In this document: positions 1 through 64,000 of the stretch, piece after piece
How the letters are laid out: each line of letters starts with the position of its first letter
How positions within the stretch are numbered: position 1 is the first letter of the stretch
Sequence record: OR886155.1
DNA from: Escherichia phage FH3
Reading direction: 5' to 3' (one strand)
Length of the DNA: 64,000 nt
Translations under genes and position numbers: made by a program
The notes under the pieces: generated by a model
Database searches by the model: none
What the model saw: the letters and a program-made list of their open reading frames with translations, nothing else
Told to the model about the DNA's origin: nothing

Positions 1-56
1 TCCATGTCATCATCGTCATCTACTTCACCGCCACCAAAACAACTCATACAGGCTCC

Positions 57-278
57 TTAGTAAACTAAACCTATAGCCTTTGCATCGGGCTGAGGGACTA
101 CCTTTGCGCTAGGGCGATAGCCATCCACTGAACCATTCCAAAGGTTGACACAGGTAATATACCCATCGTCTATGATGTCTGTTTTAATCCAGAAGTGTTT
201 ATCATGACCAAAAACACTTCCGTTTGGCAGCGTGGACAGTTCAGCGGTTTTAAGTGACTGCTTAGAGTCTAGTTTCAT
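57..278 (-). CDS. small early protein, member 1 of a five-copy paralog family
   Basis: ORF track; shares ...G(S/D)VF...FW(I/L)...D...RPS..V(V/M)P(Q/R)PD with ORF 3307-3525 and the G-x-VF core with ORFs 3526-4293. Confidence 0.4.
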   Translation of the reverse strand: MKLDSKQSLKTAELSTLPNGSVFGHDKHFWIKTDIIDDGYITCVNLWNGSVDGYRPSAKVVPQPDAKAIGLVY

Positions 279-535
279 AATAACCTCAATTATCGTAGCA
301 TGTATTCCAATACATGTAGTTAACGTACGTTCTCGGTTTGATTCCGTACATGATGAAGTGAGTCTTCTTGATCCTTTCCTTCAGCGTGTAATAAAGGCCA
401 TCACTGAAGTTACCAATCTTTACTTGGAAGCGTAAGGAGCGAGCATCCATTCGAAGCATGGAGATTAGCTGTACCCTACTACCTCCAGCCATCTCTTCAA
501 GAAGCTTCTTTGTATTCCAATAATGAGCTGTCATA

Positions 536-817
536 TTACCACTCCTTACCGGTTGTTGTTACAGAACCACCACACCACTGTGCATCTGACAAGGTTTTAG
601 TTTCCTCATCTACTGCTGCACCGTTCAGGCATGAGATACCACTGTAACGCATATCAATTTCACCAGAAGGAACCTTCTCACCTTTGTGCCAGCGAGAAAC
701 ACAAACACCTTCCACTGCTACTGCACACCATCCATCAGGACGGCTCTGTACGCAGCCTGTAAGGGCTATGCAGACAAGGAAGATACATATTAAGGATATT
801 ACACCACCCCATGACAT
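536..817 (-). CDS. small lipoprotein (possible superinfection-exclusion type)
   Basis: Internal Met of ORF 536-874 begins MSWGGVISLICIFLVCIALTGC: hydrophobic signal peptide ending in lipobox L-T-G-C; GGAGGTG 7 nt upstream of this ATG; listed start at 874 is probably too far upstream. Confidence 0.45.
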   Translation of the reverse strand: MSWGGVISLICIFLVCIALTGCVQSRPDGWCAVAVEGVCVSRWHKGEKVPSGEIDMRYSGISCLNGAAVDEETKTLSDAQWCGGSVTTTGKEW

Positions 818-837
818 AACACACCTCCAAGAGCCTC

Positions 838-926
838 TAGCGAGGATGACAGGGTTCGAACCTGCATACTCCAATTACTTCTTTAACGACCGCTTAGAAG
901 GCGGGGAAGATACATCCTCGCTAGAA
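838..926 (-). other. tRNA-like structured element (not a canonical tRNA)
   Basis: Minus strand: 9-bp helix GCGAGGATG/CATCCTCGC closing a GCAGG-TTCGAAC-CCTGT T-arm-like hairpin and a CCGC-CTTCTAA-GCGG hairpin; no D-arm could be placed. Confidence 0.25.
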
Positions 927-930
927 GCTC

Positions 931-1371
931 TTATTTATTATTGAAACCCTTGCTCCAGTAATACTTACCGTTGCAAGACCTACTACAAAAATGGTTTTGG
1001 TTTTCTTTGTGGACCTTGTTACCCCTTCTCTCAAAAGATGTGCCACAATTACTACAAATCAAAGTAATGACCACACCCTTAGGTCTGTTCTCTAAGGTCT
1101 TCTTTAAGTGATCATTTGTGCTTAGAATCTGAAGGTTAGATATCTCATCATTGGTTGGATTTTGATCAACATGATCTACCTCTTCCTCCGCAGTAAGATA
1201 CCTCCCTACATGGCAAGACATTAAATACCTTGCATAAGAGATCGTAGTCCTATCTGTGTTAGAGTTGAATAGGTCAACACGCCTCCTCCCATCCTTACTT
1301 GTCCTTAAATACCCCAACCTCCAGTCATTGATGAAGGGGTATTCCAACTCTATTTTCAATACCACCTCCAT
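931..1371 (-). CDS. HNH-family endonuclease (putative homing endonuclease)
   Basis: HVDQNPTNDEISNLQILSTNDH motif plus C-terminal CSNCG...CSRSC zinc-finger-like cluster. Confidence 0.55.
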   Translation of the reverse strand: MEVVLKIELEYPFINDWRLGYLRTSKDGRRRVDLFNSNTDRTTISYARYLMSCHVGRYLTAEEEVDHVDQNPTNDEISNLQILSTNDHLKKTLENRPKGVVITLICSNCGTSFERRGNKVHKENQNHFCSRSCNGKYYWSKGFNNK

Positions 1372-1394
1372 TGAGCTAAGGGTGCTAGATTTGT

Positions 1395-1604
1395 TTAACT
1401 AAAGATACGAATGGCTACATCGTGACCAATATGACCGGGAACTTTATGCTGTTCTATTTTCAAACAGTGTTTACAGATACGAGATACACGAGATTCTTTT
1501 CTCTCGACCGGAGTGTCTTTAGCGTGGGTGATATGTAGGTTCTCAGTGATCACCCACTCGTGTTTACATCCAGAATCTTCGGGCTTTTTCTTACGAAAGA
1601 ACAT
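1395..1604 (-). CDS. small Cys/His-rich protein, Zn-ribbon paralog C
   Basis: Internal start MFFRKKK...; CKHEW...CKHC pattern related to the two upstream ORFs. Confidence 0.35.
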   Translation of the reverse strand: MFFRKKKPEDSGCKHEWVITENLHITHAKDTPVERKESRVSRICKHCLKIEQHKVPGHIGHDVAIRIFS

Positions 1605-1612
1605 AACACCCC

Positions 1613-1777
1613 TTAGATCAGATCTGTTTTCTTGTGCAGACCACACACTTTACAGCGAGAGTAGATACGCAACCCTTGTCGCTCTCTGTCAGTAAGTTTA
1701 TTTGTGATCGTCAGTTCATAAGTATGAAGATCTTCCCACTCATGGAAATGAAAGAAGCGTTTGAACCATTTGATCAT
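1613..1777 (-). CDS. small Cys/His-rich protein, Zn-ribbon paralog B (54 aa, below ORF-track cutoff)
   Basis: My translation: MIKWFKRFFHFHEWEDLHTYELTITNKLTDRERQGLRIYSRCKVCGLHKKTDLI; near-identical architecture to paralog A. Confidence 0.35.
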   Translation of the reverse strand: MIKWFKRFFHFHEWEDLHTYELTITNKLTDRERQGLRIYSRCKVCGLHKKTDLI

Positions 1778-1786
1778 AATGATTCC

Positions 1787-1948
1787 TTAGATTACATCAC
1801 GATGACTAACATCACCACACACCTTACACTGAATAACGTAACGTGTGCCCTTGTCGTTATTCCCATCTGAATCTGTATAGACCAGAGGGTGAGTATTAAT
1901 AATCTTCCAATCATGACAATGAAAGACACGCTTTAGCCACTTGAACAT
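1787..1948 (-). CDS. small Cys/His-rich protein, Zn-ribbon paralog A
   Basis: C-terminal part of ORF 1787-2122 from internal Met: MFKWLKRVFHCHDW...CKVCG. Confidence 0.35.
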   Translation of the reverse strand: MFKWLKRVFHCHDWKIINTHPLVYTDSDGNNDKGTRYVIQCKVCGDVSHRDVI

Positions 1949-1955
1949 ATTAACC

Positions 1956-2207
1956 TCAAGCACAAGCAGGGAGAGTGATGATTTTATACTGACCATCAAA
2001 CTCACTAAACAAACCCAAGAATGTAGGACTGTACGTACCAGTGCAAACAAACTCATCAAACAATGCGTTATAGCTAGGCTTAATCTTCCAAGCCCATACA
2101 TAACCCATCTTGTCAATTGCAATGTAACGAGTGTTCAGAGGAACAGTCATCATCACACCGTCAACTTCGATCACTTTAGTGATTGGTGCAGCTTGAAAGT
2201 TTTTCAT
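1956..2207 (-). CDS. hypothetical protein
   Basis: ORF track, 83 aa, same strand as flanking genes. Confidence 0.3.
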   Translation of the reverse strand: MKNFQAAPITKVIEVDGVMMTVPLNTRYIAIDKMGYVWAWKIKPSYNALFDEFVCTGTYSPTFLGLFSEFDGQYKIITLPACA

Positions 2208-2389
2208 ACTTTACCTTTGATAAAAATATCATTACCACAGACACAGCATGAACGAACAACAGTAGCGCCACGCTGAACGATACGAACCTCTTCCTTAACC
2301 AGATTAATACGAGCACCGCAGCAAGGGGAGTTGACATAAGAGTAACCAGCTTGCGTATGTTTTATTGTTTGCTTAGACATTTTATTCAA
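2204..2389 (-). CDS. small Cys-rich protein (CC...CC)
   Basis: ORF track; SPCCG...SCCVCG pattern. Confidence 0.3.
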   Translation of the reverse strand: MNKMSKQTIKHTQAGYSYVNSPCCGARINLVKEEVRIVQRGATVVRSCCVCGNDIFIKGKV

Positions 2390-2726
2390 GATCTCTCAGT
2401 TGTTCAGCCATTTGTTCGCATTCGTTGATGCAGAAAGCTTCTGTTCTTGGAACCCCGTTAGGGTTGAACCGTGTCTTATCACCTGCATGGGCACAATCAA
2501 ATCCGATTGTATTTAAACCACTCATCTCTTCAAGGGTGTCTTGCCATGTGACACCACCATGAACACTTACATAACAAACCTCTTCCTTTCCGTTATATCC
2601 GGTGAAGTTTTTATGTTTTAAGCTGTCTGGTAGCTCTACATATCCACAAAAATGGGAGTCGTTCATGTGCATAATCACAGCACGAAGACCTGATTTAGTG
2701 ACCCAATCTTTAACCATGCGTCTCAT
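2382..2726 (-). CDS. hypothetical protein
   Basis: ORF track; start moved to internal Met because the listed start overlaps a terminator hairpin. Confidence 0.35.
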   Translation of the reverse strand: MRRMVKDWVTKSGLRAVIMHMNDSHFCGYVELPDSLKHKNFTGYNGKEEVCYVSVHGGVTWQDTLEEMSGLNTIGFDCAHAGDKTRFNPNGVPRTEAFCINECEQMAEQLRDLE

Positions 2727-2770
2727 ATAAGCACCTCTTGTTAGTTTAAGTAAGAGTTGTCCCTTAATTA

Positions 2771-2798
2771 AAACAACAAAGGCCACCCGAAGGCAGCC
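2771..2798 (-). terminator. rho-independent terminator (minus strand)
   Basis: Minus-strand hairpin GGCTGCC-TTCG-GGTGGCC followed by U-rich tract; near-copy at 50101-50128. Confidence 0.4.
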
Positions 2799-3306
2799 TT
2801 TTATTTGTTAACTGTTATACGTCCAACCACCTTGCTTGTTACGAATGGCTGACATTGCATGAATCCAAAAGCCTTCCAGTTTCAGAGCACCGTTAGCTAC
2901 TGCATCCATACGTTCAGGGCGGTTCATACGTTTGGTTGATACTTTCATACCTATCTCTCTTTGTTAGTGGAGGCATTATTGCCAGTTGATATAAGGAATA
3001 GCCCTAGTCAGTAGACTAATCCTGACCGCGTACTCATTGCCGACCTTCTCTGCCTAAGAGTTCAGGTTCTAGAGCTATCTCTTATTCCAACTGGTGAAGA
3101 CTCCCTACCCCTAGGAAGTCTCCTGAATCCCAAACTAATACGTACCCCTACATATCAGAAAGTCTTTCGAAAATTAACAGGTTTTAGTCTAGCACCGGAT
3201 GTTCGAGCAAGCTCTCCCTAGCGGTGTGGCATATGCCTGAATTAATAAGTTAATGAGGAACACCCTCACATAGCCCTCTGATAAACACAAGGGCTATAAG
3301 TCGGTG

Positions 3307-3525
3307 TTACTTTTGAGTCAAATACAAATCAGGGCGAGGCATAACAGTGGTTGATGGATTGAAATTACCAACATAACCAGTGCTTAGATTGGCAGCCCTG
3401 CGTAGTCCATTAGAGAGATCATCATCTAGCATCAGCCAGAATTTTTGATCATAAGAGAAAACATCTCCCCCTTTAAGATCTTCCACATTTGCATATTTAG
3501 GAGTCTCAACTACTTTAATTTCCAT
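3307..3525 (-). CDS. small early protein, paralog family member 2
   Basis: VEDLKGGDVF...FWLMLDDD...PRPD; clear similarity to ORF 57-278. Confidence 0.45.
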   Translation of the reverse strand: MEIKVVETPKYANVEDLKGGDVFSYDQKFWLMLDDDLSNGLRRAANLSTGYVGNFNPSTTVMPRPDLYLTQK

Positions 3526-3783
3526 CTACTTACCCTTGTTGGTAATAATAACATCATGAAGAAGAACAATCTTGCTTTTCGAGCTAAGCTTAAGGACTTG
3601 CTTATTTGTCAGACTGAGGACGACACAACCACCATCAGAAGGCTTGGTCTCTTCAATCTGTGGGGTAAATAGCTGAACAACCATGTAGAAATCTGCTCGT
3701 GTTTCCCTGATTTGGAATACATCTCCAAGTTTGAGATCACCAACACACAAAGACGGTTCATTTACTTCAAGATTAATCTTCAT
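3526..3783 (-). CDS. small early protein, paralog family member 3
   Basis: VGDLKLGDVF core; abuts neighbours. Confidence 0.4.
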   Translation of the reverse strand: MKINLEVNEPSLCVGDLKLGDVFQIRETRADFYMVVQLFTPQIEETKPSDGGCVVLSLTNKQVLKLSSKSKIVLLHDVIITNKGK

Positions 3784-4009
3784 CTTTAGCCTCTATATTG
3801 GTTATGTGGAGATCGCTGCGTACTTGGCAAACTTCATCTCGTTTAAAAGGCATGAGCTTTCCAGTTACCACATCAACACAGTTGACATAGTTATCTGCGT
3901 ATAATGTGTCAGTTCTAATGTAAAGGGATTCTTTACGCTCAAACAGAACCCCCGGCTTCATGTTATTTAAGCGAAGCATTGTACGATCGGATTTAATATT
4001 AACTTTCAT
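3773..4009 (-). CDS. small early protein, paralog family member 4
   Basis: LNNMKPGVLF core; overlaps neighbour by a few nt. Confidence 0.4.
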   Translation of the reverse strand: MKVNIKSDRTMLRLNNMKPGVLFERKESLYIRTDTLYADNYVNCVDVVTGKLMPFKRDEVCQVRSDLHITNIEAKDED

Positions 4010-4011
4010 CT

Positions 4012-4293
4012 TTAATCCACCTTATTGGTAAGTCGAGCATTATCAACTACCTGAACAACAGTATCTTTTCTCAACATTGTTATTCTATCCGAAGTGAGAT
4101 CTACTACTACCCTTTCATCAGACTTCCAACTAGCTGAATAAACGGTTGAGGAATCTAGCTTTACTGTAAGATATAATTTATTTTTAGGTGGCACAGTTTC
4201 AAAAACACTTCCCACCTTCAGATCTTTCAGCTGCTTGACTACAGGGGCTGTATTAATATCATGCTTCATTGTTAATCTCCTGCTGCTTAGCAA
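4012..4293 (-). CDS. small early protein, paralog family member 5
   Basis: LKDLKVGSVF core. Confidence 0.4.
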   Translation of the reverse strand: MLSSRRLTMKHDINTAPVVKQLKDLKVGSVFETVPPKNKLYLTVKLDSSTVYSASWKSDERVVVDLTSDRITMLRKDTVVQVVDNARLTNKVD

Positions 4294-4555
4294 TAGCTAC
4301 TCGCAAGTCTTCATTAGCACGAGCAAGGCGTAATACTTCATTGTTGAGGCTCTGAAGACGCTTGTTTCTATCTTCAACTTGCATAATAAGATCATTAAGT
4401 ATTACTTTAACTTTCTCATTATACATCTCATCCACTCGGACTAGAGATTTATACATTCTTTCCCAGCTTGCTGCTTTGTTTCTGAGAACAATAAATCCTA
4501 TAACGCTGATAATTAAACAGCTTACAAAAAGGAATTTATATACTTCTAAAGTCAT
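4259..4555 (-). CDS. membrane-anchored coiled-coil protein
   Basis: N-terminal hydrophobic segment (FLFVSCLIISVIGFIVL) then heptad-like charged region. Confidence 0.35.
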   Translation of the reverse strand: MTLEVYKFLFVSCLIISVIGFIVLRNKAASWERMYKSLVRVDEMYNEKVKVILNDLIMQVEDRNKRLQSLNNEVLRLARANEDLRVAIAKQQEINNEA

Positions 4556-4755
4556 ATTATTTTACCCTTTATCAGAGATTAAAAGTAATATTATTTAAGT
4601 AAGTTATATTTAGTAAACTTATTTTCTAAGAAATTTTCAAAGGGTCTATATACAGAGCATTACTCATAGTCCCAGAATACTACCATCTTTTTCAATAAAT
4701 TTACTAAGTGGTTGGTTTATAAAGGAATTTAGTTTGTCAAATCTGGCACTAGTGA

Positions 4756-5145
4756 TTATTCCCTAGAGCTATTATCGAACACTAAATCACCACAATACAT
4801 AGGATTGGCATACCATTTTGGCACCCCTTCGCTCTTACTCTGAAAGTAAGTCCCACTATACAGCGGAACATAATTCTTCTTAAGGGCACGTTTAGCTAAC
4901 CGCTCGCTCTCTCCAATGGCTTGCTTAGTCATCGGATTTTTATCACGAAGCAGCTTTACATAACGTTTATAAGGTTTCTCCTGTTTTAATAGTACCGGAA
5001 TCCACTCAAACTGGTTCTTTTGTCTTATCACCTGTTCAGCGGTCAGTTTTCGTTGGGCCATTCTATTTATCACGGTATCCGCAACTAAAGCCTTACATGC
5101 GGTTGGCTGATTCCCTGCCTCATAATAAATAGTCAATGTCAACAT
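4756..5145 (-). CDS. hypothetical protein
   Basis: ORF track, 129 aa. Confidence 0.35.
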   Translation of the reverse strand: MLTLTIYYEAGNQPTACKALVADTVINRMAQRKLTAEQVIRQKNQFEWIPVLLKQEKPYKRYVKLLRDKNPMTKQAIGESERLAKRALKKNYVPLYSGTYFQSKSEGVPKWYANPMYCGDLVFDNSSRE

Positions 5146-5192
5146 TAGCTGGGCCGTTGTTATCAGAACTTGCTACCTCCTGTTTTACGGGC

Positions 5193-5220
5193 ATAAAAAA
5201 GCCCCAGCCGTAGCCGGGGC
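5193..5220 (-). terminator. candidate rho-independent terminator (minus strand)
   Basis: GCCCC...GGGGC hairpin (5201-5220) followed on minus strand by UUUUUU (plus-strand AAAAAA at 5195-5200). Confidence 0.35.
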
Positions 5221-5531
5221 AAACCTGAAAGCAACACATGACCGTTGCTATAAATACACTCGCAAATGCACTTACAGCAACGCAAAAAGCCGCTCAAAGG
5301 CGGCTATGCGGAAGCTTCAAATGGGGAGAGGGCACGACGCTACAGAAAGAGCGTCATAGTACTAAAAAGAGAGGCTATTGGAGAGGTTACTTATTGCCTT
5401 CCTTAATGCCTTGTTTTCTTGTTTAACCAATTCGTTTTCTTCTTGCAAGGATGCTACCAGATGGACCAGAACATCAACTACTGCATCACCTTGCCGCATC
5501 TCTCTGACTTTATTTAGAATCTCTGAATAAA

Positions 5532-5975
5532 TCATTTTACCCTCGCCTCTTTGATGGGGTCAATGTATTTCTCAACGCCCCATTTATGTTTACTATCTGC
5601 GTAGAAAACATCAGGCGCACACTGACTTGTCTTAGGGAATGCTTGCGGGTCTTTCGTGCTACCTTTAAACTTCTGCTTACCACGGGTGCGACCATTACAG
5701 AAGATTTCTAACTTCTTCTCTTCTTCTGTTTTAGCGCCCCCGCTCTGTAACAAAGAACGTTTATGATCGGCTAACAATAACGCATCAGCACGATGAACAC
5801 GATGGCCTACACGCTTTGCCACACTAGAAGGAATATGGGATTCAGCCTCAGCCTTTGCAGCACGACGTTTTAAACTACGCTTACTAACGTGATTAGTTGC
5901 CTTCGGTTTCTCTTTCTCCAGTTCAGAGATAGCAAAACAACGCCCGCCCTTCATGCTGATTTTAGATTTAGCCAC
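5532..5975 (-). CDS. basic hypothetical protein
   Basis: ORF track; K/R-rich, possibly nucleic-acid binding. Confidence 0.35.
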   Translation of the reverse strand: MAKSKISMKGGRCFAISELEKEKPKATNHVSKRSLKRRAAKAEAESHIPSSVAKRVGHRVHRADALLLADHKRSLLQSGGAKTEEEKKLEIFCNGRTRGKQKFKGSTKDPQAFPKTSQCAPDVFYADSKHKWGVEKYIDPIKEARVK

Positions 5976-6250
5976 AATCTTATTCCTTTTAGTGATAAAT
6001 TATATCGGGCAAGCCCATCAAGGTGACAGGCTTGAACAAATAACTTAATCGAGTAAACTAAATGACTTCCAACTGCGTAGCAGGATTGTACCATCATCCA
6101 TAGCCACGCATAACTTTAACAGCTTCTTGTTAGCACTACTCACCGTTGTAATTCGTCCGGTTGTACATTTACCTTTATTGCTATAAAGATAAACCACACG
6201 ACGGCCTAACAAACGAGATGGCGCTTCCTTAAATTCTGAAATGTTAGTGA

Positions 6251-6475
6251 TCATGATGCTTGATACCTTTGAATGTGTTCAATACGGGTTGATTGAGCAA
6301 ATGACGCTTTAACAGCCATTTTCCTAACTTCTTCTTTACGCTGGTTAGTGTGTACAGTATCCCAATGTTTGTTATCACGTTGGCGCTGTAATATCTTACT
6401 ACATTTGCGATGGTTTCCCGTGCTGCGATGTTTCTCACAAATAGGACACTTGCCAAAATTACTACTGAATATCAT
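6251..6475 (-). CDS. small basic Cys-containing protein
   Basis: ORF track; CPICEKH...HRKC cluster; the overlapping alternative frame 6244-6456 is judged less likely. Confidence 0.3.
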   Translation of the reverse strand: MIFSSNFGKCPICEKHRSTGNHRKCSKILQRQRDNKHWDTVHTNQRKEEVRKMAVKASFAQSTRIEHIQRYQAS

Positions 6476-6699
6476 TTTCTCAATCCCAGCTTTCTTAAGA
6501 TACGGCCTAACGTTGTTTCTTGCGTGATAATATAACTGATCGCTTCACGTTCCAGCGTTTCAATCTTCATTGGCGACGGATACCATTCACCGGTAATAAC
6601 ACATTTACATTCAACGCCATATTTTTTAGATAGGCGGTAATGTTGACCGTTGACAAGATTCCGATAAATCGTGGTATGCGTAATTAACATGATCATCAC
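6472..6699 (-). CDS. hypothetical small protein
   Basis: ORF track; abuts neighbours. Confidence 0.3.
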   Translation of the reverse strand: MMIMLITHTTIYRNLVNGQHYRLSKKYGVECKCVITGEWYPSPMKIETLEREAISYIITQETTLGRILRKLGLRK

Positions 6700-6801
6700 C
6701 TTTGATTAGATTCTTTGATTAATGCACTGAATCAATGCACTGATAAAAGAAAAGGCGCTACCCGTTAAGATAGCGCCTTATGTTTATTCGAATTGTCCTA
6801 C

Positions 6802-7710
6802 TTATGCCGCTTGGCGTGCTGCCATAATCTCAGCTGCCTTGCGCAATACTTCTTCCTCTTCTGCTTTCGCCGCTTGTTCGGTACGGGTAGCAACCGTTGA
6901 AGAGATACGACCTCGCAGACTTTCTAACTTCTCCTGCATAGCTGCAACAGTCTTTTCCATTTCATCAGCGTATGAATCGAGTGATTCTAATTCCTTGCTT
7001 GATGCGTTCATCAGATAATCATCTGAGATCGCTACCGTCGAGGCCGTTACTTTCTTGATGAGTGAATCAAAGGACTTTTTAACTTTGCCGACTTCTTCAC
7101 TCAAAGCAATGGTGTTATCACTGGTAGCGCCGTTGCGCTCATCAGCCAGTAATTTGGCTTCAATACGGATTGCATTCAAGCGTTCAACTAAAGCGTAAAT
7201 ATCCTGATTAAAATCTTCCTTGTTTTTCGCCGGAATTTGCAGGTGTGCCGCCACGTTGTCGTTGCAACCTTTGTAGAAGTTAGGATTATCCACTTCAATT
7301 GCACGACCTAAAGCAAAGTTTTCGAAAGCATTTGACCAGCGAGCACGATTTTGTTCCATTTTGGCCTTAATTTGCGCTTCTTTCGCGTCTTCTTTAGCTT
7401 TCGCCTCACCTTCCAGATTAATCCACTTTTTACGACCATTTGCCGCATCGGTGTTAAACTTGATAGGAGTTAAGAAAGTAATTGCAGTGGCAATCACATC
7501 CATATCACGAAAACGTTCGGTTAACAGAAAATCAACCGCCGACTGCAATACATCTAACTTCTTGCCGTTACTGCGGAAGTGCTGCAAGTGCCCTAACAGA
7601 AAATTAGAAACATCTTGTTTGATCGCCGCGTTATTGCTACGAATGTTGTTAGCCAGTGCGTTAAAACCAGATTCGTTAACCAGATTAAAGATCTTAGCCA
7701 TGATATTCAC
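6802..7710 (-). CDS. hypothetical early protein (coiled-coil C-terminus)
   Basis: 302-aa ORF, first gene downstream (minus sense) of the 1.8 kb non-coding region. Confidence 0.4.
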   Translation of the reverse strand: MNIMAKIFNLVNESGFNALANNIRSNNAAIKQDVSNFLLGHLQHFRSNGKKLDVLQSAVDFLLTERFRDMDVIATAITFLTPIKFNTDAANGRKKWINLEGEAKAKEDAKEAQIKAKMEQNRARWSNAFENFALGRAIEVDNPNFYKGCNDNVAAHLQIPAKNKEDFNQDIYALVERLNAIRIEAKLLADERNGATSDNTIALSEEVGKVKKSFDSLIKKVTASTVAISDDYLMNASSKELESLDSYADEMEKTVAAMQEKLESLRGRISSTVATRTEQAAKAEEEEVLRKAAEIMAARQAA

Positions 7711-9484
7711 CTTTCAATTGTAAGGGCGCTATTGCCCCGCTCTCTATGAGCTTGTTTAAGTCACTATTAACTTATCTCTAACCACTCACTTTTTAAGTAG
7801 TTACAGGTAAGTGAGGCGGTCTTATCAGGAGTTAACCTTGCCGCCTCCTTATCCGTGATGTTTCATCTGGTATCTTTAATTAGTCGCTATAAACGAAGCC
7901 GACCTGATAGCGATGATCAATCATCACAATAAGGCTATGCGTCCGACTCTATTTAATTACATTGCTGTAACCGTCGGCAATATCGTTTACTTTGTTTTCG
8001 CTCCCGCTTATCCTTTGTGCCAACTCCTGATCGCTAACCATCGCCCACTACGGGAGGCTATTGCGAAAAGGTCATTGACCGCCTAATATTCCGGCGTTTT
8101 ATATCTTTCAGCAGGTTTACTACATAAACCGACTATGTACTTTCGTCATAAGACGAATATCAAGCCGTTCACATCGTAAACGTTCGCATTAAACCTTATT
8201 GTTAAATAGCAATTTGCCACTTTTTAACCACTCCCCGCCGCCCTCAATTGGGCGTTAATTCTTCGGACTTGCCTACCCTGATTAACTTCTTTCACTGTAG
8301 CACCTTGTTAGCGATGACCGCCGCTACCCTTAACCGTGGGCGATTAGCTTAAGCCGTTGCGTGTACTCAATGAATCCGTTTATCAGTGGTGACTTTTCCA
8401 GTAAGGGAATGTAAGACTGTTTACCCTGATATTTTAGGGAGTCTTACACCGTTTTATCTGGTATGCTTTCCGATGGTTATTATCATCAAGCATATTCAAC
8501 CGATATATGGGAATGTTTAAATTATTAAAGAGCGGTAAATCTATCAGTGTGCTTTCTCACACTATGCAACTGTTAGCCGTTGTTACGCTTTTCACTGAAG
8601 CGATGATTTGCTTAGTGAGTGCTCATTATGAATCATGTTGTTTTCGCTGTCAACCGCTTTTTAATCTTTTTTCGTCGTTCCCGCTATTGGGAGGATATAT
8701 CAATCAGCTTTATTTGATTGAAGATTAAGCGGTGATGCTTAACTTATGATTCATATTGTTAAAGAGCGTTAGCCTTTTAGAGTGTCTGCTAATCACTGTC
8801 ACATTTAAGGCTTACTTATTCATTAACGGGCCGCCTACACCCGAACTACTCGCTGCACTATGTGCCACTTTTCCCGCGATACGTTGATTTGGGAACTTGT
8901 TAGCGGTGTATCTGCTAACTTGTGGTTAGTATGGACTACTTTAACCACGTTTGCAACTCTTTTTATCATCTTCTTTTAATTCCTTTCCCTTATCTCGCGT
9001 GAATCTATGCGAAAGGGCAAGATGATAAGTTTTTAAAGAGCGGGATTTTTTAAGTCATCGCTGACTATGCTCACTATATATCAGGCTGTTTTCGGTGTCA
9101 ATACTCTTTTTGAGAATATTTTCACTTTCTAACCTGATTTTTAAAGAGCGGGGCAATTTCTTGCCTTGTATGTTTTACATCGTACCCGATGAAATGAAGT
9201 ATACGCTAATCAGATGAGGTTGCAATAGGGTAAAGCAAATTATTTTAAACTTTTTCACTATAGGAAGGTAAAAGAGCAGGCGCACGCGATACATCATAGA
9301 AAACGGCTTGTAAAGCGATATTTAGCGGCCTAAAACGCATCACAACGAGCTAAAAGGGAGTAAGGCATACACTCACCTCATAAAAGAGAAAAGCCTCACT
9401 AGGAGGCTTACAGGAAGGATTAGAGAATCAGATAGATTATGACCATAGGCATGACTACGGCACAATACAGAAGAAAGATTAAGC
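7711..9484. repeat. 1.8 kb ORF-free region with reiterated motifs
   Basis: TTAAAGAGCG at 8525, 8759, 9033 and 9141; two hairpin + CCGT..TGTTT(C/T)ATCTGGTAT modules near 7820-7885 and 8400-8478; CACTATAGG at 9256-9264. Confidence 0.45.
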
Positions 9485-9850
9485 CTATGGATTTACACAT
9501 TGACCGTTACCGGATGCCATTTCATTCATAGACTCATCAAAGAGCGTCAACGATGAGCGCATCAAGTGATCGACCGTAATTTGCTTACCAGTGGTTTCAT
9601 TTACCAGTTGAATAGTTTTATCATATGATTGTACATGATCGAAATCATTTACATGTAAAATAATAACTTTAGGTGACTTTTTACCAGTGTCATAGTTTTC
9701 TACAATATAGGTGCACTGTAAACCGTCAACCGTAGCAGGGGAGAACGTTGCAGCCTTAACGCTACCCATAGCTGACAGCAGGACACCTAACAGGAGAACG
9801 ACAAGGAAGAAGCCTACAATCGTTTTAACGACGAATTTAATAAACCACAT
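9485..9850 (-). CDS. membrane-anchored or secreted protein
   Basis: N-terminal hydrophobic stretch FVVKTIVGFFLVVLLLGVLLSAMG. Confidence 0.4.
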   Translation of the reverse strand: MWFIKFVVKTIVGFFLVVLLLGVLLSAMGSVKAATFSPATVDGLQCTYIVENYDTGKKSPKVIILHVNDFDHVQSYDKTIQLVNETTGKQITVDHLMRSSLTLFDESMNEMASGNGQCVNP

Positions 9851-10038
9851 AGCAATTAACCTTTAATATTGAGATTAAGCAAATCGAGAGCGGCAACAAT
9901 CAGTAAATAGTTTAAAGAAATGAAGCCCACGACAAACAAAAACAAAAACAGCACAACAGACCTTAAAGAACGTAAGAATAAAGCATGTCAGCGACGAATA
10001 ACGCCACTGTAACAACGAACAAGCAACGCCAAAAATAA

Positions 10039-10311
10039 TCATTCTTCTTCATTGCTACCCTCGCCAAAAAATGCTACGCTGATTTGTTCCACTTCTTCCA
10101 GCGACAGAAGAATCCCACGTTGGGCTAGATACTTCCCAACAGTTAGATAATCTTGCACCAAGCAGACAATAGGAAAGCGTATGTTTTGTATCTCACCTTT
10201 AGAAAGAAAAGACAAATAACCAACGTCGGTTGACTCATCAAAGGACAATGTAACGCCACCGTAATTATGCGTGTCAATTAATGCAATAGTTTCATTTCCC
10301 ATCAGTATCAC
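10039..10311 (-). CDS. small protein, paralog trio member C
   Basis: THNYGG motif shared with ORF 10318-10476. Confidence 0.35.
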   Translation of the reverse strand: MILMGNETIALIDTHNYGGVTLSFDESTDVGYLSFLSKGEIQNIRFPIVCLVQDYLTVGKYLAQRGILLSLEEVEQISVAFFGEGSNEEE

Positions 10312-10317
10312 CCTTAA

Positions 10318-10476
10318 TTAGCCCATGATTGAGCAGGTTAGCCAGCGACAAGCCACCGTCTTAATATTATCGCCGACAATAAACAAGATTAGACACTTGT
10401 CAGAGTCATCAGTATATGAGAAATCAATCCCACCATAATTGTGAGTCGGAATAGTAAAGCTATGCTCTTTAGTCAT
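10318..10476 (-). pseudogene. small ORF, paralog trio member B, possibly frameshifted
   Basis: My translation MTKEHSFTIPTHNYGGIDFSY... (52 aa); the conserved C-terminal GGLSLANLL motif is encoded out of frame. Confidence 0.3.
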
Positions 10477-10720
10477 GTATCAATCTTTCACTTAACAGGT
10501 TAGCCAGTGACAAATCACCTTTGATATAGATGTCACGAAAATCAGCACGGGTAATTTCAAGGCCAGCAAATTTCAACCATTTTTTAGCTGACTGAAAATC
10601 CATTTTGCAAAAAGTGATAATAGGCACGATAAGCTGACCATCAAGCGTATTAAACATGATAGCAGTATCGCCAACAAAACAAGAAAAGTCGTTAGATAAT
10701 TCAACTTCTTTAATAGCCAT
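10469..10720 (-). CDS. small protein, paralog trio member A
   Basis: C-terminus GDLSLANLLSERLIHD; about 30 nt of its 3' end recurs at 10326-10355. Confidence 0.35.
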   Translation of the reverse strand: MAIKEVELSNDFSCFVGDTAIMFNTLDGQLIVPIITFCKMDFQSAKKWLKFAGLEITRADFRDIYIKGDLSLANLLSERLIHD

Positions 10721-10756
10721 TATTTATACTCCCAAAAGATTGGCAAATTAATTTAT

Positions 10757-11248
10757 TCACTTACTAGCCTTAATGCAGTTGGCTAAATTAACGTGAACAG
10801 TATAAACAGCGTTGTCAGCGTTATTGTAAACAGTTGTGGCGATCATCGACTCATTAACCGGACCATAACTCACAAGATTAGTAACGGCTTTAACGTCTTC
10901 ATAACGTTGTACAGTGCCAAATGTCACCATATCCATATCGTTATCGGTACGCTTAAGCACCAAATCACTGTTAGGCTGATTATCTAGCGTTTTAGATTGA
11001 AAGAGAACGCCATCATTAGTAACGTTGCTAAATTTCATCTTTAACACGATGGAAGTGCCATCACTATCAGCACCGTTACAAATCATCCAACCCTTATTGA
11101 TGGAACTAGAGAAGACACTAGCCGCATCAGTTGCAGGAGTAGGACTAGCGATAGCCTTATCAGAAAGAGATGTGACCAGTGCACTAACACCAATCGCTGC
11201 AACTAGTGCATAACTTGCCAGATTAACTACCTGCATTGCTTTAGCCAT
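10757..11248 (-). CDS. secreted protein with signal peptide
   Basis: N-terminus MQVVNLASYALVAAIGVSALVTSLS... typical cleavable signal peptide. Confidence 0.4.
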   Translation of the reverse strand: MAKAMQVVNLASYALVAAIGVSALVTSLSDKAIASPTPATDAASVFSSSINKGWMICNGADSDGTSIVLKMKFSNVTNDGVLFQSKTLDNQPNSDLVLKRTDNDMDMVTFGTVQRYEDVKAVTNLVSYGPVNESMIATTVYNNADNAVYTVHVNLANCIKASK

Positions 11249-12015
11249 TTCGTTACTCCTTAGATAGATTCAGTCAACTGTCATCAACTATATATTAAAG
11301 GAAAAGACTGTCAACCATCTATTTTCTAACTTTCTTGCATCCTACTGAAAACTAAAGGAATTTAATTTACTAAACTTTCCATACTCAGAGAATCAGCTTA
11401 CTTCTTATTGTTACTTTATAACACTACGGGTAACAGACCAACAGACCAGGACAAACGGGGATACAACAACCGCAGGACAGACCACGGGGAAACACAGCCA
11501 GATAGTGCGGTAGTAATATACCACTTAAATAATTGTATAACTCAAACATCAAAGACGTTCGCTACGCTCACAAAGGCACGCTGAAAAAGAAAGTAATAAA
11601 AGAAACAATTAAAAGAAATACAATCATCCACTTAATTAATACATACATCATTATTGCACTCATAATCATTACTATTGAAACTATTTACACTCAAACTATG
11701 GGGGATGGAACGGTAACAATACGGTATTATTAGACCTGTTATGATTGTGCCTGTACAGTGCTAGCCTTTCTCTCACTCTTTAAAGGGGTACTAAATAAAC
11801 GGGTAGGTAATGTATTGGGTAGTATACACGGGGGAATAATTACGGGGAGTAGGCACGGGGAAAGGTGGAACATGTAAAGGGAAGGTAAAGGCATTGCCAA
11901 TAACCCTTTTTTAAATGAGGACTCCCCCTTTTTAGGAAACGCGCGGGAAGCGGCTAGCCCCACTCGGTCAAATCAGAATTTTAAACTCTTATATATAAGC
12001 TTAAGAGAGGACTTA
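11249..12015. promoter_or_regulatory. divergent intergenic control region
   Basis: Lies between the minus-strand early block and plus-strand genes; ACGGGG-type motifs clustered at 11426-11490 and 11798-11862; AT-rich tract 11580-11740. Confidence 0.35.
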
Positions 12016-12177
12016 ATGAATCTAATTAAAGTATTTAGACGGATGAAGTGTAAGCACAATTACTATCTTCTTCGTAAAGCTTACGGGGATGAAAGAATAC
12101 ATGGTTTGTATCTATCAACATGGAAGTGTAAGGAATGTGGTAAGTTGAGATTCAGTACGTGGGTGGATAAGCCTTAA
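12016..12177 (+). CDS. small Zn-ribbon-like protein (53 aa, below ORF-track cutoff)
   Basis: My translation MNLIKVFRRMKCKHNYY...WKCKECGKLRF. Confidence 0.3.
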   Translation: MNLIKVFRRMKCKHNYYLLRKAYGDERIHGLYLSTWKCKECGKLRFSTWVDKP

Positions 12178-12391
12178 CGTGACATGGCCTTTATGGGGGT
12201 GCCTTAACATGAAGTCCCCTTTATGTCTTAACTTTATCAGAGGGATTTATGACTGAAGATGAATATGGTAGCTTCTCTGAAGAAGACTACGAAAATGAAT
12301 ACAGGTATGCTCGCGGGTGTCAATGTGAGGGTGCCTTTACGGGTAGGTCTTATGATGTGCCCTTTATACTCTTATTCAGAGGAGAAGAATT

Positions 12392-12658
12392 ATGAATTTA
12401 GTATTAGACTTTTTATCAGAGTTGATTCCACGGTTCAGAACGGAGAAATGTGCCTTCATTAAAGAATCCTCTGATAAGTATGGAGATGGTGAGATGATGG
12501 AACTCACTTGCATTGGTCGTCTGGTTGACTTAGGTGATGAAACAGATTTCGATGTTACGATGGATGTTAGCAGTTTAGGTTGGTTATTCTTCAGAGCATT
12601 CGTATCGTACAAATATGAAACATTTAAAGATTACAGCAAGGGAGGGACAGATGAATAA
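12392..12658 (+). CDS. hypothetical acidic protein
   Basis: ORF track. Confidence 0.35.
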   Translation: MNLVLDFLSELIPRFRTEKCAFIKESSDKYGDGEMMELTCIGRLVDLGDETDFDVTMDVSSLGWLFFRAFVSYKYETFKDYSKGGTDE

Positions 12659-13220
12659 TTTAATCAAAGCGATGGACCTTAACGAGTATAATTCACAGCT
12701 GTGTCGCTCTGGCTGTAGCTTACAACGTTTAGAAACTATGGGAAATGTTTCAGGATTGGCTGTACAAGATTTATATAGTGGAAGTATTCTTAAACCAAAT
12801 ATTACGGAGAACAAAAACATGTTAGATTTGATTCATACTACTCGCCCTAACTCTAAAACTAAATCAGCACCATCTACTCTGGAAGTAGTTGAGTATGAGT
12901 CTACTAAACATGATCACCTCCCTGACTATGCTCGTGCAATGATTGAGATGATTGAAGAAGCTGAATATGAAATGCTCCATGATTACATTACCTCCAAAGA
13001 TGAATGGCATCGTGATGTTCGAATCGAAGAAGATGGTACAGAAATAATTACGTGGATTCATAAGAGTGAGCTAGTAGACGACGCACTGCGAGACTACGAA
13101 AAATTTTTGGTCGACGGCTCTATTCTTTTAGAGGAAGAGAAGGGTGTAGAACTTCCGTGGGAAGGTGAGACGATTGCTCTAGGTAAGATGTTTAACCTGT
13201 CCGTTGGTGATTGTAAGTAA
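12615..13220 (+). CDS. hypothetical protein
   Basis: ORF track, 201 aa, followed by a terminator hairpin. Confidence 0.4.
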   Translation: MKHLKITAREGQMNNLIKAMDLNEYNSQLCRSGCSLQRLETMGNVSGLAVQDLYSGSILKPNITENKNMLDLIHTTRPNSKTKSAPSTLEVVEYESTKHDHLPDYARAMIEMIEEAEYEMLHDYITSKDEWHRDVRIEEDGTEIITWIHKSELVDDALRDYEKFLVDGSILLEEEKGVELPWEGETIALGKMFNLSVGDCK

Positions 13221-13225
13221 TATTT

Positions 13226-13248
13226 GCCTCCATTGGGAGGCTTTTTGT
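13226..13248 (+). terminator. rho-independent terminator
   Basis: GCCTCC-ATTG-GGAGGC followed by TTTTT. Confidence 0.45.
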
Positions 13249-13276
13249 GTTGTTGATAATGTAGAAGGAGTATAAA

Positions 13277-13750
13277 ATGTTTGGAGAAAACGGAGAACTC
13301 ACGCCTGCACAGGTAGCTGAGATTACAGGAAGATTACCCGGAGTAACGGAAGAACTTGAAGGCCGTGGTATGAACCCAAGCAATGGGAAGTTTCAAAAGG
13401 GAAATAAATTCGGACGACCCAGAGGTAGTAGAGGTAAACTGACACAATTAATGTTGGACCGTGTTGCTGCAAGTCATTTGTCTCCTGATGAAGTGTTAAT
13501 TCAAATTTACGAAGATCCTAATATTCCACCTGATCTTAGATTCAAGGCTGCATCAAAAGTTGCAGATCTGGTATATCCTAAGGCGGCCTCTGTTGAAGTT
13601 AAGATTGAGGAAGAGAATGTAATCAACGAAGAATCATTGAATGCACAAATCAAGGACTTCTTGACTGGAGCACTTGGTATCGACGTTATGCCTCCAGAAG
13701 AAGACAACTCTGAGGACGCTGAAAAGGGGGAGGAAGCGGACGAGAGTTAA
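13277..13750 (+). CDS. putative terminase small subunit
   Basis: Directly upstream of the large terminase; basic GRPRGSRG stretch and acidic C-terminus; assignment is positional. Confidence 0.4.
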   Translation: MFGENGELTPAQVAEITGRLPGVTEELEGRGMNPSNGKFQKGNKFGRPRGSRGKLTQLMLDRVAASHLSPDEVLIQIYEDPNIPPDLRFKAASKVADLVYPKAASVEVKIEEENVINEESLNAQIKDFLTGALGIDVMPPEEDNSEDAEKGEEADES

Positions 13751-13911
13751 GTAAAGGAAACAGGGAGCTGTCGAAGAACATCTGATTAGCAATCTGAGGA
13801 TTGTTATAGTTTTATTGCCACGATGTTCTTTTACAGTGTACCCTTGTAGTGGAGAGGGGAGGTTCTTTGACGAAGGGACTTTCCCTTTTCTATTTTTAAA
13901 CTGGAGGAAGT

Positions 13912-15453
13912 ATGTCATTAGATAAACAAATTTATGAAGCTCTAACTGGTAACAACCTTAGTGTAGAGGAAAAGAAAGCACTATTGAATATGTTGAAAGA
14001 GCGTGACCAATGGAGGAAGTATAATAAGATTTTGTCTTTCAAGGCGTATGACTTCCAAAAGAAATTTTATGCAGCAGGATTGAAGCATCGCTTTAGATTC
14101 TTGTGTGCAGCGAACCGTGTTGGTAAATCTTACAGCGAGGCATATGAGTTTGCTTGTCATGTCACAGGTCGCTACCCAACTTGGTGGACAGGATATAAAT
14201 TTAAAAGACCTATCTTAGCATGGGCAGTTGGTATTACAGGGGATTCCACAAGGAAAGTATTGCAAAAGGAATTGTTTGGTACACCTATCGGAAAGGATAC
14301 AAACTTATTGGGGACAGGTGTCATTCCTCGTGATGCTATCGTCATTGACACGATAGAACGAGATGGTAACAAACTTCAAATCGTACAAATTAAACATCAA
14401 AATGAGAGAGGAGAATTTGACGGTTTAAGTACATTAGAATTCCGTTCAACCCAACAGGGTGAACACACATTGATGGGTGCAACAGTTGACTACATTTGGT
14501 TAGACGAAGAAGATCCATACGAGTCTATGGCTATATTCGCACAGTGCGTCACACGTACACTCACAACTAAAGGTCTAGTTACAATTACAGCTACACCAGA
14601 GAACGGTTTAACTGAACTGGTAGATAAATTTATGAAAGGTGAAGGGGATGAGAACACAGGTTCTCTATATTTCCAGAATGCTTCTTGGTGGGATGCTCAT
14701 GCAGACCTAGGTGGACATATCACTGACCAAGATATAAAAGATATGACTGAAGGTATTCCAGCGTGGCAGTTAGAGATGCGTTCGAAAGGTATGCCATTGT
14801 TAGGAAGTGGTTTGATATATGATGTATCGGATGACACAATTAAATGTGAACCATTCGAAATTCCTGATACGTGGAAACGTGTCTGTGCAATTGATATTGG
14901 TATTGATCACCCAACTGCTGCTGTTTGGACAGCTTACGATGCAAACACGGATACTATCTATGTTTACGACTCATATAAAGAAGGTGGCTTTACTCCAGTG
15001 TATCATGCTCCAGCTATTAATGGTCGTGGTCAGTGGATTCCTGTCATCCTACCGCACGATGCGGACAATATTGAGAAAGGTAGTGGCTCATCTGTTGCTC
15101 AATTCTATAAGAATGCAGGGGTTAACGTACAGAGTGAGACCTTCTACAACAAAATTGGAATGGATGGTAAAAAGAACTTCTTTGTAGAACCGGGAATCAC
15201 AGATATCCGAGAAAGAATGATGAGTGGACGCTTTAAAATCTTTAACACAGCCGCTAACGCTAAGCTATTCGAAGAGAAAGCTAGATATCACCGTAAGGTT
15301 GGTAAGATTATTAAAGAACATGATGACTTAATGGATGCAATGCGCTATTCAGCGTGCTCTGTTACACATCGTGGTCGCTCTAAGCATGACGTTAGCTACG
15401 GAAGTGCTTCTCTGTATGAGGCAAACGTAAGCAGATGGAATCAGAGTTACTAA
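13912..15453 (+). CDS. terL: terminase large subunit
   Basis: 513 aa; Walker-A-like RVGKS, IWLDEEDP Walker B, C-terminal nuclease-like region; sits just upstream of portal. Confidence 0.85.
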   Translation: MSLDKQIYEALTGNNLSVEEKKALLNMLKERDQWRKYNKILSFKAYDFQKKFYAAGLKHRFRFLCAANRVGKSYSEAYEFACHVTGRYPTWWTGYKFKRPILAWAVGITGDSTRKVLQKELFGTPIGKDTNLLGTGVIPRDAIVIDTIERDGNKLQIVQIKHQNERGEFDGLSTLEFRSTQQGEHTLMGATVDYIWLDEEDPYESMAIFAQCVTRTLTTKGLVTITATPENGLTELVDKFMKGEGDENTGSLYFQNASWWDAHADLGGHITDQDIKDMTEGIPAWQLEMRSKGMPLLGSGLIYDVSDDTIKCEPFEIPDTWKRVCAIDIGIDHPTAAVWTAYDANTDTIYVYDSYKEGGFTPVYHAPAINGRGQWIPVILPHDADNIEKGSGSSVAQFYKNAGVNVQSETFYNKIGMDGKKNFFVEPGITDIRERMMSGRFKIFNTAANAKLFEEKARYHRKVGKIIKEHDDLMDAMRYSACSVTHRGRSKHDVSYGSASLYEANVSRWNQSY

Positions 15454-15623
15454 AATCCTAAGAGTTTCTAGAGAGGTTTAGGCCAGAGATTAGCCTTTCT
15501 AACACAGGGGGGGCAAGCATTCTGGCGGCTTGTTGGGGAGAGTAGGCTACGACCTCCCTTTTAGTCTTGTGGTTAAGAAATATAGGTGATTTGCTACCTT
15601 AAGTGCAGCTAGAAAGAAAAACA

Positions 15624-15654
15624 AGGGGGAGGTTTGTCCTCCCCTCTTTTATTT
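15624..15654 (+). terminator. rho-independent terminator
   Basis: GGGGGAGG-TTTGT-CCTCCCC followed by TCTTTTATTT. Confidence 0.45.
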
Positions 15655-15680
15655 AAGCTATCAACCGAGGGAGAGAATAG

Positions 15681-17924
15681 ATGGCTAAGCAAAAATATAG
15701 TGAAGAGGTGTTGGACGAGTTACGTGTTGACCTTCAACGTCGTTTTAATTACGCTCAAGGCTACGTGGACATGGCTGTTAAGGGCTATGCTCGTGAAGCT
15801 TGGGAATATTTCTATGGTAACTTACCTGCACCAGTAACTGCTGGCAGCTCTAGTTGGGTAGATCGTACTGTTTGGGAGTCTGTTAACGGTACATTGCAAG
15901 ATATTATTAACGTATTCTGTTCTGGTGATGAAGCAGTTACTTTCGTAGCTGACAACCAACAGGATTCTGATGCTGCCGATGTAGCAACTAAATTAGTTAA
16001 CCAAATTCTTCTGCGTGATAATCCGGGATACAATATTATCTCTTCTGCCGCACAAGAATGTCTGGTTACTCGTAACTCTTTTATCAAATACTATTGGGAT
16101 GAGCAAACTTCTACTCAAACTGAAGAAGCTGAAGGTGTACCACCGGAAGCATTAGCTGCATATGTTCAGGGATTAGAAGCTGGTGGACTCAAGAATCTGG
16201 AAATCTTCACTGAAGAAAATGAAGATGGTACAGTAGATGTTAAAGTTACTTACGAACAAACTGTTAAACGTGTGAAAGTTGAATACGTTCCTTCAGAGCA
16301 AATCTTTGTTGATGAACATGCTACCTCTTTTGCAGATGCACAATATTTCTGTCATCGTGTACGTCGTTCTAAAGAAGATCTGGTTGCTATGGGATTCCCT
16401 AAAGATGAGATTGAAGCATTCAACGACTGGACAGACACGATGGACACTACTCAATCTACAGTTGCTTGGTCTCGTACTGACTGGCGTCAGGACATTGATG
16501 CTGATATTGGTACAGATACCGAAGATATCGCTTCTATGGTTTGGGTTTATGAGCACTATATTCGTACTGGTGTTCTAGATAAGAATAAAGAGTCTAAACT
16601 CTATCAGGTTATCCAAGCTGGTGAGCATATCCTTCACACTGAAGAAGTAACTCACATTCCGTTTGTAACCTTCTGCCCATATCCTATTCCGGGTTCCTTC
16701 TATGGTCAATCAGTCTATGACATTACGAAAGATATTCAAGATTTACGTACCGCGTTAGTTCGTGGTTATATTGATAACGTCAACAATGCTAACTATGGTC
16801 GATACAAGGCTCTTGTTGGTGCATACGATCGTCGCTCTCTGCTTGATAACCGTCCCGGTGGAGTGGTTGAAATGGAACGTCAGGATGCTATTGACCTGTT
16901 CCCATACCATAACCTACCTCAAGGTATTGACGGCCTCCTAGGTATGTCTGAGGAGCTTAAAGAGACACGTACAGGTGTAACCAAACTAGGCATGGGTATC
17001 AACCCTGATGTGTTTAAGAATGATAACGCTTATGCAACTGTAGGCTTGATGATGAATGCTGCACAGAACCGTCTCCGTATGGTATGTCGTAACATTGCTC
17101 ACAATGGTATGGTTGAATTGATGCGTGGTATTTACAACCTTATCAGAGAAAATGGTGAAGTTCCTATTGAGGTACAAACCCCTCGTGGTATGATTCAGGT
17201 TAACCCTAAACAATTACCAGCTCGTCACAATCTTCAAGTTGTTGTAGCTATCTCTCCTAACGAGAAAGCAGAACGTGCACAGAAACTGATTAGCTTGAAA
17301 CAGCTGATTGCAGCAGATGCACAGTTAGCACCTCTCTTTGGTTTGGAGCAAGACCGTTACATGACTGCACAGATCTTTGAGTTGATGGGTATTAAAGACA
17401 CTCATAAATATCTTCTGCCTCTGGAACAGTATCAGCCTCCTGAACCTTCTCCGATGGAAATTCTCCAGCTTGAGATGACTAAAGCACAGGTTGAGAACGT
17501 ACAGGCTTCTTCTCAGAAGATGATTGCTGATGCATTCGACCAACGTGAACGTACTACATTCGAACAGCAGAAAGCTGCGGATGAATTAAGTCTGCGTCAG
17601 GAAGAGTTGCAGTTCAAGCAAGAAAATGCAGCAGATGCAATGACTCTGGAAAACCGTAAAGAAGATAACAATGCTACTCTGGAACAAGCTAAGCACAAGT
17701 TAGCTCTTATGCAACAGCAGGTCCGTCAGTATGAATCTGTACTGAAAGAATTGCAGATGGTTATGTCTCATCAGGTAGACCAAGAGAAGATTGTTCAGCA
17801 AGCTCGTGTTCAGGACAAAACTTTGGAACTCCAAAAGAAAGAAGTTAATGTAACTAAGAAAGAGCAACAAGCTTCTCTCAAAGATTCACGGATTCCAGGC
17901 AAACGTCTTGGAAGTAAAAACTAA
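15681..17924 (+). CDS. portal protein
   Basis: 747 aa, between terminase and scaffold/capsid genes; long C-terminal coiled-coil tail. Confidence 0.75.
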   Translation: MAKQKYSEEVLDELRVDLQRRFNYAQGYVDMAVKGYAREAWEYFYGNLPAPVTAGSSSWVDRTVWESVNGTLQDIINVFCSGDEAVTFVADNQQDSDAADVATKLVNQILLRDNPGYNIISSAAQECLVTRNSFIKYYWDEQTSTQTEEAEGVPPEALAAYVQGLEAGGLKNLEIFTEENEDGTVDVKVTYEQTVKRVKVEYVPSEQIFVDEHATSFADAQYFCHRVRRSKEDLVAMGFPKDEIEAFNDWTDTMDTTQSTVAWSRTDWRQDIDADIGTDTEDIASMVWVYEHYIRTGVLDKNKESKLYQVIQAGEHILHTEEVTHIPFVTFCPYPIPGSFYGQSVYDITKDIQDLRTALVRGYIDNVNNANYGRYKALVGAYDRRSLLDNRPGGVVEMERQDAIDLFPYHNLPQGIDGLLGMSEELKETRTGVTKLGMGINPDVFKNDNAYATVGLMMNAAQNRLRMVCRNIAHNGMVELMRGIYNLIRENGEVPIEVQTPRGMIQVNPKQLPARHNLQVVVAISPNEKAERAQKLISLKQLIAADAQLAPLFGLEQDRYMTAQIFELMGIKDTHKYLLPLEQYQPPEPSPMEILQLEMTKAQVENVQASSQKMIADAFDQRERTTFEQQKAADELSLRQEELQFKQENAADAMTLENRKEDNNATLEQAKHKLALMQQQVRQYESVLKELQMVMSHQVDQEKIVQQARVQDKTLELQKKEVNVTKKEQQASLKDSRIPGKRLGSKN

Positions 17925-17933
17925 GGACGTCGA

Positions 17934-18170
17934 ATGAACATTAGACATCAATTTAATAAAGAGCACGCCGCCGCTTTGGCGGCTCTCAACCTTAACGGCA
18001 GTCTTGACGCAGCATTAGAGGCATTGAAAGAAAGACTCATGACAGAGATAGTTCAAACAGAACCTCATGAGAATAAGAAACGCGAAGATTGTTATCAAAA
18101 GTATAAAATGGTTGGTAGCTTAAAAGAGGTCATAAAAGCTGCTATCAATAGTGCAGGAGATGTTTCATAA
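17934..18170 (+). CDS. small protein between portal and scaffold
   Basis: ORF track, 78 aa. Confidence 0.3.
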   Translation: MNIRHQFNKEHAAALAALNLNGSLDAALEALKERLMTEIVQTEPHENKKREDCYQKYKMVGSLKEVIKAAINSAGDVS

Positions 18171-19246
18171 TGCCACAAGATAATTATATTGACCCGAACG
18201 ATTTTAAATCTTTCCTCCAACTGGATGACCTGAAAGGTTCTTTCAAAGAAGAACTCGGTCGATTAGAATCTGAACAAGAACCAGAAGTGGACATTGACGA
18301 TGAGTTCCCGGAAAAAGACGGTGACGATTTCGACTTTGATACCGACCTTCTCGGTGAAAGCGATGAGCTTAAGTTCGAAGATGAAGATGGTTGGGAAGAT
18401 CGTGAAGAGGAAGGCGAAGTCGAAGAAGATGAAGATGAATCCTCTGAAGCAGAAGAACAAGAGGAAGAAGATTCAAGCGATGCAGAGTATGAAGATGATT
18501 CTGCTGACGGTGAAGGTGAAGTCTTTGATGTAGACTACGAAACCGTTATCACCCTTCCTGATGGACGTGAGATGACTATTGAAGAACTTTCTAATGGCTA
18601 TCTTACTGGTGCTGATATGACAGAACGAGAATCAACTCTTCAGCGTCATATGGAAGCATTCGAGGAACGTGTAGTAGGTTTGAAGGATGTATTAGAACTA
18701 GCGTCTTTAGAAGCAGACCGAGTAATTGAAGATTATAACGGTTTTGATTGGGACAAGCTTGCAGTAGAAGATCCTCAAGCATATGTTGAAAACAAACGTT
18801 TCCTAGAGAAGTACACAGCTCGCCGTCAACAGCTTGAACAGGCTCAGGTCCGTATTAAGCAGGAAGCAGCAGCTAAAGAGCAGGAAGCTTTCCAAGCCAA
18901 GAGTATTGAATGTGTTAATATTCTGAAACGTGAGATTCCAAATTGGGATGAAAACTTATATCAAAACTTAATGCAATACGCAATTGACTTAGGTGCTACT
19001 GAAGAAGAAGTATTGAAGGAAAACCGTCCGTCTATTTTCCTAGCTCTCCATAAAGCATACCAATTTGATAAAGGTAAGCAACAGGTGATGGCTAAGATTA
19101 AACGTCCCGGTGCTCCACGTAAGGTTGTGAAGTCTGATGCTGCAAAGTCTCGCACTTCCAATAAGCCCGACAACGCTAAGGTTGCCAAGGCATTCGCAGA
19201 GGGTCGCGTTAGTCACGAAGACGCATTCAAATTCCTCGTAGATTAA
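18170..19246 (+). CDS. scaffolding protein
   Basis: Immediately upstream of capsid gene; very acidic N-terminal half and helical C-terminal half. Confidence 0.6.
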   Translation: MPQDNYIDPNDFKSFLQLDDLKGSFKEELGRLESEQEPEVDIDDEFPEKDGDDFDFDTDLLGESDELKFEDEDGWEDREEEGEVEEDEDESSEAEEQEEEDSSDAEYEDDSADGEGEVFDVDYETVITLPDGREMTIEELSNGYLTGADMTERESTLQRHMEAFEERVVGLKDVLELASLEADRVIEDYNGFDWDKLAVEDPQAYVENKRFLEKYTARRQQLEQAQVRIKQEAAAKEQEAFQAKSIECVNILKREIPNWDENLYQNLMQYAIDLGATEEEVLKENRPSIFLALHKAYQFDKGKQQVMAKIKRPGAPRKVVKSDAAKSRTSNKPDNAKVAKAFAEGRVSHEDAFKFLVD

Positions 19247-19287
19247 TCGACAAATTAAATTATTAATAGTATAGGAGCTAACATAAC

Positions 19288-20346
19288 ATGGCTAATCCAA
19301 CTTTATTTGTATCGTATGACCAGAATGGTAAAAAACTTTCTTTTGCTAACTGGATTTCTGTTCTGTCCCCTCAGGATACCCCGTTCGTATCTATGACCGG
19401 TAAAGAGTCTATCAACCAGACTATCTTTAGCTGGCAGACCGATGCACTGGCAAGCGTTGACGGTAATAACGCACACGTCGAAGGCTCTCGTGCTGAAGAC
19501 GGCGAAATGAAACCGACCGTTATCAAATCTAACGTTACTCAGATTCTGCGTAAGGTTGTTCGTGTTTCTGATACTGCTAACACCACCGCTAACTACGGTC
19601 GTGGTCGTGAACTGATGTATCAGCTGGAGAAGAAAGGTAAAGAGATCAAGCGTGACCTCGAGAAAATCCTTCTGTCCGGTCAGGCTCGTACCGACGTTCT
19701 GGCTGACCAGTATCTGACTAACTCTGCAACTGATCCTGCTGTTGTTGGTCTGAATGACACCCATGCAGCTCGTAAGACTGGTGCATTCCAGTTCCTGTGT
19801 GCTCACGGTGGTTTGTCTGGTGGCGTTGTTGACAAGACTAAGAATGGTCCTGCTGACCCGGATACTGGTGCAGTAACTGTTAAAGTTGCACAGAATGCTT
19901 CTAACCCGACCACTAACATTGGTTTTGATGAAGCTGATATCTTTGATATGACTCTGCAACTGTATACCGCTGGTTCTGAAGCAGATATCATCATGATTAA
20001 CCCGGCTCATGCTAAGATCTTCGCTGGTCTGCAAGAAAATACTCAGGGTTCACGTAAGCGTATCTTTGAGAACACCAAGCAGTTCATCTACGAAGTTAAC
20101 AGCATCACTGACCCGCTGGGCCAAAGCTACAAAATCATCGTTAACCGTTGGATGCCTACCGATGCAGTTTACTTCTTCCGTAGCGCTGACTGGACTCAGA
20201 TGGTTCTGCGTGCTCCGAAACGTACTGAACTGGCTAAAGACGGTTCTTACGAGAAGTGGATGATTGAAATGGAAGTTGGTCTGCGTCACCGCAACCCGTA
20301 TGCTTCCGGCGTTCTGTTCACTGCTGCGGGAAAGGTGGCGGCGTAA
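19288..20346 (+). CDS. major capsid protein (short form)
   Basis: 352 aa, position after scaffold, followed by a strong terminator. Confidence 0.8.
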   Translation: MANPTLFVSYDQNGKKLSFANWISVLSPQDTPFVSMTGKESINQTIFSWQTDALASVDGNNAHVEGSRAEDGEMKPTVIKSNVTQILRKVVRVSDTANTTANYGRGRELMYQLEKKGKEIKRDLEKILLSGQARTDVLADQYLTNSATDPAVVGLNDTHAARKTGAFQFLCAHGGLSGGVVDKTKNGPADPDTGAVTVKVAQNASNPTTNIGFDEADIFDMTLQLYTAGSEADIIMINPAHAKIFAGLQENTQGSRKRIFENTKQFIYEVNSITDPLGQSYKIIVNRWMPTDAVYFFRSADWTQMVLRAPKRTELAKDGSYEKWMIEMEVGLRHRNPYASGVLFTAAGKVAA

Positions 20347-20870
20347 CAGTAGACAGTGTGACTGTTAGCCCTGCGTCTTTAGCAAGTCTAGAGACAGGGG
20401 CTACTCGGCAGTTCACTGCAAGCGCGGAGAAAAGTGATAGTTCTACCGAAACAACTGGCTTTACTTGGTCAGTGACAGGAGGTGGTTCTATCACTCAGTC
20501 GGGTTTGTATACTGCTCCGAGTGCGTCTCAATCCACTGATGTATCCATTACTGCAACTTTAGAAGGTGTTTCTGGTACGGCAACCATTTCCGAAATTGTT
20601 GCTCCTGCTCCTACTATTGTGAGTCGTGGGCCAATTACAGGTAAAGTAGGTGGTACTACCACTAACTTCAACACCATGTTTACTGTAACTAATTCTATTG
20701 CTGATGATTACACACTTGTTGTAACTCCCGCAGAAGCTGGTACAATAAGTGCTAATAATTCGTTAAAATTAGATGCTGCTGCAAGTGGCGAAGTTACTGT
20801 TCAAGCAAGTTTGACAGCCAACCCGTCTATCAATGCAACATGCACTTTTACTGGTGTAACACCTGCTTAA
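19288..20870 (+). CDS. major capsid protein long form with C-terminal Ig-like (BIG2-type) domain, predicted by -1 frameshift
   Basis: Downstream ORF has no ATG (GTG only) and encodes an Ig-like domain; predicted fusion about 527 aa. Confidence 0.5.
20328..20334 (+). promoter_or_regulatory. -1 programmed frameshift slippery heptamer G_GGA_AAG
   Basis: X_XXY_YYZ heptamer in capsid frame, 10 nt before the capsid stop; the -1 frame is open from 20268 and continues into ORF 20358-20870. Confidence 0.55.
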
Positions 20871-20875
20871 AATCA

Positions 20876-20908
20876 GACCCTGCCTTCGGGCGGGGTTTTT
20901 TCGTTTTA
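20876..20908 (+). terminator. rho-independent terminator after capsid gene
   Basis: CCTGCC-TTCG-GGCGGG followed by TTTTTT. Confidence 0.6.
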
Positions 20909-20971
20909 AGACCTATACAAGCCAGTGTGTAATGTATATTCTTTGTCTACATATAACAAGGAGGACAACCT

Positions 20972-21484
20972 ATGGCAATGCCAGATTTCAGAGAAGCTTT
21001 TACCTATGATCCAAATACAGGGCATCTTTTCTGGTCTATGAGTAACATCTTTAATAAGCAGAAAGGACAACGTGCCGGGTGTATTGGCGACAGAGGTTAT
21101 CGTAAAGTGACTTTTAAAAAGAAATCATATTTAGAGCATAGGGTCATAGCTGAACTCTTTCTTCCTAAGGTAGAAGGGAAGGACTGTGTCAACCATAAGA
21201 ATGGAATAAAAGACGATAACAGGATTGAGAATCTAGAGTGGTGTACTCAACAAGAAAATTGTACACATGCTTTTGAAACAGGCCTCTCAACACCTAGGAG
21301 TCTTGAGGATAACCCTAATTCCAAACTCACTAAAGAGCAAGTTCTCTTTTGTTTGGAGAACTACAAACCGAGAGATAGAGAGTTTGGAGCTAGAGCCTTA
21401 GCTAGAAAGTTTGGGGTCTCTAAAAGCACAATATCTCTCATTACTAAAGGCGTAAACTGGAAGGAGGTTTATTATGATGCCTGA
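20972..21484 (+). CDS. HNH homing endonuclease
   Basis: HRVIAELFLPK...VNHKNGIKDDNRIENLEW motif; inserted between capsid and tail genes. Confidence 0.75.
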   Translation: MAMPDFREAFTYDPNTGHLFWSMSNIFNKQKGQRAGCIGDRGYRKVTFKKKSYLEHRVIAELFLPKVEGKDCVNHKNGIKDDNRIENLEWCTQQENCTHAFETGLSTPRSLEDNPNSKLTKEQVLFCLENYKPRDREFGARALARKFGVSKSTISLITKGVNWKEVYYDA

Positions 21485-22223
21485 CGTCCAATATCCCATC
21501 AATACCTATGGGTGGCTAAAGAAAGCCGTGGCCCTCTGGGCAGATAGGGACGATGACGAATTTGTTAATCAAATTCCAAACTTTATTAATTTTGCAGAGA
21601 AAGAGATTTATCGCAACTTACGTATCCCTCCTCTGGAAAAGGAAGTGTATCTGAGTATCAAGAATGGTATAGCATTCATCCCACCGGACTACTTGCAAGC
21701 TCAATGGATAATGAGAGCTAAAGATGGAGCAATATTCCAAGTAACTTCCCCAGAAGAGATAAGCTATCGTAAACAGCATGGCACAATTAACCCCTCTCAC
21801 TGGAATAATCAACCTGTTAATTTTGCTCGTTTCGGAAGTCGTTTCTTGTTCTATCCACTGATTGATGCTGATACCCCTGTTTACCCTGAAGATGGAAGTC
21901 CTGCTATTCCAGCAGAGAACTCTGTAATTCTAAGCTATTATGCAGATCCTCCGGAGTTTCACGCAGACGAAGATACTAGTGCAATACTTACGATTGCTCC
22001 AGAACTTCTTCTATACTTTACCCTTAGGCATGCATGTCTTTTTGTTCAGGATGATAACGGTGTTCAAAAATGGTCTGCGTTAGGTAAGGCTATTCTTGAT
22101 GAGATGGTTGAGCAAGATAAGAAACAGGAGTACTCAGGTTCTCCTATTGCGATACCCAACAACATGACCAGACTTCAGAGTAGCCTGCCAGATATTTATG
22201 GAATACGTACCTCTAGAGTATAA
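21474..22223 (+). CDS. virion structural protein (possible head-tail adaptor)
   Basis: Position between capsid and tail fibre genes; no specific motif recognised. Confidence 0.35.
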   Translation: MMPDVQYPINTYGWLKKAVALWADRDDDEFVNQIPNFINFAEKEIYRNLRIPPLEKEVYLSIKNGIAFIPPDYLQAQWIMRAKDGAIFQVTSPEEISYRKQHGTINPSHWNNQPVNFARFGSRFLFYPLIDADTPVYPEDGSPAIPAENSVILSYYADPPEFHADEDTSAILTIAPELLLYFTLRHACLFVQDDNGVQKWSALGKAILDEMVEQDKKQEYSGSPIAIPNNMTRLQSSLPDIYGIRTSRV

Positions 22224-22232
22224 GGAGATTTT

Positions 22233-25200
22233 ATGATCAGTTACAACAACTCTGCACCTAATGCGGTTAACAACGTAGGCCAATTCGGTGCTACAGAAGG
22301 CTCTATCGGTGCTTACAAGTCAGCAGCTGAATACGCAGCTGATTCCAAGTATTGGGCGATGCTTTCTCAAAAGAACTACAACAGCATTGATGAAATTCTT
22401 AAGGAAGTAGAAAGACTCCATGCAGAAGGTAGTTTATTAAAAGAAGATATTGAACAACTCAAATTTGATTTTGAAAACCAAAACCAAATGCTTCTTGGTC
22501 TTATTCAACAAACAGGCGAAGCTATTGACAACACTAATATTGCTATTGGCGAAGCTGATGCAGCAACAGATCGAGCCAACCAAGCAGTGCAAGATGTTCT
22601 TACTCAATTAGATAAGATTTCTAATATGTCTGTTGTTGCCACAACCCTTCCTCCGGGAGCACCTGCAACGGGGAGTTTTGATAATAGTACAGGTGTTTTC
22701 TCCTTTGGTATCCCTGAAGGTCAACCCGGTAAAGATGGGAAGGATGGTACAGATGGTACAATCTCTGATATTGGGGATGTAGCTATAAGCACTCCTGTAG
22801 CTGATGATTATGGGTTCTTTGTGGACAAAGACAACGGCGGTTTGTATCGAACTCCAATGAGTGAGATTGCTAATCTTATTCCAGCAGTGGTTAGTTTCAA
22901 CGGTCGTACTGGTCCTGTTGTTCCAGCTGCTGGAGACTACACAGTAAGTCAAGTTACTGGCGCAGCTGCTTCTGGTATTAACAACGATATTAACCAGATT
23001 CGCGGGTTAACCACTGCCTTATCTGTAGCTCAAGGCGGTACGGGTGGTAAGACACCGTACGAAGCTAGAACCAACCTCCAGCTGGAAAGGTTCACCCAGA
23101 ATGATGCTAACACTACTTCAATGAAAGCTGGTGGTGATGGAAGGATTCGTCTTACAGTTAGCAAGTCCGCTGAAGGCTCTGGGTGGGGTTGCTTTAATGA
23201 CGACACTGGAGCATACATTCCTCTCGGAGTAGGTCAAGGTGGTACGGGGGCAACAACGGTGGCTGGTGTCAAAGAGAATCTCGGTATCAACCGCATAATA
23301 CAAGGTGGTAGTTATAGCGATTTCCTTACAGCCAACGGTTCCAACCGCTTGCGTATCCAAGATAACGGTGCATGGGGCAGCAGCACTGGAACAGGTTGGG
23401 TACCGTTAGGGGTCGGGCAGGGTGGTACTGGTGCAACAACAGCAGCTGGAGCTCGAGCTAACCTAAACTTGAATAGGTTTGGGGAAGTAGGTTCTGAGAC
23501 TCAAGTGTTTTCTCCTAACGGTAGTAAGAAAATCATTATTACTAATGACCGATGGGGAGCCTATGACATTGCTGCTTCCAAATACCTCCCTTTAGGTATT
23601 GATCAAGGTGGTACTGGGGCAAATACTGCTGATGCAGCGCGTATGTCTCTTGTTGCTGCTAAGAGTGGAGACAACTCTGATATAACCTCGATGACTAACA
23701 AGGTTACTTTCACGCAGTCTCCAGTGATTCCTGATGCAGTAGCTAACAACGAACCAGTAGCTCTTGGTCAACTGTCTACTGAAACTACATTACTTGAAAC
23801 GAAGATTAACGAAGCTAAAGATGCTGCTGCTGCTGCTAATACTAATGCGGATAGTCGTGTACCAACAGCTCAGCTTTCTAATACGTCTAACGTAGCTCAA
23901 GGTGATGCACTAATTGGGGTCAAGGCTCCTTTCGCTGGCGCTGCGGCTCGTACTCAGCATGACATAAATGCACAATTCAGTAGCATTCTTGACTTTCTTG
24001 GTGATAAATACAATGGCACTACGGATGCTGCAAGTTCCTTTATTTCTGCCAACACGCTTCTACCTAAAAGTCGTGAGATCATTGTTCCAAGCGGGACATA
24101 CCTCCTCAATAGTAATGTAGAATGTTATGGTCGCCGTTTCGTATTTGAAGAACCAGTGACATTTACTGGTGCTGGTAAATTCTATGGTGCTATTGTAAAT
24201 CGCATTATGTCGGATGGGACAACTAAAGTTTCCCAATGGGCTAAGCCAGGAACTACCGAGAGGATGACCACATCTGCTGTTTTCGGTGATAACGGAGTGA
24301 CGTCAACCGGAATTCAGATTGGTGGGGCTGTGCCATATAACGGTGCTGATGGTATTAGAATGTTTACCGATGGCAGTTCTGGGTGGTTAGGTGTTCGTGC
24401 ATCTAAATGGCCTCACCCTACAGAAATGGCGATATATCCAAGTTCTAAATCCGGGTCATGTCAGACAATCTCAGGCAGCAATGCTGTAAAAATCCTGTCT
24501 GGTGCTAGCATTACATCTGAAGCGATCGGTAAACCTATTGCTATCTATGATGCACTTTATACTGTAGCATCCGTAACAGCAGATGGTTTTACTGTTAAAA
24601 ATATCAATGGGTCACCTGTTACTTGGGGATCAAATGCAACCCACTCGTACAGCTTGTGTTACTACCACGGCAGTGGTGTATGCAGTGTATCCGGCACTAC
24701 TGTAACCCGCATTAGTGGTGATCCGTTTGTGATTCCCGACGCATCAGTACCTCAGACAATGACTATTAATGGTGTCGACTACCGTGTAGTGGCTTTTACA
24801 GACCCTCAGCATGTTACCCTTAGTTCTGCTCCGGGGGATTCAGCATCAACAGAATATAAATTCTGGGGTACAGTTAACAACCTCAACAGTGCACTTCGGG
24901 TTCATCGTATCAATGATGCTGGCTTTGAGGAAAATATTAGTCTCATTGCCAATAATAGTGGATATTACGCATTGCACGCTGCTGCTAGTAACCCAGCGAA
25001 TGAGCAGTATCCACTCTACATTGGATCTGGTTGGGAAGATAACGGGCAGATGCGAAGAAGCATTATCTCCGCAGCCAATGGAGATGTAACCCTCGGTGGT
25101 AACTACGGGAACGGGCCGTTATATGTACCCTATAGCCAAACCTCTAACCCACAAATCATGCTGGACAACAGGAATGGCAACGCCACCGTTACAGTCTCTG

Positions 25201-25943
25201 GTGGATCTACACCGGATGCGTCGTTAACTATTAAGTCTAAAGGTGCAGGTAAGGTTGTGTTCCACTCCGAGGTAGGTGTTAACGCCGCGATGTATCCATA
25301 TATAGATAACATCTATTCGTGTGGTAAGTCTGGGAATAGGTGGTCACAGATATGGGCATCGAACGCTACTATCCAGACTTCTGATGGGACGACAAAAACC
25401 GAAGTTCAAGGATCCAATCTATCTACAGACTTTATTCTGGGCCTAAACCCTGTTTCTTACAAAAACATTGTTGGTGGGAATGTTGTAGAAGAGATTGAAG
25501 ATGGTGTAGAGGAGATTGAACGTCAGGTGGTAGAAAAGGTTGTTTCAACTGAAGAAGTCCACGAACGTGTTGTTGATGGAGATGAAGTCTATTACGTCCG
25601 TAAGTTCGTTGACAAGGAAGTAGAGCGTCCAGTGTTCCATGAGGTTGATCTGCGTGATGAGCTAGGTAATGTCATTGGAACAATCAAAACACCGTTGATG
25701 GAGAAAGTAACCGTTCCTAAAACTCGCCAAGTTATTACGGAAGTACCGGGTAAACGTACGCACTATGGATTCATCGCACAGGAAGTTAAGGATCTCGTAG
25801 ACAAGTTGGGAATCTCCGACTTCGGTGGGTACGTTGAAGGTGAGGACGGTAAGCTTGGTCTTCGCTACGGTGAGTTCATCTCTCCGATAGTGTCTTGCTT
25901 GCAGGATATTATCAAGCGACTGGAACTGCTAGAGAAAAAATAA
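22233..25943 (+). CDS. tail fibre protein with collagen-like segment and C-terminal intramolecular chaperone (peptidase S74-like)
   Basis: GQPGKDGKDGTDGT Gly-X-Y run; four to five LG(V/I)(G/D)QGGTGA repeats; C-terminus ...GFIAQEVKDLVDKLG...LRYGEFISPIVSCLQDII. Confidence 0.8.
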   Translation: MISYNNSAPNAVNNVGQFGATEGSIGAYKSAAEYAADSKYWAMLSQKNYNSIDEILKEVERLHAEGSLLKEDIEQLKFDFENQNQMLLGLIQQTGEAIDNTNIAIGEADAATDRANQAVQDVLTQLDKISNMSVVATTLPPGAPATGSFDNSTGVFSFGIPEGQPGKDGKDGTDGTISDIGDVAISTPVADDYGFFVDKDNGGLYRTPMSEIANLIPAVVSFNGRTGPVVPAAGDYTVSQVTGAAASGINNDINQIRGLTTALSVAQGGTGGKTPYEARTNLQLERFTQNDANTTSMKAGGDGRIRLTVSKSAEGSGWGCFNDDTGAYIPLGVGQGGTGATTVAGVKENLGINRIIQGGSYSDFLTANGSNRLRIQDNGAWGSSTGTGWVPLGVGQGGTGATTAAGARANLNLNRFGEVGSETQVFSPNGSKKIIITNDRWGAYDIAASKYLPLGIDQGGTGANTADAARMSLVAAKSGDNSDITSMTNKVTFTQSPVIPDAVANNEPVALGQLSTETTLLETKINEAKDAAAAANTNADSRVPTAQLSNTSNVAQGDALIGVKAPFAGAAARTQHDINAQFSSILDFLGDKYNGTTDAASSFISANTLLPKSREIIVPSGTYLLNSNVECYGRRFVFEEPVTFTGAGKFYGAIVNRIMSDGTTKVSQWAKPGTTERMTTSAVFGDNGVTSTGIQIGGAVPYNGADGIRMFTDGSSGWLGVRASKWPHPTEMAIYPSSKSGSCQTISGSNAVKILSGASITSEAIGKPIAIYDALYTVASVTADGFTVKNINGSPVTWGSNATHSYSLCYYHGSGVCSVSGTTVTRISGDPFVIPDASVPQTMTINGVDYRVVAFTDPQHVTLSSAPGDSASTEYKFWGTVNNLNSALRVHRINDAGFEENISLIANNSGYYALHAAASNPANEQYPLYIGSGWEDNGQMRRSIISAANGDVTLGGNYGNGPLYVPYSQTSNPQIMLDNRNGNATVTVSGGSTPDASLTIKSKGAGKVVFHSEVGVNAAMYPYIDNIYSCGKSGNRWSQIWASNATIQTSDGTTKTEVQGSNLSTDFILGLNPVSYKNIVGGNVVEEIEDGVEEIERQVVEKVVSTEEVHERVVDGDEVYYVRKFVDKEVERPVFHEVDLRDELGNVIGTIKTPLMEKVTVPKTRQVITEVPGKRTHYGFIAQEVKDLVDKLGISDFGGYVEGEDGKLGLRYGEFISPIVSCLQDIIKRLELLEKK

Positions 25944-25994
25944 GTGGTCACTGTTTTTCTTGTGCAGTTGATGCATCTTATAGCTAAATCTAAT

Positions 25995-26016
25995 AACCCT
26001 CTTCGGAGGGTTTTAG
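25995..26016 (+). terminator. rho-independent terminator after tail fibre
   Basis: CCCTC-TTCG-GAGGG followed by TTTT. Confidence 0.5.
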
Positions 26017-26083
26017 TAGTATTTAGGTGAGACAGATAATGAATTCAATATGAATGAAAGGTTAATATATAGGAGACACTAAG

Positions 26084-26302
26084 ATGAAAATGATGAAACA
26101 AGCTGCATACGGTTTAGTTTGCTTAGGTGCTGGAGTTGTTGTATCAACAGCAGTTCCTGTTAATGCAGTCCACCCTTTAGTCACTACTCCTGCTCCAGTA
26201 GAGAAACTCAGTTCACAATGCAAGCAGCGAACCATTCAAAACAACTTGGTTGTTATTTGCCCTGATGCTGAATCTAACGCTCTGAGAAAGATACTACCTT
26301 AA
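26084..26302 (+). CDS. small protein with N-terminal signal/anchor (holin candidate or secreted protein)
   Basis: MKMMKQAAYGLVCLGAGVVVSTAVPVNA...; directly upstream of the lysozyme. Confidence 0.3.
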   Translation: MKMMKQAAYGLVCLGAGVVVSTAVPVNAVHPLVTTPAPVEKLSSQCKQRTIQNNLVVICPDAESNALRKILP

Positions 26303-26331
26303 TTTAAAGGGACCATGAAAGGAGGTTAGAA

Positions 26332-26823
26332 ATGGATAACGTCGCATTGCCACCTGTACAACTAAACTTAAGCCCAGCTGGAATGGAATTCATCATGAAG
26401 CATGAGGGTATGAGAACCAAAGCTTATAAAGATTCCGCAGGCATCTGGACGATTTGTGTAGGGGCTACGCGCGATATGAATGGTTATCCGGTTAGGCAAG
26501 GATTAACATATTCTATAGAGGATTGTCTAGCTCTGCTAGATAGAGACACACAAGACTCTGTTCGTGCTACTCAGAAGAACATAAAGGTTCCTTTGCTAGT
26601 TCATGAGTTCGATGCACTCACCTCTTTCAACTTCAATGTTGGTAGTGGGGCACTGAGCACATCTAAGCTAAGGAAAGTTATCAATGGAGAGGTTAAGGGT
26701 GATATATACTCAGAATTTCTACGTTGGGATAAAATTACGGTGAAGGGAGAGAAGCAGAGAAGTCAGGGTCTTCATAACAGAAGGGTTGCGGAAGCTGATC
26801 TTTATACCGAAGGTAAATATTAA
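26332..26823 (+). CDS. endolysin, GH24 lysozyme (muramidase)
   Basis: E...D...T catalytic spacing in MKHEGMRTKAYKDSAGIWTICVG; no signal-anchor. Confidence 0.85.
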   Translation: MDNVALPPVQLNLSPAGMEFIMKHEGMRTKAYKDSAGIWTICVGATRDMNGYPVRQGLTYSIEDCLALLDRDTQDSVRATQKNIKVPLLVHEFDALTSFNFNVGSGALSTSKLRKVINGEVKGDIYSEFLRWDKITVKGEKQRSQGLHNRRVAEADLYTEGKY

Positions 26824-26835
26824 TGGAGGTGCCTT

Positions 26836-27639
26836 TTGGCTATTGAAACTAATGCGGTCGTGATTACCGACCTGAACCCGCTCTATCCCAGAGATAGGGA
26901 TTATATCTACGAAGGGGCGGCCCAAATCCGCCTCATTAAACAAACACTAAAGAACACATTCCCTAATGTAACTGAGCCTGTTGAGATTGATTCTGATACC
27001 TTTAAGGTTATGTCAGAGAAACTTAAATTCACTGGTGATGCTATGGATGTTGGCGGTCTTATGATTAAGAACGCTGCTCCGGGAACTGGTGATAAGGATG
27101 TTGTCACTAAAGGCCAGATGGAAGCTTTTATGAACAACTGGATGCAGAATAAAATATTCCGTATTGGGTCTTACTATATCACTGAAGAGGACATCAACCC
27201 CGGAGACTCTATCTCTCTTGGGTTTGGCTCTTGGGCTAAAGTTACTGGTGTTATCATGGGTACTGGTGTGGTCAACCCTGATGGTACAGTTCCTAATGCC
27301 TCTAGGGTTGAGTTTACATCTGGAGCTACTGGTGGTAGGATTTTCAATACAGTCCAGACAGAGAACTTACCGTTGATAACTATTGATGGCTCTAGCTTCT
27401 CTGTTTCCAGTAACACCCATTCACACAATATCAACTTTGGTCGTGGGGATGCTAGTGGTCACAATAGTTCTCCTAACTGGTATAGTCCAGGTTCTGGGTT
27501 TACTCATAGAACAGAATCTGATACTCATACTCACACAATATCTGGTTCTGTTAGTTTTGGACGTGATGACATATCTCGTCAACCTATTAACACTTTGCCA
27601 CCATTCAGAGCGGCTCACATTTGGAGACGTATTAGCTAA
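26836..27639 (+). CDS. tail fibre-like protein with HxH repeats
   Basis: SNTHSHNINFG...SGHNSS...THTHTISGSVSFG resembles metal-binding HxH repeats of fibre tips. Confidence 0.45.
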   Translation: MAIETNAVVITDLNPLYPRDRDYIYEGAAQIRLIKQTLKNTFPNVTEPVEIDSDTFKVMSEKLKFTGDAMDVGGLMIKNAAPGTGDKDVVTKGQMEAFMNNWMQNKIFRIGSYYITEEDINPGDSISLGFGSWAKVTGVIMGTGVVNPDGTVPNASRVEFTSGATGGRIFNTVQTENLPLITIDGSSFSVSSNTHSHNINFGRGDASGHNSSPNWYSPGSGFTHRTESDTHTHTISGSVSFGRDDISRQPINTLPPFRAAHIWRRIS

Positions 27640-27648
27640 GGAGGAATT

Positions 27649-30600
27649 ATGGCGTTGTATCCAATAAAATCACTCGGTGCTGTCGGTGTTATTGCTGACC
27701 AAGCACCTACTGATTTAGCTCCTAACGCTTTCACTAACGCTATAAACGCTCGATTTGTTGAGCAGAGAGTTTTTAAGACGGGGGGCAATGCCCCTCTTTC
27801 TTACGTAGATGAAGATAAGGATCTAACCCCATTATCTTTCATATCTATGCCTTTCGATTACTATAGTGCAGGTAATAGCTTTCTTATTGTGGGAACCAAT
27901 AAGAAGTTATATAAACTAACAGATGAAAGCTTAACTGATATCAGCAGGAAAGTTGCTACGGTCACTAAAAAAGCTTCTGCTAATATCAAGATATACCCTG
28001 TAGTCTCTAGGATTACTCCTAAAGAGTCTACTATTTCTATGAACTTCAACCAAACTAAATCTCTAGAAGTTACAATCTCTCCAGAAGATGCTAATAACCC
28101 TGAACTTGTTTGGAGTGTTAGTAACTCTTCTTACGGTCAGATCACTGTAGACCCTACTGACTCTAAGAAAGCCTCTTTGACGTCTTTGAATAAAGAAGGT
28201 AATCTCGTAGTTACAGTTCAGACTAAAGATGAATCTGTATCAGCTCAGATTGCTGTCAATATTATTGACGGAGACTCAGGTATTTTCTTGAGTCAGGATA
28301 CTCTGACTGTCCGTAAAGGTGGAAATACTACCATAACTGCGGTGACTGGTAAAACTCCTGTAAGTTGGTCCACTACTAATGGCTCTATCATTTCTATAAC
28401 ACCTAATGCTAACACACTCACAGCAGTGCTTGTAGCTAATGGAGAAGGGACAGCAACTGTTACAGCAGACAATGGAACAAAAACTGCATCATGTATTGTT
28501 AATGTAATCCCACAGATTGATAGTATTACTCTGAGTCAAACAGATGTTACCATTAATAGAGGGGTTCAATATATTCTCACAGCTACAGTGTCTCCAACGA
28601 ATGCTCCTAATAAAAATATAACATGGACTTCCTCTAACCCGAATATTGCTACAGTGTCTGGTACGAGCACAGAGGCTACCATCACTGCAATTACAGCTGG
28701 ATTCACTGAGATTACTGCTACTACTCAAGAGGGCAACAGAACCGCTGTCTGTACAGTTCGTGTAGATTTGGCTGGAAGGATGATGAGAACCTCTCTTATG
28801 GCTGAGTCTTCTACTGAACCAGATGCTCCAGAAGTGGTTGAGGATGTAGTAGTTCCTGAATCAGAAGAGGTTTTATATTTTGCATCACCCTCCTCTGGGA
28901 TTGATACTACTGGAATGTCTGAAGGAAATAGCTTCTATGATTATTCAAACGTTGATGACATGGAAGGTTTTGCAAGAGCCTCTCTTTTTGCCACTCCTTT
29001 AGACTCTGTAACATTAGATGTAGTTAGTGCTTCTCTTGATGTAGGAGAGGAGATCGTTATTACAGCTACAGCGTCTCCAGAGGGTGACTACTCGTACTTA
29101 TGGTCTGTAGACAAAACTGGCTATGTCTCAACTACTTCAGTAACTGGTAAATCTATTAAACTTACAGCTCTTCGCAAAGGTGAGATTAACATAACATGTT
29201 CTGTCAGCCAAATGACACAAAGGGATTATGACGCGTTTGACGACTATCCTTGGTATCATGCTGTTATATCAAACTGTGCAGTTGCTACAACTCACTATGA
29301 AACACCACAAGTAAAAGAATTCGAATCTGAACATTTTACTGATCTTCCGGGGTGGGGAGAACAAACAGTGGTAGATAGTGATGGGAATCCTTCAGTTAAG
29401 AAGTTCAACTGGAAATGTGAAAGAGTTCGTTCTTTTAACAACAGGCTCTTTGCCCTGAATATGAGGGAATCAAATGCTTCTGGCGTTACAACTAACTACC
29501 CACTTCGTCTTCGTTGGTCTAATTTTGCTAATGAGAACAAAGCTCCTACACTATGGGATGACTTTGCCTATGATCGTTTAGTAACATCTGACTTAGCTTC
29601 GAACATAGTTGGGCAGACTGAGGCTCTGGAAAATGGTTATGCTGGTTACATTGATTTAGCAGACTCCAATGGCAGCTTGATTGATATCCTACCTCTTAAA
29701 GATTACTTGTTCGTTTACACGGAGTTTGAAACGTACATTGGTTCTCCGACTAATAACACGTATCAACCACTGATGTTCAAGAAACTCTTTAATGACTCTG
29801 GTATCCTTGCTCCTGAGTGTGCAGTTGAAGTAGAAGGTAGCCATTTCGTTGTTACTCAGAACGATGTGATCTTACATAACGGCGCAACTAAGAAGTCAAT
29901 CGCTTCCAACCGTGTCAAGAACATGCTGATTAATGAGATCTGTCTGGTCAACCCGTTAGCTACCAGAGTTCACTTACATCAAGATAAAAAGGAGGTTTGG
30001 ATTCTTTATGTAGGTCCGGGAGAGCCTAAGGAAAGTTATGCTTGTACTAAAGCTGCTGTATGGAATTACGAGTTTGATACTTGGTCTTTCCGTACTATCC
30101 CATATGCTCAGTGTATTGGTTTGGTTGATCCTCCTGTCCTTGAAAGGGGTCCAATTTGGGCTGACTTCCAAGAAATCACTTGGGATGACCCATCGATCAA
30201 AGAGCTTGTTTGGAGAAAGGATGCAACAAACTTCAGACAGAGGATTACGATAGTAGGTTCATTCTTGAGGGGATTCTACCAAGTGGATGTAGGCGCTCTT
30301 GACTATTTCTATGACAGATTAAATGATGCTGTTATAGAGAAGCCTCTGGAAATGAGGTTGGAGAGGACTGGTATAGATTTTGATAATGTGACGAATGAGT
30401 GGAATCAGAAGCATGTTAATAGATTCCGTCCTCAGACAACTGGCTCAGGCACCTATACCTTTGAAGCTGGAGGTAGTCAATTCTCAAATGAATATGGACA
30501 CCCACACACATCTAAGACTTATACAATCGGTGTTGACAGACATGTCTCGGTGAGACTGAACCATCCATACCTTTTCTATAATGTTATAGATAATGATGTT

Positions 30601-30660
30601 AACAGTAATGCTGCTATCAATGGGTTAACGATAGAGTTTGCTGTTGGCGGACGGAGATAA
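27649..30660 (+). CDS. large tail protein with tandem Ig-like (BIG2-type) domains
   Basis: 1003 aa; repeated TxxVxPxxA...W(S/T)SSN...ATV...G.ATITA modules in the N-terminal third. Confidence 0.5.
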   Translation: MALYPIKSLGAVGVIADQAPTDLAPNAFTNAINARFVEQRVFKTGGNAPLSYVDEDKDLTPLSFISMPFDYYSAGNSFLIVGTNKKLYKLTDESLTDISRKVATVTKKASANIKIYPVVSRITPKESTISMNFNQTKSLEVTISPEDANNPELVWSVSNSSYGQITVDPTDSKKASLTSLNKEGNLVVTVQTKDESVSAQIAVNIIDGDSGIFLSQDTLTVRKGGNTTITAVTGKTPVSWSTTNGSIISITPNANTLTAVLVANGEGTATVTADNGTKTASCIVNVIPQIDSITLSQTDVTINRGVQYILTATVSPTNAPNKNITWTSSNPNIATVSGTSTEATITAITAGFTEITATTQEGNRTAVCTVRVDLAGRMMRTSLMAESSTEPDAPEVVEDVVVPESEEVLYFASPSSGIDTTGMSEGNSFYDYSNVDDMEGFARASLFATPLDSVTLDVVSASLDVGEEIVITATASPEGDYSYLWSVDKTGYVSTTSVTGKSIKLTALRKGEINITCSVSQMTQRDYDAFDDYPWYHAVISNCAVATTHYETPQVKEFESEHFTDLPGWGEQTVVDSDGNPSVKKFNWKCERVRSFNNRLFALNMRESNASGVTTNYPLRLRWSNFANENKAPTLWDDFAYDRLVTSDLASNIVGQTEALENGYAGYIDLADSNGSLIDILPLKDYLFVYTEFETYIGSPTNNTYQPLMFKKLFNDSGILAPECAVEVEGSHFVVTQNDVILHNGATKKSIASNRVKNMLINEICLVNPLATRVHLHQDKKEVWILYVGPGEPKESYACTKAAVWNYEFDTWSFRTIPYAQCIGLVDPPVLERGPIWADFQEITWDDPSIKELVWRKDATNFRQRITIVGSFLRGFYQVDVGALDYFYDRLNDAVIEKPLEMRLERTGIDFDNVTNEWNQKHVNRFRPQTTGSGTYTFEAGGSQFSNEYGHPHTSKTYTIGVDRHVSVRLNHPYLFYNVIDNDVNSNAAINGLTIEFAVGGRR

Positions 30661-31672
30661 CAACAAGGGGCTTCGTGCCCCTTTTATTGTTTTGGAGGAA
30701 CTTATGGGTGCAGGTGGTTTTCGTAAGAACACTGGTCGTAATAACACCACACTCCCGTACAACGTTGGGTTTCTCAATAATGTACAGGACACAGAAACAT
30801 ATAACGTAGCCGTATATGACGAGCTACAGAAAGTTAGTACAGCTACTAACCAAATGTTCCAAGCTATTGATGAGATTCACGATGAGATTGATGTTCGTAT
30901 CAAAGCTCTTCATGCGATGAATCTACAATTTGATGAGCTTGAGAATAGAGTTACTACAGAGATAGAGACAGCTATTGCAGATATCCAAACTCAAATGGGG
31001 AACTTATCCACTGAAGATATTTGGGATAATTCTGTTCAACCTCCTGTAAAATTAGAAAGCACTGTATCTGGCTTTAAAACTAGTATTGAAGGTAACACAA
31101 CTAAGATTCAAACGGTAGAAGGGATTGTTAACGACCAAGGTCAAGAGATCGCTTTAGTTCAGACAGAGATTCAAAATATCAACGGAAGCCTTTCTCAGTA
31201 TATGAAACTCTCTGAGTATGAAGCTACGTGGGGTGTTAACTCTACAGTCAACGGAAAATATGCTGGGGTCAAGCTAACTAACAACGGAACAAACAGTCAA
31301 TTCCAAGTAACAGCTAACAAATTTATTGTTGGTGATGGCAGCTCCGGTAACACTCCTTTTGTTTTTGAAAACGGTAGAGCGAAGATGGAGTTTGCTGACA
31401 TAAAGAATGTCAACATTACAACTGCTATGATTGCTGACGCTAGGATACAGTGGGCACAAATTGATAATGTCAACATCACAAACGCACAGATTCAGAGTTT
31501 GTCTGCTAATAAAATTACCGCTGGTTCTATGAGTGGTACAAACTGGAGATTGACTGTTGGTGGTGATTTTGTTATGGGTGGTACTGGTGGTTCTCAGCTA
31601 TGGATGAATGGGAACAGGATAGATTTTTATGATGGAAGTGGTACACTCCGTATCAGAATAGGGAGTTGGTAA
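30638..31672 (+). CDS. tail fibre-like structural protein
   Basis: Coiled-coil N-terminus then ...NITTAMIADARIQWAQIDNVNITNAQIQSL... repeats; true start may be the internal Met near 30704. Confidence 0.4.
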   Translation: MLLADGDNNKGLRAPFIVLEELMGAGGFRKNTGRNNTTLPYNVGFLNNVQDTETYNVAVYDELQKVSTATNQMFQAIDEIHDEIDVRIKALHAMNLQFDELENRVTTEIETAIADIQTQMGNLSTEDIWDNSVQPPVKLESTVSGFKTSIEGNTTKIQTVEGIVNDQGQEIALVQTEIQNINGSLSQYMKLSEYEATWGVNSTVNGKYAGVKLTNNGTNSQFQVTANKFIVGDGSSGNTPFVFENGRAKMEFADIKNVNITTAMIADARIQWAQIDNVNITNAQIQSLSANKITAGSMSGTNWRLTVGGDFVMGGTGGSQLWMNGNRIDFYDGSGTLRIRIGSW

Positions 31673-31673
31673 T

Positions 31674-32708
31674 ATGGCATATGGAATATGGACAACGCCA
31701 GTTGGACCGGGACCAGCTTCTCCGGCTGAGATTTTTATTGATAGTAATTCCACTTTCCCTCAATTCAAGAATAGGGTCAGTGGTAATTACAACTTTAATG
31801 GAGGTAGTAGAGATTTCCCTATTTCTGGATGGGATGGCTCAGGCCAAATTGTTGTAGTCCCAACCGGCTCTTTGTGTTGGCAATGGGAAGTCCCTCCTAA
31901 CCTTGTCCCTGATGTGTATGTTGTAAATAACATAAGTATTGTGAATAACTCAACTTTTAGGGTTAGCATAAATATGAATCCCGGAAGTAACCCATTGTTT
32001 GACGTGGCTTTCAATGTATATCAAATATGGCCTAGAGCTAATAGAAACTACGGGATAACCTTTTCAAACACAGCTGATTACTTCTCTATATCAGATGCTG
32101 GGGTTGTTGGTCAATGTATTTGGGCTTGGGAAGGAAACATTAATGGTTCTATGCAAATACCAGCCATCAGTGGTTTTGATATGTCAAGAGCTTCTGTGTT
32201 TGCTAACTGGTCTGGAGGGCAAGGTTTACTGTACGATGCAGGGAGTCGTAATATCAGAGTTTATCAAAACAGAACATACGACAATGGAAACAACAACCAA
32301 ACAGGTACAATCAACAATGTGAGAGTTGCAGTGTTCTGTGATGGGGCTGGTGTTCCTACTCACAATGGTGGATTGAACATCTACTCACCTAATGGTTCTC
32401 AATGTGTATTCTCTACTTACAGAACACCTTTTATGGTTGATCGCTTTATGGCTATGAGTGGAGGAGACACTGGACTATCCTATCCTATGATTCCTCTGAC
32501 GAATGGGGCTGGTTCAATTAGAGGCCAAGCTGGTAGTTGGTATTTCCAACACGCAAGATCTCATATAATGAACGGGTCTTCTTTTGGCACAGGGTATGGT
32601 CGATATATGTTCCAGTGGAGTAGAAACTACGATATGGGTGGTGGTGGGGCTATCTCCCTTCAGGTTCCAGTACTAGATGCTAGGAAGATTTTTAGAAGCA
32701 TACAATAA
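31674..32708 (+). CDS. virion structural protein
   Basis: ORF track, 344 aa, in tail gene block. Confidence 0.35.
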   Translation: MAYGIWTTPVGPGPASPAEIFIDSNSTFPQFKNRVSGNYNFNGGSRDFPISGWDGSGQIVVVPTGSLCWQWEVPPNLVPDVYVVNNISIVNNSTFRVSINMNPGSNPLFDVAFNVYQIWPRANRNYGITFSNTADYFSISDAGVVGQCIWAWEGNINGSMQIPAISGFDMSRASVFANWSGGQGLLYDAGSRNIRVYQNRTYDNGNNNQTGTINNVRVAVFCDGAGVPTHNGGLNIYSPNGSQCVFSTYRTPFMVDRFMAMSGGDTGLSYPMIPLTNGAGSIRGQAGSWYFQHARSHIMNGSSFGTGYGRYMFQWSRNYDMGGGGAISLQVPVLDARKIFRSIQ

Positions 32709-32717
32709 GGAGAGCTT

Positions 32718-33500
32718 ATGGCAATTAGAATGGATATAGAAGAACTAGACCCGATGGTTCAACAGGCTTCAAAGAAGTATGGAATCCCAGCTGCTTTGAT
32801 TCATGCTGTAATCCAAAGAGAGTCTAGCGGACGTCCTAAGGTGGCTTCCGGAACTGGTCCTGTCGGTTTGATGCAGATCAGTAAAGGGTTAGCCAAAGAC
32901 TATGGTTACAAACTAGAAGATAGACTTGATCCAGCAAAGAATATCGACATGGGTGCTCGTTACATCAGAGACAACCTGAAAGCTTTTAATGGTGACGTTA
33001 AGAAGGCAATGGTCGGTTACTCAGAGGGAACTGGTGGTGCTAAGCAGATGTTCGCTGGTAAGAAAGGATTTACCCCTCAGGCTCTAGATTCAATGAACAA
33101 CAAACACTTTCTTCCTTTTTATGGTGATGCAGCTTCTCAGATTGCTAACCCTGTTGGAGCTTTGCAAGCTGTTCAACCAGTCAATCAGTTTAGTCCTGAC
33201 TTATTAGATAGAGAGAAGGCCGCACAAGCTCCGACTCAGGCAGAAATTGCTGCTTCTAAGACTGGTGCTTTAGGTGGCAATCCAGTAGAGTTTTACTCTG
33301 ATGAAGCACAAGAAGGGGAAGATCAGAAGCCTCAACAGAACTTTGGTAATGCAGTATTAGGGGTAGCTGCTATGCTTGCTGGTAAACCTCCTACTTCTCA
33401 AACAGTTCAGAGGGCAAGTGCACCACATGCGGCAGGTTCTCAGTACAGTCCACAAACACAAGCAGTGCTCAGACGTTTGGCTAGCATTGGTGTAAAGTAA
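32718..33500 (+). CDS. lytic transglycosylase (SLT domain), virion-associated
   Basis: ALIHAVIQRESSGRP...GLMQISKGLAKDYGY... catalytic E-S motif. Confidence 0.8.
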   Translation: MAIRMDIEELDPMVQQASKKYGIPAALIHAVIQRESSGRPKVASGTGPVGLMQISKGLAKDYGYKLEDRLDPAKNIDMGARYIRDNLKAFNGDVKKAMVGYSEGTGGAKQMFAGKKGFTPQALDSMNNKHFLPFYGDAASQIANPVGALQAVQPVNQFSPDLLDREKAAQAPTQAEIAASKTGALGGNPVEFYSDEAQEGEDQKPQQNFGNAVLGVAAMLAGKPPTSQTVQRASAPHAAGSQYSPQTQAVLRRLASIGVK

Positions 33501-33519
33501 TAATCTTTAAGGAGGACTT

Positions 33520-34572
33520 ATGTCTTTATTTGGAAAATCAGCTTCTAGCAAAATCACAGTGGCCCCTTCCTCTCAGGTTGATGCCCTGCTGAAGCAGATT
33601 GTTGCTAATGCTCAGAATATGCAGAACAACGATCCGGGATTCATCTCCCAACAACTGGCTGGGTTTAATGGCAACCAACAAGGTGCTCTGAATAACTTAG
33701 CAGCTTCTACTACTCAGAAGCAATTGGCTGATATGTACACACCTCGTACACAGCAAGGGTTGGACCAATTAAACTCTCTTGCACAGCAGTATCAGAATAT
33801 TGTCAACAGTGGTGGGGTTACAGCTGATGGTGTTAATAATTTTAGCAAAGGTTTGAACAATTCAGCTTTAGCTCAAGCTACTAGCAAAGCAGCTTCCAAC
33901 GTATCTCTCGGAAATGGTTCTGACTCAGGTTCTCTTCGTAGAGCTGCTGCTCAGGGTGCTGCTTTGAATGGTGCTAATACAAATCTATCTCGAACTATCA
34001 ATGGAAAGAATATGGGAATTAATGCCCTTCAACAAGACCAAAACTTCCAGAGAGGCTTACTTGGTGCTCAGTTGGGGTTAGCTGGACAGAACCTTAATCT
34101 TGGTGCACAAGGTGTTCAGGCAACCCAACAAGCTATCCAGAATCAACTCTTGGCTGGTAATTTACAACAGCGACAAGATCAAGCTCAAGCTGACATTAAT
34201 TGGCAGAATGCTATTGGCTCTAGGCAGTATGGGTGGAATCAGCTTAACAACCAGCTTAATGTATTAAACAGTGTAAGCCCAATGGCTGGGTACACAATTA
34301 AGAATGCCGCTCCGGGTATTAACACAGGACAGCAGATTCTCGGTGCTGGTATCACTGGATTAGGTATTGCAGGTCGTATGGGTGCTTTCTCTCCTAACCA
34401 ACAGACTCAGAATGCTTGGAGTTCCTATAACAACTCAGGTGGGCAATCTGGAATGGCTGGTCCTATGATTGGAGGTTCTAATCTTTCTCAACAGAAAGGT
34501 CAGTCTAACTGGTTATCCACAGCAGGTAGTAATATCTTAGGTGGTGTCTTAGGGGCATTCGGAGCAAACTAA
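33520..34572 (+). CDS. Q/N/G-rich virion protein (possible internal/ejection protein)
   Basis: Low-complexity Q/N/G/A composition; position in structural operon. Confidence 0.35.
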   Translation: MSLFGKSASSKITVAPSSQVDALLKQIVANAQNMQNNDPGFISQQLAGFNGNQQGALNNLAASTTQKQLADMYTPRTQQGLDQLNSLAQQYQNIVNSGGVTADGVNNFSKGLNNSALAQATSKAASNVSLGNGSDSGSLRRAAAQGAALNGANTNLSRTINGKNMGINALQQDQNFQRGLLGAQLGLAGQNLNLGAQGVQATQQAIQNQLLAGNLQQRQDQAQADINWQNAIGSRQYGWNQLNNQLNVLNSVSPMAGYTIKNAAPGINTGQQILGAGITGLGIAGRMGAFSPNQQTQNAWSSYNNSGGQSGMAGPMIGGSNLSQQKGQSNWLSTAGSNILGGVLGAFGAN

Positions 34573-34584
34573 AGGAGATTTAAT

Positions 34585-35553
34585 ATGGCTTTATTTGGAG
34601 GAGGGAATAGTAAAACTACTTCCCAAATGATTCGCCCTGAATACATTCAACAGTATATTGACCAGCTTAATAAGCAGATTGGTAATACCAGTTCAGGGGA
34701 TTATGTTTATCGAGATAATGTAGGGTTTAATAACAACCAGACGGAGGCACTTAATAACTTAGCACAATCTGGTGCTCTAGGAACTCTCTCACAGCAATAT
34801 ATGGATGCAGCAGGTCAAGGGTTAGGGTATCTGGATAATGCCTATAAAGGTTATCAGAGCCTCTCTGGACAAGGTGGGATTACTGGAGAACAGATCGGTG
34901 CTCTCGCTGGTCAACTGTATGATGACGATGCTGTGCAAGCAGCTATTACAGCTAATAATGAGCAGGTTCAACAGAACTTGGCACGTAATGCGCTTCCTCA
35001 GTTAGCTCAACAGTTTGCTGGTCAACAAGGCTCAGGTGCTCGTATGGCTAAGTCTTTTGCCCAAGGTGATGCTCTGAATCAGATGCAAGGGCAAGCAACA
35101 GACATTACCAATAGTGCCTATAACTCTGCTATTAGCCAAGCTGAAAGTATCCTCTCTGGTAATAGGCAGAATCAGGCAGCTGCTCTCTCAGGTCTTTCTA
35201 ATATTGGTTCTAACCTTTCTAACCTAGGTCAACAGGGTGCTAATTTGTCTCAACAGCAAATGATGAATCAATGGAATGCAGGGTTGCAGCAACAACAGCA
35301 ACAACAGAATGAATATGATAATGCCTACCAGAATGCTCAGAATGCAGCTAATTGGGGATGGCAGGATATCAACAACCAACTCGGTGCAGCAGGTGTACTT
35401 AACGGCGCTCTCGGACAAACTACAACTACTAAAACATCTGGTGGCAAAGGTGGTTTCCTTGGTGGAGCTATGAGTGGTGCAGCAGCAGGTTCTTCCTTTG
35501 GGCCTTGGGGTGCATTAGCTGGGGGTGTAATCGGTGGGTTGGCTAGTACTTAA
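34585..35553 (+). CDS. Q/N/G-rich virion protein, related in composition to the preceding gene
   Basis: N-terminus MALFGGGNSKT... parallels MSLFGKSASSK... of 33520-34572; poly-Q run. Confidence 0.35.
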   Translation: MALFGGGNSKTTSQMIRPEYIQQYIDQLNKQIGNTSSGDYVYRDNVGFNNNQTEALNNLAQSGALGTLSQQYMDAAGQGLGYLDNAYKGYQSLSGQGGITGEQIGALAGQLYDDDAVQAAITANNEQVQQNLARNALPQLAQQFAGQQGSGARMAKSFAQGDALNQMQGQATDITNSAYNSAISQAESILSGNRQNQAAALSGLSNIGSNLSNLGQQGANLSQQQMMNQWNAGLQQQQQQQNEYDNAYQNAQNAANWGWQDINNQLGAAGVLNGALGQTTTTKTSGGKGGFLGGAMSGAAAGSSFGPWGALAGGVIGGLAST

Positions 35554-35566
35554 TTAGGAGATAAAT

Positions 35567-37222
35567 ATGCAACAGACAACTTACGCTCAGGTTAGAAGTC
35601 GTGACCCGAGAAATACTTTCTATGGTGTTAATCCAGGAGCGGCTTCGGCCTCTCCTTATATGGCTAGACCGACTCAGACAGCAGACATTTCTATGTACCA
35701 ACGTCCTGCTGTACCTTCATCTCTTGCTGGTCTTATCTCTCAGGCAGAAGAAGATCAGAATGCTATGATTAATCCGGGATTCCAGCAACGCCTTATGGAA
35801 CAGCAGAATCAAGGAACCCCTACCAGTCTTCAGGGTATTGATATTGGAGCACCAGCCCCTGTAGCGGCTAATCCTAACCTATCCACTGATCAAGGTTTAC
35901 AAGATGCAGGGCTTATGCCTAGTGACCCTCTTCCGGTAACACCTCCCCCTAAACCACTAGAAGCCGGTCCTATGGAGTTTACTCCTTCTCAGGTGGAACA
36001 GGCACAAGGTGTGATTAACACTCTTGCTCAAGGACAAGACACTGGTGATGGGATGGCTGCTGCTACTCGTGCTAAAGATCAGGAACGTGTTAACAATGAT
36101 ATCTTGCAAGTTGCGAAAGCTAAAGACCCTTCTGAAGCTTGGAACAAACTACAGAAAGAACCGTTCTATCAGAACTCTAGTTTCTATACAGGTTTGATGG
36201 GTGTAGGTCTTTCAATCATGTCAGGTAAGTCTCCTATCGAAGCTTTCCAGATTGGTCAGGGAATGGCTAATCAGGATGAGACTAAGAAGCAACTGGAAGC
36301 TAACCGTGATGCCCTGATTGAACAAGGTTTCTCTCAAGACTCGATCGCAGCTGCTATTGCTAACGGAGATCCTTCTCTGCTGAAGATGAAAGCTGTGGAC
36401 CCTGCTCAGAAAGAAGCGTTGTATGCTGCTCGTGAAGAACGACAGAATGCTGAATGGGACAGACGTCAACAGATTCAAGAGCAGACTATGCGTGAGCGTG
36501 CTGAGGAAACTCGTCGAGCCGCTGAAGAAAGAGCTAATATGAACTTTGAACGTCAGAAAGAGTTAATTGGGTATCGTGATCAAGTTAAGGCTGAACGTGC
36601 TGAACAAGCTGCTCAGAGTTTTAACTTTAACCCGAAAGAAGTTCGTCTTGCTCAGAATACAGCTGAAGGTACGGTTGCTAAGCAGTGGGCAGAGAAAGGT
36701 GGTCTGTTTAACCAGTCCAACAAAGACTTGGATTTGGCTGATAAGGCTGTTAAGGATAAAGACTATCAGACAGCTCGTTCTGCTTACATGCAGGCTATCA
36801 TGAACTCCGCAAGGGCTGAAATCGGTGCTACTCGTTCTCTTACCGAAGAAGATTTGGGGCACTTTGCAGAAGACCCATCAATCTTCATTCGTGTTGGCAA
36901 CAAGTTTGCACTTAAATCTGGATGGCGTCCTACTGATTCTGCTCTTGCTTATGCTCGTAAGCAGGCTAACGTTGGTCACACCTCTGCAATGAAAGGTGTT
37001 GCTGATGCTAAGAGAGCTACGATTGAAGCTTACATCGGTTCTGGTATGGATAAGAAGAGAGCTACTGCATTGGTTAACCGTGCAATCCCTTCTGGCGGTT
37101 TCTACGATCCTCTAGGTGTTTTCTCTGAACAAGCGGAAGAAGCAGTTGGTGGTGCAGCAACCAATCCTAAGCTTAATGGTGCTTTATCGGCTGTAGAAGA
37201 TACTAGCTGGTTCACGCAATAA
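35567..37222 (+). CDS. virion protein (possible internal/ejection protein)
   Basis: 551 aa, in the same operon. Confidence 0.35.
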   Translation: MQQTTYAQVRSRDPRNTFYGVNPGAASASPYMARPTQTADISMYQRPAVPSSLAGLISQAEEDQNAMINPGFQQRLMEQQNQGTPTSLQGIDIGAPAPVAANPNLSTDQGLQDAGLMPSDPLPVTPPPKPLEAGPMEFTPSQVEQAQGVINTLAQGQDTGDGMAAATRAKDQERVNNDILQVAKAKDPSEAWNKLQKEPFYQNSSFYTGLMGVGLSIMSGKSPIEAFQIGQGMANQDETKKQLEANRDALIEQGFSQDSIAAAIANGDPSLLKMKAVDPAQKEALYAAREERQNAEWDRRQQIQEQTMRERAEETRRAAEERANMNFERQKELIGYRDQVKAERAEQAAQSFNFNPKEVRLAQNTAEGTVAKQWAEKGGLFNQSNKDLDLADKAVKDKDYQTARSAYMQAIMNSARAEIGATRSLTEEDLGHFAEDPSIFIRVGNKFALKSGWRPTDSALAYARKQANVGHTSAMKGVADAKRATIEAYIGSGMDKKRATALVNRAIPSGGFYDPLGVFSEQAEEAVGGAATNPKLNGALSAVEDTSWFTQ

Positions 37223-37289
37223 GACCTAAGTCCTGCCTTCTATAATGTATATAGGGGGTAGGACATTTTTATTTATAAAAGGAGACGTT

Positions 37290-40200
37290 ATGGCTAACAT
37301 TAAACCGTGGGAAGAAGCTTCCAAAGCTCCTGCGTATCTGAATGCCTCTCCGGAGCAACAAGCTCAAATGAGAGAACAATATAAGGCAGCAGGTGGCTCT
37401 ATTCCTGAGGAACAACCAGTAGCACAACCACAACAAGAAGAACGTGGTGCTATAGGTGAGTTTGCTCAAGGTGTGTCAAATGCTCTTCAATCTGGTGGTG
37501 CAAATATTGCAGCTAGTGCTGCTAAAGGTATTGGTGGTTTAGTTGAGATTGGTGAGAATCTAGCTGGAACACAAACTAGTTATGGTAAGCGTATCCAAGA
37601 GAACTCTCAGAACCTTCTGAAAGAACGTATGGATAAGATTGAGGATGGGATTGGTAAAACTGTTGGTCAGTATGCTGGCGTTGCTGGTGATATTGGTATG
37701 ACTGTTGCTAATCCATTGGCTGCTGCTGCTATCATCGCAGGTCGTGAGACAGGTCGTGCGTATGCAGACCAAACACCTGAAGAGGGAGAAGATAAATCTA
37801 TTCTAGATGCGGCCTTAGTTGGTGGTGCTAACTATGCGGCTCAGAGAATTCTTCCGGGCGCTGTTGGTACAGCTGAGTCCACACTTGGACGTATCGGTCA
37901 GAACGTTGCTAGTAACGCAGTGGCTGGTGCTAAAGGTGGCGCTCTTGTAGGTGCTGCTGAAGCTCAGAACAAGCATGGAGATGATACAACCTTTGCTAAT
38001 GTATTAGAGGGTGCTATCGAAGAAGGTGCTATGGGTGCTGCATTTGGTGGTGCAGTTGGTGGGGTTCATGGTTTGATTAGCCGTCCAGACTCTGCTGTCT
38101 TCAAGAATACTCCAGAGTATGCGAAGACTGATATTGCTGCTGATGACGAACTAATTCGCAGTGCTAAGAATATTGATGAATTGAAAGAAGCCTACTCTAA
38201 AGCTGAAACTGCTAACGCTGCTTCTGCTCTGAATCTTCTGGATGAGAATGGATTCCGTATTACAGATGCTGTTGCTGTAGATTCTCCTGCTGCTCAGCGT
38301 ATCCTCAATACTGACCAAGCTCGCGCTGAGAAAGCTGCTTCCGTTCAGAAAGAACATTCCAACATTCCGGGCCTTAACCCTTTAGCTTCTCCTGCTAAAA
38401 CTCGTGGTAAAGCATTCGCTGATAACGAGCACAACCAGAAGCAGGCTGTTGCTATGAAGGATGCAATGGCTGATTATACCAAAGACAACACGAAAGCTCT
38501 TACAGATGTTCTAGATAATCTAGACCGTGAATTAACATCTCTCCGAGCTTCTGGTGATTTTACTGGTAGTCCGATTGATATTAAGAATCGTACACAAGCT
38601 GACCGTGATTTCATTGATGCTTACAAGACTTTCTACAATGAAGCAAATCGATTCAAAGCTCGTGATGGTGAAGACTTTAATAACTTTGTAGAGAAAGCTG
38701 CTGAACTACAGAAGATGGCTGATAATGTTTCTCCAGAGATGAAGAAAGCTATCGGTGGGTTGAAGAAACTGAAAGGTATGCCTGAAGGTTTTAATCCTAT
38801 CCAAGATGCTTACACTCTGAACAATACAGCTAAGTTCATGAGCAATCAAGACCGTGGTTGGACTTCCCTGACTGATGATGGATTCCGTGAGGCTTCTTCA
38901 CCTAGTCTGGTAATGAATACTCTCGGTGCTGCTAAGTATGCTCTGAATCGCTTCTCTTCTCAGCGTGCTCGCTCTCAACGTGTTAAGCAACAAGAATCTA
39001 ACAGTGAAGCTATCCGCTCTCTTGCTCGTGGTGATTTGGAAGTTGCTCGTGCTAAATCTACTGCTGATGAAGCTCGTGCTAAGCTGGAAGAAGAACCAGT
39101 TGTTGATGACATTAAATTTAAGACGCAAAATGACGTGGAAACCGAACCGGTTCGGGAGTCTTCTTCTAGTACTGTGACAGAAGAAAATCCTCCTTCTTCT
39201 GCTCCTCAAGAAACTCCTCTTACAGCTCGTGATTTAGTTGCTCAAAGACGTGCTATCCGTCAGGCTGAACAGCGTCGTGCTGAAGAAGAGGCGTTAGCTG
39301 CTCAAGAAGCTCCGGTCGAACAAGCTCCACAGGCTGAACCTCTCCCTGCTCGCAACCCTTTAGAGGAGCGTCGTGCAATGGAACAGCAACGTGCTCAAGA
39401 AGAGGCCGCACAAGCTCCAGAACCAACCGTAGAGGAACCAACAGTCAAAGCTGAGCCATTACCTGCCCGTGCTCCTAAAGCTCCTAAGGAGGCTGTACAG
39501 GATGTTAAACCGGCAAGTGGTGTAGAACGTTTAGCTGCTATGTCTAGTGCTGCCCGTCAGGCTACTAAAGATCGTGCAGAACGTTTTGCTCGTTCTCTGT
39601 ACTCTAAGGCTGCTAAGGCTAAAGCTACCGCTGAAAACTTCTTGGCTTATAAAGGTGATCCTAAGGAATTGATGCGTCGTATTCGTCAGGAAGACAATGC
39701 TATCAACACTGAACGTCATGAAGAAATGGCTCGTAACCAGCTGGCTTCACAGCAAGGTATTGCTACTGCTAAGAACAACACTGTACGAACTAATTTTGCT
39801 GAATGGGTTAAGGAACGTGGTCTGCCAGAAGACATTGCTACTAAGGCATTACGTGCTGAAGAGAAAGGTTTAGGTGGGAACGTTACTAACTTGGATAGTC
39901 TGAAACGTCGTGCTGAAAGGTTGTATCAGAAGCAGCGTGAAGATGAGTTTGATAGATTGTATCAACAAGCTCTAGAAGAGAACAAAGCTTTCGATAATAA
40001 GAATGCTCCTAAACTGGTTGACCAGAAGAAAGAGCTTCAGTCTGAGATTGATGCTTTGATTGATTCAGAACCTTTACGTCCTGCTCAGAAAGATGCTATG
40101 CGCAAGTTGATGAATGACTTTGTAGATGGAAAGTTTAAATCTTCAGAGAAAGCTGGTAGGGAAGAGGCTTTGGAAGTTGGTCAGATGAAGGATATTTGGG

Positions 40201-41711
40201 ATGGGTTTATTAACACCTATAACAGAGAAGTGAATGCCTTCAACAAAGCCAACAAGAACTCTCAATACGAAGCTGCTGCTAAGCATTTACAGGCTCGTGA
40301 AGAACGTCTTGCTACCCTCAGGAAAAAGGCTCAGGCTCGTTCGGATGCTAAAGCTGCTGTTGAGAATGAACGTAAAACCCTAGAGGCTATTGCAGCTCAG
40401 AAGAGTGAGATTGAGAAGATGATGGAAGGTTTACCTAAACCTGTTCGTGAGGCTCAGGAATCTCGTACATTGAAACAGTTGGCTGCTCACCACGATAAGA
40501 ACTCTCCGGTTCCTCCAGAGAAGTTCCGTAGTTATATTGAACGTATTCACAACGCCGAGTCAGATTACCTTGATCGTCAGCGTCGTTTAACTGATGCAGA
40601 GGAAGATGCTCGTCAGGCTAAGTGGAATAAGATGTATGAGCAAGCGGAAGAGATGAACCGTAAGTTTGATGTGGACAAGAGAGTTAAGCGCAGTGAAGAG
40701 CTTAAAGCGGCCCAAGAGCGAGAGAATGACCTTATGGCAGTACAACGTCAACGTGATGACATTCATCGCCGTCTGATGCGTACTATGGAAGATAAGGGCA
40801 TATCTAGAGAGGATGCTGAAGCGTTTGCTGGTTCCTACATGGATAACCGTTATGCACTTCTCGAGAAGCCTATGACTCCAACTGAACATCAGAATGCTCG
40901 CTCTCGTATTGAGGCTGATGTTGAGAAGTTCGCTAAGAAGTACGAATCAATGACTCCTATCGAGAAAGAGATTGTTAAGGTTACTGGGGATACTGAAGGT
41001 AAGCTTGATAACTTGGATGCTGATACTAGGAAGGCTATTGAGGAGGCTCAGAAGGTTGACTCTGATATTAAGAAACTGCAAGAGGAAGAGTTGGAGATGG
41101 AGAAGATTCGTTCTGCTCTGCCTGACGATGAAAGATCTCAAGCAAATTCTGATATCTTGGAAAGCATTAAACAACAGGAAGAGGTCTTTGCTGATAAAGT
41201 AGAGAAAGCTTTCTTGAGTGGTAAAAGCTTGGATGAGTTGGCTAGTGTGGCTGAAGTTTTAGACAGGGTTCATGGTGCAGATAAGGCTGGTAACAACCGT
41301 CGCTTTGTACGTGCATTGCAGACTGCTGCTGAAAACAAGAAGAAGTATGGTGATAATCCAGTAGCTTGGTTTAGTGCTGATGATTATTCTGCTATTGCTA
41401 AACTTGGTGCTTCTTCCGCAGGTGGTAACAAATCCAGAGCACTGGAGAAGATCTTTGGTTCTACAGCTGAACAGGCTAAGAGTAAGTTGCTTGGTAGGGA
41501 TGATGTAGCGAAGATGAGACGTGTAATTGAAGAGAACCCTGATATTAAGATTCCTTCTTACAAGACAACGAACCGTACTGAGTACTTGAAGTTCTTGGAG
41601 AAGTTTAATGACGAAGGGAAGCCGAAGATTAAACGTGGCTCATTGTCAGAGAAGCTTGAACGCAGTAAGCGTCAATCGAGACTCCGTGTAAGAGTTCGAC
41701 CTAAGGAGTGA
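37290..41711 (+). CDS. very large coiled-coil virion protein (ejection protein or tape-measure-like)
   Basis: About 1470 aa from MANIKPWEEA (AAGGAG RBS); Gly/Ala-rich N-terminus then long charged helical region; listed start 37245 probably too early. Confidence 0.45.
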   Translation: MANIKPWEEASKAPAYLNASPEQQAQMREQYKAAGGSIPEEQPVAQPQQEERGAIGEFAQGVSNALQSGGANIAASAAKGIGGLVEIGENLAGTQTSYGKRIQENSQNLLKERMDKIEDGIGKTVGQYAGVAGDIGMTVANPLAAAAIIAGRETGRAYADQTPEEGEDKSILDAALVGGANYAAQRILPGAVGTAESTLGRIGQNVASNAVAGAKGGALVGAAEAQNKHGDDTTFANVLEGAIEEGAMGAAFGGAVGGVHGLISRPDSAVFKNTPEYAKTDIAADDELIRSAKNIDELKEAYSKAETANAASALNLLDENGFRITDAVAVDSPAAQRILNTDQARAEKAASVQKEHSNIPGLNPLASPAKTRGKAFADNEHNQKQAVAMKDAMADYTKDNTKALTDVLDNLDRELTSLRASGDFTGSPIDIKNRTQADRDFIDAYKTFYNEANRFKARDGEDFNNFVEKAAELQKMADNVSPEMKKAIGGLKKLKGMPEGFNPIQDAYTLNNTAKFMSNQDRGWTSLTDDGFREASSPSLVMNTLGAAKYALNRFSSQRARSQRVKQQESNSEAIRSLARGDLEVARAKSTADEARAKLEEEPVVDDIKFKTQNDVETEPVRESSSSTVTEENPPSSAPQETPLTARDLVAQRRAIRQAEQRRAEEEALAAQEAPVEQAPQAEPLPARNPLEERRAMEQQRAQEEAAQAPEPTVEEPTVKAEPLPARAPKAPKEAVQDVKPASGVERLAAMSSAARQATKDRAERFARSLYSKAAKAKATAENFLAYKGDPKELMRRIRQEDNAINTERHEEMARNQLASQQGIATAKNNTVRTNFAEWVKERGLPEDIATKALRAEEKGLGGNVTNLDSLKRRAERLYQKQREDEFDRLYQQALEENKAFDNKNAPKLVDQKKELQSEIDALIDSEPLRPAQKDAMRKLMNDFVDGKFKSSEKAGREEALEVGQMKDIWDGFINTYNREVNAFNKANKNSQYEAAAKHLQAREERLATLRKKAQARSDAKAAVENERKTLEAIAAQKSEIEKMMEGLPKPVREAQESRTLKQLAAHHDKNSPVPPEKFRSYIERIHNAESDYLDRQRRLTDAEEDARQAKWNKMYEQAEEMNRKFDVDKRVKRSEELKAAQERENDLMAVQRQRDDIHRRLMRTMEDKGISREDAEAFAGSYMDNRYALLEKPMTPTEHQNARSRIEADVEKFAKKYESMTPIEKEIVKVTGDTEGKLDNLDADTRKAIEEAQKVDSDIKKLQEEELEMEKIRSALPDDERSQANSDILESIKQQEEVFADKVEKAFLSGKSLDELASVAEVLDRVHGADKAGNNRRFVRALQTAAENKKKYGDNPVAWFSADDYSAIAKLGASSAGGNKSRALEKIFGSTAEQAKSKLLGRDDVAKMRRVIEENPDIKIPSYKTTNRTEYLKFLEKFNDEGKPKIKRGSLSEKLERSKRQSRLRVRVRPKE

Positions 41712-41719
41712 TAAAAGAA

Positions 41720-41760
41720 AAGCCCTCAAGGAGAAATCCAAGAGGGCTTTATTTGTTTCT
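41720..41760 (+). terminator. candidate terminator ending the plus-strand structural operon
   Basis: AAGCCCTC ... GAGGGCTT stem followed by TTATTTGTTT. Confidence 0.4.
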
Positions 41761-42074
41761 AAGTTTTAAAAACCATCAAATTCGTCATACATCCCAATTC
41801 TCTTCAGAAGTCTGGATGTTCATCTTCAAAGCATCCTGAGATGCCTCCGTAGAACCAATCTGATTTACTACCAAGAATAACAACTTCTTCATTCATATAA
41901 CCCCCTAGATTGTGTTTATAAAATTAATAAGCTTCTCTTCACTTTCATCAAAAGCTTTTCCAGCTGCTTCCATCTCCCAAGTGTCGGCGTTGTTGATAAA
42001 ACTCTGAGCTTCTAATAGGTCGTGGATTAAGTCGAAGAGTTTATTTTTATCTGCTTGTGTGATCATGTCAGTTC

Positions 42075-42302
42075 CTAGATTAAATCGTAATACTGAATAA
42101 TATCAGAGAGTTTGAACTCTCGAATCTCATCTTTCTCTACATCTATTGCTGTCATAATCCAACAAGGTTTGCCACCGTTATGAAAACGGGAGCTAGCAAC
42201 GGAGGTTCGGAGTGGAATAACGGACCGGTCAGCAACCTCGCCTCTCCAATTGCGATAGCGAAAGCGAAGCACTTGTTGCGTAGATTTTTGATCATCACTC
42301 AT
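42075..42302 (-). CDS. hypothetical protein
   Basis: C-terminal 75 codons of ORF 42075-42437 from internal Met MSDDQK... Confidence 0.3.
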   Translation of the reverse strand: MSDDQKSTQQVLRFRYRNWRGEVADRSVIPLRTSVASSRFHNGGKPCWIMTAIDVEKDEIREFKLSDIIQYYDLI

Positions 42303-42696
42303 TTCCTTTTTTGAATTGTTTTCTTGCATCATTCTCTTCTTTTGTTTTAATCTTATGACAAGGGTCTTTACATAGAACCTGAAAACCTTCTTTCTCACAC
42401 AGAGCACGAGAGATGATTTCATCCCAAGTTGCTTCATGATCTAAGGGAACTATAGGCTCTATGTGGTCAATAGCCATATCCTTTACAGGGTGGTCAGAAC
42501 CACACATGGCACATTTAAAGTGCATTGCCAGTCTTCCTGTCTTCGGATTAATCTTCTGCTCTGTCTTGGCGTCTGCTAGTGCATCGAACATGGGCTTCCA
42601 CTTTCTAGTCAGAGAACGAATCCCTGACTTGATGAAAGAGTTGTAACGAGCTTCAGTCCACATTCCACTACAGCGAGTCTTCTCAGACTTCGCCAT
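42295..42696 (-). CDS. HNH endonuclease
   Basis: CAMCGSDHPV...IDHIEPI...CKDPCH. Confidence 0.7.
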   Translation of the reverse strand: MAKSEKTRCSGMWTEARYNSFIKSGIRSLTRKWKPMFDALADAKTEQKINPKTGRLAMHFKCAMCGSDHPVKDMAIDHIEPIVPLDHEATWDEIISRALCEKEGFQVLCKDPCHKIKTKEENDARKQFKKGNE

Positions 42697-42875
42697 AATC
42701 AGCTTCTTCCCAAACTCGTTTGTTTACACGATGACTCACTTTGCCCTCACGAGGAATACGACCAGTTCGCTGATCAAACAGTTGATGTTTAATCTTTTGA
42801 TCTTTACGAGATTCACGATTGGATGAGTTTTCATCATATGAACGATAATCAAATTTACCCATTATAATATCCTTA

Positions 42876-43718
42876 TTACCAAGATTTATCTAACCATGTC
42901 CAGTCGAACAGGTCTTCCGGAGCCTGACCAACAAAGAGCAGCCGAGCATTCTCAAGCATCTTCTCTTCATCTTCAGTATCGAACTTCTTATAGTATTCCA
43001 TTCGTACTATATGATACATGGTCCACTTATCTGTAACACCAGCCAACAATTTAGCTGCTGCCTTCTTCCCTATTCCTTGACGTCGAAGCTGAAGCTTACC
43101 GCCCCACATAACTTCTTTACGTTCCCCACATCCGGGGATATTATCCGTACCATCTCCAATCAACATTTGATAGAAGAAGTTTTGCCATGAGACTAAATCG
43201 GATACATAGTGAGGAGGAACTTCTTTCTGTCTTTCTCCACAAGCCCAGCGATAATGCCATCCGGGAGTTATCAACAAATCCTTGTCTCTAGTACAGATGA
43301 TAGTATTCTTATCCCTACGTTGTCTTTCAGCTAGTGCATCATCAGCTTCTCTCCCAAAGACCTCAATGTATTCGTACTTGGCTTTAATGTAATCACCAAC
43401 GTTTTGCCAGTGAAAAGGTCTTTCTCCGGGAGGTCTGTTTGCCTTGTAGTCTTGCTGCTTAGCAACATCAAAACGGAAGTTACCGCCTTCGCTGAAGTAG
43501 AACACAACCTTACTGCAACCTGAGCGAGCAATGATTGTATCTATCTTGTACTGAAGTCGTTCAATCATGAAATTGTAATCAACTGGAACACGTCCTGTGT
43601 CAAGAAAGGGATGCTCCTGAGTAAGAGCACCCACTTCATATCGAAGAACGTCAGCATCCACTATAGCAACTTCAGGGAGCTTAACTTCTTCCATAAATAT
43701 CATCCTGAGCTTGAGCAA
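42876..43718 (-). CDS. 5'-3' exonuclease / flap endonuclease (FEN family)
   Basis: PIN-like N-terminus with acidic residues and H3TH-type GDGTDNIPG motif; true start may be an internal Met near 43694-43703. Confidence 0.75.
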   Translation of the reverse strand: MLKLRMIFMEEVKLPEVAIVDADVLRYEVGALTQEHPFLDTGRVPVDYNFMIERLQYKIDTIIARSGCSKVVFYFSEGGNFRFDVAKQQDYKANRPPGERPFHWQNVGDYIKAKYEYIEVFGREADDALAERQRRDKNTIICTRDKDLLITPGWHYRWACGERQKEVPPHYVSDLVSWQNFFYQMLIGDGTDNIPGCGERKEVMWGGKLQLRRQGIGKKAAAKLLAGVTDKWTMYHIVRMEYYKKFDTEDEEKMLENARLLFVGQAPEDLFDWTWLDKSW

Positions 43719-44570
43719 TAATCCAATCTAGATCTGAGACTGCTGATTCGATGGTTGAGTCATTAAACAGTAGATATGTTTTTCTCTGTTCGCCTTCAAT
43801 ATATGAACGAGAGTCTCCATCAAAAGAGCAACCATCTCTAAGAACTTGGACAACTTGGACATGGAAATTCTTTTCTAGTTCTCGTACCTCTGCATCAAAA
43901 CCTCCGTCAGTAAACACGACAATATCATCCTGACCTAGCCCTTCTTGTTTGATACTTTTTACAGCAAGATTCCCCATATGATTGTTGCCAAACATAGGTT
44001 TTAAGAAGTCTTCACTTGTAGAAATCATCAAATCTCTTACAGACTTCCCTCCCCATTCTGGTCTATGTTTTTCTTTCCATTCACGATCTTCATAGCGTGC
44101 TAGAAAATTTTCTAGAGGTATTCCTAGTGCAGCAGCAGCTACTCTGTACATTGGCTCCTTGAAGGATTTGGTTGAATATCCGTGGTGGTATGAATGGGCA
44201 TTGACCCAAGCATTGGCTATCGTATCTTTACCACAACCCGGAGGCCCATTAAGAATTACTACTAAAGGCTTATAGTGGGAATCTCCCACCATATTGGTCA
44301 GTGCTGGATTGCCTTGAGATTCCATTTCTAATTGCTCCGTGTGGTCATGTGAGTAATCTACTGGAGAAGTTTTGTTACCAGTAACTTTAGGTAAAATCGC
44401 TCTAGTTGTTTCTACGTATCTACCGCCATCAACATTGATTTGAAACTCTACAAGTTCATTCTGTAATTCATACCCTGATAAGTTGGATAGCTCCTCCAAC
44501 TCATCTCTGACGAAATTTAAATGTTTGATTTTAATTGCAAGAGCTTTCTTTAAAGCTTTTACCTCTTCAT

Positions 44571-44580
<10 letters not shown>
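43681..44580 (-). CDS. P-loop nucleotide kinase (dNMP kinase-like) with N-terminal extension
   Basis: NGPPGCGKDT P-loop and IVVFTDGG Walker-B-like segment. Confidence 0.55.
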
Positions 44581-46066
<1,486 letters not shown>

Positions 46067-46067
<1 letters not shown>

Positions 46068-46327
46068 TATTTTATTCCACGTTCTTTCAGAGCTTCTAAC
46101 AATCCATTGTGATTGGCAGCACATTCTGTGTACTGGTCCTGATACCACTCCAATGTAGTGGCTAGTGCTTTTCCTTGAGCACTCTCTAAAAGAGGTAGGT
46201 CAACCCTACATTCAGCTTTTAGGTTTGTTGGTAAGGGCATTGATTGCCTGCTGTTGTCGCTCATTGAACAAGCTGACATACTCATCACTAGCGCAGACAT
46301 TATAAAAAACTGGTTTAGTTTTCTCAT
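46067..46327 (-). CDS. candidate o-spanin (lipoprotein), overlapped-frame
   Basis: MRKLNQFFIMSALVMSMSAC signal plus lipobox-like Cys; starts inside 46212-46562 in another frame and extends past its end. Confidence 0.35.
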
Positions 46328-46562
46328 AATGCATCTCTTTATAAACGGTTTCCGTGTTCTTCTTCCAGTTAGATAAACCGGTAAGAACTCTCTGAGCAAC
46401 TTCATCAGCTGCTCTATTTCTTTCAATCTCTAACTCTTGTTGATGTTTCTCTTTATCCAGATTACTACTGTCTGTTTGGTACTCGTTAAACTTCATACCA
46501 CCAAAGAACACAAGAGCTGAGAAAACGATAAACCCTAAGTTATCACTTAATGTGTTTTGCAT
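46212..46562 (-). CDS. candidate i-spanin (N-terminal TM plus coiled coil)
   Basis: LGFIVFSALVFFGG TM segment then charged helical region; contains the o-spanin candidate start. Confidence 0.35.
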   Translation of the reverse strand: MQNTLSDNLGFIVFSALVFFGGMKFNEYQTDSSNLDKEKHQQELEIERNRAADEVAQRVLTGLSNWKKNTETVYKEMHYEKTKPVFYNVCASDEYVSLFNERQQQAINALTNKPKS

Positions 46563-46572
46563 GTTGTCTCCA

Positions 46573-46598
46573 ACGAAAAAAGCCACCCGGAGGTGGCT
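46573..46598 (-). terminator. rho-independent terminator (minus strand)
   Basis: Minus-strand AGCCACC-TCCG-GGTGGCT followed by UUUUUU. Confidence 0.45.
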
Positions 46599-46620
46599 AA
46601 GCTATAACAAGGAGAGTTAT

Positions 46621-47034
46621 TTATATGAATTTCTGCATACCTTTGATACGAGGGTTATCATCACCAACTCTCGATTTACAGTAAGCGATAAAAGATTCAG
46701 TATTGAGGTTATCTTTTTGGGAACCCCACTGAAGGTTGTCTGCTCTATTGTTGCTCGGATTATCATCCAGATGCATAACAACAGCGTTAGGAAAAGGTTT
46801 ATCACCGTGAAAAGTCTCACACACTAAGATATGAATCCTTTTCTTAAACTTTCTTTTCTTGTTTACAAACACCATTCTTCCATCTTTCTCTCTATATCCG
46901 CTATATGGTTTTCCTACGAAAAGCCTAACTCCACCATTATTCATTATGGCTGTGAAAGGCTTAATCTTAACTCTACCAAAAGATGATACGGAAAGGAAAT
47001 CATAATAGGGATGATCTTTCCAGACTTCTTCCAC
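46621..47034 (-). CDS. HNH homing endonuclease
   Basis: HLDDNPSNNRADNLQWGSQKDN motif. Confidence 0.8.
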   Translation of the reverse strand: MEEVWKDHPYYDFLSVSSFGRVKIKPFTAIMNNGGVRLFVGKPYSGYREKDGRMVFVNKKRKFKKRIHILVCETFHGDKPFPNAVVMHLDDNPSNNRADNLQWGSQKDNLNTESFIAYCKSRVGDDNPRIKGMQKFI

Positions 47035-47043
47035 TATTTATCC

Positions 47044-47790
47044 TCAAAATGGGCTATCGTTGTCGTCTTCATAAGTAGAAGCAGGCTCTTTATCAATCGT
47101 AGGGATTGAAGGAGTAGCTTCTTTCTGCTCTGTTTCAGAAGCACGAGTAATTTCACGACCAGCCAGAGGCATGTTCTTAGCGTCATTAGCTTGAGTAAGC
47201 AGGTTGCGCTGGAACGGGAACATCAGTTGATAGGATGCTACGTTCTCATCGGTTTCAGCATATGGTTCGAAGAATACCAGAGGACTACGAGCTTCACCAA
47301 CTGCTGCACGATATTTGGTTGGGATTGGAGAAATGGTCTTGATGGAGTTTTTAACTTCACCAGCTTTGTTAGTGTAAGAGTTAACCAGAATGTTAACAGG
47401 CTGACCTAACAGCACATCCTTGAACCAAGACAGATCACCTTTCAGTGCTTGAATACTTGGGTCAATCATCTTGCAAAGATCAAGAATACCAGAGTTCTTA
47501 GCTCGTGGGTTTACATCATAACTCTTGAACTGGCAAGCCGGACGTGGTTCTAATGCCTTACCATCGGAATCTTTACCAGTAGCATCAACACCAATCAGCT
47601 CGAAAGCTAAATCCATACGGAAAGCCGGATTCTTAGGAGTTACTGCTTTGGTCTTCGGGTCAATCCAAGGGTCACGATTGTGAACACCCAAACCTACTAC
47701 ACGAACGATACGTGCTTCGTACTCACCATCAGGGATTACATCGTAGTTGGATTTACGGGAAGCAGTTGCGATAGTTGGAATCATAGACAT
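47044..47790 (-). CDS. putative single-stranded DNA-binding protein
   Basis: 248 aa with acidic C-terminal tail ending ...YEDDNDSPF; first gene after an AT-rich promoter region. Confidence 0.4.
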   Translation of the reverse strand: MSMIPTIATASRKSNYDVIPDGEYEARIVRVVGLGVHNRDPWIDPKTKAVTPKNPAFRMDLAFELIGVDATGKDSDGKALEPRPACQFKSYDVNPRAKNSGILDLCKMIDPSIQALKGDLSWFKDVLLGQPVNILVNSYTNKAGEVKNSIKTISPIPTKYRAAVGEARSPLVFFEPYAETDENVASYQLMFPFQRNLLTQANDAKNMPLAGREITRASETEQKEATPSIPTIDKEPASTYEDDNDSPF

Positions 47791-48338
47791 ATTTTAATTT
47801 CCTTATTTAATTTGAAAGATTGTTGCTCTCTTTGAGCGGTTATGTATATTATACATTACGCTTATACCGATAAGAGTACTATATAATATAAGTATCTTTG
47901 GTAGTAGATATAACACACTAGTAATGTATATATTGTATAGCTGATAAAGTTATTGCAGGCTTGTATATTGGGCAATTCACAGAATCCCTTGCAAGTACCG
48001 AAGGGCAGGAGCCACCTGCGAGATAAAAATAGAGAATTAAGGAATCCTTGATTTAGGTTGTAGGGACTCCTAGGGACTTTGATTCTCTATTTAAAAGAAT
48101 ATTAAATACTTATTACCTAAATAATTAACTAATTTACTTAAAACCAATTCAAAAAGAGAGTAGCTAAAAGACCTATTCCTAAGAAAGCTAAGAAGTAAAT
48201 AATATAAGTTACCATTCAAATAAACCTTTAAAGTTAGTTTGTTCTACTATCCTCTGATAGTGAAGATTAGAATCAGCTTGTTTCTTTAACATCTCATTAT
48301 ATTGATCTCTGATAGAGTCTTTATATACCACAGGTTCT

Positions 48339-48842
48339 TTAAATAATGAGATCTTGTTCTTTTCTTCTTTCATCGAAAACCTTCCTAATCTCTTGCAGAG
48401 AAACAGCTTTATAGTTAATTTGCTCCATTGATGTACAGAAATATCTACAATCATCAATTACATGGTTATGAGTATGAGCATAAATATTAAACTTCCCTCT
48501 CATCTCATCAGTGTGAATAGGAATATGAGTTACCCAAAACTCTTTATATTTATAATCACCAGAGATTCTACGGAAGACTTTCATCATATCAGGGAGAAGT
48601 TCTAATCTGTCATGATTCCCTAAGACCAGATGCTTCTCTCCTTTTACTTCAGCGATGATATCAAGGGCATATTTTTCAAACACCCAATCACCAGTAAAGA
48701 AGACTTTATCACGTTCAGTTACATGATCAAAAGCGGCTAGAATTACTTTGTCATGCTCTTCAATGTTTTTAAATTGCTTACGAAAACTACAAATGTTGCG
48801 ATGGCCTAAGTGACCATCTCCTGCAAAATAGACTTCAGCCAT
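48339..48842 (-). CDS. calcineurin-like metallophosphoesterase
   Basis: GDGHLGH ... GDWV ... GNHD ... H.H metal-ligand motifs. Confidence 0.65.
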   Translation of the reverse strand: MAEVYFAGDGHLGHRNICSFRKQFKNIEEHDKVILAAFDHVTERDKVFFTGDWVFEKYALDIIAEVKGEKHLVLGNHDRLELLPDMMKVFRRISGDYKYKEFWVTHIPIHTDEMRGKFNIYAHTHNHVIDDCRYFCTSMEQINYKAVSLQEIRKVFDERRKEQDLII

Positions 48843-49560
48843 AAAGACCTCTTAAATTGTACACCCATCACAAGTTAAGTCACCTAGCAGTGACAGGGAA
48901 AGTAATCTGGATTGCTCATCGCTATACAGTTGATCAATCTCTTCTTTAAGTTTTGCCAACTCTATGAAATTGATAAGTTGACCATGTTCGAGGCAGTCTG
49001 TTTTTAGTACGAACAAAACTTCAGCGTCGGTTGAATCTTCACTTGAATATTTATCAATGTATTCCATTTTTTACTCCTATTAATTATGACCAAGATTTAG
49101 CTTTTACTTCGACGTATGTTTTAACCTCACCTTTCAAGACTTCCTGAGAAGCAATTGCACTTTCCTCAGAGTGATGTACAACGGTGATCTCTTTCTTCCC
49201 AATTCTGTAAGTGTGAATCCAAATCATACTTCTTCCTTATATTCCCAATTTCTTTCATAATACCCAGAGTTGTAGTTTAGGGCGCACTTCTCGGCCTCTT
49301 CTATGTCATCAGTGTTTAGAATATTTACCCACCCTCCAGCTTCATCAAAACCTTCTTCTTCCTCGTTAATCCATACACTATACTTTTTCATCGAGAAGTT
49401 CTTCCCCAATCTTTTACATAGCATCGACCGTTAACCCACTTCGTCTCTGACTTAAACTCTTGAGACAATCTCACTTCACAGTCTTCTCTACTGGCATCTC
49501 CTCCGATATCAATCAGATATAGGAATAGAGCTATACCTAAAGCCCAAAGAATTATCTTCT

Positions 49561-49953
49561 TCATCGAATCACCAAAGGCTCTTCAGAGTACACAGGAGCG
49601 GCTATTTCTACAGGAGGTGCTGCCCTAAGGTCATTAAGTCTTACACCCTTCAGCATACCGTCTAGGTGGTCCTTTTGGGGGATTCCAACAGGGAAGTCGT
49701 CAATCCAGATATCTACAAAGAAACCTAGCTGCCGACATACCTCATCCTTCTGGACACCATTGCAAAAGATGATAGGAATTTGCAAACACTCTGCATCAAT
49801 CTTAATATCGTGATTATCATACCCATTAGGCTCTGCAAAGCGATAAGTTACAAAACGTACATCATAGCCCTTTTCTTGCATTAAGGCCACCACAGAGCGC
49901 CACAGCTTTTTATCTGAGGTGTAAGTGTCATCGTAATCTAAACCAATATTCAT
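49561..49953 (-). CDS. hypothetical protein, possible HAD-like hydrolase
   Basis: N-terminal LDYDDT resembles HAD motif I (DxDxT); weak. Confidence 0.25.
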   Translation of the reverse strand: MNIGLDYDDTYTSDKKLWRSVVALMQEKGYDVRFVTYRFAEPNGYDNHDIKIDAECLQIPIIFCNGVQKDEVCRQLGFFVDIWIDDFPVGIPQKDHLDGMLKGVRLNDLRAAPPVEIAAPVYSEEPLVIR

Positions 49954-50100
49954 TCCCCTAGCTCCTCATGTTCATGACCACAAATAGGGCATTTGTATAA
50001 ATGGACAGGTGTTTCGAAGATCTCTGACCATTGAGTATCTATCCTTTTAGATACCGAGCCACATTTATCACATTCAGATTCTAACATCTCTAAATCCTTT

Positions 50101-50128
50101 AGACAAGAAAAGCCGCCCGAAGGCAGCT
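50101..50128 (-). terminator. rho-independent terminator (minus strand), near-copy of 2771-2798
   Basis: Minus-strand AGCTGCC-TTCG-GGCGGCT followed by UUUCUUGUCU. Confidence 0.4.
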
Positions 50129-50690
50129 TCTTATTTAACTGTTCACTTTAGCTTCAAGTGTTTCATTTTCAATACTCAAGTCAATCACTACACCCGTAAG
50201 CTCAACGACTGCTTGGCGAAGGGCATCTTTACCCATAGAGTGTACTTGAGATAAGAAGAAAGCTTTACCTTCTTCCGTGGATATGGTTTCTTTCAGTTCA
50301 GTTGCAGTCATTCTTTTCCTCTCTCTCTTTCCATAATTCAGCCAGTTCTAAATAATATTGTGCTTCATCAGCACGTCCTTGTTCACTACAGATGGCGCTT
50401 TGACGATAACACCAATCCGATGGCATCTCTTCCACTTCAATCTCCTTGTTACGAACCAATCAATAAGAATAGTTCATTCGTCTTATTTGTTCACTCTGCC
50501 AATGCAGGTATCTCTAATCTCTTAATTGTGAATGCTTTGTCTGGAAACTTTCGAACTAGCTCCGCTGCTTTGCTAATTGCTAAGTTCTCTGTTTCAAAGA
50601 TACAGAATTGACTATTCAGCGCGGTAATAGTGGAGCCACCACTGAAGATGGCCCAAGATTTATAATAATCACGAACACTCATAACCCACC

Positions 50691-50843
50691 TTAGTGCGTA
50701 TGCATCCAGTTAAGTCCAATCTGACAATCAGATGCCAGAGGACATTCCATGTTCAAGTACTCACCAGCTTTCTTAACGCAAAGCTCAGTGTGCTCTTTGA
50801 GTTTCTGTACATCGTTACGATTAACTGAGAACTGGCCCTCATC
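50691..50843 (-). CDS. DNA polymerase (family A), exon 2
   Basis: Encodes DEGQFSV...MECPLASDCQIGLNWMHTH*, matching the Pol A C-terminus after motif C; a stop lies immediately upstream in frame, so it cannot be an independent gene. Confidence 0.7.
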   Translation of the reverse strand, partial: DEGQFSVNRNDVQKLKEHTELCVKKAGEYLNMECPLASDCQIGLNWMHTH

Positions 50844-51441
50844 CATTTATGTTATTCCCAAATTACTTCGGGTATCGGACTATATCATAACAGCATAGCT
50901 AATTTGCTGTTGTTGGCGCTTCGAGGGTTTCCCTGTTAACCCCCTACTCCCGCAGGATAGTCTCTACACTTTCCACTTTCGAATCCATCTACAAGCGATT
51001 CCAAAGCTCACACCAAACCTTTCTGCAAGAGCAACACCAGTGCATTCATTGTTAAGCCAGAACTCTTTAGCAGCATTCTGTCTTTCTCTGTTTCTGCCAG
51101 TGTTTGACTCGATAGCATGTGCACTACCTTCTAAGATTTCTAGATGGTCAGTATTGCAACAAGCTCTATTCTTGCATTTATGGTTAACTTCATAACCGTC
51201 AGGGATGTTTCCAAATTTCTCTTCCATGACGTATCTGTGATACATGACCCATTTGCCATTTATCATTTTTCGAAAGTAACCATCTTTATTTAGTTTGTGT
51301 GAGATAGGGATGATACATCCTGTGCTAGTTGTTTCTAGCACTAGATCTTTCTTAGCCATATCACCTCCTAATAGCTTAGCTCGGTATTGCCCTCAACTTA
51401 ATGGTCGGGTTTCACCGAGTTCACCAACTTTTACATGCACA
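50844..51441 (-). mobile_element. group I intron in the DNA polymerase gene, carrying an HNH ORF
   Basis: 5' exon ends ...AUGCAU; intron nt 11-16 GUGCAU can form P1 with a U-G pair at the splice site; GACUA (50958-50963) and GAUAUAGUCC (50877-50886) match R/S (P7) elements; last intron nt is G; ligation restores ...IDMH-DEGQ... Confidence 0.7.
50964..51359 (-). CDS. intron-encoded HNH homing endonuclease
   Basis: YEVNHKCKNRACCNTDHLE motif; own RBS AGGAGGTGAT; entirely inside the predicted intron. Confidence 0.7.
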   Translation of the reverse strand: MAKKDLVLETTSTGCIIPISHKLNKDGYFRKMINGKWVMYHRYVMEEKFGNIPDGYEVNHKCKNRACCNTDHLEILEGSAHAIESNTGRNRERQNAAKEFWLNNECTGVALAERFGVSFGIACRWIRKWKV

Positions 51442-53142
51442 ATGAAGTTTATGCATATCAATTACCTTAGCACAACGAACCTTATCTTTCTCAATCCACT
51501 TGTTAAGGAACATCATAGCATATTTCATAACAACAGCACCAGCACATTGCAGGAGTGTGTTAAGGGCTTTATGAACCATAACTTTACCAGTGGCATCTCG
51601 TCTCATTGTAATCTTACGACCATCAACACCAATCAAGTATCCTTGAGCAGCTTTCTCTGTCATACGATCAATGAGGATTGCAATACATGGGTTCTCTGCC
51701 AAGAAACGTGCTCGCATCACTGAACCTTCGTCAGCCCCACCACCTACAATTGAACCAAGCTTAGCATCGCCAGCACCGTAGTTGAATGCATAGATAAACG
51801 TTTTAGCGTTGTCACGAGTAGGAAGACCAGCAAGTTTCTGGTTGTGGGAGTGGATATCACCTTCAAGGAGAATATCACGATACATAATAGCAGAAGCTAA
51901 ACCACGTTCTGCCAGAGCTTTCTTAGCTGGGTTGTTCTCTTCAATTGCCTCAGCAAGCATATCCCTACACTCTTTAATGAGGTAGTGAGCGAGCATACGA
52001 AGTTCAAGCCCAGAACCATCATACCCTAAGAATACTTCTTTACCAGCGGGTATGTAATATTTGTAAGCACCTACAGGTTTGTCTTTCTTCCCCGGTTTAC
52101 CTTTCTCATAAATTACGTTAGTACCTTTTCGTATATAACAACCATCAGGAACAACGTTAGTAATAACGAAAGGACGAGAATGATCACTGTCTGAGTTATA
52201 GTCAGACTCAAACAAACTGCGACACTCGTGACCAAACAAACCACGGGAGGGAATATTAACCACGATACGATGTTTGAATCGAAAAGTCGGCGTAGCGCAG
52301 CTGTTAGCTTCTGCCGAAAGTTTACCATCTTCGCGTTCCTTTGCTATGAGTCCACTGATAAGACCTAGCCTGTGAGCCGCTACAACGCGTCTCTTAAGCA
52401 AACTTCCGACACTCCCTAGCTCACCCCCTAACCCTTCTTCAAGAGTCTCCTCGAGGTTTGTAGGAGCTGTAGGCCACTTGTTTGAAGTGGCTAGTGCTTT
52501 CTTAATCTCATCAAACGTTACAGGATTACGTCGATTCGGGTTTAATCCCAAACCAAACACGTAAGCCTTCATATAGTTCTTAGTTTTAAACCTAAAATGC
52601 TTTTCTAAGAACTTCTTAATATCAGCGTCAACCATCTCGGCTGTCTGCTTCTGCTTAGCATTGCCTCGCATCCAAGCAGTATACCATGCTTGGTATGTTC
52701 CATACTTTCGCATGTCTTTCTTAATTTCGAAAGTATTCCAAGGTTTCTTAGATACGTTAAACTCTGGAGGAAGAAAGCCCTCATCCATAAGAGCTTCTTT
52801 AACTCGTGCATCTTTCGATGGGTCAAAGTCTACGTATTCGACACAGGTGAAAGCTCCACCAATATCTTCTCTCTTCAGCCCAACCCTATCACAATAGGCT
52901 TGAGGCCACTTCTGTAAAGCTCCAGACTTCTTAAACGGCTTCATGTAAGTAGAGCCATCTAATCTCATCTTAGGTAAGAGAGGAATCAACTCTCTGTCAA
53001 TATTAACAATAATCTCTTTAAGGAGGTGAATATACCACCGAGCATTTCTTCGGTTGAAACTCACTCCGTGCTTTGCTTGCTTAGAGATTATATCAGCGAC
53101 AGTCATCTCTGTCAAAAATGGAAGAGCGTCCGGGTTGCTCAC
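51442..53142 (-). CDS. DNA polymerase (family A), exon 1
   Basis: Motif A GYDGSGLELRMLAHY and motif B RDNAKTFIYAFNYGAGDAKLG present; motif C absent from this ORF; the last 9 codons of the listed ORF are intron sequence. Confidence 0.85.
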
Positions 53143-53158
53143 TTTATACTCCTTTAAA

Positions 53159-53581
53159 TTATTGGTAAAGTAAATCTGTAAATGCTTGGTTATCTTCTAC
53201 TACATTCAACATGGTAGCTTCATCACTATAAGCCCTAACCGTCCCGTTGACAACTGTCCAAGGAGGAGGTGGAGGTGGTGCATGGTTAGCCCTAGCTTCA
53301 CGAGGTTGCTCTCGTACTAAATGAGCCACAACCCTTTGGTTAGCGACTTCTTCTCTTTCTCGGATAGCTCTTTGGATGTAAGCCAGCTTCATACCCCAAG
53401 CTTCTTCAAACTCTTGAGGGTGTTTATCACTGATAACCACATATTGACGTTCAGGAATACCAGATCGAATCTCCGATAATAATTCATGGAACAGATCTAG
53501 TTCGTGCTCAGTGAGATTCATTTCGATATCATCCCACTTAAGAACTAAGAAACGGTTTTGGTGTCTAGCTGGTAATGGCAT
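53159..53581 (-). CDS. hypothetical protein with poly-Pro stretch
   Basis: ORF track, 140 aa. Confidence 0.35.
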   Translation of the reverse strand: MPLPARHQNRFLVLKWDDIEMNLTEHELDLFHELLSEIRSGIPERQYVVISDKHPQEFEEAWGMKLAYIQRAIREREEVANQRVVAHLVREQPREARANHAPPPPPPWTVVNGTVRAYSDEATMLNVVEDNQAFTDLLYQ

Positions 53582-53584
53582 AAC

Positions 53585-53869
53585 TCAACCTTTTGGGAAT
53601 GGCATTAAAGATTCCATAGCAGATTTAATTTCGTTATTGATTCGTGAGTCACGATAAGAGATAAACTTACCTTTGCTATCACGTAACATCACATGGGTTC
53701 TGGCTGTTTTGTGAGGGAGCAATGTGATACTAGTTGGAATAGCATCAATCCCTACAGCGTATTTGTCAATAGTCTTACTTTCAGCCAACAGATAAGACCA
53801 AGTACGCGGTTTCTGCTCCGGGCGGTTAGGGTATGTGTCTCGAATCTGTACCATAGCTAACTTATTCAT
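53585..53869 (-). CDS. small protein, paralog pair member 1
   Basis: ...KTARTHVMLRDSKGKFISYRDS...LMPFPKG. Confidence 0.4.
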   Translation of the reverse strand: MNKLAMVQIRDTYPNRPEQKPRTWSYLLAESKTIDKYAVGIDAIPTSITLLPHKTARTHVMLRDSKGKFISYRDSRINNEIKSAMESLMPFPKG

Positions 53870-53870
53870 G

Positions 53871-54128
53871 TTAAACTCCTTTAGGGAATGGGATGAGGTT
53901 TTCTACTGCAACACGATATTCTTTCTCTACATCTTTATTCTTATAAGAAATGAATTTCCCATCAGCCCCACGGAGGATTACATTAGTACGAGCTGTTTTT
54001 GGATTATGACCAATCTGGTTTGCAATTAGGCTGATGTTGTGTTTGACATCATGGTTATTAGTGAATTTCCACTTAGCCAGACGGTTAGTCCAAACATCAA
54101 TGATAGTTACGGTTTTTACAATAGACAT
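53871..54128 (-). CDS. small protein, paralog pair member 2
   Basis: ...KTARTNVILRGADGKFISYKNK...LIPFPKGV. Confidence 0.4.
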   Translation of the reverse strand: MSIVKTVTIIDVWTNRLAKWKFTNNHDVKHNISLIANQIGHNPKTARTNVILRGADGKFISYKNKDVEKEYRVAVENLIPFPKGV

Positions 54129-54197
54129 AATTATTACCTAAGAAGTTTAATTTGGTTTATATAAAAGAAAAGGCCACCTGATTAGGCAGCCTTTGTT

Positions 54198-54491
54198 CTA
54201 GAGACGAAGCCAAGTTTGATAGTCAGCTTCAGTGTAATGGTTGTTTCGAGAGTTGTTTTTCATTCCCTTGAGAGTAGCTCTCAGGTCAATGTTATGCTCT
54301 CTCCTTGTTCTATTCGGGTCTGTATCTTCTAATAGATGGGAGTGATCACTACAAGAGTAGTGCTTATAGTGGTCCCTGTATCCTCTACTTGGAGAATACT
54401 TGGTCATTAAAGTTGCAACTCTTTTTACACCCTCTGCTTTACAGAATTTACAATAAGTGTGAATGGTACATCTTTTTGTTTCTGCTGACAC
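54198..54491 (-). CDS. hypothetical Cys/His-rich protein
   Basis: ORF track. Confidence 0.3.
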   Translation of the reverse strand: MSAETKRCTIHTYCKFCKAEGVKRVATLMTKYSPSRGYRDHYKHYSCSDHSHLLEDTDPNRTRREHNIDLRATLKGMKNNSRNNHYTEADYQTWLRL

Positions 54492-54509
54492 TATAACCTC
54501 TTTATGAGC

Positions 54510-54788
54510 TTAAAGCTCCTTTGCGTGCTCCAGCTGCTTTTCCAGCTCGATCACCACTTTTGCCGCCGTTTGAACGGTTTGAGCTGACTGATTCAACACG
54601 TAAGTTGCTTGACGCATTAGAGCCTCCAGACTTGACAGCTCGTTTGTGTCCAACGTCTTTACCTCTGACAGCAGCTTTTCCATCGCGCTTTTCAACGATG
54701 CGACGTGCACGGTGGCGCTGAGCATCTCCGCTCTTGCTCCCAATTCCCGTTTCACCGCGCTTGATCGCAGTCCTTCTTTCTTGTGCAT
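54510..54788 (-). CDS. hypothetical coiled-coil protein (one of two overlapping frames)
   Basis: ORF track; the alternative frame 54502-54816 encodes a basic low-complexity product. Confidence 0.25.
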   Translation of the reverse strand: MHKKEGLRSSAVKRELGARAEMLSATVHVASLKSAMEKLLSEVKTLDTNELSSLEALMRQATYVLNQSAQTVQTAAKVVIELEKQLEHAKEL

Positions 54789-54815
54789 AATCTCTTTTTC
54801 CTACATGATCTGCCA

Positions 54816-55145
54816 TTAGATTTCTCCTGATTCTCTTTGATTAAAGGTGTGGATGGCGTGGCAATTAGCACACAATATCCTGCACTTCCTCATCTCTTCT
54901 TTTACTTGAGATAAAGATCTGGTGTGCCCTTTGGAGAGTTCGAATGACTTAGTTAATGGATTTAAATGATCAAACTGAAGAGCAGATGCGTGGCCCTTAA
55001 AGCCACACTCAGAGCATCCATAGAATGTTTTAACTCTACGAATAAAAGCTAGTTGCCTAACTCTTCTTCTCTCGTTATCTGCCTTTCTCTTATCTCTATT
55101 TCCTGGGTCGGCCCATCTACACGAGTCATTGCAAAACCTCTGCAT
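54816..55145 (-). CDS. HNH endonuclease
   Basis: CSECG...FDHLNP...CANCH. Confidence 0.7.
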   Translation of the reverse strand: MQRFCNDSCRWADPGNRDKRKADNERRRVRQLAFIRRVKTFYGCSECGFKGHASALQFDHLNPLTKSFELSKGHTRSLSQVKEEMRKCRILCANCHAIHTFNQRESGEI

Positions 55146-55439
55146 TATATACTTCGTTACAAATGGTACCTTACAGGTTTCACATTCCTTGTGGTAGGTT
55201 GCTATTTGGACCTCCTACTCAGTGTAAATAAAACCCTCTTCTATCATTGACTTTTGAGTACTAATCACTCCACCCTCCCGGTGGTTCAAAATTTTCTTGA
55301 ACATCCAGAACCTCTACATCATCACTCAGGTAGGTACTCTTGCCAAAACCTAAAAGCCAGCGAGCTTTATCAATATCTTTATAAAAATTAAGAGCTGCAC
55401 TACCATCATAACACTCACGAACTATAATACCGATTTTCA

Positions 55440-56180
55440 TTAACTGTTTACCTTTTCCATTGCTTTAACAATCGCCTTACAGAAACCAGAACGAACAATA
55501 TCATCTGACTCACCGTCTACAATCTCAGCGAACTCATACAGATCATGTTCATCAATAAAATTAGTAGCCCAAGTTAGGCCACTCTCACGACCACGCATAT
55601 CATGCTGGTTAGTATCACCCATGCAGAACAGCTGAGAGGTTTCTCCCAATCGAGTCATGATTGAGAAGGCTTCATCTTTAGTGGTGTTCTGGAACTCATC
55701 AACAATAACAATAGCATCATTGAAAGAACGACCACGGAGATATTCCAGAGGTACAAATTCAATGTTACCATTTCCGATTTGGCATTCATAGAATCCCTTA
55801 CCGTATCGCTGAGTAATAACATCAATGATAGGCATCAGGTAGGGTTCAAACTTCTCGCGCATTCCTCCCGGAAGTAACCCAAGAGAGTTACCCATGCCGA
55901 CCGAAGGGCGACTCAGAATGATCTTCTGAATCTTACCGCTTTTCAGTGCATCAATAACCGTGGAAGTGATTACAAAGGTCTTACCACAGCCCGCAGGAGC
56001 ATCTGTGAACACAACTTGTTTAGTCTTGATAGCATTGAGTAGCTCAGACTGAAACTGGTTCTGAGGGACTACAGGCTTTGCTAAAACCACCTCTTCATAC
56101 TCTCGCTTACCTTTACGAGTAACAAGTGCTTCTCGACGAAGGTCTTTCCGTGATTCTTTCCGTGATTGACGACGACTCAT
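55440..56180 (-). CDS. phoH: PhoH-like ATPase
   Basis: Walker A DAPAGCGKTF and overall PhoH-like layout. Confidence 0.8.
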   Translation of the reverse strand: MSRRQSRKESRKDLRREALVTRKGKREYEEVVLAKPVVPQNQFQSELLNAIKTKQVVFTDAPAGCGKTFVITSTVIDALKSGKIQKIILSRPSVGMGNSLGLLPGGMREKFEPYLMPIIDVITQRYGKGFYECQIGNGNIEFVPLEYLRGRSFNDAIVIVDEFQNTTKDEAFSIMTRLGETSQLFCMGDTNQHDMRGRESGLTWATNFIDEHDLYEFAEIVDGESDDIVRSGFCKAIVKAMEKVNS

Positions 56181-56362
56181 TTACGCTCTCCAATTTCTTC
56201 GTAATGACACTCAGTAGTTAAGCAGTCTTTACAGATTGCTGTATAAACCCTGACGTTAGTAAATCGTTTGTTCTTCCCTTTGGTTGGAGAGCCTTTGGCA
56301 AGCTCTCTGATAACCTTGTTACTTAAATGAAGGTTTGTTCCTTCACATTTAGAGCACTTCAT
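56177..56362 (-). CDS. small Zn-ribbon protein
   Basis: CSKCEG...CKDCLTTECH. Confidence 0.3.
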   Translation of the reverse strand: MKCSKCEGTNLHLSNKVIRELAKGSPTKGKNKRFTNVRVYTAICKDCLTTECHYEEIGERK

Positions 56363-57605
56363 TGTTTACCTCAGAAATTATAAGGGTCATAATCAAGAGA
56401 ATCAAACCCATAATCTGAGCTATTAAGGTATCGGCGCTTTAATCCGAAATCTTCGTAGTGAGGTTTTCCAGGAACAGTTTTGCCTTTGGTTATGTTCGTT
56501 ACTTGACTAGAAGAGAAAAGGTGAACCCCTTCAGAAGTCCTAGCAGAAGATTTTTCTCCTTTCTTAACCACTTTTCCTTTTTTGGCCCATCCTTCGAATG
56601 TTCTATATTGCATCAAAACTCCTTACCACAATGTCCATTCAGTAAGGGACCACAGAGAGTCCCCTATGTGGGTGTTGTCATGTCGGATGAGATCTTTGAT
56701 TTTATCAACATCAGTCAAGTGAGTTACATTCAAGATATCCTCAACATCTGGAACATGTTTGAATATGGCAACAATGTTATTACCATCATCAGAAAACTCC
56801 TCAAGCACATAAACTACACTCATGCGACATTAGCCTCTTTATGAAGTCTGTAAATAGCTGTCGCCATGCAAGCAACAGCCTCGTTGTGTGGGAGGTGCAT
56901 CCCTGTAGAACCATCCCAATCTTTGAACTCACTGTCAAAGACTCCGGTAGGCTCTGGATACAGAGCTTGCAGCTCCACTAGATCGTTAGCAACTTGTTGC
57001 CATTTATCGTCAGACCAGATAGGGTCATCCAACCAGTAATACAAATAGGAATGGATGATCAATTGCCTTCTGTGCCGATTAATTACTTCAGCGGGACTTA
57101 TCTCACTTCCATTTGAAGTCCTAAATGTATTACTGTCAATCATTACGAAAATTCCCGTTCTGTTAAAGAGTGCTGAACTTCATTATCCGGAGACCAAACC
57201 TTTTCTCCATTTACCAATTTCTTAGCATCTTCATCTGAAGCACAATCTAAAGCAGGATTATCAGGTGTTGGCTTCTTTGGAAATCTTTTCCAAGTCCAAA
57301 AATATCCGTCATCGTCTTGGCAACCAAGAGTCCACAAAGTTTTCATTTCACAACCTTAAATTTAAATGTTGTTGGGTGAGAATAATTCCACACAGTCAAG
57401 CATGTAGTAGGAGTAACCAAAGGGTTTGGCTGTTAAGTTGGAAACCATTTTATCAAAAAGGGATTGAGAAACATCCTCTTCTACTCCAACATCCTCAAGC
57501 TGCTGCTTTGTAGGATAGTCAGTGAAAGAGCAAAGAATTTCTGTATCCTCTCCTCTGTCTGCATCCTCAACACGACTCAGAATCCAAATATTCTTCCTAA
57601 CCATT

Positions 57606-58262
57606 TTAATTCTCCAAAGTTTTCTTCAGAGCTGCCCACGAGATTGGGTAGAGCTTAGCCATCTCTTCATCTACGGATTTAGCAAACACTCGAACTTCAT
57701 ATTGAGCGTGAGAGGATAGTCGCTGACGGCACAACTCAAACCAGCCATACAAAGAACCAGTCCACACCCACTCAGTGATCATCCCCTGAGGAAGAACAAA
57801 TCGAGCTTGCTCTGGTGCAATAAATTCAATCAACTTATCATATGCTGCTAAAGAAGCTTCATATGCATCGTTAATCAACATTAATGCTTCAGCTCGCTCT
57901 CCGTCGATGAGTTGAATCCCTGAACCTGCATGGAGGTCCGAAGGTCTCGCAAAAATCTCTTTAGGGATGAAGACTTCAACTGCTCCATCTTTATACCGCC
58001 GGGACATTTCGTTCCACGAGAATCCAACCTGATGCTTTCCCAGCTGTCTCGCAATTGCGATAGGTGCTTTGCATCGGAAACTGACTTGCGGGTGTCGGAA
58101 TGGAGTACAGTGTTTTTCCCGTGCAAGGAAGTTGATAAGTTTTGTGTCTCTCTCATTTAAGTCACCTTCTCGAACAACACCGAAAGATACTCTAGCTGCA
58201 TTGACTACAGATTTGTCACTTCCCATTGCTTCAATCAGTGTTGCTTGTAGTTGTTCGTTCAA
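57606..58262 (-). CDS. thyX: ThyX-like flavin-dependent thymidylate synthase homolog with atypical signature motif
   Basis: HCTPFRH...KAPIAIARQL...SWNEMSRRY fits ThyX; the position where I expect the RHR motif reads K-H-Q. Confidence 0.7.
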   Translation of the reverse strand: MNEQLQATLIEAMGSDKSVVNAARVSFGVVREGDLNERDTKLINFLAREKHCTPFRHPQVSFRCKAPIAIARQLGKHQVGFSWNEMSRRYKDGAVEVFIPKEIFARPSDLHAGSGIQLIDGERAEALMLINDAYEASLAAYDKLIEFIAPEQARFVLPQGMITEWVWTGSLYGWFELCRQRLSSHAQYEVRVFAKSVDEEMAKLYPISWAALKKTLEN

Positions 58263-58701
58263 TTAAAAGTTCCTTTTTTCGATTCATGTAAACTTGATGA
58301 GCTTCTTCGGCAGTTCCATACATACCTAGATGTATATCTACTTTATCAATACAAATAACAGCCCTATATCTGATAGTGCCTGATCTGTATTTGACAACCT
58401 TAACACCTTGAAGCCCTGTTTCCTTGTTTGATACTCTAGCCCCGAACTGGTTGTGGCAGTTTGTCGAGGTGTCCACCAATCTCAAGTTCTGTATTGAGTT
58501 GTTCTTCTTATTTCTATCGATATGGTCTATCTGAGAAGAAGGCCATTCTCCATAGTAAAAGAACCATGCCACTTTATGAGCTTTGTGTACTTTCCCTTTA
58601 AACCGCAGGGTTATGTACTTACTTCGAGTTCCTCCTAATTTCTTACCTTTTCGAAAGAACTCTCCAGTTTCAGGGATATACTCTAAATCATCGATTACCA
58701 T
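58231..58701 (-). CDS. HNH homing endonuclease with AP2-like DNA-binding domain
   Basis: SQIDHIDRNKKNNSIQNLRLV motif; C-terminal ...HLGMYGTAEEAHQVY. Confidence 0.7.
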   Translation of the reverse strand: MVIDDLEYIPETGEFFRKGKKLGGTRSKYITLRFKGKVHKAHKVAWFFYYGEWPSSQIDHIDRNKKNNSIQNLRLVDTSTNCHNQFGARVSNKETGLQGVKVVKYRSGTIRYRAVICIDKVDIHLGMYGTAEEAHQVYMNRKKELLIERTTTSNTD

Positions 58702-58966
58702 TCAGAGCTGTATCCAAAAAAGCTTTCAGGTTTGCTTCAGTCTGCATACCAGAAATGCTGTAGTGTGCACCACTATTACGGTCAGGCACAATGAAAGCAG
58801 GGATGCTTCGTACACCATACTTAACAGCTTGTTCACGACCATCACCTTCAAGGATGTTAATCTCTTCCACTTCTACATCAAACTCCTTAACAACCTTCTC
58901 AAAGGTAGGAGCCATTGCTTTACATGGAGCACATTGATCACTATAAAACTTAATTACTTTAGACAT
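58688..58966 (-). CDS. thioredoxin
   Basis: 92 aa, FYSDQCAPCK active-site CxxC, thioredoxin-length. Confidence 0.75.
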   Translation of the reverse strand: MSKVIKFYSDQCAPCKAMAPTFEKVVKEFDVEVEEINILEGDGREQAVKYGVRSIPAFIVPDRNSGAHYSISGMQTEANLKAFLDTALNGNR

Positions 58967-58974
58967 GTAAATCC

Positions 58975-59154
58975 TTATGCAGTCAGGAGGTGAAGCAGGA
59001 ATGGGATAACAACAGCTATGATAACCATGATGGTTGATGCTGTTTGAATCTCACCTTTCTTATCAGGGGTTTCTTCAATAAGCTTCCCAGAAGCCCAATA
59101 AATACCACCACCAATAAAGATAGCCCAAATACCCCATACGATTGCTGATAACAT
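58975..59154 (-). CDS. small two-TM membrane protein (59 aa, below ORF-track cutoff)
   Basis: My translation MLSAIVWGIWAIFIGGGIYWASGKLIEETPDKKGEIQTASTIMVIIAVVIPFLLHLLTA. Confidence 0.3.
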   Translation of the reverse strand: MLSAIVWGIWAIFIGGGIYWASGKLIEETPDKKGEIQTASTIMVIIAVVIPFLLHLLTA

Positions 59155-59214
59155 ATATCTATATCCTTATAAATAAGTTCGCCCCACCTCGGGTTAGGAG
59201 ACAGGGCGGAGGTT

Positions 59215-59793
59215 TTAGTAAGACACATCACCACTTGAATGGGACATGTTGCTCTTGACGAAGTAGCAATACTTGCCAAGACCTTCATTAATTTCTTGAA
59301 GCATACTCTGATCGACAGGGTAGGTGGCTAAATCACCATCAAACTCATCCATCTTCTCAATAATACACATCAAGGTCATGCACATATCAGAGAGCATACC
59401 GTCCATGTCTAGATCAGCATTACCCTCTGAGAACCAAGCATGAGAGAGGTAGTTAGCTGCTGTAGCATCCACTTTAACACAGTGGTAACGCATACGTTCA
59501 GCAATACGATCTCCTACCTGTCGTGCGTAATCTTCCAGCTCATCAAACATACCATGAACACCTTGAAATCCTGCACCAGAGACGTTCCAGTGGTAGTTTT
59601 TAGCTTTGATATGCAAGAGTTCCATGTTAGCTTGTAAGCAGCTCAGGATGTGTTCTAGGCTGTTTCCACTAATCATACCCTGCATTGTTTCAAGGCGAGA
59701 GATTGATAGGTCGGACCGGTCTAACATGCTATAACTGTCACGACCGATCTCAGGTAAATCAAAAACATTCTTATGCATTTGGGTTTTCTCCAT
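59215..59793 (-). CDS. Dps/ferritin-like protein
   Basis: LQANMELLHIKAKNYHWNVSGAGFQGVHGMFDELEDYARQVGDRIAERM resembles the Dps four-helix ferroxidase region. Confidence 0.5.
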   Translation of the reverse strand: MEKTQMHKNVFDLPEIGRDSYSMLDRSDLSISRLETMQGMISGNSLEHILSCLQANMELLHIKAKNYHWNVSGAGFQGVHGMFDELEDYARQVGDRIAERMRYHCVKVDATAANYLSHAWFSEGNADLDMDGMLSDMCMTLMCIIEKMDEFDGDLATYPVDQSMLQEINEGLGKYCYFVKSNMSHSSGDVSY

Positions 59794-60100
59794 CCAGTTC
59801 AACTGAGTTAGCAACATTACGTGCGATATTATCCATTACCTGCTGAGTAATTACGATGCAGTTCTGTGGGTCTACTGACTTAGAACGCCCCATTTCAGGG
59901 TCATACACCTTAACTCGCTTAGCAGTTGAACCTGTAACCTGAAGAACCTTCAACAGATATCCCTGATTACCAATAGACCAAGCAACAACATCACGATTCT
60001 TGATAAAGCGACCAAGCATATCACGATGATAAAACTGTTGCATCACCTTGGATTTTGTAATCTCTTCAGTGGGCGGGGCCACTTTACTCAAATCTAACAT
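59771..60100 (-). CDS. hypothetical protein
   Basis: ORF track. Confidence 0.3.
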   Translation of the reverse strand: MLDLSKVAPPTEEITKSKVMQQFYHRDMLGRFIKNRDVVAWSIGNQGYLLKVLQVTGSTAKRVKVYDPEMGRSKSVDPQNCIVITQQVMDNIARNVANSVELDGENPNA

Positions 60101-60172
60101 AACTCTCTCCTGTAAAATACAAATTCTTGTTGTACTCTATATACATTTGAGAGTTACCATATCTACTACCAA

Positions 60173-60382
60173 TCAGTAATAAATTACTTTAGACATAAAA
60201 GAACCCGAGTTAGGGTCTTCGTACCAGCGATGAATGTCAGCACTTTTAACTGTTCCAATTAAAGTTTTCATCTTCTTCTTAGCAATACGAGCATCTTTAC
60301 GGGTGTCAAATAATTTGATATTATCTTTACCTAGATGGTGTCCATCTTCCCAAACAACACGAACAGCCCATATCTTTTTCAT
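60173..60382 (-). CDS. small basic protein, paralog pair member 1
   Basis: MKKIWAVRVVW...; adjacent to a similar ORF. Confidence 0.35.
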   Translation of the reverse strand: MKKIWAVRVVWEDGHHLGKDNIKLFDTRKDARIAKKKMKTLIGTVKSADIHRWYEDPNSGSFMSKVIYY

Positions 60383-60576
60383 TAGTAATGTACCTTTCCG
60401 CTGATATAAACACGACCAGAGGAATACTCTCTGGCCTTATGAATGCTAATACTCTTAGTTAAGTCCATATTGAACATAGACTTTTTAAACTCTCGAGCTT
60501 GTTGGCGGGTAGGTAGTGCAGTCATAGTCATACCACCTGATGCCCACTTAATCTTCGCTAACCAGAATTGTCTCAT
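60382..60576 (-). CDS. small basic protein, paralog pair member 2
   Basis: MRQFWLAKIKW... Confidence 0.35.
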   Translation of the reverse strand: MRQFWLAKIKWASGGMTMTALPTRQQAREFKKSMFNMDLTKSISIHKAREYSSGRVYISGKVHY

Positions 60577-60629
60577 TTATCTTTCATCCACATTAAAGGA
60601 GAGATGAAGTCTACTTCTCATAGACTTCG

Positions 60630-61100
60630 CTAGGAGTTTTGCCTCTTCAAGAGTTTTACTCCATACACAGACTCACGTTTACCATCTTTTTGAACAGATA
60701 CACAGAACGTCCCGCCCTTCTCTTGGTAGACATTCTTAACTCCTAGCTTGTTATCAACCCTTGTCTTAGCATTCTGACTGTTCTCAGAGTGAGAGCACTT
60801 TCTCAGGTTAGTTTCTTCTAGGTTTTCTCTGTTACCATCGGCATGATCTATTTGATATTCATCCGATAAATCCTCACCAGTATAAAGAACAAAAAGAATC
60901 CTATGATTATGGACACGAACTCCTCCTAAGGGAATTTGATAATACCCATCTTTTGTGAGCTTGCCATCAGGTTTACCTACTATATCATTAGCAAACTTAC
61001 TAGGCTTCCTTTTCCAAGAAAGCCCTGAAGGGGATGACATGTCTATATTAAAGAGATCAACTACTTCATCATAGCATATCAGCATGATTTGTTCCACCAA
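60630..61100 (-). CDS. HNH homing endonuclease
   Basis: YQIDHADGNRENLEETNLRKCSHSEN motif. Confidence 0.7.
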   Translation of the reverse strand: MVEQIMLICYDEVVDLFNIDMSSPSGLSWKRKPSKFANDIVGKPDGKLTKDGYYQIPLGGVRVHNHRILFVLYTGEDLSDEYQIDHADGNRENLEETNLRKCSHSENSQNAKTRVDNKLGVKNVYQEKGGTFCVSVQKDGKRESVYGVKLLKRQNS

Positions 61101-61623
61101 AAGCTTTTGTTGGCCCTTGTTGGTTATTGTATGAACCTTTAGTTGCGTAGCTATCCTCTTCCGAGGATGAGTGTTTAAAGAATTCCATCTGACCGATACG
61201 CATTCCCGGCTTGATCAGCAGAGAGTGGTGCTGTAGGACGTTCTTGAATTCCATAGTTAACTGACTGCCATGCCAACCACCGTCAGCATGACCAGCGTGC
61301 ATGTGCTCTAAGAAGCAACGACCGACAGTAGATCGTAGCATGAAGTCACAGCTAATGTTGTCTGGAAGGTTGAATGTCTCCACTGTATGAGCTAAGAAAC
61401 ACTCACCCGGTTTGATCACCAACCCTTCCTCTGGAATCATAACCTCATTGAAATTAGGGGATTCTTTAGCAGAGATATCAACAACCCCATTAGCTGCACC
61501 TTCCATCAGAACACGATCTCCAATACGAACATCAATGCTGGAGGAATTAACAGCTGAGTGTGGTGCATCAATAACACCATCATCAATTAATTTATGTAAC
61601 TCTGGGCTTCCTAGTAAACTCAT
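61069..61623 (-). CDS. dCTP deaminase/dUTPase-superfamily enzyme (Dcd-like)
   Basis: IDVRIG, RSTVGR, GWHG...LEF.N, KPGMRIGQ and YNNQQG segments match the Dcd layout. Confidence 0.75.
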   Translation of the reverse strand: MSLLGSPELHKLIDDGVIDAPHSAVNSSSIDVRIGDRVLMEGAANGVVDISAKESPNFNEVMIPEEGLVIKPGECFLAHTVETFNLPDNISCDFMLRSTVGRCFLEHMHAGHADGGWHGSQLTMEFKNVLQHHSLLIKPGMRIGQMEFFKHSSSEEDSYATKGSYNNQQGPTKAFGGTNHADML

Positions 61624-61632
61624 TCTTATTCC

Positions 61633-62946
61633 TTAGTTATTTGTTTCCATGTCAAAAGAGATTCCACGACCCGCTTCATCGGCAAACCGAACTGTACGGG
61701 TTTGAGGTTCTAATACTTCAGGGTTGTTGGCAATAAAGCGATCAGCGAGATTATCTACCACATCTTGGGCCACACCTTCATCAGTCCACACAGCCCTAAC
61801 AGGTGCGTTGATATCACCAACAGCAAAACCCTGACCAGAGAACTGGTGACGGCTAACAGTCAAGCCGTTTGATCGACCACGAGAAGGACTAGACATCCAT
61901 TGCTCCATAGAATCACTTGTAATACCAAGAGCTTCTTCAAAAGATGTTCTACGAGAAGAGCTTAGATTTCGTGCTTCATTTGCTCGACGTCTTGTAGGGG
62001 CTACAAACACCCCTTCAATTGCATTGTGTCGGTTAGGTTCGTCTTCTCTACCAAGCAGATCACCACCTGTATTAGTTGTTAAATTTGTCAACCCTTCAGA
62101 CCAATACGCATGAATCTGACCGGAACCGTGAAGACTAGACATAATCTGAATCTCTTCATAAGGGATTCCAAAAAATCGACTCATGTCTCGGTTAACACAA
62201 TATAGAGCACTTGTTGTATCCTCAATAAGAGCAACCTGACCTATTTCATTAACAAGATGACTGACTGGCTGAGGTGTAGGAAGGTATCGAGTTTGGGCCA
62301 TATATTGATATGCAACAGATGGGGCTGAGAATCTTAACACTTGTGAATTAGGCCACTTTTTGTGAACGTATCTGATTTCACGACTAGAAACAACCACAGG
62401 GCAAGGGGCGGTCATAGCTAAATACCCATGAGGGGTCATGAATAAGTTGTCAAGAGTCATCGCACCACGGCACATCATAGGAAAGTTATCCAATACCTCT
62501 TCGATAGAAGTAGGATAATTAAACATGAATTGGATACGAACCCCATTCCACTGAAACTCAATAATATCAGTGAATGTTAATTGAGAACCCCCAGCATAGG
62601 ATTCGTTTGTAGCTTCAGCAAGAAGAGATGAATACTCAATATCTTGAGACTCAAGCCACTCTTTAACGTTACTTTCAACTTCTCGTCCGAGATCTTGCCA
62701 CTGCTCATGACGGATGAAAGTATTTCGAGTTCTTGGGGCCTGTCCTCTGACAATAAAGATATCAATGTCATGCGGAGCTGTGTTATTAAGCACAGCATCA
62801 CGAATAGCCCCACCAGTGATGATAGGACAAATACAGTCTGGAATCAAGTTGTTGTTAATCAGCTGTTCAATGAAGTGACGACCAACAGTGATATCCGGTT
62901 GTTGAGCAACCTTATCTTCAATTCGGTTAATCGGGATAACAATCAT
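61633..62946 (-). CDS. nucleotidyltransferase with CCA-adding-enzyme/poly(A)-polymerase-type head motif
   Basis: ITGGAIRDAVLNNTAPHDIDIFIV corresponds to the G-G-A-V-R-D ... D-x-D head signature; the remaining ~380 aa not recognised. Confidence 0.5.
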   Translation of the reverse strand: MIVIPINRIEDKVAQQPDITVGRHFIEQLINNNLIPDCICPIITGGAIRDAVLNNTAPHDIDIFIVRGQAPRTRNTFIRHEQWQDLGREVESNVKEWLESQDIEYSSLLAEATNESYAGGSQLTFTDIIEFQWNGVRIQFMFNYPTSIEEVLDNFPMMCRGAMTLDNLFMTPHGYLAMTAPCPVVVSSREIRYVHKKWPNSQVLRFSAPSVAYQYMAQTRYLPTPQPVSHLVNEIGQVALIEDTTSALYCVNRDMSRFFGIPYEEIQIMSSLHGSGQIHAYWSEGLTNLTTNTGGDLLGREDEPNRHNAIEGVFVAPTRRRANEARNLSSSRRTSFEEALGITSDSMEQWMSSPSRGRSNGLTVSRHQFSGQGFAVGDINAPVRAVWTDEGVAQDVVDNLADRFIANNPEVLEPQTRTVRFADEAGRGISFDMETNN

Positions 62947-62947
62947 T

Positions 62948-63505
62948 TTACATTTTCCAATATAATGAAGGTGGGTCGTAAGGGTCAAATCCTGTGATTT
63001 CACACAAGAAAAGATAAACCTTAACAGTTAAGTTAACGTCCTGTTCACAATAAGTAAACATATCTTCAGTGAAAGCATCCCATGCTTCCTCTTGCTCACC
63101 ATAATCGCCCTTAAGTTCTCCTAAGAACTCACCCCACTGCTTCAAACCATGACCCCTTGGGCCACGTCTAGGGTCGCCTTTCGGATACTCAGGACTGTCA
63201 CCAATACGGTCAGGTTTAAGATATCGACTAAGACATAAAGTGTCAAAGACGTTAAAATTATATTTAATCAAAGAGGGATACATCTTCTTCAGAGCAGGTA
63301 AGTCGAAGTCAATAATATTATGACCCACGAGCACATCTGCTTCTGTCAGTTTACGAATCCCGTCTTCGATTTGGTGAGGCCGATAGCCCCACCTTTCACC
63401 AGTTTCAACATCGAAGATATAAATACACCATACTTTAGTTATGTCATCGTACAGTGCATTACTCTCGATATCGAATGCAAACACTTTCTTCTTTTTCTTT
63501 ACCAC
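62948..63505 (-). CDS. stand-alone 3'-5' proofreading exonuclease (DnaQ/Pol A exo-like)
   Basis: Exo I FAFDIESN, Exo [15 protein letters not shown], Exo [11 protein letters not shown]. Confidence 0.7.
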
Positions 63506-64000
63506 GGTGAAGCTCCATCTGCTTGGTTGACGAGAGAAGCTGCATCCTCTCCATTAGTTAAAACGAATGGATTATCTTCATCAACTTCAAAGTCTTCCCT
63601 CTCTACAAGTCTACCGGTTTCACTGATATACTTAGTATAACAGACACCTGTCTGACCGTAGTTGCGTTCTTTCAGTAATCGAATGACTGAGAGGTTCTTA
63701 GCTAAGCCGTCAGCTTGCTTGTCACGCTCAAAACCAATGATACACTGACACCAACGCATAAGAGAACGAGAGCCAGTGAACTGCACTTCACGTACCTGTC
63801 CACCTTCTTCATGAGGAGCACCACCTGCCGGAGCATTAAGGTGAGATAACACGAAAGCGGTAAAGTCTAGTTCTTTACACATACCAGCAAGCTCGGAAGC
63901 AATCTTACTGATTTCAGTGTTAATCTCTGAAGGGGTTAAATGAGACACCAGAGCGGTAATGTTATCAAGGATGATGAACTTACACTGGTTTTCAACTACC
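63499..64000 (-). CDS. DnaB-like replicative helicase, C-terminal part (gene continues past window edge)
   Basis: Frame open to position 64000; ...[11 protein letters not shown]... and ...[12 protein letters not shown]... match helicase motifs; listed start is an internal GTG. Confidence 0.7.

Follow-up and report, generated by a model that had tools for sequence, protein, structure and literature searches.

Escherichia phage FH3 carries five small early-region genes that are diverged paralogues with a predicted SH3-like barrel fold

Results

A family of five genes in an early gene region

Sequence comparisons confirmed that five short genes of Escherichia phage FH3 are diverged paralogues of a single family, homologous over their full length, and we tentatively interpret them as old, diverged duplicates of a stand-alone SH3-like beta-barrel of ~70-85 residues that may act as an early host-interaction binding module. 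The window, by which we mean the whole 64,000-nucleotide stretch of OR886155.1 that was analysed, derives from a Kuravirus (phiEco32-like podovirus) with 99% identity to Escherichia phage 1-6af. All five open reading frames picked out by a sequence-only reading of this DNA exist, and all lie on the minus strand; they are listed here with one further gene:

57-278, minus strand: copy A, 73 aa, orthologue of phi32_104 (phiEco32) and Paul_108 (Paul)
3307-3525, minus strand: copy B, 72 aa, phi32_113, final gene of the array
3526-3783, minus strand: copy C, 85 aa, phi32_114
3773-4009, minus strand: copy D, 78 aa, phi32_115
4012-4269, minus strand: copy E, 85 aa from ATG 4269
4259-4555, minus strand: 98-aa context gene heading the coupled block, not a member of the barrel family

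Four of the genes form the proposed head-to-tail array, transcribed in the order E, D, C, B, while copy A is solitary and lies ~3 kb downstream. Starts and stops within the array overlap or abut (the ATG of copy B abuts the stop codon of copy C, and the start of copy C overlaps the end of copy D by 11 nt) and ribosome-binding sites are present, making E-D-C-B a tightly translationally coupled unit. The open reading frame originally drawn at 4012-4293 is a real gene with a different favoured start: ATG 4269, which has AGGAG 7 nt upstream and gives the 85 aa annotated in 1-6af and Paul, is most likely, and TTG 4293 (93 aa) is unlikely. The start of copy E is overlapped by 11 nt by the 98-aa gene, whose product has a hydrophobic N-terminus (membrane) and a heptad-like (coiled-coil) C-terminal half. 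This gene carries the label 'DNA helicase' in the phiEco32 RefSeq record (phi32_116) and in relatives, and its product had no NCBIfam or PADLOC match. Rfam gave no family for a conserved non-coding stretch beside copy B.

Homology of the five copies

Pairwise local alignments of the five proteins, each compared with 1000 shuffles, gave z scores of 18.0 for A-B, 10.8 for A-D, 9.8 for C-E, 8.4 for D-E, 6.2 for B-D, and 4.5 for C-D. Six of the 10 pairs beat at least 997 of the 1000 shuffles, four of them beating all 1000, and although A-C and A-E were non-significant alone, copy D joins all five as the central member bridging the A/B and C/E subgroups. Orthologue-built profiles compared with hhalign aligned end to end over 70-71 columns, with probabilities of 96.6% for A/B against D (E=5e-10), 91% for C/E against A/B (E=1e-6), and 88% for C/E against D (E=3e-6). 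Copy A also matched the family HMM at E=1e-22. The N-terminal core motif proposed earlier is real in the form (D/N)(L/M)K.G.(V/L)F, and the proposed closeness of copy A to copy B was borne out by their top z score and their common FW(I/L) and PS..V.P.PD motifs. Paralogues are 21-31% identical and orthologues 50-99%, which indicates that the duplications behind the five copies are old.

All five proteins are full-length members of PHROGs database families, A and B of phrog_6570, C and E of phrog_9955, and D of phrog_16423, with E values from 5e-13 to 4e-49 over nearly the whole profile (for example, 6e-32 for copy A against phrog_6570 and 2e-36 for copy C against phrog_9955). Each protein also matches the PHROGs of other copies, and there are cross-matches to the sister families 7832, 8365, 7431, and 12612. 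The database splits these families, all labelled 'unknown function', whereas our analysis joins them as one superfamily.

Copy number among kuraviruses

The family HMM found exactly five copies inside the window, two HMMs finding no others there at E<0.1. In genomes of this type it also found three or four further copies immediately to the left of the window's first position. Kuraviruses carry 8-10 copies each, including a second array just beyond the window. The repertoire differs among related phages, as the comparison of copy number proposed by the sequence-only reading brought out. A tblastn search found copy A in 71 phage records, at two places in some of them, and KBNP1711 carries it in tandem. 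Copy B occurs in 66 records, with the FH3 allele at 99% identity or more in only three, and is missing from phage Paul. Copy C exists as two allelic classes in kuraviruses, 21 records at 80% identity or more and 47 below 60%. Copy E is an accessory copy, found in only 21 phage records compared with 66-71 for A-D and missing from phiEco32. A-D are present in most kuraviruses, a distribution closer to that of near-core genes than to the one usual for accessory genes of counter-defence, which counts against the binding-module reading given below. A search of IMG/VR with copy D matched only four contigs, all kuravirus.

Predicted fold and surface properties

The model of copy D is an all-beta SH3-like barrel (pLDDT 83) and answers to the expected fold, a barrel of 5-6 antiparallel strands similar to solved domains of the SH3-like, KOW, or Tudor type. 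The nearest solved folds are EF-P/eIF5A domain I and the C-terminal domain of ribosomal protein L2, to neither of which the family is homologous in sequence, with Foldseek E values to translation-protein SH3-like domains of 0.02 or worse. A sequence search of solved structures returned nothing below E=0.1. An independent AlphaFold2 model of copy C, built with C/E orthologues only, reached a pLDDT of 46 and was unusable; that copies C and E probably share the barrel is drawn from their sequence homology. In both of these copies the beta3-beta4 hairpin is extended by an insertion of 8-9 residues.

Superfamily-wide conservation is restricted to residues of the hydrophobic core and to a glycine in each of two turns, G20 and G50, of which G20 is invariant and G50, like F23, near-invariant; such a pattern of core and turn residues is consistent with a binding module that is not an enzyme. 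The copies vary at surface positions, in the beta3-beta4 hairpin, and in their C-terminal tails, entropy peaking at residues 35-43, and the acidic C-terminal tail of copy D is invariant. The N-terminal MK(I/V) strand is strongly conserved, and pLDDT over residues 1-10 of the monomer model is 57. The proteins are near-neutral (pI 4.8-9.3, net charge -2.5 to +2.6) and so are neither DNA mimics nor strongly basic nucleic-acid binders.

Selection

All copies are kept by purifying selection. Gene-wide dN/dS, calculated pairwise by NG86 from only 5-6 genomes, was 0.09-0.23 across copies (0.13 for copy A and 0.20 for copy C), and synonymous divergence was deep. In the hairpin, dN was 2-3 times higher in A, B, and D and ~1.6 times higher in C, and dN/dS was 0.12-0.45. 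The earlier description of the family as diversified is thus not matched by diversifying selection: no positive selection was detected gene-wide or in the hairpin in these pairwise comparisons, an observation that counts against a binder, which might show it if engaged in an arms race.

Probable early expression and the question of host takeover

Strong sigma-70-like promoters lie upstream on the minus strand at 11314, 9101, and 8653, with terminator-like hairpins at 6779, 5305, and 5220 between these early promoters and the array, a point against the reading as early binding modules. For the gene block reported as early in phiEco32 and SU10, one published account places CDS 69-125 in the early class (PMC4281155), and two other reports concur (PMC9965538, PMC8948821). 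The orthologues phi32_104 and phi32_113-115 fall within this block, in agreement with the early placement suggested before, and judging by position and by the temporal class of relatives the five FH3 genes probably belong to the early, sigma-70-dependent class. SU10 lysate proteomics listed no early product of ~8-10 kDa.

The suggested tie to host takeover or anti-defence found no backing in the databases: Pfam, NCBIfam, PHROGs, and PADLOC returned no annotated family for the five proteins, and Pfam, including KOW and EFP_N, had no match at E<=10. A search of the kuravirus anti-defence literature likewise found nothing on the barrel family. These searches found no similarity of the proteins to a characterised takeover or anti-defence protein, which also counts against reading them as binders.

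A wider superfamily

The superfamily comprises 919 clusters at 50% identity, is without a Pfam model, and includes phage N4 gp21. Among the 148 best newly found matches, 14 are naturally occurring fusions of two domains, with lengths of 140-184 aa. A Tenacibaculum MAG encodes five module repeats behind an SprT-like protease domain, and phage proteins of 1900-2200 aa contain up to 13 weak module repeats, one of which has a weak EFP_N match (E=0.003). This reuse of the module in fusions, SprT-linked repeats, and giant multi-repeat proteins resembles that of a binding domain. A further word-indexed search of proteins with this broad profile gave little beyond kuravirus proteins that were already in the set, and two distant metagenomic members had no tblastn match among isolated phages.

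N4 gp21 (74 aa, uncharacterised) is homologous in sequence (HMM E=2e-15, profile residues 1-65) and matches in structure in BFVD (TM 0.78). It is the only copy found in the 22 kb at the start of the N4 genome and stands outside any array, and N4 belongs to a different virus family (Schitoviridae); our literature search found no mention of it. Proteins of the T4 early family GoF/MotB.1/Frd.2 are LSm-like in fold, and a mutant of GoF has been implicated in mRNA stability (PMC12152347). Membership of that family was rejected, with HMM scores of ~0 and E>0.2 for GoF and MotB.1 in an eight-sequence database. GoF and MotB.1 are also longer (119-141 aa) with extra C-terminal domains, and the T4 genes, including Frd.2, are scattered rather than coupled as in the kuravirus array. 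Homology to EF-P/KOW was likewise rejected, as the superfamily profile reached 0.7% probability against E. coli EF-P with hhalign.

Discussion

We suggest that the five proteins would be binding modules rather than enzymes, and that host sigma-70 promoters would drive their production early in infection. The copies would share one scaffold but each would offer its own surface to its own partner from host or phage, which would most likely be a protein, and jointly they would make up a group of accessory factors for host interaction that differs in composition between kuraviruses. A takeover or anti-defence function may be supposed for the family, and since the hairpin and the C-terminal tails are variable, it is reasonable to expect that the copies may differ in specificity. 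An extension that we consider improbable in its full form is that the whole superfamily is a general-purpose binder scaffold with specificity in the beta3-beta4 hairpin and tail, and that kuraviruses deploy 8-10 of these early against distinct host factors, possibly including those behind the unexplained restriction-modification resistance of Gordonclarkvirinae (PMC11990801).

Several other explanations were weighed against the binding modules. The most credible of them, though still unlikely, is that the proteins are RNA- or ribosome-directed modules of KOW, LSm, or SH3-like type that alter mRNA stability or translation during takeover. This would fit the nearest solved folds, the weak EFP_N match in a giant homologue, and the nearest published analogue, the T4 GoF/MotB.1/Frd.2 family (PMC12152347), but neither EF-P nor T4 GoF/MotB.1 is homologous in sequence, charge is near-neutral, and the partly conserved surface residues D21, T33, and D34 are acidic or polar rather than basic or aromatic. 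Moreover, the most variable part of the kuravirus family is the very hairpin that in EF-P bears the modified lysine and is functionally fixed. Somewhat less probable still is that the co-translated copies are subunits of one assembly, associating via edge strands as homo- or hetero-oligomers and acting together. Small beta-barrels commonly oligomerise, E, D, C, and B are coupled in translation, two-domain fusions occur naturally, and the monomer model places the MK(I/V) strand poorly despite its conservation; against this, copies are lost and gained independently between phages, and only one copy lies in the initial 22 kb of the N4 genome.

We regard it as very unlikely that the proteins are RNAP-interacting Tudor-like modules, comparable to the domains with which CarD, Mfd, and UvrD contact RNAP, and that they act together with gp79 and gp36 to tune the host enzyme, the structural likeness being generic. 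That the resemblance is due to chance or that the open reading frames are non-functional is refuted to the point of being negligible: the non-significant A-C and A-E scores and the low-confidence own-subfamily model of copy C would allow it, but it is contradicted by full-length profile-profile and reciprocal PHROG matches, the shuffled controls, low dN/dS over deep synonymous divergence, the ribosome-binding sites, and annotation of the genes in all relatives. Early host-interaction binding modules thus remain our preferred, if tentative, explanation.

Kuraviruses are common therapeutic-candidate coliphages, and their early region is almost entirely 'hypothetical'. Here, 8-10 early genes per genome reduce to one barrel module, which also occurs in N4 gp21 and in hundreds of phage proteins from metagenomes, so that many ORFans collapse into one problem. 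The family is widespread in phages, and the find, while real, is fairly ordinary and would not surprise a phage specialist. If the copies do not bind different host factors, they are another uncharacterised phage domain; if they do, they may offer a natural scaffold for mapping host vulnerabilities. The family supplies a defined and compact group of proteins, each of 8-10 kDa, that could be screened for partners and phenotypes, and the five genes are a reasonable target for screens of host takeover and anti-defence.

Gene layout and coding status

Over its first 6 kb the window is 99% identical to Escherichia phage 1-6af, in which position 60659 corresponds to window position 1; identity to many further phages of the genus Kuravirus, the phiEco32-like C3 podoviruses of the Gordonclarkvirinae, is 92–95%. 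Every gene in 1–12,000 lies on the minus strand; this is the early/middle arm, which in these phages is transcribed leftward, and in it we examined five small ORFs, copies A to E:

57–278, minus: copy A, 73 aa; phiEco32 orthologue phi32_104
3307–3525, minus: copy B, 72 aa; phiEco32 orthologue phi32_113
3526–3783, minus: copy C, 85 aa; phiEco32 orthologue phi32_114
3773–4009, minus: copy D, 78 aa; phiEco32 orthologue phi32_115
4012–4269, minus: copy E, 85 aa, ATG at 4269; no phiEco32 orthologue

The sequence-only reading had the coordinates of A to D right but most likely began copy E too early (4012–4293): 4012–4269 is the better model because AGGAG lies 7 nt ahead of the ATG, 1-6af and Paul are annotated with the 85-aa form, and this form aligns with orthologues from residue 1. 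Transcription passes from a 98-aa gene (4259–4555), which shares 11 nt with the start of E, through E, D, C and B, with a 2-nt gap between E and D, an 11-nt overlap between D and C, the stop of C abutting the ATG of B, and a Shine-Dalgarno-like purine run at every start of the block. The 98-aa protein (minus) is hydrophobic at its N-terminus and heptad-like in its C-terminal half; its label of "DNA helicase" in phiEco32 RefSeq (phi32_116) and many related records looks like a propagated mis-annotation, since we found no match to it in NCBIfam or PADLOC.

All five ORFs are genuine protein-coding genes, and purifying selection acts on them. They are annotated in all relatives looked at, and in five or six kuravirus genomes, whose synonymous divergence reaches saturation, pairwise dN/dS (NG86) was 0.13 for A, 0.23 for B, 0.20 for C, 0.09 for D, and 0.10 for E in one pair only.

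Homology and repertoire in kuraviruses

The proposal of a five-member paralog family held up, and its quoted motifs are present in the copies. Pairwise Smith-Waterman alignment, with one sequence of the pair shuffled 1000 times as the control, gave z values of 18.0 (A-B), 10.8 (A-D), 9.8 (C-E), 8.4 (D-E), 6.2 (B-D), and 4.5 (C-D); A-C and A-E were not significant alone, so the five are joined via D. Profiles built from separate orthologue alignments aligned end to end for A/B and D (96.6% probability, E=5e-10), C/E and A/B (91%, E=1e-6), and C/E and D (88%, E=3e-6), and each protein was a full-length member of PHROG 6570, 9955 or 16423 with cross-hits to the others. Paralogues are 21–31% identical and orthologues of each copy about 50% to 99%, so the duplications predate sampled kuravirus diversity.

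The family is larger than that reading described. A five-copy HMM and a broader one found exactly five copies in the window. In related genomes they also picked up another head-to-tail array, made of three or four weaker members, 1.2–2.3 kb left of window position 1 (E from 1e-6 to 1e-10 with a few thousand ORFs searched; family HMM 1e-6 to 4e-10):

1-6af (L002), 8679–9423: 16af_00090-092
phiEco32 (L003), 11220–12199: phi32_95-98
Paul (L001), 700–1683: Paul_099-102

Some phages carry an additional phi32_109-like copy, and there are thus about 8–10 copies per kuravirus. The repertoire varies: Paul is without B, phiEco32 is without E, and KBNP1711 has a tandem duplicate of A. In a tblastn search (E<=1e-8) over 50,697 phage records, the number of records with a match was 71 for A (at 81 places), 66 for B, 70 for C, and 68 for D, but just 21 for E. 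Copy C falls into two allelic classes (21 records at >=80% identity, 47 at <60%), and the window's B allele is rare (3 records at >=99%). B and C are 53–71% identical in most other kuraviruses compared and 91–94% in one; the genes flanking them are mostly 92–99% identical.

Fold and conservation

The predicted model of D is an SH3-like beta-barrel; we only infer that common fold for C and E, because a model of C from C/E orthologues alone reached no more than pLDDT 46. In a Foldseek PDB search, the top 40 or so matches were almost all EF-P or eIF5A (E 0.02 or worse). This likeness is one of fold class and not homology, since the superfamily profile matched E. coli EF-P at 0.7% probability, neither the five proteins nor 88 of 90 superfamily members had a Pfam match, and a PDB sequence search was empty.

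Conservation among 90 diverse members falls on core residues and turn glycines (M1, I/V3, L14, L17, G20, V22, F23, L29, Y30, I31, C44, V45, L47, G50, L52, F55, V61, A65, L67, and I69), with G20 invariant, D21, T33, and D34 partially conserved, and no His, Cys, Ser or acid constellation suggestive of catalysis. The beta3-beta4 hairpin (residues 35–43) has the highest entropy, and C and E have an 8–9 residue insertion there; hairpin dN is 2–3x that of the rest of the gene in A, B, and D and about 1.6x in C, with dN/dS <=0.45. The acidic C-terminal tail of D orthologues is invariant, and the family proteins have small net charges and pI values of 4.8–9.3.

Expression and possible function

In the phiEco32 and SU10 literature, the genes between about number 69 and the right end, phi32_95-115 among them, are assigned to an early class that host sigma-70 RNAP transcribes and gp79 shuts off (PMC4281155, PMC9965538, PMC8948821, PMC12276001). 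Near-consensus sigma-70 promoters are predicted on the minus strand upstream of the array at 11314, 9101, and 8653, and a hairpin at 2801–2778 closes the unit. We infer early timing for A to E from these relatives, as the class was set there and terminator-like hairpins (6779, 5305, 5220) sit between the promoters and the array.

The best fit to these data is that the copies are non-enzymatic binding modules, in which one stable barrel scaffold would carry surfaces specific to each copy; they would be made early, be partly dispensable, and be gained or lost individually. We take protein partners to be more probable than nucleic acid because charge is near-neutral and the few conserved surface residues are acidic or polar. 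An RNA- or ribosome-directed function is the reading to which the EF-P/eIF5A fold neighbours and the T4 GoF/MotB.1/Frd.2 analogue (PMC12152347) point, though no sequence link accompanies them, and binding of RNAP by the copies is a further rival. Co-assembly of the co-translated copies is another rival; natural two-domain fusions, the tight coupling of the copies, and an N-terminal strand that is conserved yet modelled with low confidence hint at it. A virion role is unlikely, as no early product of this size is listed in SU10 lysate proteomics. Host takeover or anti-defence, the function first proposed, is plausible but has no direct support, and is weakened somewhat by purifying selection and the near-core distribution of A to D.

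Neighbouring elements

Several other features lie close to the copies:

2949–3306, sense on minus: 358-nt stretch directly downstream of B, no annotated gene
1395–1604, 1613–1777, 1787–1948, minus: second, unrelated tandem family of 69, 54, and 53 aa (z1–z3)
931–1371: HNH homing-endonuclease-like ORF, immediately upstream of the next feature
841–919, minus: borderline Rfam tRNA (29.7 bits, cut-off 29)

The 358-nt stretch is 93–98% identical across kuraviruses, next to a B protein that is 68–71% identical in most, and its predicted RNA fold (-115 kcal/mol, z=-2.9 vs shuffles) includes several perfect 10–12 bp hairpins; it matched no Rfam family and is a candidate conserved non-coding RNA or DNA element. 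The tandem proteins scored z=20.5 (z2-z3), 4.5 (z1-z2), and 2.1 (z1-z3) against shuffles, and their common motif, H-x-W ... C-K-x-C(G), may form a zinc ribbon. Paul and phiEco32 annotate tRNA-Arg at the borderline tRNA; ARAGORN found no tRNA in the whole window.

The wider superfamily

Searched exhaustively with the profile, 1.84 billion cluster representatives yielded 919 clusters (E<=1e-3), nearly all single-domain proteins of 60–85 aa, along with two-domain proteins of 140–184 aa. Phage N4 gp21 belongs to the superfamily at the sequence level (E=2e-15), and two tandem copies occur on an unrelated metagenomic contig. Among the structural neighbours in BFVD are several proteins each from EP335 and from other phages, none of them characterised; none of the PHROGs matched by the family has a function. 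The family is new and without a Pfam model; its type, multi-copy sets of small early proteins with a beta-barrel, is familiar. The result is useful for annotation and offers a sensible target for experiments, though it is no surprise.

Giant phage proteins of 1920–2196 aa on metagenomic phage contigs (L004 10001–16591; L016 8001–13763) have up to 13 weak repeats and appear to be built from the beta-barrel module, and a Tenacibaculum MAG protein (P0089) has a SprT-like protease domain followed by five clear repeats. The giant repeat proteins and the SprT-like protease may offer clues to what the module binds.

What the first reader, a model, noticed from the sequence alone, without database searches (positions are those of the whole stretch)
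536..817. Early-region lipoprotein as a superinfection-exclusion candidate
The small protein has a lipobox (LTGC) and a Cys-rich mature domain. Some phages encode small lipoproteins that mask their own receptor. A signal-peptide protein (10757-11248) and a membrane protein (9485-9850) lie in the same early block.
Basis: inference. Interest (0 to 1): 0.35.

Follow-up and report, generated by a model that had tools for sequence, protein, structure and literature searches.

The report
Kuravirus lipoprotein that likely blocks LptD
This small early phage gene encodes an outer-membrane lipoprotein related to Rtp45, a protein shown to stop further phage attack by clamping the LPS exporter LptD from inside. 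The same genome also carries a relative of the LptD-binding tail protein, so these podoviruses may use LptD as their still-unknown final receptor.

Summary
ORF 536-817 (minus strand, 93 aa) has a Shine-Dalgarno site, a hydrophobic signal peptide, the lipobox LTGC, and four more cysteines in a 72-aa mature part. This pattern is unique in the window.

The window is a Kuravirus (phiEco32/SU10-like podovirus), 99.7% identical to Escherichia phage 1-6af.

The protein is a full-length member of Pfam PF24052 (E 1.7e-36). It matches PDB 9RPS chain D (E 7.9e-16). That chain is Rtp45, the superinfection-exclusion lipoprotein of siphophage Rtp, solved bound to the periplasmic face of LptDE. The Rtp45 disulfide cysteines and the hairpin motif are conserved. 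It has not been tested experimentally for this protein.

New here: ORF 31674-32708 lies 31 kb away, next to the tail needle gene, and corresponds to SU10 gp19, which has no assigned role. It belongs to the same family and fold as the LptD-binding receptor protein of phage Oekolampad (9RPT_C: sequence E 4.5e-10; Foldseek E 2.2e-11, TM 0.81). The needle itself has a lambda-J-like tip domain.

Kuraviruses thus carry a whole LptD recognition-and-exclusion module. I found no paper that links them to LptD. Main caveat: gp19 was not detected in SU10 virion proteomics.

The parts
536..817 (-). Coding sequence of the lipoprotein precursor (93 aa, stop codon included); Rtp45-family (PF24052) superinfection-exclusion candidate
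   Evidence: ORF list; Pfam PF24052 E 1.7e-36, 124.5 bits against a cut-off of 27; PDB 9RPS_D (Rtp45) E 7.9e-16; family alignment
755..817 (-). Signal peptide, residues 1-21 (MSWGGVISLICIFLVCIALTG); predicted cleavage by signal peptidase II before C22
   Evidence: Read from the sequence; aligned with the signal peptides and lipoboxes of 20 family members. Cleavage and lipidation are inferred, not shown
752..763 (-). Lipobox L19-T20-G21-C22. C22 is the predicted lipidated first residue of the mature protein. The +2 residue is Val, not Asp, which predicts outer-membrane sorting by the Lol pathway
   Evidence: Sequence; the Cys is invariant in the family alignment; the pattern is unique in the window. 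The +2 sorting rule is established E. coli lipoprotein knowledge
638..742 (-). Conserved core, residues 26-60 (RPDGWCAVAVEGVCVSRWHKGEKVPSGEIDMRYSG). C31 and C39 correspond to the Rtp45 C30-C38 disulfide. The stretch after C39 is probably the beta-hairpin that enters the LptD lumen in Rtp45
   Evidence: HMMER alignment to 9RPS_D, with 21 of 35 positions identical by my count; C31, C39, G29 and G60 are invariant across 21 family members; structural description of Rtp45 in PMC12685063
824..828 (-). Shine-Dalgarno sequence GGAGG, 6 nt upstream of the ATG
   Evidence: Read; conserved in relatives in the DNA alignment
31674..32708 (+). Homologue of the LptD-binding receptor-binding protein (DUF6453 / phrog_1265; 344 aa). 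By position it is SU10 gp19. It is the predicted cognate partner whose binding the lipoprotein would block
   Evidence: tblastn with the Bas01 RBP, E 4.8e-11; PDB 9RPT_C E 4.5e-10; Pfam PF20051 E 8e-25; phrog_1265 full length, E 1.8e-99, the same PHROG as the Bas01 RBP; AF2 model pLDDT 84.8; the only significant Foldseek hit is 9RPT_C, E 2.2e-11, TM 0.81 normalised to the target
30638..31672 (+). Tail needle protein (SU10 gp18 equivalent) with a lambda-J-like tail-tip fibre domain in its C-terminal half. It is the probable docking site for the gene product immediately downstream
   Evidence: Pfam PF09327 Phage_Tail_Tip E 4e-26; BLASTP to residues 903-1149 of the Bas01 J-like tail tip protein, E 2e-6; SU10 gp18 is the tail needle (PMC9509320). 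Docking of gp19 is inferred
8625..9101 (-). Spacer with sigma70-like promoters (9101-9073 TTGACA-17-TATAGT; 8653-8625 TTGACA-17-CATAAT). These are the probable early promoters of the long leftward transcription unit that contains the lipoprotein gene
   Evidence: Consensus scan, which did not find more promoter-like sites overall than shuffled sequence. The position matches the three sigma70 promoters described between SU10 CDS120 and 121 (PMC4281155). Inferred by synteny

Best explanation
The gene encodes an Rtp45-family outer-membrane lipoprotein made early in infection. After Sec export, lipidation at C22 and Lol transport to the inner leaflet of the outer membrane, it binds the periplasmic rim of the LptD barrel. 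It then pushes its disulfide-braced beta-hairpin up into the LptD lumen. This displaces extracellular loop 4 and holds LptD in a shape that DUF6453-type receptor-binding proteins cannot bind. The infected cell and its debris after lysis therefore stop adsorbing LptD-dependent phages. Those phages would include the Kuravirus's own progeny, if its gp19 homologue (31674-32708) is an LptD-binding tip protein, as well as competing Rtp-like and Dhillonvirus siphophages. What is shown: gene, lipobox, family membership, conserved cysteines and core motif, and the presence of the RBP homologue in the same genome. What is inferred: lipidation, LptD binding, exclusion, early timing, and the virion location of gp19.
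For: The protein is a full-length PF24052 member (124.5 bits against a cut-off of 27). It matches Rtp45 in PDB 9RPS_D at E 7.9e-16, with 21 of 35 core positions identical. The lipobox Cys and the two disulfide cysteines are invariant across 21 diverse family members. The Rtp45 mechanism was solved by cryo-EM (PMC12685063). In siphoviruses the family sits beside the LptD-type RBP: Bas01 and ESCO41. Among characterised phages the DUF6453 RBP family is specifically tied to LptD (bioRxiv 10.64898/2026.04.02.716166; PMC8594841). The window itself encodes a DUF6453 protein directly after the needle gene, and its predicted fold matches only the LptDE-bound Oekolampad RBP in the PDB. The three genes occur in similar numbers of Kuravirus-like records: 97 for the lipoprotein, 91 at 60% identity or more plus ECBP2-type variants for gp19, and 98 for the needle. 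The gene lies in the early block by synteny. T5 Llp, the classic analogue, is also expressed early (title of the reference listed).
Against: There is no functional data for this protein. gp19 (CDS19) was not among the 34 proteins detected by mass spectrometry of SU10 particles, although CDS16, 17, 18 and 20-24 were. It is also never mentioned in the SU10 cryo-EM study. Reported Kuravirus-resistant mutants lost O-antigen (ES17), and the BASEL study found only O-antigen dependence; no lptD mutants have been reported. However, lptD is essential and is missed by knock-out screens. gp19 is only 22-27% identical to siphovirus RBPs, so its specificity could have drifted. The lipoprotein gene is 31 kb from gp19 rather than adjacent, although Klebsiella Weberviruses also hold the two about 10 kb apart (MH633486). 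The signal peptide lacks a positive n-region. The AF2 model of the lipoprotein is uninformative (pLDDT 51.9).
Confidence: 0.7

Rival explanations
1. Exclusion of competitors only. The lipoprotein blocks LptD as in the best explanation, but the Kuravirus itself does not use LptD. Its gp19 would have another role or another target, and the benefit would be keeping LptD-dependent siphophages out of the infected cell.
For: gp19 was not detected in SU10 virions. Only O-antigen dependence and loss-of-O-antigen resistance have been reported for these phages. The lipoprotein gene is unlinked to gp19 and sits in a mosaic early region beside a homing endonuclease. LptD-dependent siphophages are common in the same sewage and gut habitats.
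Against: It would be a coincidence for one genome to hold a J-like tip, a DUF6453 RBP homologue with the right fold placed directly after the needle gene, and the matching exclusion lipoprotein, in about as many Kuravirus-like records each. A lytic phage with a short cycle gains little from excluding unrelated phages, compared with protecting its own progeny from debris.
Confidence: 0.15
2. Different target or different purpose. The Kuravirus branch of the family has diverged to bind another outer-membrane protein. Or it binds LptDE mainly to alter LPS/O-antigen export, remodelling the host envelope rather than blocking a receptor.
For: The Kuravirus proteins carry an extra C-terminal segment with a second cysteine pair (C63, C82) that Rtp45 lacks. 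These phages depend on O-antigen, which LptDE delivers. In Rtp45 the hairpin occupies the lumen of closed LptD, which could plausibly hinder LPS passage.
Against: The core that contacts LptD in Rtp45 is the best-conserved part. The extra Cys pair also occurs in non-Kuravirus family members with ordinary MKK signal peptides (P0011, P0012, P0021). Existing surface LPS would not turn over within one lytic cycle (inference). No toxicity of Rtp45 co-expressed with LptDE was reported.
Confidence: 0.1
3. Lysis accessory. The protein is an outer-membrane spanin subunit (Rz1-like), a small Cys-containing lipoprotein that helps fuse the membranes at lysis.
For: It is a small lipoprotein with periplasmic cysteines, as in o-spanins (sequence).
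Against: It is homologous to Rtp45, and no spanin family was matched in Pfam or PHROGs. It lies in the early block, far from the holin/endolysin genes and the Rz-like spanin gene of the close relative Bas91 (Bas91_0010/0011 and 0032). It is not embedded in or adjacent to an i-spanin gene, and it is not proline-rich.
Confidence: 0.02

Closest known systems
Rtp45 of Escherichia phage Rtp (UniProt Q333D9; PDB 9RPS chain D) and its orthologues in LptD-targeting small siphophages (Bas01 bas01_0029, Bas18 SE protein); Pfam PF24052 Phage_lipoprotein
   Same: Homologous over the whole length. Shared features are the lipobox, the conserved RPDGWC...G.C..W..G..VP.GE.D.RY core, and the two cysteines that form the Rtp45 C30-C38 disulfide. 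Size is similar (mature about 6-8 kDa). Each occurs in a genome that also encodes a DUF6453 receptor-binding protein.
   Different: The host virus is a prolate-headed podovirus, not a siphovirus. The gene lies in the early block, 31 kb from the RBP homologue, rather than immediately upstream of it and next to gpJ. The mature protein has an extra ~15-residue C-terminal insertion with a second cysteine pair (C63/C82). The signal peptide has no basic n-region. Its function is untested.
Llp of phage T5 (lytic conversion lipoprotein blocking FhuA)
   Same: The logic is the same: a small lipoprotein expressed early binds the periplasmic side of the phage's outer-membrane receptor and changes its extracellular loops so that the RBP cannot bind (PMC9586334 as cited in PMC12685063).
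   Different: No detectable sequence similarity: no Llp chain appeared in the PDB sequence search at E up to 10. The target differs (the TonB-dependent transporter FhuA) and so does the mode (long-range allostery, rather than physical displacement of loops).
Cor of phages T1/phi80/N15 (FhuA-directed exclusion lipoprotein)
   Same: It is a small phage lipoprotein that gives exclusion at the receptor level. One siphovirus homologue of the present family is even annotated 'Cor superinfection exclusion protein' (vB_Ec-G8).
   Different: Cor is associated with FhuA-type RBP loci, which are a different, unrelated locus type. No Cor-type family was matched here. I did not compare directly with a Cor sequence.
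LptD-binding RBP of phage Oekolampad (PDB 9RPT chain C) / Rtp44 / Bas01 bas01_0028; Pfam DUF6453 (applies to the partner ORF 31674-32708)
   Same: Same Pfam family and same PHROG over the full length. The predicted fold has 9RPT_C as its only significant PDB match (TM 0.81). It is encoded directly after a protein with a J-like tail-tip domain.
   Different: Only 22-27% identical. It is about 30 residues longer. It is carried by a podovirus with a detachable tail needle. It was not detected in SU10 virion proteomics and is annotated 'membrane protein / moron' in relatives. LptD binding is untested.

Membership tests
Rtp45 family / Pfam PF24052 Phage_lipoprotein | Whole-protein match to the family profile above the curated cut-off | tested here: met
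   124.5 bits against a gathering score of 27, E 1.7e-36, profile positions 1-80 of 80; also phrog_4281, E 7.8e-36
Rtp45 family / Pfam PF24052 Phage_lipoprotein | N-terminal signal peptide ending in a lipobox with an invariant Cys | tested here: met
   L19-T20-G21-C22 follows a 13-residue hydrophobic stretch. The Cys is invariant in the 21-sequence alignment. The pattern is unique among 540 ORF candidates in the window. The lack of Lys/Arg in the n-region is atypical.
Rtp45 family / Pfam PF24052 Phage_lipoprotein | Cysteine pair equivalent to the Rtp45 C30-C38 disulfide | tested here: met
   C31 and C39 align with Rtp45 C30 and C38 and are invariant in the family. The disulfide is described in PMC12685063. 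Bond formation itself was not tested.
Rtp45 family / Pfam PF24052 Phage_lipoprotein | Long beta-hairpin that inserts into the LptD lumen | tested here: inconclusive
   The sequence of the region is well conserved. AF2 places short strands at 41-44, 47-50 and 54-58, but the model is unreliable (pLDDT 51.9, pTM 0.23). The authors also report that AF3 mis-predicts Rtp45.
Rtp45 family / Pfam PF24052 Phage_lipoprotein | Binds LptDE at the periplasmic outer-membrane interface and prevents RBP binding and infection | not testable with these tools
   This needs co-purification or cryo-EM, plus adsorption and plating assays.
Rtp45 family / Pfam PF24052 Phage_lipoprotein | Gene adjacent to the DUF6453 RBP gene downstream of gpJ (the typical siphovirus arrangement, not strictly defining) | tested here: not met
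   The two genes are 31 kb apart in the window (536-817 and 31674-32708). The adjacent arrangement is seen in Bas01 and ESCO41. Klebsiella Weberviruses also separate the two by about 10 kb (MH633486), so adjacency is not universal in the family.
T5 Llp family | Sequence similarity to Llp | tested here: not met
   phmmer against all PDB chains at E up to 10 returned only Rtp45 and one chance hit. A FhuA-Llp structure is described in the literature, so I assume Llp chains are in the library.
o-spanin (Rz1-like) | Lipoprotein gene embedded in or adjacent to an i-spanin gene in the lysis region, with a match to a spanin family | tested here: not met
   No spanin family was matched. In the relative Bas91 the Rz-like spanin, holin and endolysin genes lie elsewhere.
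DUF6453 LptD-type receptor-binding proteins (for ORF 31674-32708) | Profile match and shared fold with the LptDE-bound RBP | tested here: met
   PF20051, 88.2 bits against a cut-off of 25; phrog_1265 full length; 9RPT_C phmmer E 4.5e-10; Foldseek E 2.2e-11, probability 1.00, TM 0.81 normalised to the target, next best hit E 0.23
DUF6453 LptD-type receptor-binding proteins (for ORF 31674-32708) | Encoded next to, and presumably carried by, a J-like tail tip protein | tested here: met
   It lies directly downstream of the needle gene. The needle has PF09327 (E 4e-26) and aligns with the C-terminal 250 residues of Bas01 J (E 2e-6). The nearest siphovirus tips are not specifically those of LptD-type phages.
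DUF6453 LptD-type receptor-binding proteins (for ORF 31674-32708) | Present in the virion and binds LptD | not testable with these tools
   The literature points against easy detection. CDS19 is absent from the SU10 mass-spectrometry list, which includes its neighbours, and it is not mentioned in the SU10 structure paper.

The most novel reading that the evidence does not exclude
Kuraviruses (phiEco32, SU10, ES17, Bas86-94 and relatives) use the essential LPS translocon LptD as their terminal receptor. The so-far unassigned gp19 (window 31674-32708) would sit on the tip of the tail needle as a DUF6453 receptor-binding protein. It would bind LptD after the fibres have engaged O-antigen, and it could trigger needle release and nozzle formation. 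The early lipoprotein (536-817) would be the matching exclusion factor. If so, a complete three-part recognition-and-exclusion module (J-like tip, RBP, lipoprotein) has moved between siphoviruses and podoviruses.
Probability: 0.5. Interest if true: 0.7.

Novelty: new member of a known kind. Interest (0 to 1): 0.55.

Why it matters
The terminal receptor of Gordonclarkvirinae is unknown. Current models assume that the fibres bind O-antigen and then some unidentified surface structure (PMC11990801, PMC9509320). This podovirus group is often isolated and is being considered for therapy.

Finding the Rtp45-type lipoprotein together with a homologue of the LptD-binding protein gives a concrete candidate, LptD. 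Existing reagents can test it: the lptD loop-deletion mutants, LptDE preparations, and the BASEL Kuravirus isolates.

It would assign roles to two conserved 'hypothetical' genes, one of them currently labelled 'membrane protein / moron'. It would explain what the detachable needle tip recognises. It would also show that receptor and exclusion modules cross between tail morphotypes.

LptD is essential and conserved, so phages that depend on it are of interest for therapy and for steering resistance.

Tried and rejected
1. AF2 model of the lipoprotein from a 10-sequence alignment gave pLDDT 51.9 and pTM 0.23. This is too poor for a fold search, so none was run. It agrees with the published remark that AF3 mis-predicts Rtp45.

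2. I asked whether the needle's C-terminal domain is closest to the J tips of LptD-type siphophages. tblastn found J-like tips of assorted siphoviruses and Acinetobacter/Aeromonas phages with no visible link to LptD, so the test was uninformative.

3. NCBIfam has no model for either protein.

4. The word-indexed protein search found only close Kuravirus homologues. The exhaustive HMMER search gave 16 representatives, all small lipoproteins except one weak multi-repeat hit (P0024), which I ignored as a likely chance match.

5. The longer TTG-started ORF (536-874) was rejected, because it overlaps the tRNA-like element and lacks a ribosome-binding site and conservation.

6. The spanin reading was rejected.

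7. T5 Llp homology was rejected.

8. The phiEco32 transcription paper (PMC3275717) is not held. The early classification therefore rests on SU10 and on secondary descriptions.

9. I did not test allele co-variation between the lipoprotein and gp19. The two bind opposite faces of LptD, so none is expected. The few paired values seen (ECBP2 64.8%/42.5%; MLP3 63.0%/72.2%) show no clear pattern.
Full report
**What the window is**

Bases 1-3000 are 99.7% identical to Escherichia phage 1-6af. About 98 phage records of 67-79 kb match the region at 80% identity or more. Those with taxonomy are Gordonclarkvirinae, genus Kuravirus: the phiEco32/SU10-like prolate podoviruses. The window therefore covers most of a Kuravirus genome. 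It holds a leftward block of small early genes at about 1-11,300 and the rightward structural genes from about 12,000 onward.

**The observation**

- ORF 536-817 (minus strand) encodes 93 aa: MSWGGVISLICIFLVCIALTGCVQSRPDGWCAVAVEGVCVSRWHKGEKVPSGEIDMRYSGISCLNGAAVDEETKTLSDAQWCGGSVTTTGKEW.
- A GGAGG site lies at 824-828, 6 nt before the ATG.
- Residues 6-18 are hydrophobic, and L19-T20-G21-C22 is a canonical lipobox.
- The mature 72-aa part has cysteines at 22, 31, 39, 63 and 82.
- A six-frame scan for a lipobox preceded by a hydrophobic stretch found this ORF and no other among 540 ATG-started candidates of at least 50 aa.
- One unusual point is the absence of Lys/Arg in the n-region. MSWGGV is nevertheless invariant in all Kuravirus copies, whereas most siphovirus relatives start MKK.

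**What it is**

The protein is a full-length member of Pfam PF24052 'Phage lipoprotein family' (E 1.7e-36, 124.5 bits against a cut-off of 27) and of phrog_4281.

A sequence search of all PDB chains gave one real hit, 9RPS chain D ('Phage lipoprotein'), at E 7.9e-16. [quoted passage not shown] According to that paper:

- Rtp45 sits at the periplasmic outer-membrane interface of closed LptD, between LptE and LptM.
- It has a C30-C38 disulfide.
- It sends a long, partly beta-stranded hairpin up the LptD lumen.
- It displaces extracellular loop 4 by up to 20 Å, so that the receptor-binding protein (RBP) cannot bind.

In the HMMER alignment the window protein's C31 and C39 match Rtp45 C30 and C38. 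Also, 21 of 35 positions in the core RPDGWC...VPSGEIDMRYSG are identical (my count).

In an alignment of 21 diverse family members, the invariant columns are the lipobox Cys, G29, C31, C39 and G60. These members came from the exhaustive HMMER search of 1.84 billion representatives and from phage genomes.

The Kuravirus proteins add a C-terminal insertion with a second cysteine pair (C63/C82). The two cysteines of this pair mostly occur together or not at all across the family, and the pair is also present in non-Kuravirus members with ordinary MKK signal peptides (P0011, P0012, P0021). I read it as a probable second disulfide (inference).

**Where the family occurs**

tblastn against 50,697 phage records found the lipoprotein in 384 records. 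Of these, 97 are at 60% identity or more and are Kuravirus-like. The remaining 287 are almost all small siphoviruses:

- Drexlerviridae, including Rtp-like phages, Bas01 AugustePiccard, Nouzillyvirus ESCO41 and Klebsiella Weberviruses;
- Dhillonvirus and Veterinaerplatzvirus.

In Bas01 and ESCO41 the gene lies immediately upstream of a ~311-318-aa gene and convergent with the J-like tail tip gene. This is the 'bona fide RBP locus' that Maffei et al. tied to LptD specificity (PMC8594841). A 2026 preprint with 255 phages states that four unrelated protein families at this locus are each specifically associated with FhuA, BtuB, LptD or YncD. It also states that the accessory protein of Rtp is the exclusion factor (10.64898/2026.04.02.716166).

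**The partner gene, found by following this lead**

A tblastn of the Bas01 LptD-type RBP against the window gave one significant hit: 31779-32672 (+), E 4.8e-11, covering RBP residues 28-304. The ORF is 31674-32708 (344 aa). The evidence for homology is:

- PDB 9RPT chain C, the Oekolampad RBP bound to open LptDE, at E 4.5e-10;
- Pfam DUF6453 at E 8e-25 (the Bas01 RBP scores 2e-113 on the same family);
- phrog_1265 over its full length at E 1.8e-99, the same PHROG as the Bas01 RBP;
- an AF2 model from 30 homologues that is confident (pLDDT 84.8, pTM 0.86);
- a Foldseek search of the PDB in which 9RPT_C is the only significant match (E 2.2e-11, probability 1.00, TM 0.81 normalised to the target) and the next hit has E 0.23.

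The gene order here is short tail fibre (26836-27639), nozzle (27649-30660), tail needle (30638-31672), this ORF, then transglycosylase (32718-33500). This order matches SU10 gp16, gp17, gp18, gp19 and gp20 (PMC9509320; sizes in PMC4281155 Table 2).

The needle protein carries Pfam PF09327 'Phage_Tail_Tip' (E 4e-26). It aligns with residues 903-1149 of the 1169-aa Bas01 J-like protein (E 2e-6). All three parts of the siphovirus LptD module therefore have homologues in this podovirus: the J-like distal fibre, the DUF6453 RBP and the Rtp45-type lipoprotein. All three occur in about the same number of Kuravirus-like records: 98 for the needle, 91 at 60% identity or more plus the more divergent ECBP2 type for gp19, and 97 for the lipoprotein.

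**Expression context**

In SU10, CDS69-125 are the early genes. [quoted passage not shown] In phiEco32 the early genes are likewise read leftward from four sigma70 promoters (PMC8948821).

The window shows the same layout. Near-consensus promoters on the minus strand lie at 11314-11287, 9101-9073 and 8653-8625, and a terminator-like hairpin lies at 9409-9391.

The neighbours of the lipoprotein gene are homologues of SU10_0102 and SU10_0106 (annotation notes of phage SGF2). The gene is therefore in the early block, about 8 kb downstream of the spacer promoters. Early timing is thus inferred by synteny, not measured. Several terminator-like hairpins lie in between.

I found nothing that connects them to this function. 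Their PHROGs are of unknown function or, in one case, carry a dubious 'terminase' label.

**Most likely mechanism**

The steps below are inferred, and each follows a known precedent.

1. Sec export, then lipidation and cleavage at C22.
2. Lol-dependent transfer to the outer membrane, because the +2 residue is Val rather than Asp.
3. Docking on the periplasmic rim of LptD, with insertion of the disulfide-braced hairpin.
4. Displacement of extracellular loop 4, so that DUF6453-type RBPs can no longer bind.

The infected cell and its debris then stop adsorbing LptD-dependent phages. I put 0.7 on this reading.

Whether the phage's own progeny are among the excluded phages depends on gp19. The homology, the fold, the position after a J-like needle and the co-occurrence all argue that gp19 is an LptD-binding tip protein.

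**Evidence against, and rivals**

- The Orbitrap analysis of SU10 particles detected CDS16, 17, 18 and 20-24, and even one terminase peptide, but not CDS19.
- The SU10 cryo-EM paper never mentions gp19, in the main text or in the supplements held.
- Resistance and host-factor data for Kuraviruses point only to O-antigen. However, lptD is essential and escapes knock-out screens.
- gp19 shares only 22-27% identity with siphovirus RBPs.
- I therefore give about 0.5 to 'LptD is the Kuravirus terminal receptor'.
- The rivals are exclusion of competitors only (0.15), a diverged target or an LPS-export role (0.1), and a spanin (0.02). The spanin reading is contradicted by family matches and by gene location.

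**Comparison with what is known**

The protein is a member of the Rtp45/PF24052 family by every sequence criterion I could test. The one typical feature not met is adjacency to the RBP gene. Klebsiella Weberviruses also separate the two genes by about 10 kb (MH633486: lipoprotein at 38470-38688, RBP at 27982-28854), so adjacency is not defining.

It works like T5 Llp, which is also an early lipoprotein that binds its receptor from the periplasmic side. It is not related to Llp in sequence, and the Rtp45 mode is physical displacement of loops rather than allostery.

**Novelty**

The lipoprotein is a new member of a known kind. In current records it is annotated 'hypothetical protein', 'putative lipoprotein' or, in one case, 'transcriptional regulator'. 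gp19 is labelled 'membrane protein; moron'.

In the library searched, Kuravirus or Gordonclarkvirinae co-occur with LptD only in Humolli et al. 2025, which does not connect them. phiEco32 and LptD never co-occur. The Kuravirus genus paper mentions no lipoprotein, receptor or exclusion. The link is therefore apparently unreported, although I cannot search subscription-only literature.

**Verdict**

Interest 0.55.

Noticed in passing
window 841-919 (-): A tRNA-like element lies directly upstream of the lipoprotein gene. ARAGORN finds no tRNA anywhere in the window. The Rfam tRNA model just passes its threshold (29.7 bits against 29, E 2.4e-4). The acceptor stem, the anticodon arm (anticodon UCU, Arg) and the T arm are intact. 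The D arm is reduced to 4 nt, and there is a 20-nt insertion in the variable region. Relatives SGF2 and Bas91 have an ordinary 73-76-nt tRNA-Arg of different sequence at this spot, while phage 1-6af has the same odd version. It could be a decayed tRNA or an unusual D-armless one.
   Followed up: partly
window 931-1371 (-): An HNH homing endonuclease (phrog_14913 E 1.1e-54; Pfam HNH_3) is inserted just upstream of the tRNA-like element. It is present in some relatives (Bas91, Paul, Ptacy1532) and absent in others (SGF2). Its presence next to the altered tRNA suggests a mosaic, recombination-prone spot.
   Followed up: no
window 31674-32708 (+); relatives: The gp19 homologue is annotated 'membrane protein; moron, auxiliary metabolic gene and host takeover' in many records through the phrog_1265 label. 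That label also covers the experimentally verified LptD-binding RBPs of siphophages, so the PHROG annotation looks wrong for the whole family.
   Followed up: yes
window 7750-9480 and 11250-12015: Two stretches have no long ORFs. The first holds near-consensus sigma70 promoters on the minus strand (9101-9073, 8653-8625). A further promoter (11314-11287) lies in the second stretch. A terminator-like hairpin lies at 9409-9391. This matches the early promoter layout described for SU10 and phiEco32.
   Followed up: partly
window 9485-9850 (-): This 121-aa protein has an N-terminal membrane or signal segment. It matches phrog_13168, which is labelled 'terminase / head and packaging' (E 2.6e-80). 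That label is implausible for a small early membrane protein and is probably a mis-annotation.
   Followed up: no
window 57-278, 3307-3525, 3526-3783, 3773-4009, 4012-4293 (all -): Several neighbouring small early ORFs of 72-93 aa look like paralogues. They share motifs of the type 'L(K/N)xGDVF...(K/D)xxFW/Y...' near the N-terminus (translations). ORF 57-278 matches three related PHROGs. This may be a tandemly expanded early gene family of unknown function.
   Followed up: no
phage records MH633486.1 and PP738769.1: Klebsiella Weberviruses carry both the Rtp45-type lipoprotein and a DUF6453 RBP, about 10 kb apart. This suggests that LptD may also be their terminal receptor in Klebsiella.
   Followed up: no
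Cronobacter phage phiES15, Salmonella phages SPN3UB and Oslo, Escherichia phage mEp515; Acinetobacter podophages XC38, At2, nACB1: DUF6453 homologues also occur in temperate or lambdoid phages of Cronobacter, Salmonella and E. coli. The Kuravirus needle tip domain has relatives in ~76-80-kb Acinetobacter phages. The tip/RBP module therefore seems to be widely exchanged.
   Followed up: no

What the first reader, a model, noticed from the sequence alone, without database searches (positions are those of the whole stretch)
838..926. tRNA-like element lacking a D-arm, upstream of the lipoprotein gene
On the minus strand a 9-bp helix (GCGAGGATG/CATCCTCGC) closes a region with a near-canonical T-arm (GCAGG-TTCGAAC-CCTGT) directly abutting the 3' strand, as in tRNA acceptor/T-arm stacking, and a 4-bp stem with 7-nt loop CTTCTAA. 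I could not place a D-arm, so it is not a standard tRNA. It could be a degenerate tRNA, a tRNA-like regulatory or processing element, or a mobile-element target remnant.
Basis: seen in the sequence. Interest (0 to 1): 0.4.

Follow-up and report, generated by a model that had tools for sequence, protein, structure and literature searches.

The report
Rewired arginine tRNA gene in phages
The "tRNA-like element without a D-arm" is one copy of a widespread, phage-specific arginine tRNA in which half of the D-arm has moved to the other side of the anticodon arm. I found no published description of such a tRNA architecture.

Summary
Window 838-919 (minus strand) holds a 7-bp acceptor stem, an anticodon arm with loop CUUCUAA (UCU, Arg) and a canonical T-arm, but no D-hairpin. 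ARAGORN calls nothing; the Rfam tRNA model scores 29.7 bits against a threshold of 29.

It is not a degenerate remnant. The same 80-82-nt architecture recurs in well over 100 distinct phage sequences: Kuravirus, phi92-like, rV5-like, Asteriusvirus, Sugarlandvirus, Streptomyces phages and IMG/VR contigs. Only 4 of 185,579 prokaryotic species genomes carry it.

All helices covary. They include a non-cloverleaf 3-bp helix that pairs the linker after U8-A9 with a triplet 3' of the anticodon arm. That triplet is followed by a D-loop-like block, UAAnnGGA.

Only Arg anticodons occur (UCU, UCG, CCU). Most copies end in G/A73-CCA and lie in tRNA clusters.

In sister Kuraviruses a canonical tRNA-Arg(UCU) occupies the same locus. 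The phage uses AGA for 22% of its Arg codons.

Best reading: a functional tRNA-Arg(UCU) with a topologically rewired core. The window copy belongs to a subclass that lacks an encoded CCA and sits on a 12-14-bp leader/trailer helix. Charging and decoding are inferred, not shown. I found no published description.

The parts
838..919 (-). Whole rewired tRNA-Arg(UCU) gene: 82 model positions, namely nucleotides 1-73 equivalent plus CUA where most family members have CCA
   Evidence: Family model R1 scores it 95.6 bits, E 6e-24, as a full-length match, and it is the only hit in the window. The Rfam tRNA model gives 29.7 bits over 841-919.
913..919 (-). Acceptor stem, 5' strand (GAGGAUG). It pairs with 842-848.
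   Evidence: 7 of 7 pairs in the window copy. All seven pairs covary in the family, 99.2% of cells paired.
910..912 (-). U8-A9-U linker, invariant in the family
   Evidence: Invariant columns 8-10 of alignment A1. They were part of my extraction regex, but are also present in the hits found by BLAST.
907..909 (-). Helix 2, 5' strand (CUU). Topologically it corresponds to D-stem positions 23-25 and runs straight into the anticodon stem.
   Evidence: It pairs with AAG at 878-880. In the family: 100% paired in A1, with C-G invariant, UA/GC/AU at the second pair and CG/GC/UA at the third. In the unbiased set, 79/79 and 76/79 paired with four Watson-Crick types.
889..906 (-). Position-26 equivalent (C906) plus the anticodon arm: stem 905-901 with 893-889 (4 bp plus a C.U mismatch) and loop CUUCUAA at 900-894. 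The anticodon U34 C35 U36 is 898-896.
   Evidence: The stem covaries. Across all of IMG/VR only Arg anticodons occur on this scaffold.
881..888 (-). Connector C-GUUAAAG, which joins the 3' end of the anticodon stem to the 3' strand of helix 2. It takes the place of the variable loop.
   Evidence: C-GUUAA is invariant in subfamily A, though it was fixed in the first search pattern. It is 8 nt here, and 5 nt or 3-4 nt in the other subfamilies. Columns 14 and 39 covary as A:C, C:A, C:G, A:U and U:G.
878..880 (-). Helix 2, 3' strand (AAG). Topologically it corresponds to D-stem positions 10-12.
866..877 (-). D-loop-like block UAAUUGGAGUAU. Equivalents: A14 = 876, A15 = 875, G18 G19 = 872-871, A20 = 870, A21 = 867, U48 = 866.
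   Evidence: UAA-nn-GGA is present in 76 of 79 sequences found with an anchor that leaves this region free. It resembles the E. coli argU D-loop AGUUGGAUA. Moving this block in silico makes ARAGORN, 55 members tRNA-Arg.
849..865 (-). T-arm GCAGG-UUCGAAC-CCUGU
   Evidence: The stem covaries.
842..848 (-). Acceptor stem, 3' strand (CAUCCUC)
838..841 (-). G73 discriminator followed by CUA instead of CCA
   Evidence: In that sample 51 family members have N73-CCA and 18 do not.
920..933 (-). 5' leader strand of the extended helix (UAAGAGCUUCUAGC). It includes the HNH stop codon UAA at 933-931.
   Evidence: It pairs with 828-841. Bas93 has A where the window has G835, turning a G.U pair into A-U. 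The hairpin class shows 13-15 of 16 leader/trailer pairs, against 5.8 of 16 in the CCA class.
828..841 (-). 3' trailer strand of the extended helix (GCUAGAGGCUCUUG). It ends at the first G of the GGAGG Shine-Dalgarno sequence of the lipoprotein gene (ATG 817-815).
   Evidence: The lipoprotein ORF matches Pfam Phage_lipoprotein at E 1.7e-36.
931..1371 (-). Neighbouring HNH_3 endonuclease gene, a likely homing endonuclease. It is context for allele turnover, not part of the RNA.
   Evidence: Pfam HNH_3, 24.7 bits against a cutoff of 24.8. It is 66% identical to the Bas91 'homing endonuclease', which lies 5' of a canonical tRNA-Arg.

Best explanation
Window 838-919 (minus strand) is a gene for a structurally rewired tRNA-Arg(UCU).

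**Structure.** The RNA keeps the 7-bp acceptor stem, U8-A9, the anticodon arm, the T-arm and discriminator G73 of a normal tRNA-Arg. The block equivalent to nucleotides 10-21 (D-stem 5' strand plus D-loop) lies between the anticodon arm and the T-arm instead of before the anticodon arm. The strand that follows U8-A9 (U-CUU, equivalent to 22-25) pairs with AAG-U downstream. This forms a short D-stem analogue that stacks on the anticodon stem. The following UAAUUGGAGUAU supplies the equivalents of A14, A15, G18, G19, A20 and A21 for the usual elbow contacts. The L-shape could therefore be kept with a different backbone path.

**Proposed life cycle (inferred, not shown).**
1. It is transcribed with the flanking minus-strand genes.
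2. It is cut out of its 12-14-bp leader/trailer helix by RNase P at the 5' end and by a 3' processing activity.
3. The host CCA-adding enzyme supplies CCA.
4. Host ArgRS charges it, using the A20 equivalent, C35, U36 and G73.
5. It reads AGA (and AGG), which this phage uses far more than E. coli does.

**Family.** It is one allele of a phage-specific family with at least three subfamilies. In Kuravirus it replaces the canonical tRNA-Arg(UCU) found at the same locus in sister phages.

**Shown versus inferred.** Shown: the conserved architecture, the covariation, the Arg-only anticodons, the genomic contexts and the allelic replacement. Inferred: folding into an L-shape, processing, charging and decoding. 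Why the rewired form is kept is unknown.
For: 1. **Recurrence.** blastn finds 76-82% identical copies in phi92-like, rV5-like, Asteriusvirus, Mydovirus, Sugarlandvirus and Streptomyces phages (sequences). Pattern scans of IMG/VR give 80 and 114 stretches.
2. **Covariation.** In alignment A1 (55 distinct sequences), 98.4% of cells are paired against 66.8% in shuffles (0/500). 18 of 20 pairs show two-sided changes, and slid controls reach at most 47%. The top 14 MI/APC column pairs are exactly the four helices, including 12-41 and 13-40.
3. **Independent confirmation.** An anchor that leaves the middle region free gives 79 distinct sequences. Helix 2 is paired in 79/79 and 76/79 with four Watson-Crick types, and UAA-nn-GGA is present in 76/79.
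4. **Anticodons.** Scans that exclude UCU find only CCU (one) and UCG (one), and none with position 35 other than C (a further UCG is L059a).
5. **3' ends.** N73 is G or A in 73 of 79 sequences. CCA is encoded in 45 of 79 and 51 of 69.
6. **Context.** 62 of 72 IMG/VR loci hold other tRNAs. Canonical Arg tRNAs nearby are mostly ACG. Of the five 'tct' calls, I checked two as ARAGORN readings of the rewired gene itself and two as separate canonical genes; the fifth (L068) I did not resolve. The phi92, A73 and VLCpiM5b stretches examined show no canonical tRNA-Arg.
7. **Same locus.** phiEco32, MN05, SGF2, KM01, O18-011, NJ01 and Bas91 carry a canonical tRNA-Arg(tct) between the same genes. The window, 1-6af, Bas93, Bas94 and TH42 carry the rewired one and no canonical one. 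Model R1 gives 95-100 bits against 21-27 bits.
8. **Interchangeability.** In Klebsiella phage K18PH07C1 the rewired gene is split by an insert that carries an HNH ORF plus a canonical tRNA-Arg(tct).
9. **Codon usage.** AGA is 22% and AGG 11% of Arg codons in the window ORFs. A related Kuravirus is reported at 20% AGA against rare use in E. coli K12 (PMC9965538).
10. **In-silico transposition.** Moving the 14-nt block makes ARAGORN, 55 members tRNA-Arg, against 0/55 for the native sequences. The block resembles the argU D-loop.
Against: - No expression, processing, charging or decoding data exist for any member.
- Helix 2 is only 3 bp. RNAalifold does not predict it, so it rests on covariation alone.
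- The transposition test is not very specific. Two control placements of a 14-nt block also give 42-46 of 55 ARAGORN calls.
- The invariance of GUUAA, GUAA and GGAGUAUG in A1 is partly imposed by the first search pattern. The second, unbiased anchor removes this only for the UAA-nn-GGA block and helix 2.
- The window copy lacks CCA, and its acceptor stem continues into a long duplex. That could hinder RNase P and 3' trimming.
- Two Kuraviruses (myPSH2311, myPSH1131) show no tRNA of either kind in the parts I fetched, so the gene is dispensable.
- Whether EF-Tu and the ribosome accept the altered core is unknown.
Confidence: 0.7

Rival explanations
1. A tRNA mimic or decoy rather than a decoder. 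The RNA presents a tRNA-Arg(UCU) anticodon arm and acceptor/T domain to soak up or mislead a tRNA-directed host nuclease or toxin, or another tRNA-binding factor. It does not take part in translation.
For: - The anticodon loop and acceptor/T domain are strictly kept while the core is altered.
- Phage tRNAs are reported to counter tRNA-targeting defences (titles and abstracts of PMC10264068 and PMC11555353).
- The Kuravirus locus turns over among at least four unrelated canonical alleles plus the rewired one, as expected in an arms race.
Against: - A decoy has no need for the A20-equivalent block, G/A73 and CCA together, nor for anticodons confined to decodable Arg triplets. UCG and CCU variants exist.
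- It fills the otherwise empty UCU slot in tRNA clusters.
- It is swapped for canonical tRNA-Arg(UCU) genes.
- No tRNA-Arg(UCU)-specific phage-defence nuclease was identified here.
Confidence: 0.12
2. Mainly an RNA processing or stability element. A tRNA-shaped cap on a long hairpin would act as an RNase P / RNase III / RNase Z cleavage signal, or as a protective stem, between the HNH and lipoprotein cistrons. Any tRNA function would be secondary or lost in this copy.
For: - The window copy lacks CCA and sits on a helix of 19-21 bp.
- Twelve members share this leader/trailer pairing with unrelated sequences, 13-15 of 16 positions paired against 5.8 of 16 in the CCA class.
- The helix spans the HNH stop codon and ends at the Shine-Dalgarno sequence of the next gene.
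Against: - Hairpin-class copies keep every family invariant and score as high as CCA-bearing ones (95-100 bits).
- 7 of 12 hairpin-class copies lie within 300 nt of other tRNA genes, so they are not special to mRNA-embedded sites.
- There is no U-tract terminator at the window copy.
- This reading cannot explain the CCA-bearing majority of the family.
Confidence: 0.1
3. A decaying tRNA pseudogene left after the HNH endonuclease gene inserted next to, or into, a tRNA-Arg gene.
For: - An HNH gene abuts it.
- The locus holds 3' remnants of older tRNAs in TH42 and Bas91.
- ARAGORN does not call it.
Against: - The same non-cloverleaf layout occurs in more than 100 distinct sequences from unrelated phages, with compensatory changes in every helix.
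- Bas94 carries it with no HNH gene next to it.
- The sequence is identical in Bas93, whose flanks are only about 90% identical.
Confidence: 0.04
4. A remnant of a mobile-element attachment site that copies the 3' half of a host tRNA gene.
For: tRNA 3' halves are common integration targets (general knowledge). The T-arm resembles that of many tRNA-Arg genes.
Against: - No match to any of 5,426 complete E. coli genomes at E<=1.
- The element is a full-length structure with its own 5' acceptor strand.
- No integrase gene is annotated in the stretches of sister phages I examined.
- Only 4 hits in 185,579 prokaryotic genomes, all on metagenome-assembled contigs.
Confidence: 0.01

Closest known systems
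Canonical phage-encoded tRNA-Arg(UCU), e.g. the single tRNA of phiEco32-like Kuraviruses, and host argU
   Same: Same locus in sister phages. Shared features: anticodon loop CUUCUAA, 7-bp acceptor stem, U8-A9, a GGUUCGAnnCC-type T-loop, G/A73, and a D-loop-type sequence with GG followed by A. The presumed role is also the same: supplying a decoder for AGA, which the phage uses often and the host rarely.
   Different: There is no D-hairpin between positions 9 and 26. The D-stem is formed by two strands that flank the anticodon arm, and the D-loop-like block lies just before the T-arm. The molecule is 80-82 nt. ARAGORN misses it, and the Rfam tRNA model scores it only at threshold.
D-arm-lacking mitochondrial tRNAs, e.g. 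metazoan or nematode mt-tRNA-Ser(AGY/UCU) (review PMC7609411)
   Same: No conventional D-arm hairpin. A short linker joins the acceptor and anticodon stems.
   Different: In those tRNAs the D-arm is lost and replaced by a flexible connector, and the T-arm is often shortened. They work with specialised mitochondrial factors (PMC7609411). Here the T-arm is fully canonical, and a D-stem analogue plus a D-loop-like block are kept elsewhere in the chain. ARAGORN in mitochondrial mode does not call it a D-replacement tRNA.
tRNA-like structures at the 3' ends of plant RNA virus genomes, and the tRNA-like domain of tmRNA
   Same: They mimic the tRNA L-shape with a backbone path that differs from the cloverleaf (my own knowledge of the TYMV tRNA-like structure and of tmRNA).
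   Different: Those are domains of much larger RNAs. They build the acceptor arm with a pseudoknot or from distant 5' and 3' ends. tmRNA has no anticodon arm, and the plant-virus structures are not used for decoding. No Rfam tRNA-like-structure or tmRNA model matched here, and ARAGORN found no tmRNA. This element is a free-standing, tRNA-sized gene with a normal acceptor stem and an Arg anticodon.
Circularly permuted and split tRNA genes (Cyanidioschyzon merolae, Nanoarchaeum); my own knowledge
   Same: The order of tRNA segments in the gene differs from the canonical order.
   Different: Those genes are processed back into a mature tRNA with the normal order. Here the order 1-9 / 22-43 / connector / 10-21 / 48-76 cannot be restored by rotation or by joining halves, so the mature RNA must keep the rewired topology.
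allo-tRNAs and other 8/4 or 9/3 tRNAs found in metagenomes and phages (PMC5389517)
   Same: Non-standard tRNA architectures discovered by sequence mining, some of them in phages.
   Different: Those change the acceptor/T-stem lengths and keep a D-arm hairpin. That paper contains no occurrence of the term 'tRNAArg'. Here the acceptor/T arrangement is the normal 7/5 and the D-arm connectivity is what has changed.
Homing endonucleases in phage tRNA gene regions (T4 SegB, PMC2330249)
   Same: An endonuclease gene sits next to tRNA genes, and whole tRNA-region alleles are inherited preferentially. The HNH_3 gene at 931-1371 and the 'HNH + tRNA-Arg' inserts fit this pattern.
   Different: SegB is a GIY-YIG enzyme whereas these are HNH_3. 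Cleavage sites and homing were not tested here. This explains turnover of alleles at the locus, not the rewired fold.

Membership tests
Canonical cloverleaf tRNA (Rfam RF00005) | 7-bp acceptor stem closing the molecule | tested here: met
   GAGGAUG pairs with CAUCCUC, 7 of 7 pairs.
Canonical cloverleaf tRNA (Rfam RF00005) | T-arm: 5-bp stem with a 7-nt UUCRAnY loop, stacked on the acceptor stem | tested here: met
   GCAGG-UUCGAAC-CCUGU, directly followed by the acceptor 3' strand.
Canonical cloverleaf tRNA (Rfam RF00005) | Anticodon arm: 5-bp stem and a 7-nt loop with U33 and a purine at position 37 | tested here: met
   Loop C-U-UCU-A-A. The stem is 4 bp plus a C.U mismatch at 27:43 in the window, and that position is unpaired in 13 of 55 members.
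Canonical cloverleaf tRNA (Rfam RF00005) | D-arm hairpin between positions 9 and 26 | tested here: not met
   The Rfam alignment deletes it, leaving 4 nt where the model has 15. ARAGORN makes no call in default or relaxed mode, and of 55 native family members.
Canonical cloverleaf tRNA (Rfam RF00005) | Score at or above the Rfam gathering threshold | tested here: met
   29.7 bits against 29, so only marginally.
Canonical cloverleaf tRNA (Rfam RF00005) | 3' CCA end, encoded or added | tested here: not met
   The window copy has G73-CUA. Post-transcriptional addition is possible but was not testable.
Canonical cloverleaf tRNA (Rfam RF00005) | Aminoacylation and decoding on the ribosome | not testable with these tools
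   No expression or biochemical data were available.
Rewired phage tRNA-Arg family (defined here, model R1) | Helix 2: the triplet after U8-A9-U pairs with the triplet just before a GUAA motif located 3' of the anticodon arm | tested here: met
   Window CUU (909-907) pairs with AAG (880-878). In the family it is 100% paired with covariation.
Rewired phage tRNA-Arg family (defined here, model R1) | D-loop-like block UAA-nn-GGA between helix 2 and the T-arm | tested here: met
   UAAUUGGAGUAU at 877-866. It is present in 76 of 79 members found with the unbiased anchor.
Rewired phage tRNA-Arg family (defined here, model R1) | Arg anticodon (N-C-U/G) and a total length of 80-83 nt | tested here: met
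   UCU, and 82 model positions.
Rewired phage tRNA-Arg family (defined here, model R1) | High full-length score with the family covariance model, well separated from canonical tRNA-Arg | tested here: met
   95.6 bits against 21-27 bits for canonical alleles at the same locus. The window sequence was one of the 55 training sequences, so a high score is partly expected.
D-arm-lacking mitochondrial-type tRNA | The D-arm is replaced by a short unstructured connector, with no D-stem or D-loop equivalent elsewhere | tested here: not met
   A covarying D-stem analogue and a GG-containing D-loop-like block exist downstream of the anticodon arm. ARAGORN -mt gives no D-replacement call.
tRNA pseudogene or att-site remnant | A partial tRNA lacking purifying selection, or sharing a 3' half with a host tRNA | tested here: not met
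   Compensatory changes occur in all helices across unrelated phages. There is no match in 5,426 E. coli genomes.
Circularly permuted tRNA gene | The segment order is a rotation of the canonical order and can be restored by circularisation and cleavage | tested here: not met
   The order read from the alignment is 1-9, 22-43, connector, 10-21, 48-76. This is a transposition, not a rotation.

The most novel reading that the evidence does not exclude
A natural tRNA with a rewired core is made by many phages, including easily handled E. coli phages. In it the D-stem 5' strand and D-loop are relocated to the 3' side of the anticodon arm, so the D-stem encloses the anticodon arm. The RNA is charged by host ArgRS and used by the ordinary bacterial ribosome without dedicated factors. 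It would be the first functional tRNA known to keep the L-shape with a different backbone topology. A possible reason for its spread is that the altered D-region, as RNA or as DNA, escapes tRNA-directed nucleases or the homing endonucleases that churn this locus.
Probability: 0.5. Interest if true: 0.9.

Novelty: new variant of a known kind. Interest (0 to 1): 0.8.

Why it matters
The cloverleaf connectivity of tRNA is treated as almost universal. Known exceptions either delete arms (mitochondria) or change stem lengths (tRNA-Sec, allo-tRNAs). A conserved family that keeps all the pieces but wires them in a different order would matter in four ways.

1. It would show that the tRNA fold tolerates a change of topology in a normal bacterial translation system.
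2. It would give structural biologists and tRNA engineers a natural new scaffold, found in phages of E. coli K-12 where every step can be tested.
3. It would correct phage annotation. These genes are currently unannotated or labelled 'tRNA-OTHER', 'tRNA-Undet' or 'tRNA-Val(aac)', and at least one phage (TH42) is listed as having no tRNA.
4. It would open the question of what selects for the rewired form. That question ties into current work on tRNA-targeting phage defence and on homing endonucleases in tRNA regions.

Tried and rejected
- **ARAGORN.** Relaxed, intron and mitochondrial modes gave nothing useful at the element. There was one spurious low-threshold call elsewhere, and one 53-nt 'TV-loop' call that reuses the leader as an acceptor.
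- **Rfam at E<=10 around the element.** Only chance hits besides tRNA: C0299, MIR8562, snoR1.
- **Promoter and terminator scan.** No terminator or promoter at the element.
- **Solo-gene idea for the hairpin class.** I proposed that CCA-less, hairpin-embedded copies are 'solo' genes inside mRNAs. Not supported: 7 of 12 lie within 300 nt of another tRNA.
- **Universality in Kuravirus.** I proposed that every Kuravirus has one tRNA-Arg of either kind. Not supported: myPSH2311 and myPSH1131 show none in the parts fetched.
- **Relatedness of the HNH genes.** The HNH genes of the window and of the Klebsiella phage insert are not related (E 0.28). The window HNH is related to that of Bas91 (66% identity).
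- **A fourth Watson-Crick pair in helix 2 (columns 14/39).** These columns covary mostly as A:C and C:A. I treat them as a non-canonical layer like 26:44, not as a standard pair.
- **RNAalifold.** It recovers the three long helices but not helix 2.
- **E. coli genomes.** No match.
- **Literature.** Nine full-text searches, including one for the conserved sequence strings, plus four papers read, found no description of this fold. One catalogue of candidate structured RNAs lists a motif, DNAVirus_2961, that sometimes overlaps ARAGORN tRNA-Arg calls. It could be this family, but its supplements were not available.
Full report
**What is in the window**

On the minus strand, between an HNH endonuclease gene (931-1371) and a phage lipoprotein gene (ATG at 817), lies this sequence:

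UAAGAGCUUCUAGC-GAGGAUG-UAU-CUU-C-CCCGC-CUUCUAA-GCGGU-C-GUUAAAG-AAG-UAAUUGGAGUAU-GCAGG-UUCGAAC-CCUGU-CAUCCUC-G-CUAGAGGCUCUUG

There is no D-hairpin.

- ARAGORN finds no tRNA anywhere in the 64 kb, and nothing meaningful here in relaxed, intron or mitochondrial modes.
- The Rfam tRNA model gives the only hit of the window, 841-919(-), at 29.7 bits against a gathering score of 29. Its alignment deletes the D-arm and inserts 20 nt in the variable region.
- The region folds at -46.7 kcal/mol, z = -5.6.
- The helix is longer than reported: 19-21 bp, from the HNH stop codon to the first G of the next gene's Shine-Dalgarno sequence.

**Where the window comes from, and what relatives have at this spot**

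The window is a Kuravirus (phiEco32-like podophage), 99.8% identical to Escherichia phage 1-6af over the kilobase compared.

- phiEco32, MN05, SGF2, KM01, O18-011, NJ01 and Bas91 carry an ordinary 75-77-nt tRNA-Arg(tct) at the same place, just upstream of the lipoprotein gene. ARAGORN calls all of these.
- The canonical alleles are very diverse, with at least four unrelated types.
- The window, 1-6af, Bas93, Bas94 and TH42 carry the D-hairpin-less element instead and have no canonical tRNA there.
- TH42 still shows the 3' remnants of two earlier canonical alleles downstream of the element.
- A published survey lists TH42 as having zero tRNAs (PMC9965538).

**The element is a conserved family, not a relic**

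A sensitive blastn with the 110-nt region found copies 76-82% identical in very different phages:
- phi92-like Justusliebigvirus, inside the tRNA cluster between tRNA-Leu and tRNA-Ser
- rV5-like Vequintavirinae
- Klebsiella Mydovirus
- jumbo Asteriusvirus
- T5-like Sugarlandvirus
- Streptomyces phages

They are mostly unannotated. Some are labelled 'tRNA-OTHER' or 'tRNA-Undet', and one is labelled tRNA-Val(aac).

A pattern built from the conserved middle part found 80 stretches in IMG/VR. From these, together with the phage-record loci, I extracted 57 distinct full-length sequences (55 of them form alignment A1). All have a 7-bp acceptor stem and are 81-82 nt long.

The same pattern over one genome for each of 185,579 prokaryotic species gave 57 stretches. 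Only four are real members, and all four are on metagenome-assembled contigs. None of 5,426 complete E. coli genomes matches. The family is therefore essentially phage-specific.

**Structure**

The 55-sequence alignment A1 has no indels except one position. On the structure I proposed:
- 98.4% of cells form standard pairs, against 66.8% in shuffles (0 of 500 reach the observed value).
- 18 of 20 pairs show changes on both sides.
- Shifting the partners by 1-3 columns drops pairing to 47% or less.

An MI/APC scan made without any structure ranks as its top 14 column pairs exactly the pairs of four helices. Three are the acceptor, anticodon and T stems.

The fourth ('helix 2') is not part of a cloverleaf. 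The three nucleotides after U8-A9-U pair with three nucleotides that lie 8 nt downstream of the anticodon stem. The observed pairings are CUC/GAG, CGC/GCG, CAC/GUG, CAG/CUG, CAU/AUG, CGG/CCG, CGU/ACG and, in the window, CUU/AAG. The next layer (columns 14 and 39) covaries as A:C, C:A, C:G, A:U and U:G, like the non-canonical 26:44 pair.

The first pattern fixed part of the sequence, so I repeated the search with an anchor that leaves the whole middle free: GTATC-N8-CTTCTAA-N29-33-GGTTCGA. It found 114 stretches and 79 distinct sequences.
- Helix 2 is paired in 79/79 and 76/79 cases with four Watson-Crick types.
- A block UAA-nn-GGA follows it in 76/79.
- Three subfamilies differ in the length of the connector: 8 nt (the window type), 5 nt, or 3-4 nt.

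RNAalifold recovers the three long helices but not the 3-bp helix 2. Helix 2 therefore rests on covariation, not on energy.

**Reading the topology**

The strand after U8-A9 runs straight into the 5' strand of the anticodon stem, as positions 22-25 and 26 do in a normal tRNA. The partner strand is followed by A-A-n-n-G-G-A-…-A-U and then the T-stem. That matches A14, R15, 16, 17, G18, G19, A20, A21 and U48.

The E. coli argU D-loop is AGUUGGAUA; the family has AAUUGGAGUA.

The gene order is thus 1-9, 22-43, connector, 10-21, 48-76. The block 10-21 has been transposed to the other side of the anticodon arm.

Putting the 14-nt block back between A9 and the next base in silico makes ARAGORN call all 55 members tRNA-Arg with the right anticodon. 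It of 55 native sequences and 0 of 55 with the block deleted. The test is not very specific, because two other placements also give 42-46 calls.

That the rewired chain can still form the L-shape is an inference from standard tRNA tertiary contacts: U8-A14-A21, 15-48, and G18/G19 with the T-loop. I could not model it in 3D.

**Why I think it is a working tRNA-Arg**

- *Anticodons.* Three scans of IMG/VR that exclude UCU one position at a time found one CCU and one UCG on this scaffold, plus a further UCG in the first scan. None had position 35 other than C.
- *Ends.* The discriminator is G or A in 73 of 79 sequences, and CCA is encoded in most. C35, U/G36, A20 and A/G73 are the known E. coli ArgRS identity set (my own knowledge).
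- *Context.* 62 of 72 IMG/VR loci contain other tRNA genes and 49 contain three or more. Canonical Arg tRNAs next to it are mostly ACG. Of five ARAGORN 'tct' calls, I checked two as readings of the rewired gene itself and two as separate canonical genes; the fifth I did not resolve.
- *Gap filling.* The phi92, A73 and VLCpiM5b tRNA-cluster stretches I examined have no canonical tRNA-Arg.
- *Allelic swap.* In Kuravirus it alternates with canonical tRNA-Arg(UCU) at one locus with no other gene change that I noticed nearby.
- *Replacement by a canonical gene.* In Klebsiella phage K18PH07C1 the rewired gene, intact in its sibling VLCpiM5b, is split after GGAGU by an insert of about 490 bp. The insert carries an HNH ORF and a canonical tRNA-Arg(tct), as if the invader brought a replacement.
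- *Codon usage.* The window's ORFs use AGA for 22% and AGG for 11% of Arg codons. A related Kuravirus is reported at about 20% AGA, against rare use in E. coli K12 (PMC9965538).

None of this shows expression, charging or decoding.

**Special features of the window copy**

It has G73-CUA instead of G73-CCA. Its leader and trailer pair for 12-14 further base pairs. One G.U pair here (U926/G835) is an A-U pair in Bas93.

This is a class, not an accident. In one sample, 51 members with CCA show random leader/trailer pairing (5.8 of 16). Of the 18 members without CCA, about a dozen show 13-15 of 16 positions paired, with unrelated sequences.

I cannot explain this class. It is not tied to genes standing alone inside mRNAs, and the window copy has no terminator-like U-tract. 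Maturation would need RNase P, a 3' endo- or exonuclease and the host CCA-adding enzyme. RNase III cleavage of the long stem is possible. All of this is inference.

**The neighbouring HNH gene**

ORF 931-1371 is an HNH_3 protein, scoring just below the Pfam cutoff (24.7 against 24.8 bits). It is 66% identical to the Bas91 'homing endonuclease', which sits 5' of a canonical tRNA-Arg and overlaps its start. O18-011 has the same layout. Bas94 has the rewired tRNA without any HNH gene.

Together with the remnants in TH42 and the insert in K18PH07C1, this points to endonuclease-driven replacement of tRNA-Arg alleles, as known for T4 SegB in its tRNA region (PMC2330249). That explains turnover at the locus. 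It does not explain the rewired fold.

**Known or new**

Rfam 15 has no separate family for it. Nine full-text searches, one of them for the conserved sequence strings, and reading of four papers found no description. These included a review of non-canonical tRNAs, the tRNA-fragment paper and the Kuravirus survey; the novel-cloverleaf paper was seen only in search results, with no occurrence of 'tRNAArg'.

A catalogue of candidate structured RNAs in viruses mentions a motif, DNAVirus_2961, that sometimes overlaps ARAGORN tRNA-Arg calls. It may be the same thing, but I could not check. Papers in subscription journals are outside the searched library.

**Verdict**

I rate it a new variant of a known kind: a tRNA, but with a connectivity not described for any functional tRNA.
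- Confidence that the conserved rewired architecture is real: about 0.95.
- Confidence that it is a charged, decoding tRNA-Arg: about 0.7.

Noticed in passing
L016 (Klebsiella phage K18PH07C1) 1501-2075: The rewired tRNA-Arg gene is split after GGAGU by an insert of about 490 bp. The insert carries a 143-aa HNH-type ORF (1551-1982) and a canonical tRNA-Arg(tct) (1959-2033) that overlaps the ORF's end. The 3' part of the rewired gene resumes near 2048. The sibling phage VLCpiM5b has the gene intact.
   Followed up: partly
L009 (Escherichia virus TH42) 1576-1750; L001 (Bas91) 1100-1264: Downstream of the current tRNA-Arg allele lie 3' remnants of two other tRNAs (…AGAGGGTTCGAATCCTTCCGTCCCGACCA and …GGTTCGATTCCAGATAGTCCACCA). 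They look like a fossil record of serial allele replacement at this locus.
   Followed up: partly
window 931-1371 (-): This HNH_3 endonuclease gene ends in the stop codon that forms the base of the tRNA hairpin. It is 66% identical to the Bas91 homing endonuclease, which lies next to a canonical tRNA-Arg. Related HNH genes therefore accompany different tRNA-Arg alleles.
   Followed up: partly
IMG/VR loci L161-L226 (e.g. L161, L163, L168, L171, L178): There are two further subfamilies of the rewired tRNA-Arg. One is 80 nt with a 5-nt connector (…U-GAAA-GGG-UAAUUGGACACAU). The other is 81-82 nt with a 3-4-nt connector and a longer A-rich segment before the T-arm (…UAAAUGGAUGAAAAU).
   Followed up: partly
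L102 (contig binned as Neisseriaceae MAG) 1458-1536 and 2103-2182: Two family copies lie on one contig. The first has a disrupted T-arm and acceptor; the second is a divergent but complete variant (68 bits with R1).
   Followed up: no
L006 (phi92) 3133-3208; L012 1038-1112; L016 1065-1139: ARAGORN reports 'tRNA-???' with a two-base anticodon for neighbouring phage tRNAs, for example the phi92 gene annotated tRNA-Lys(TTT). This suggests unusual anticodon loops in other tRNAs of the same clusters.
   Followed up: no
window 57-278, 3307-3525, 3526-3783, 3773-4009 (all -): Four small ORFs (72-85 aa) look like paralogues of one another, sharing a G-[DS]-V-F … F-W/Y … D pattern. Their function is unknown.
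   Followed up: no
window 1395-1646, 1613-1777, 1787-2122 (all -): Three small ORFs share a motif (F-H/C-x-H-E/D-W … C-K-x-C). They look like paralogous zinc-ribbon-type early proteins.
   Followed up: no
L158 (myPSH2311) and L159 (myPSH1131): These two Kuraviruses are listed with 0 tRNAs. They show neither a canonical nor a rewired tRNA-Arg in the 49 kb and 31 kb I fetched. Their records also contain repeated ATP-grasp gene segments that suggest assembly problems.
   Followed up: partly
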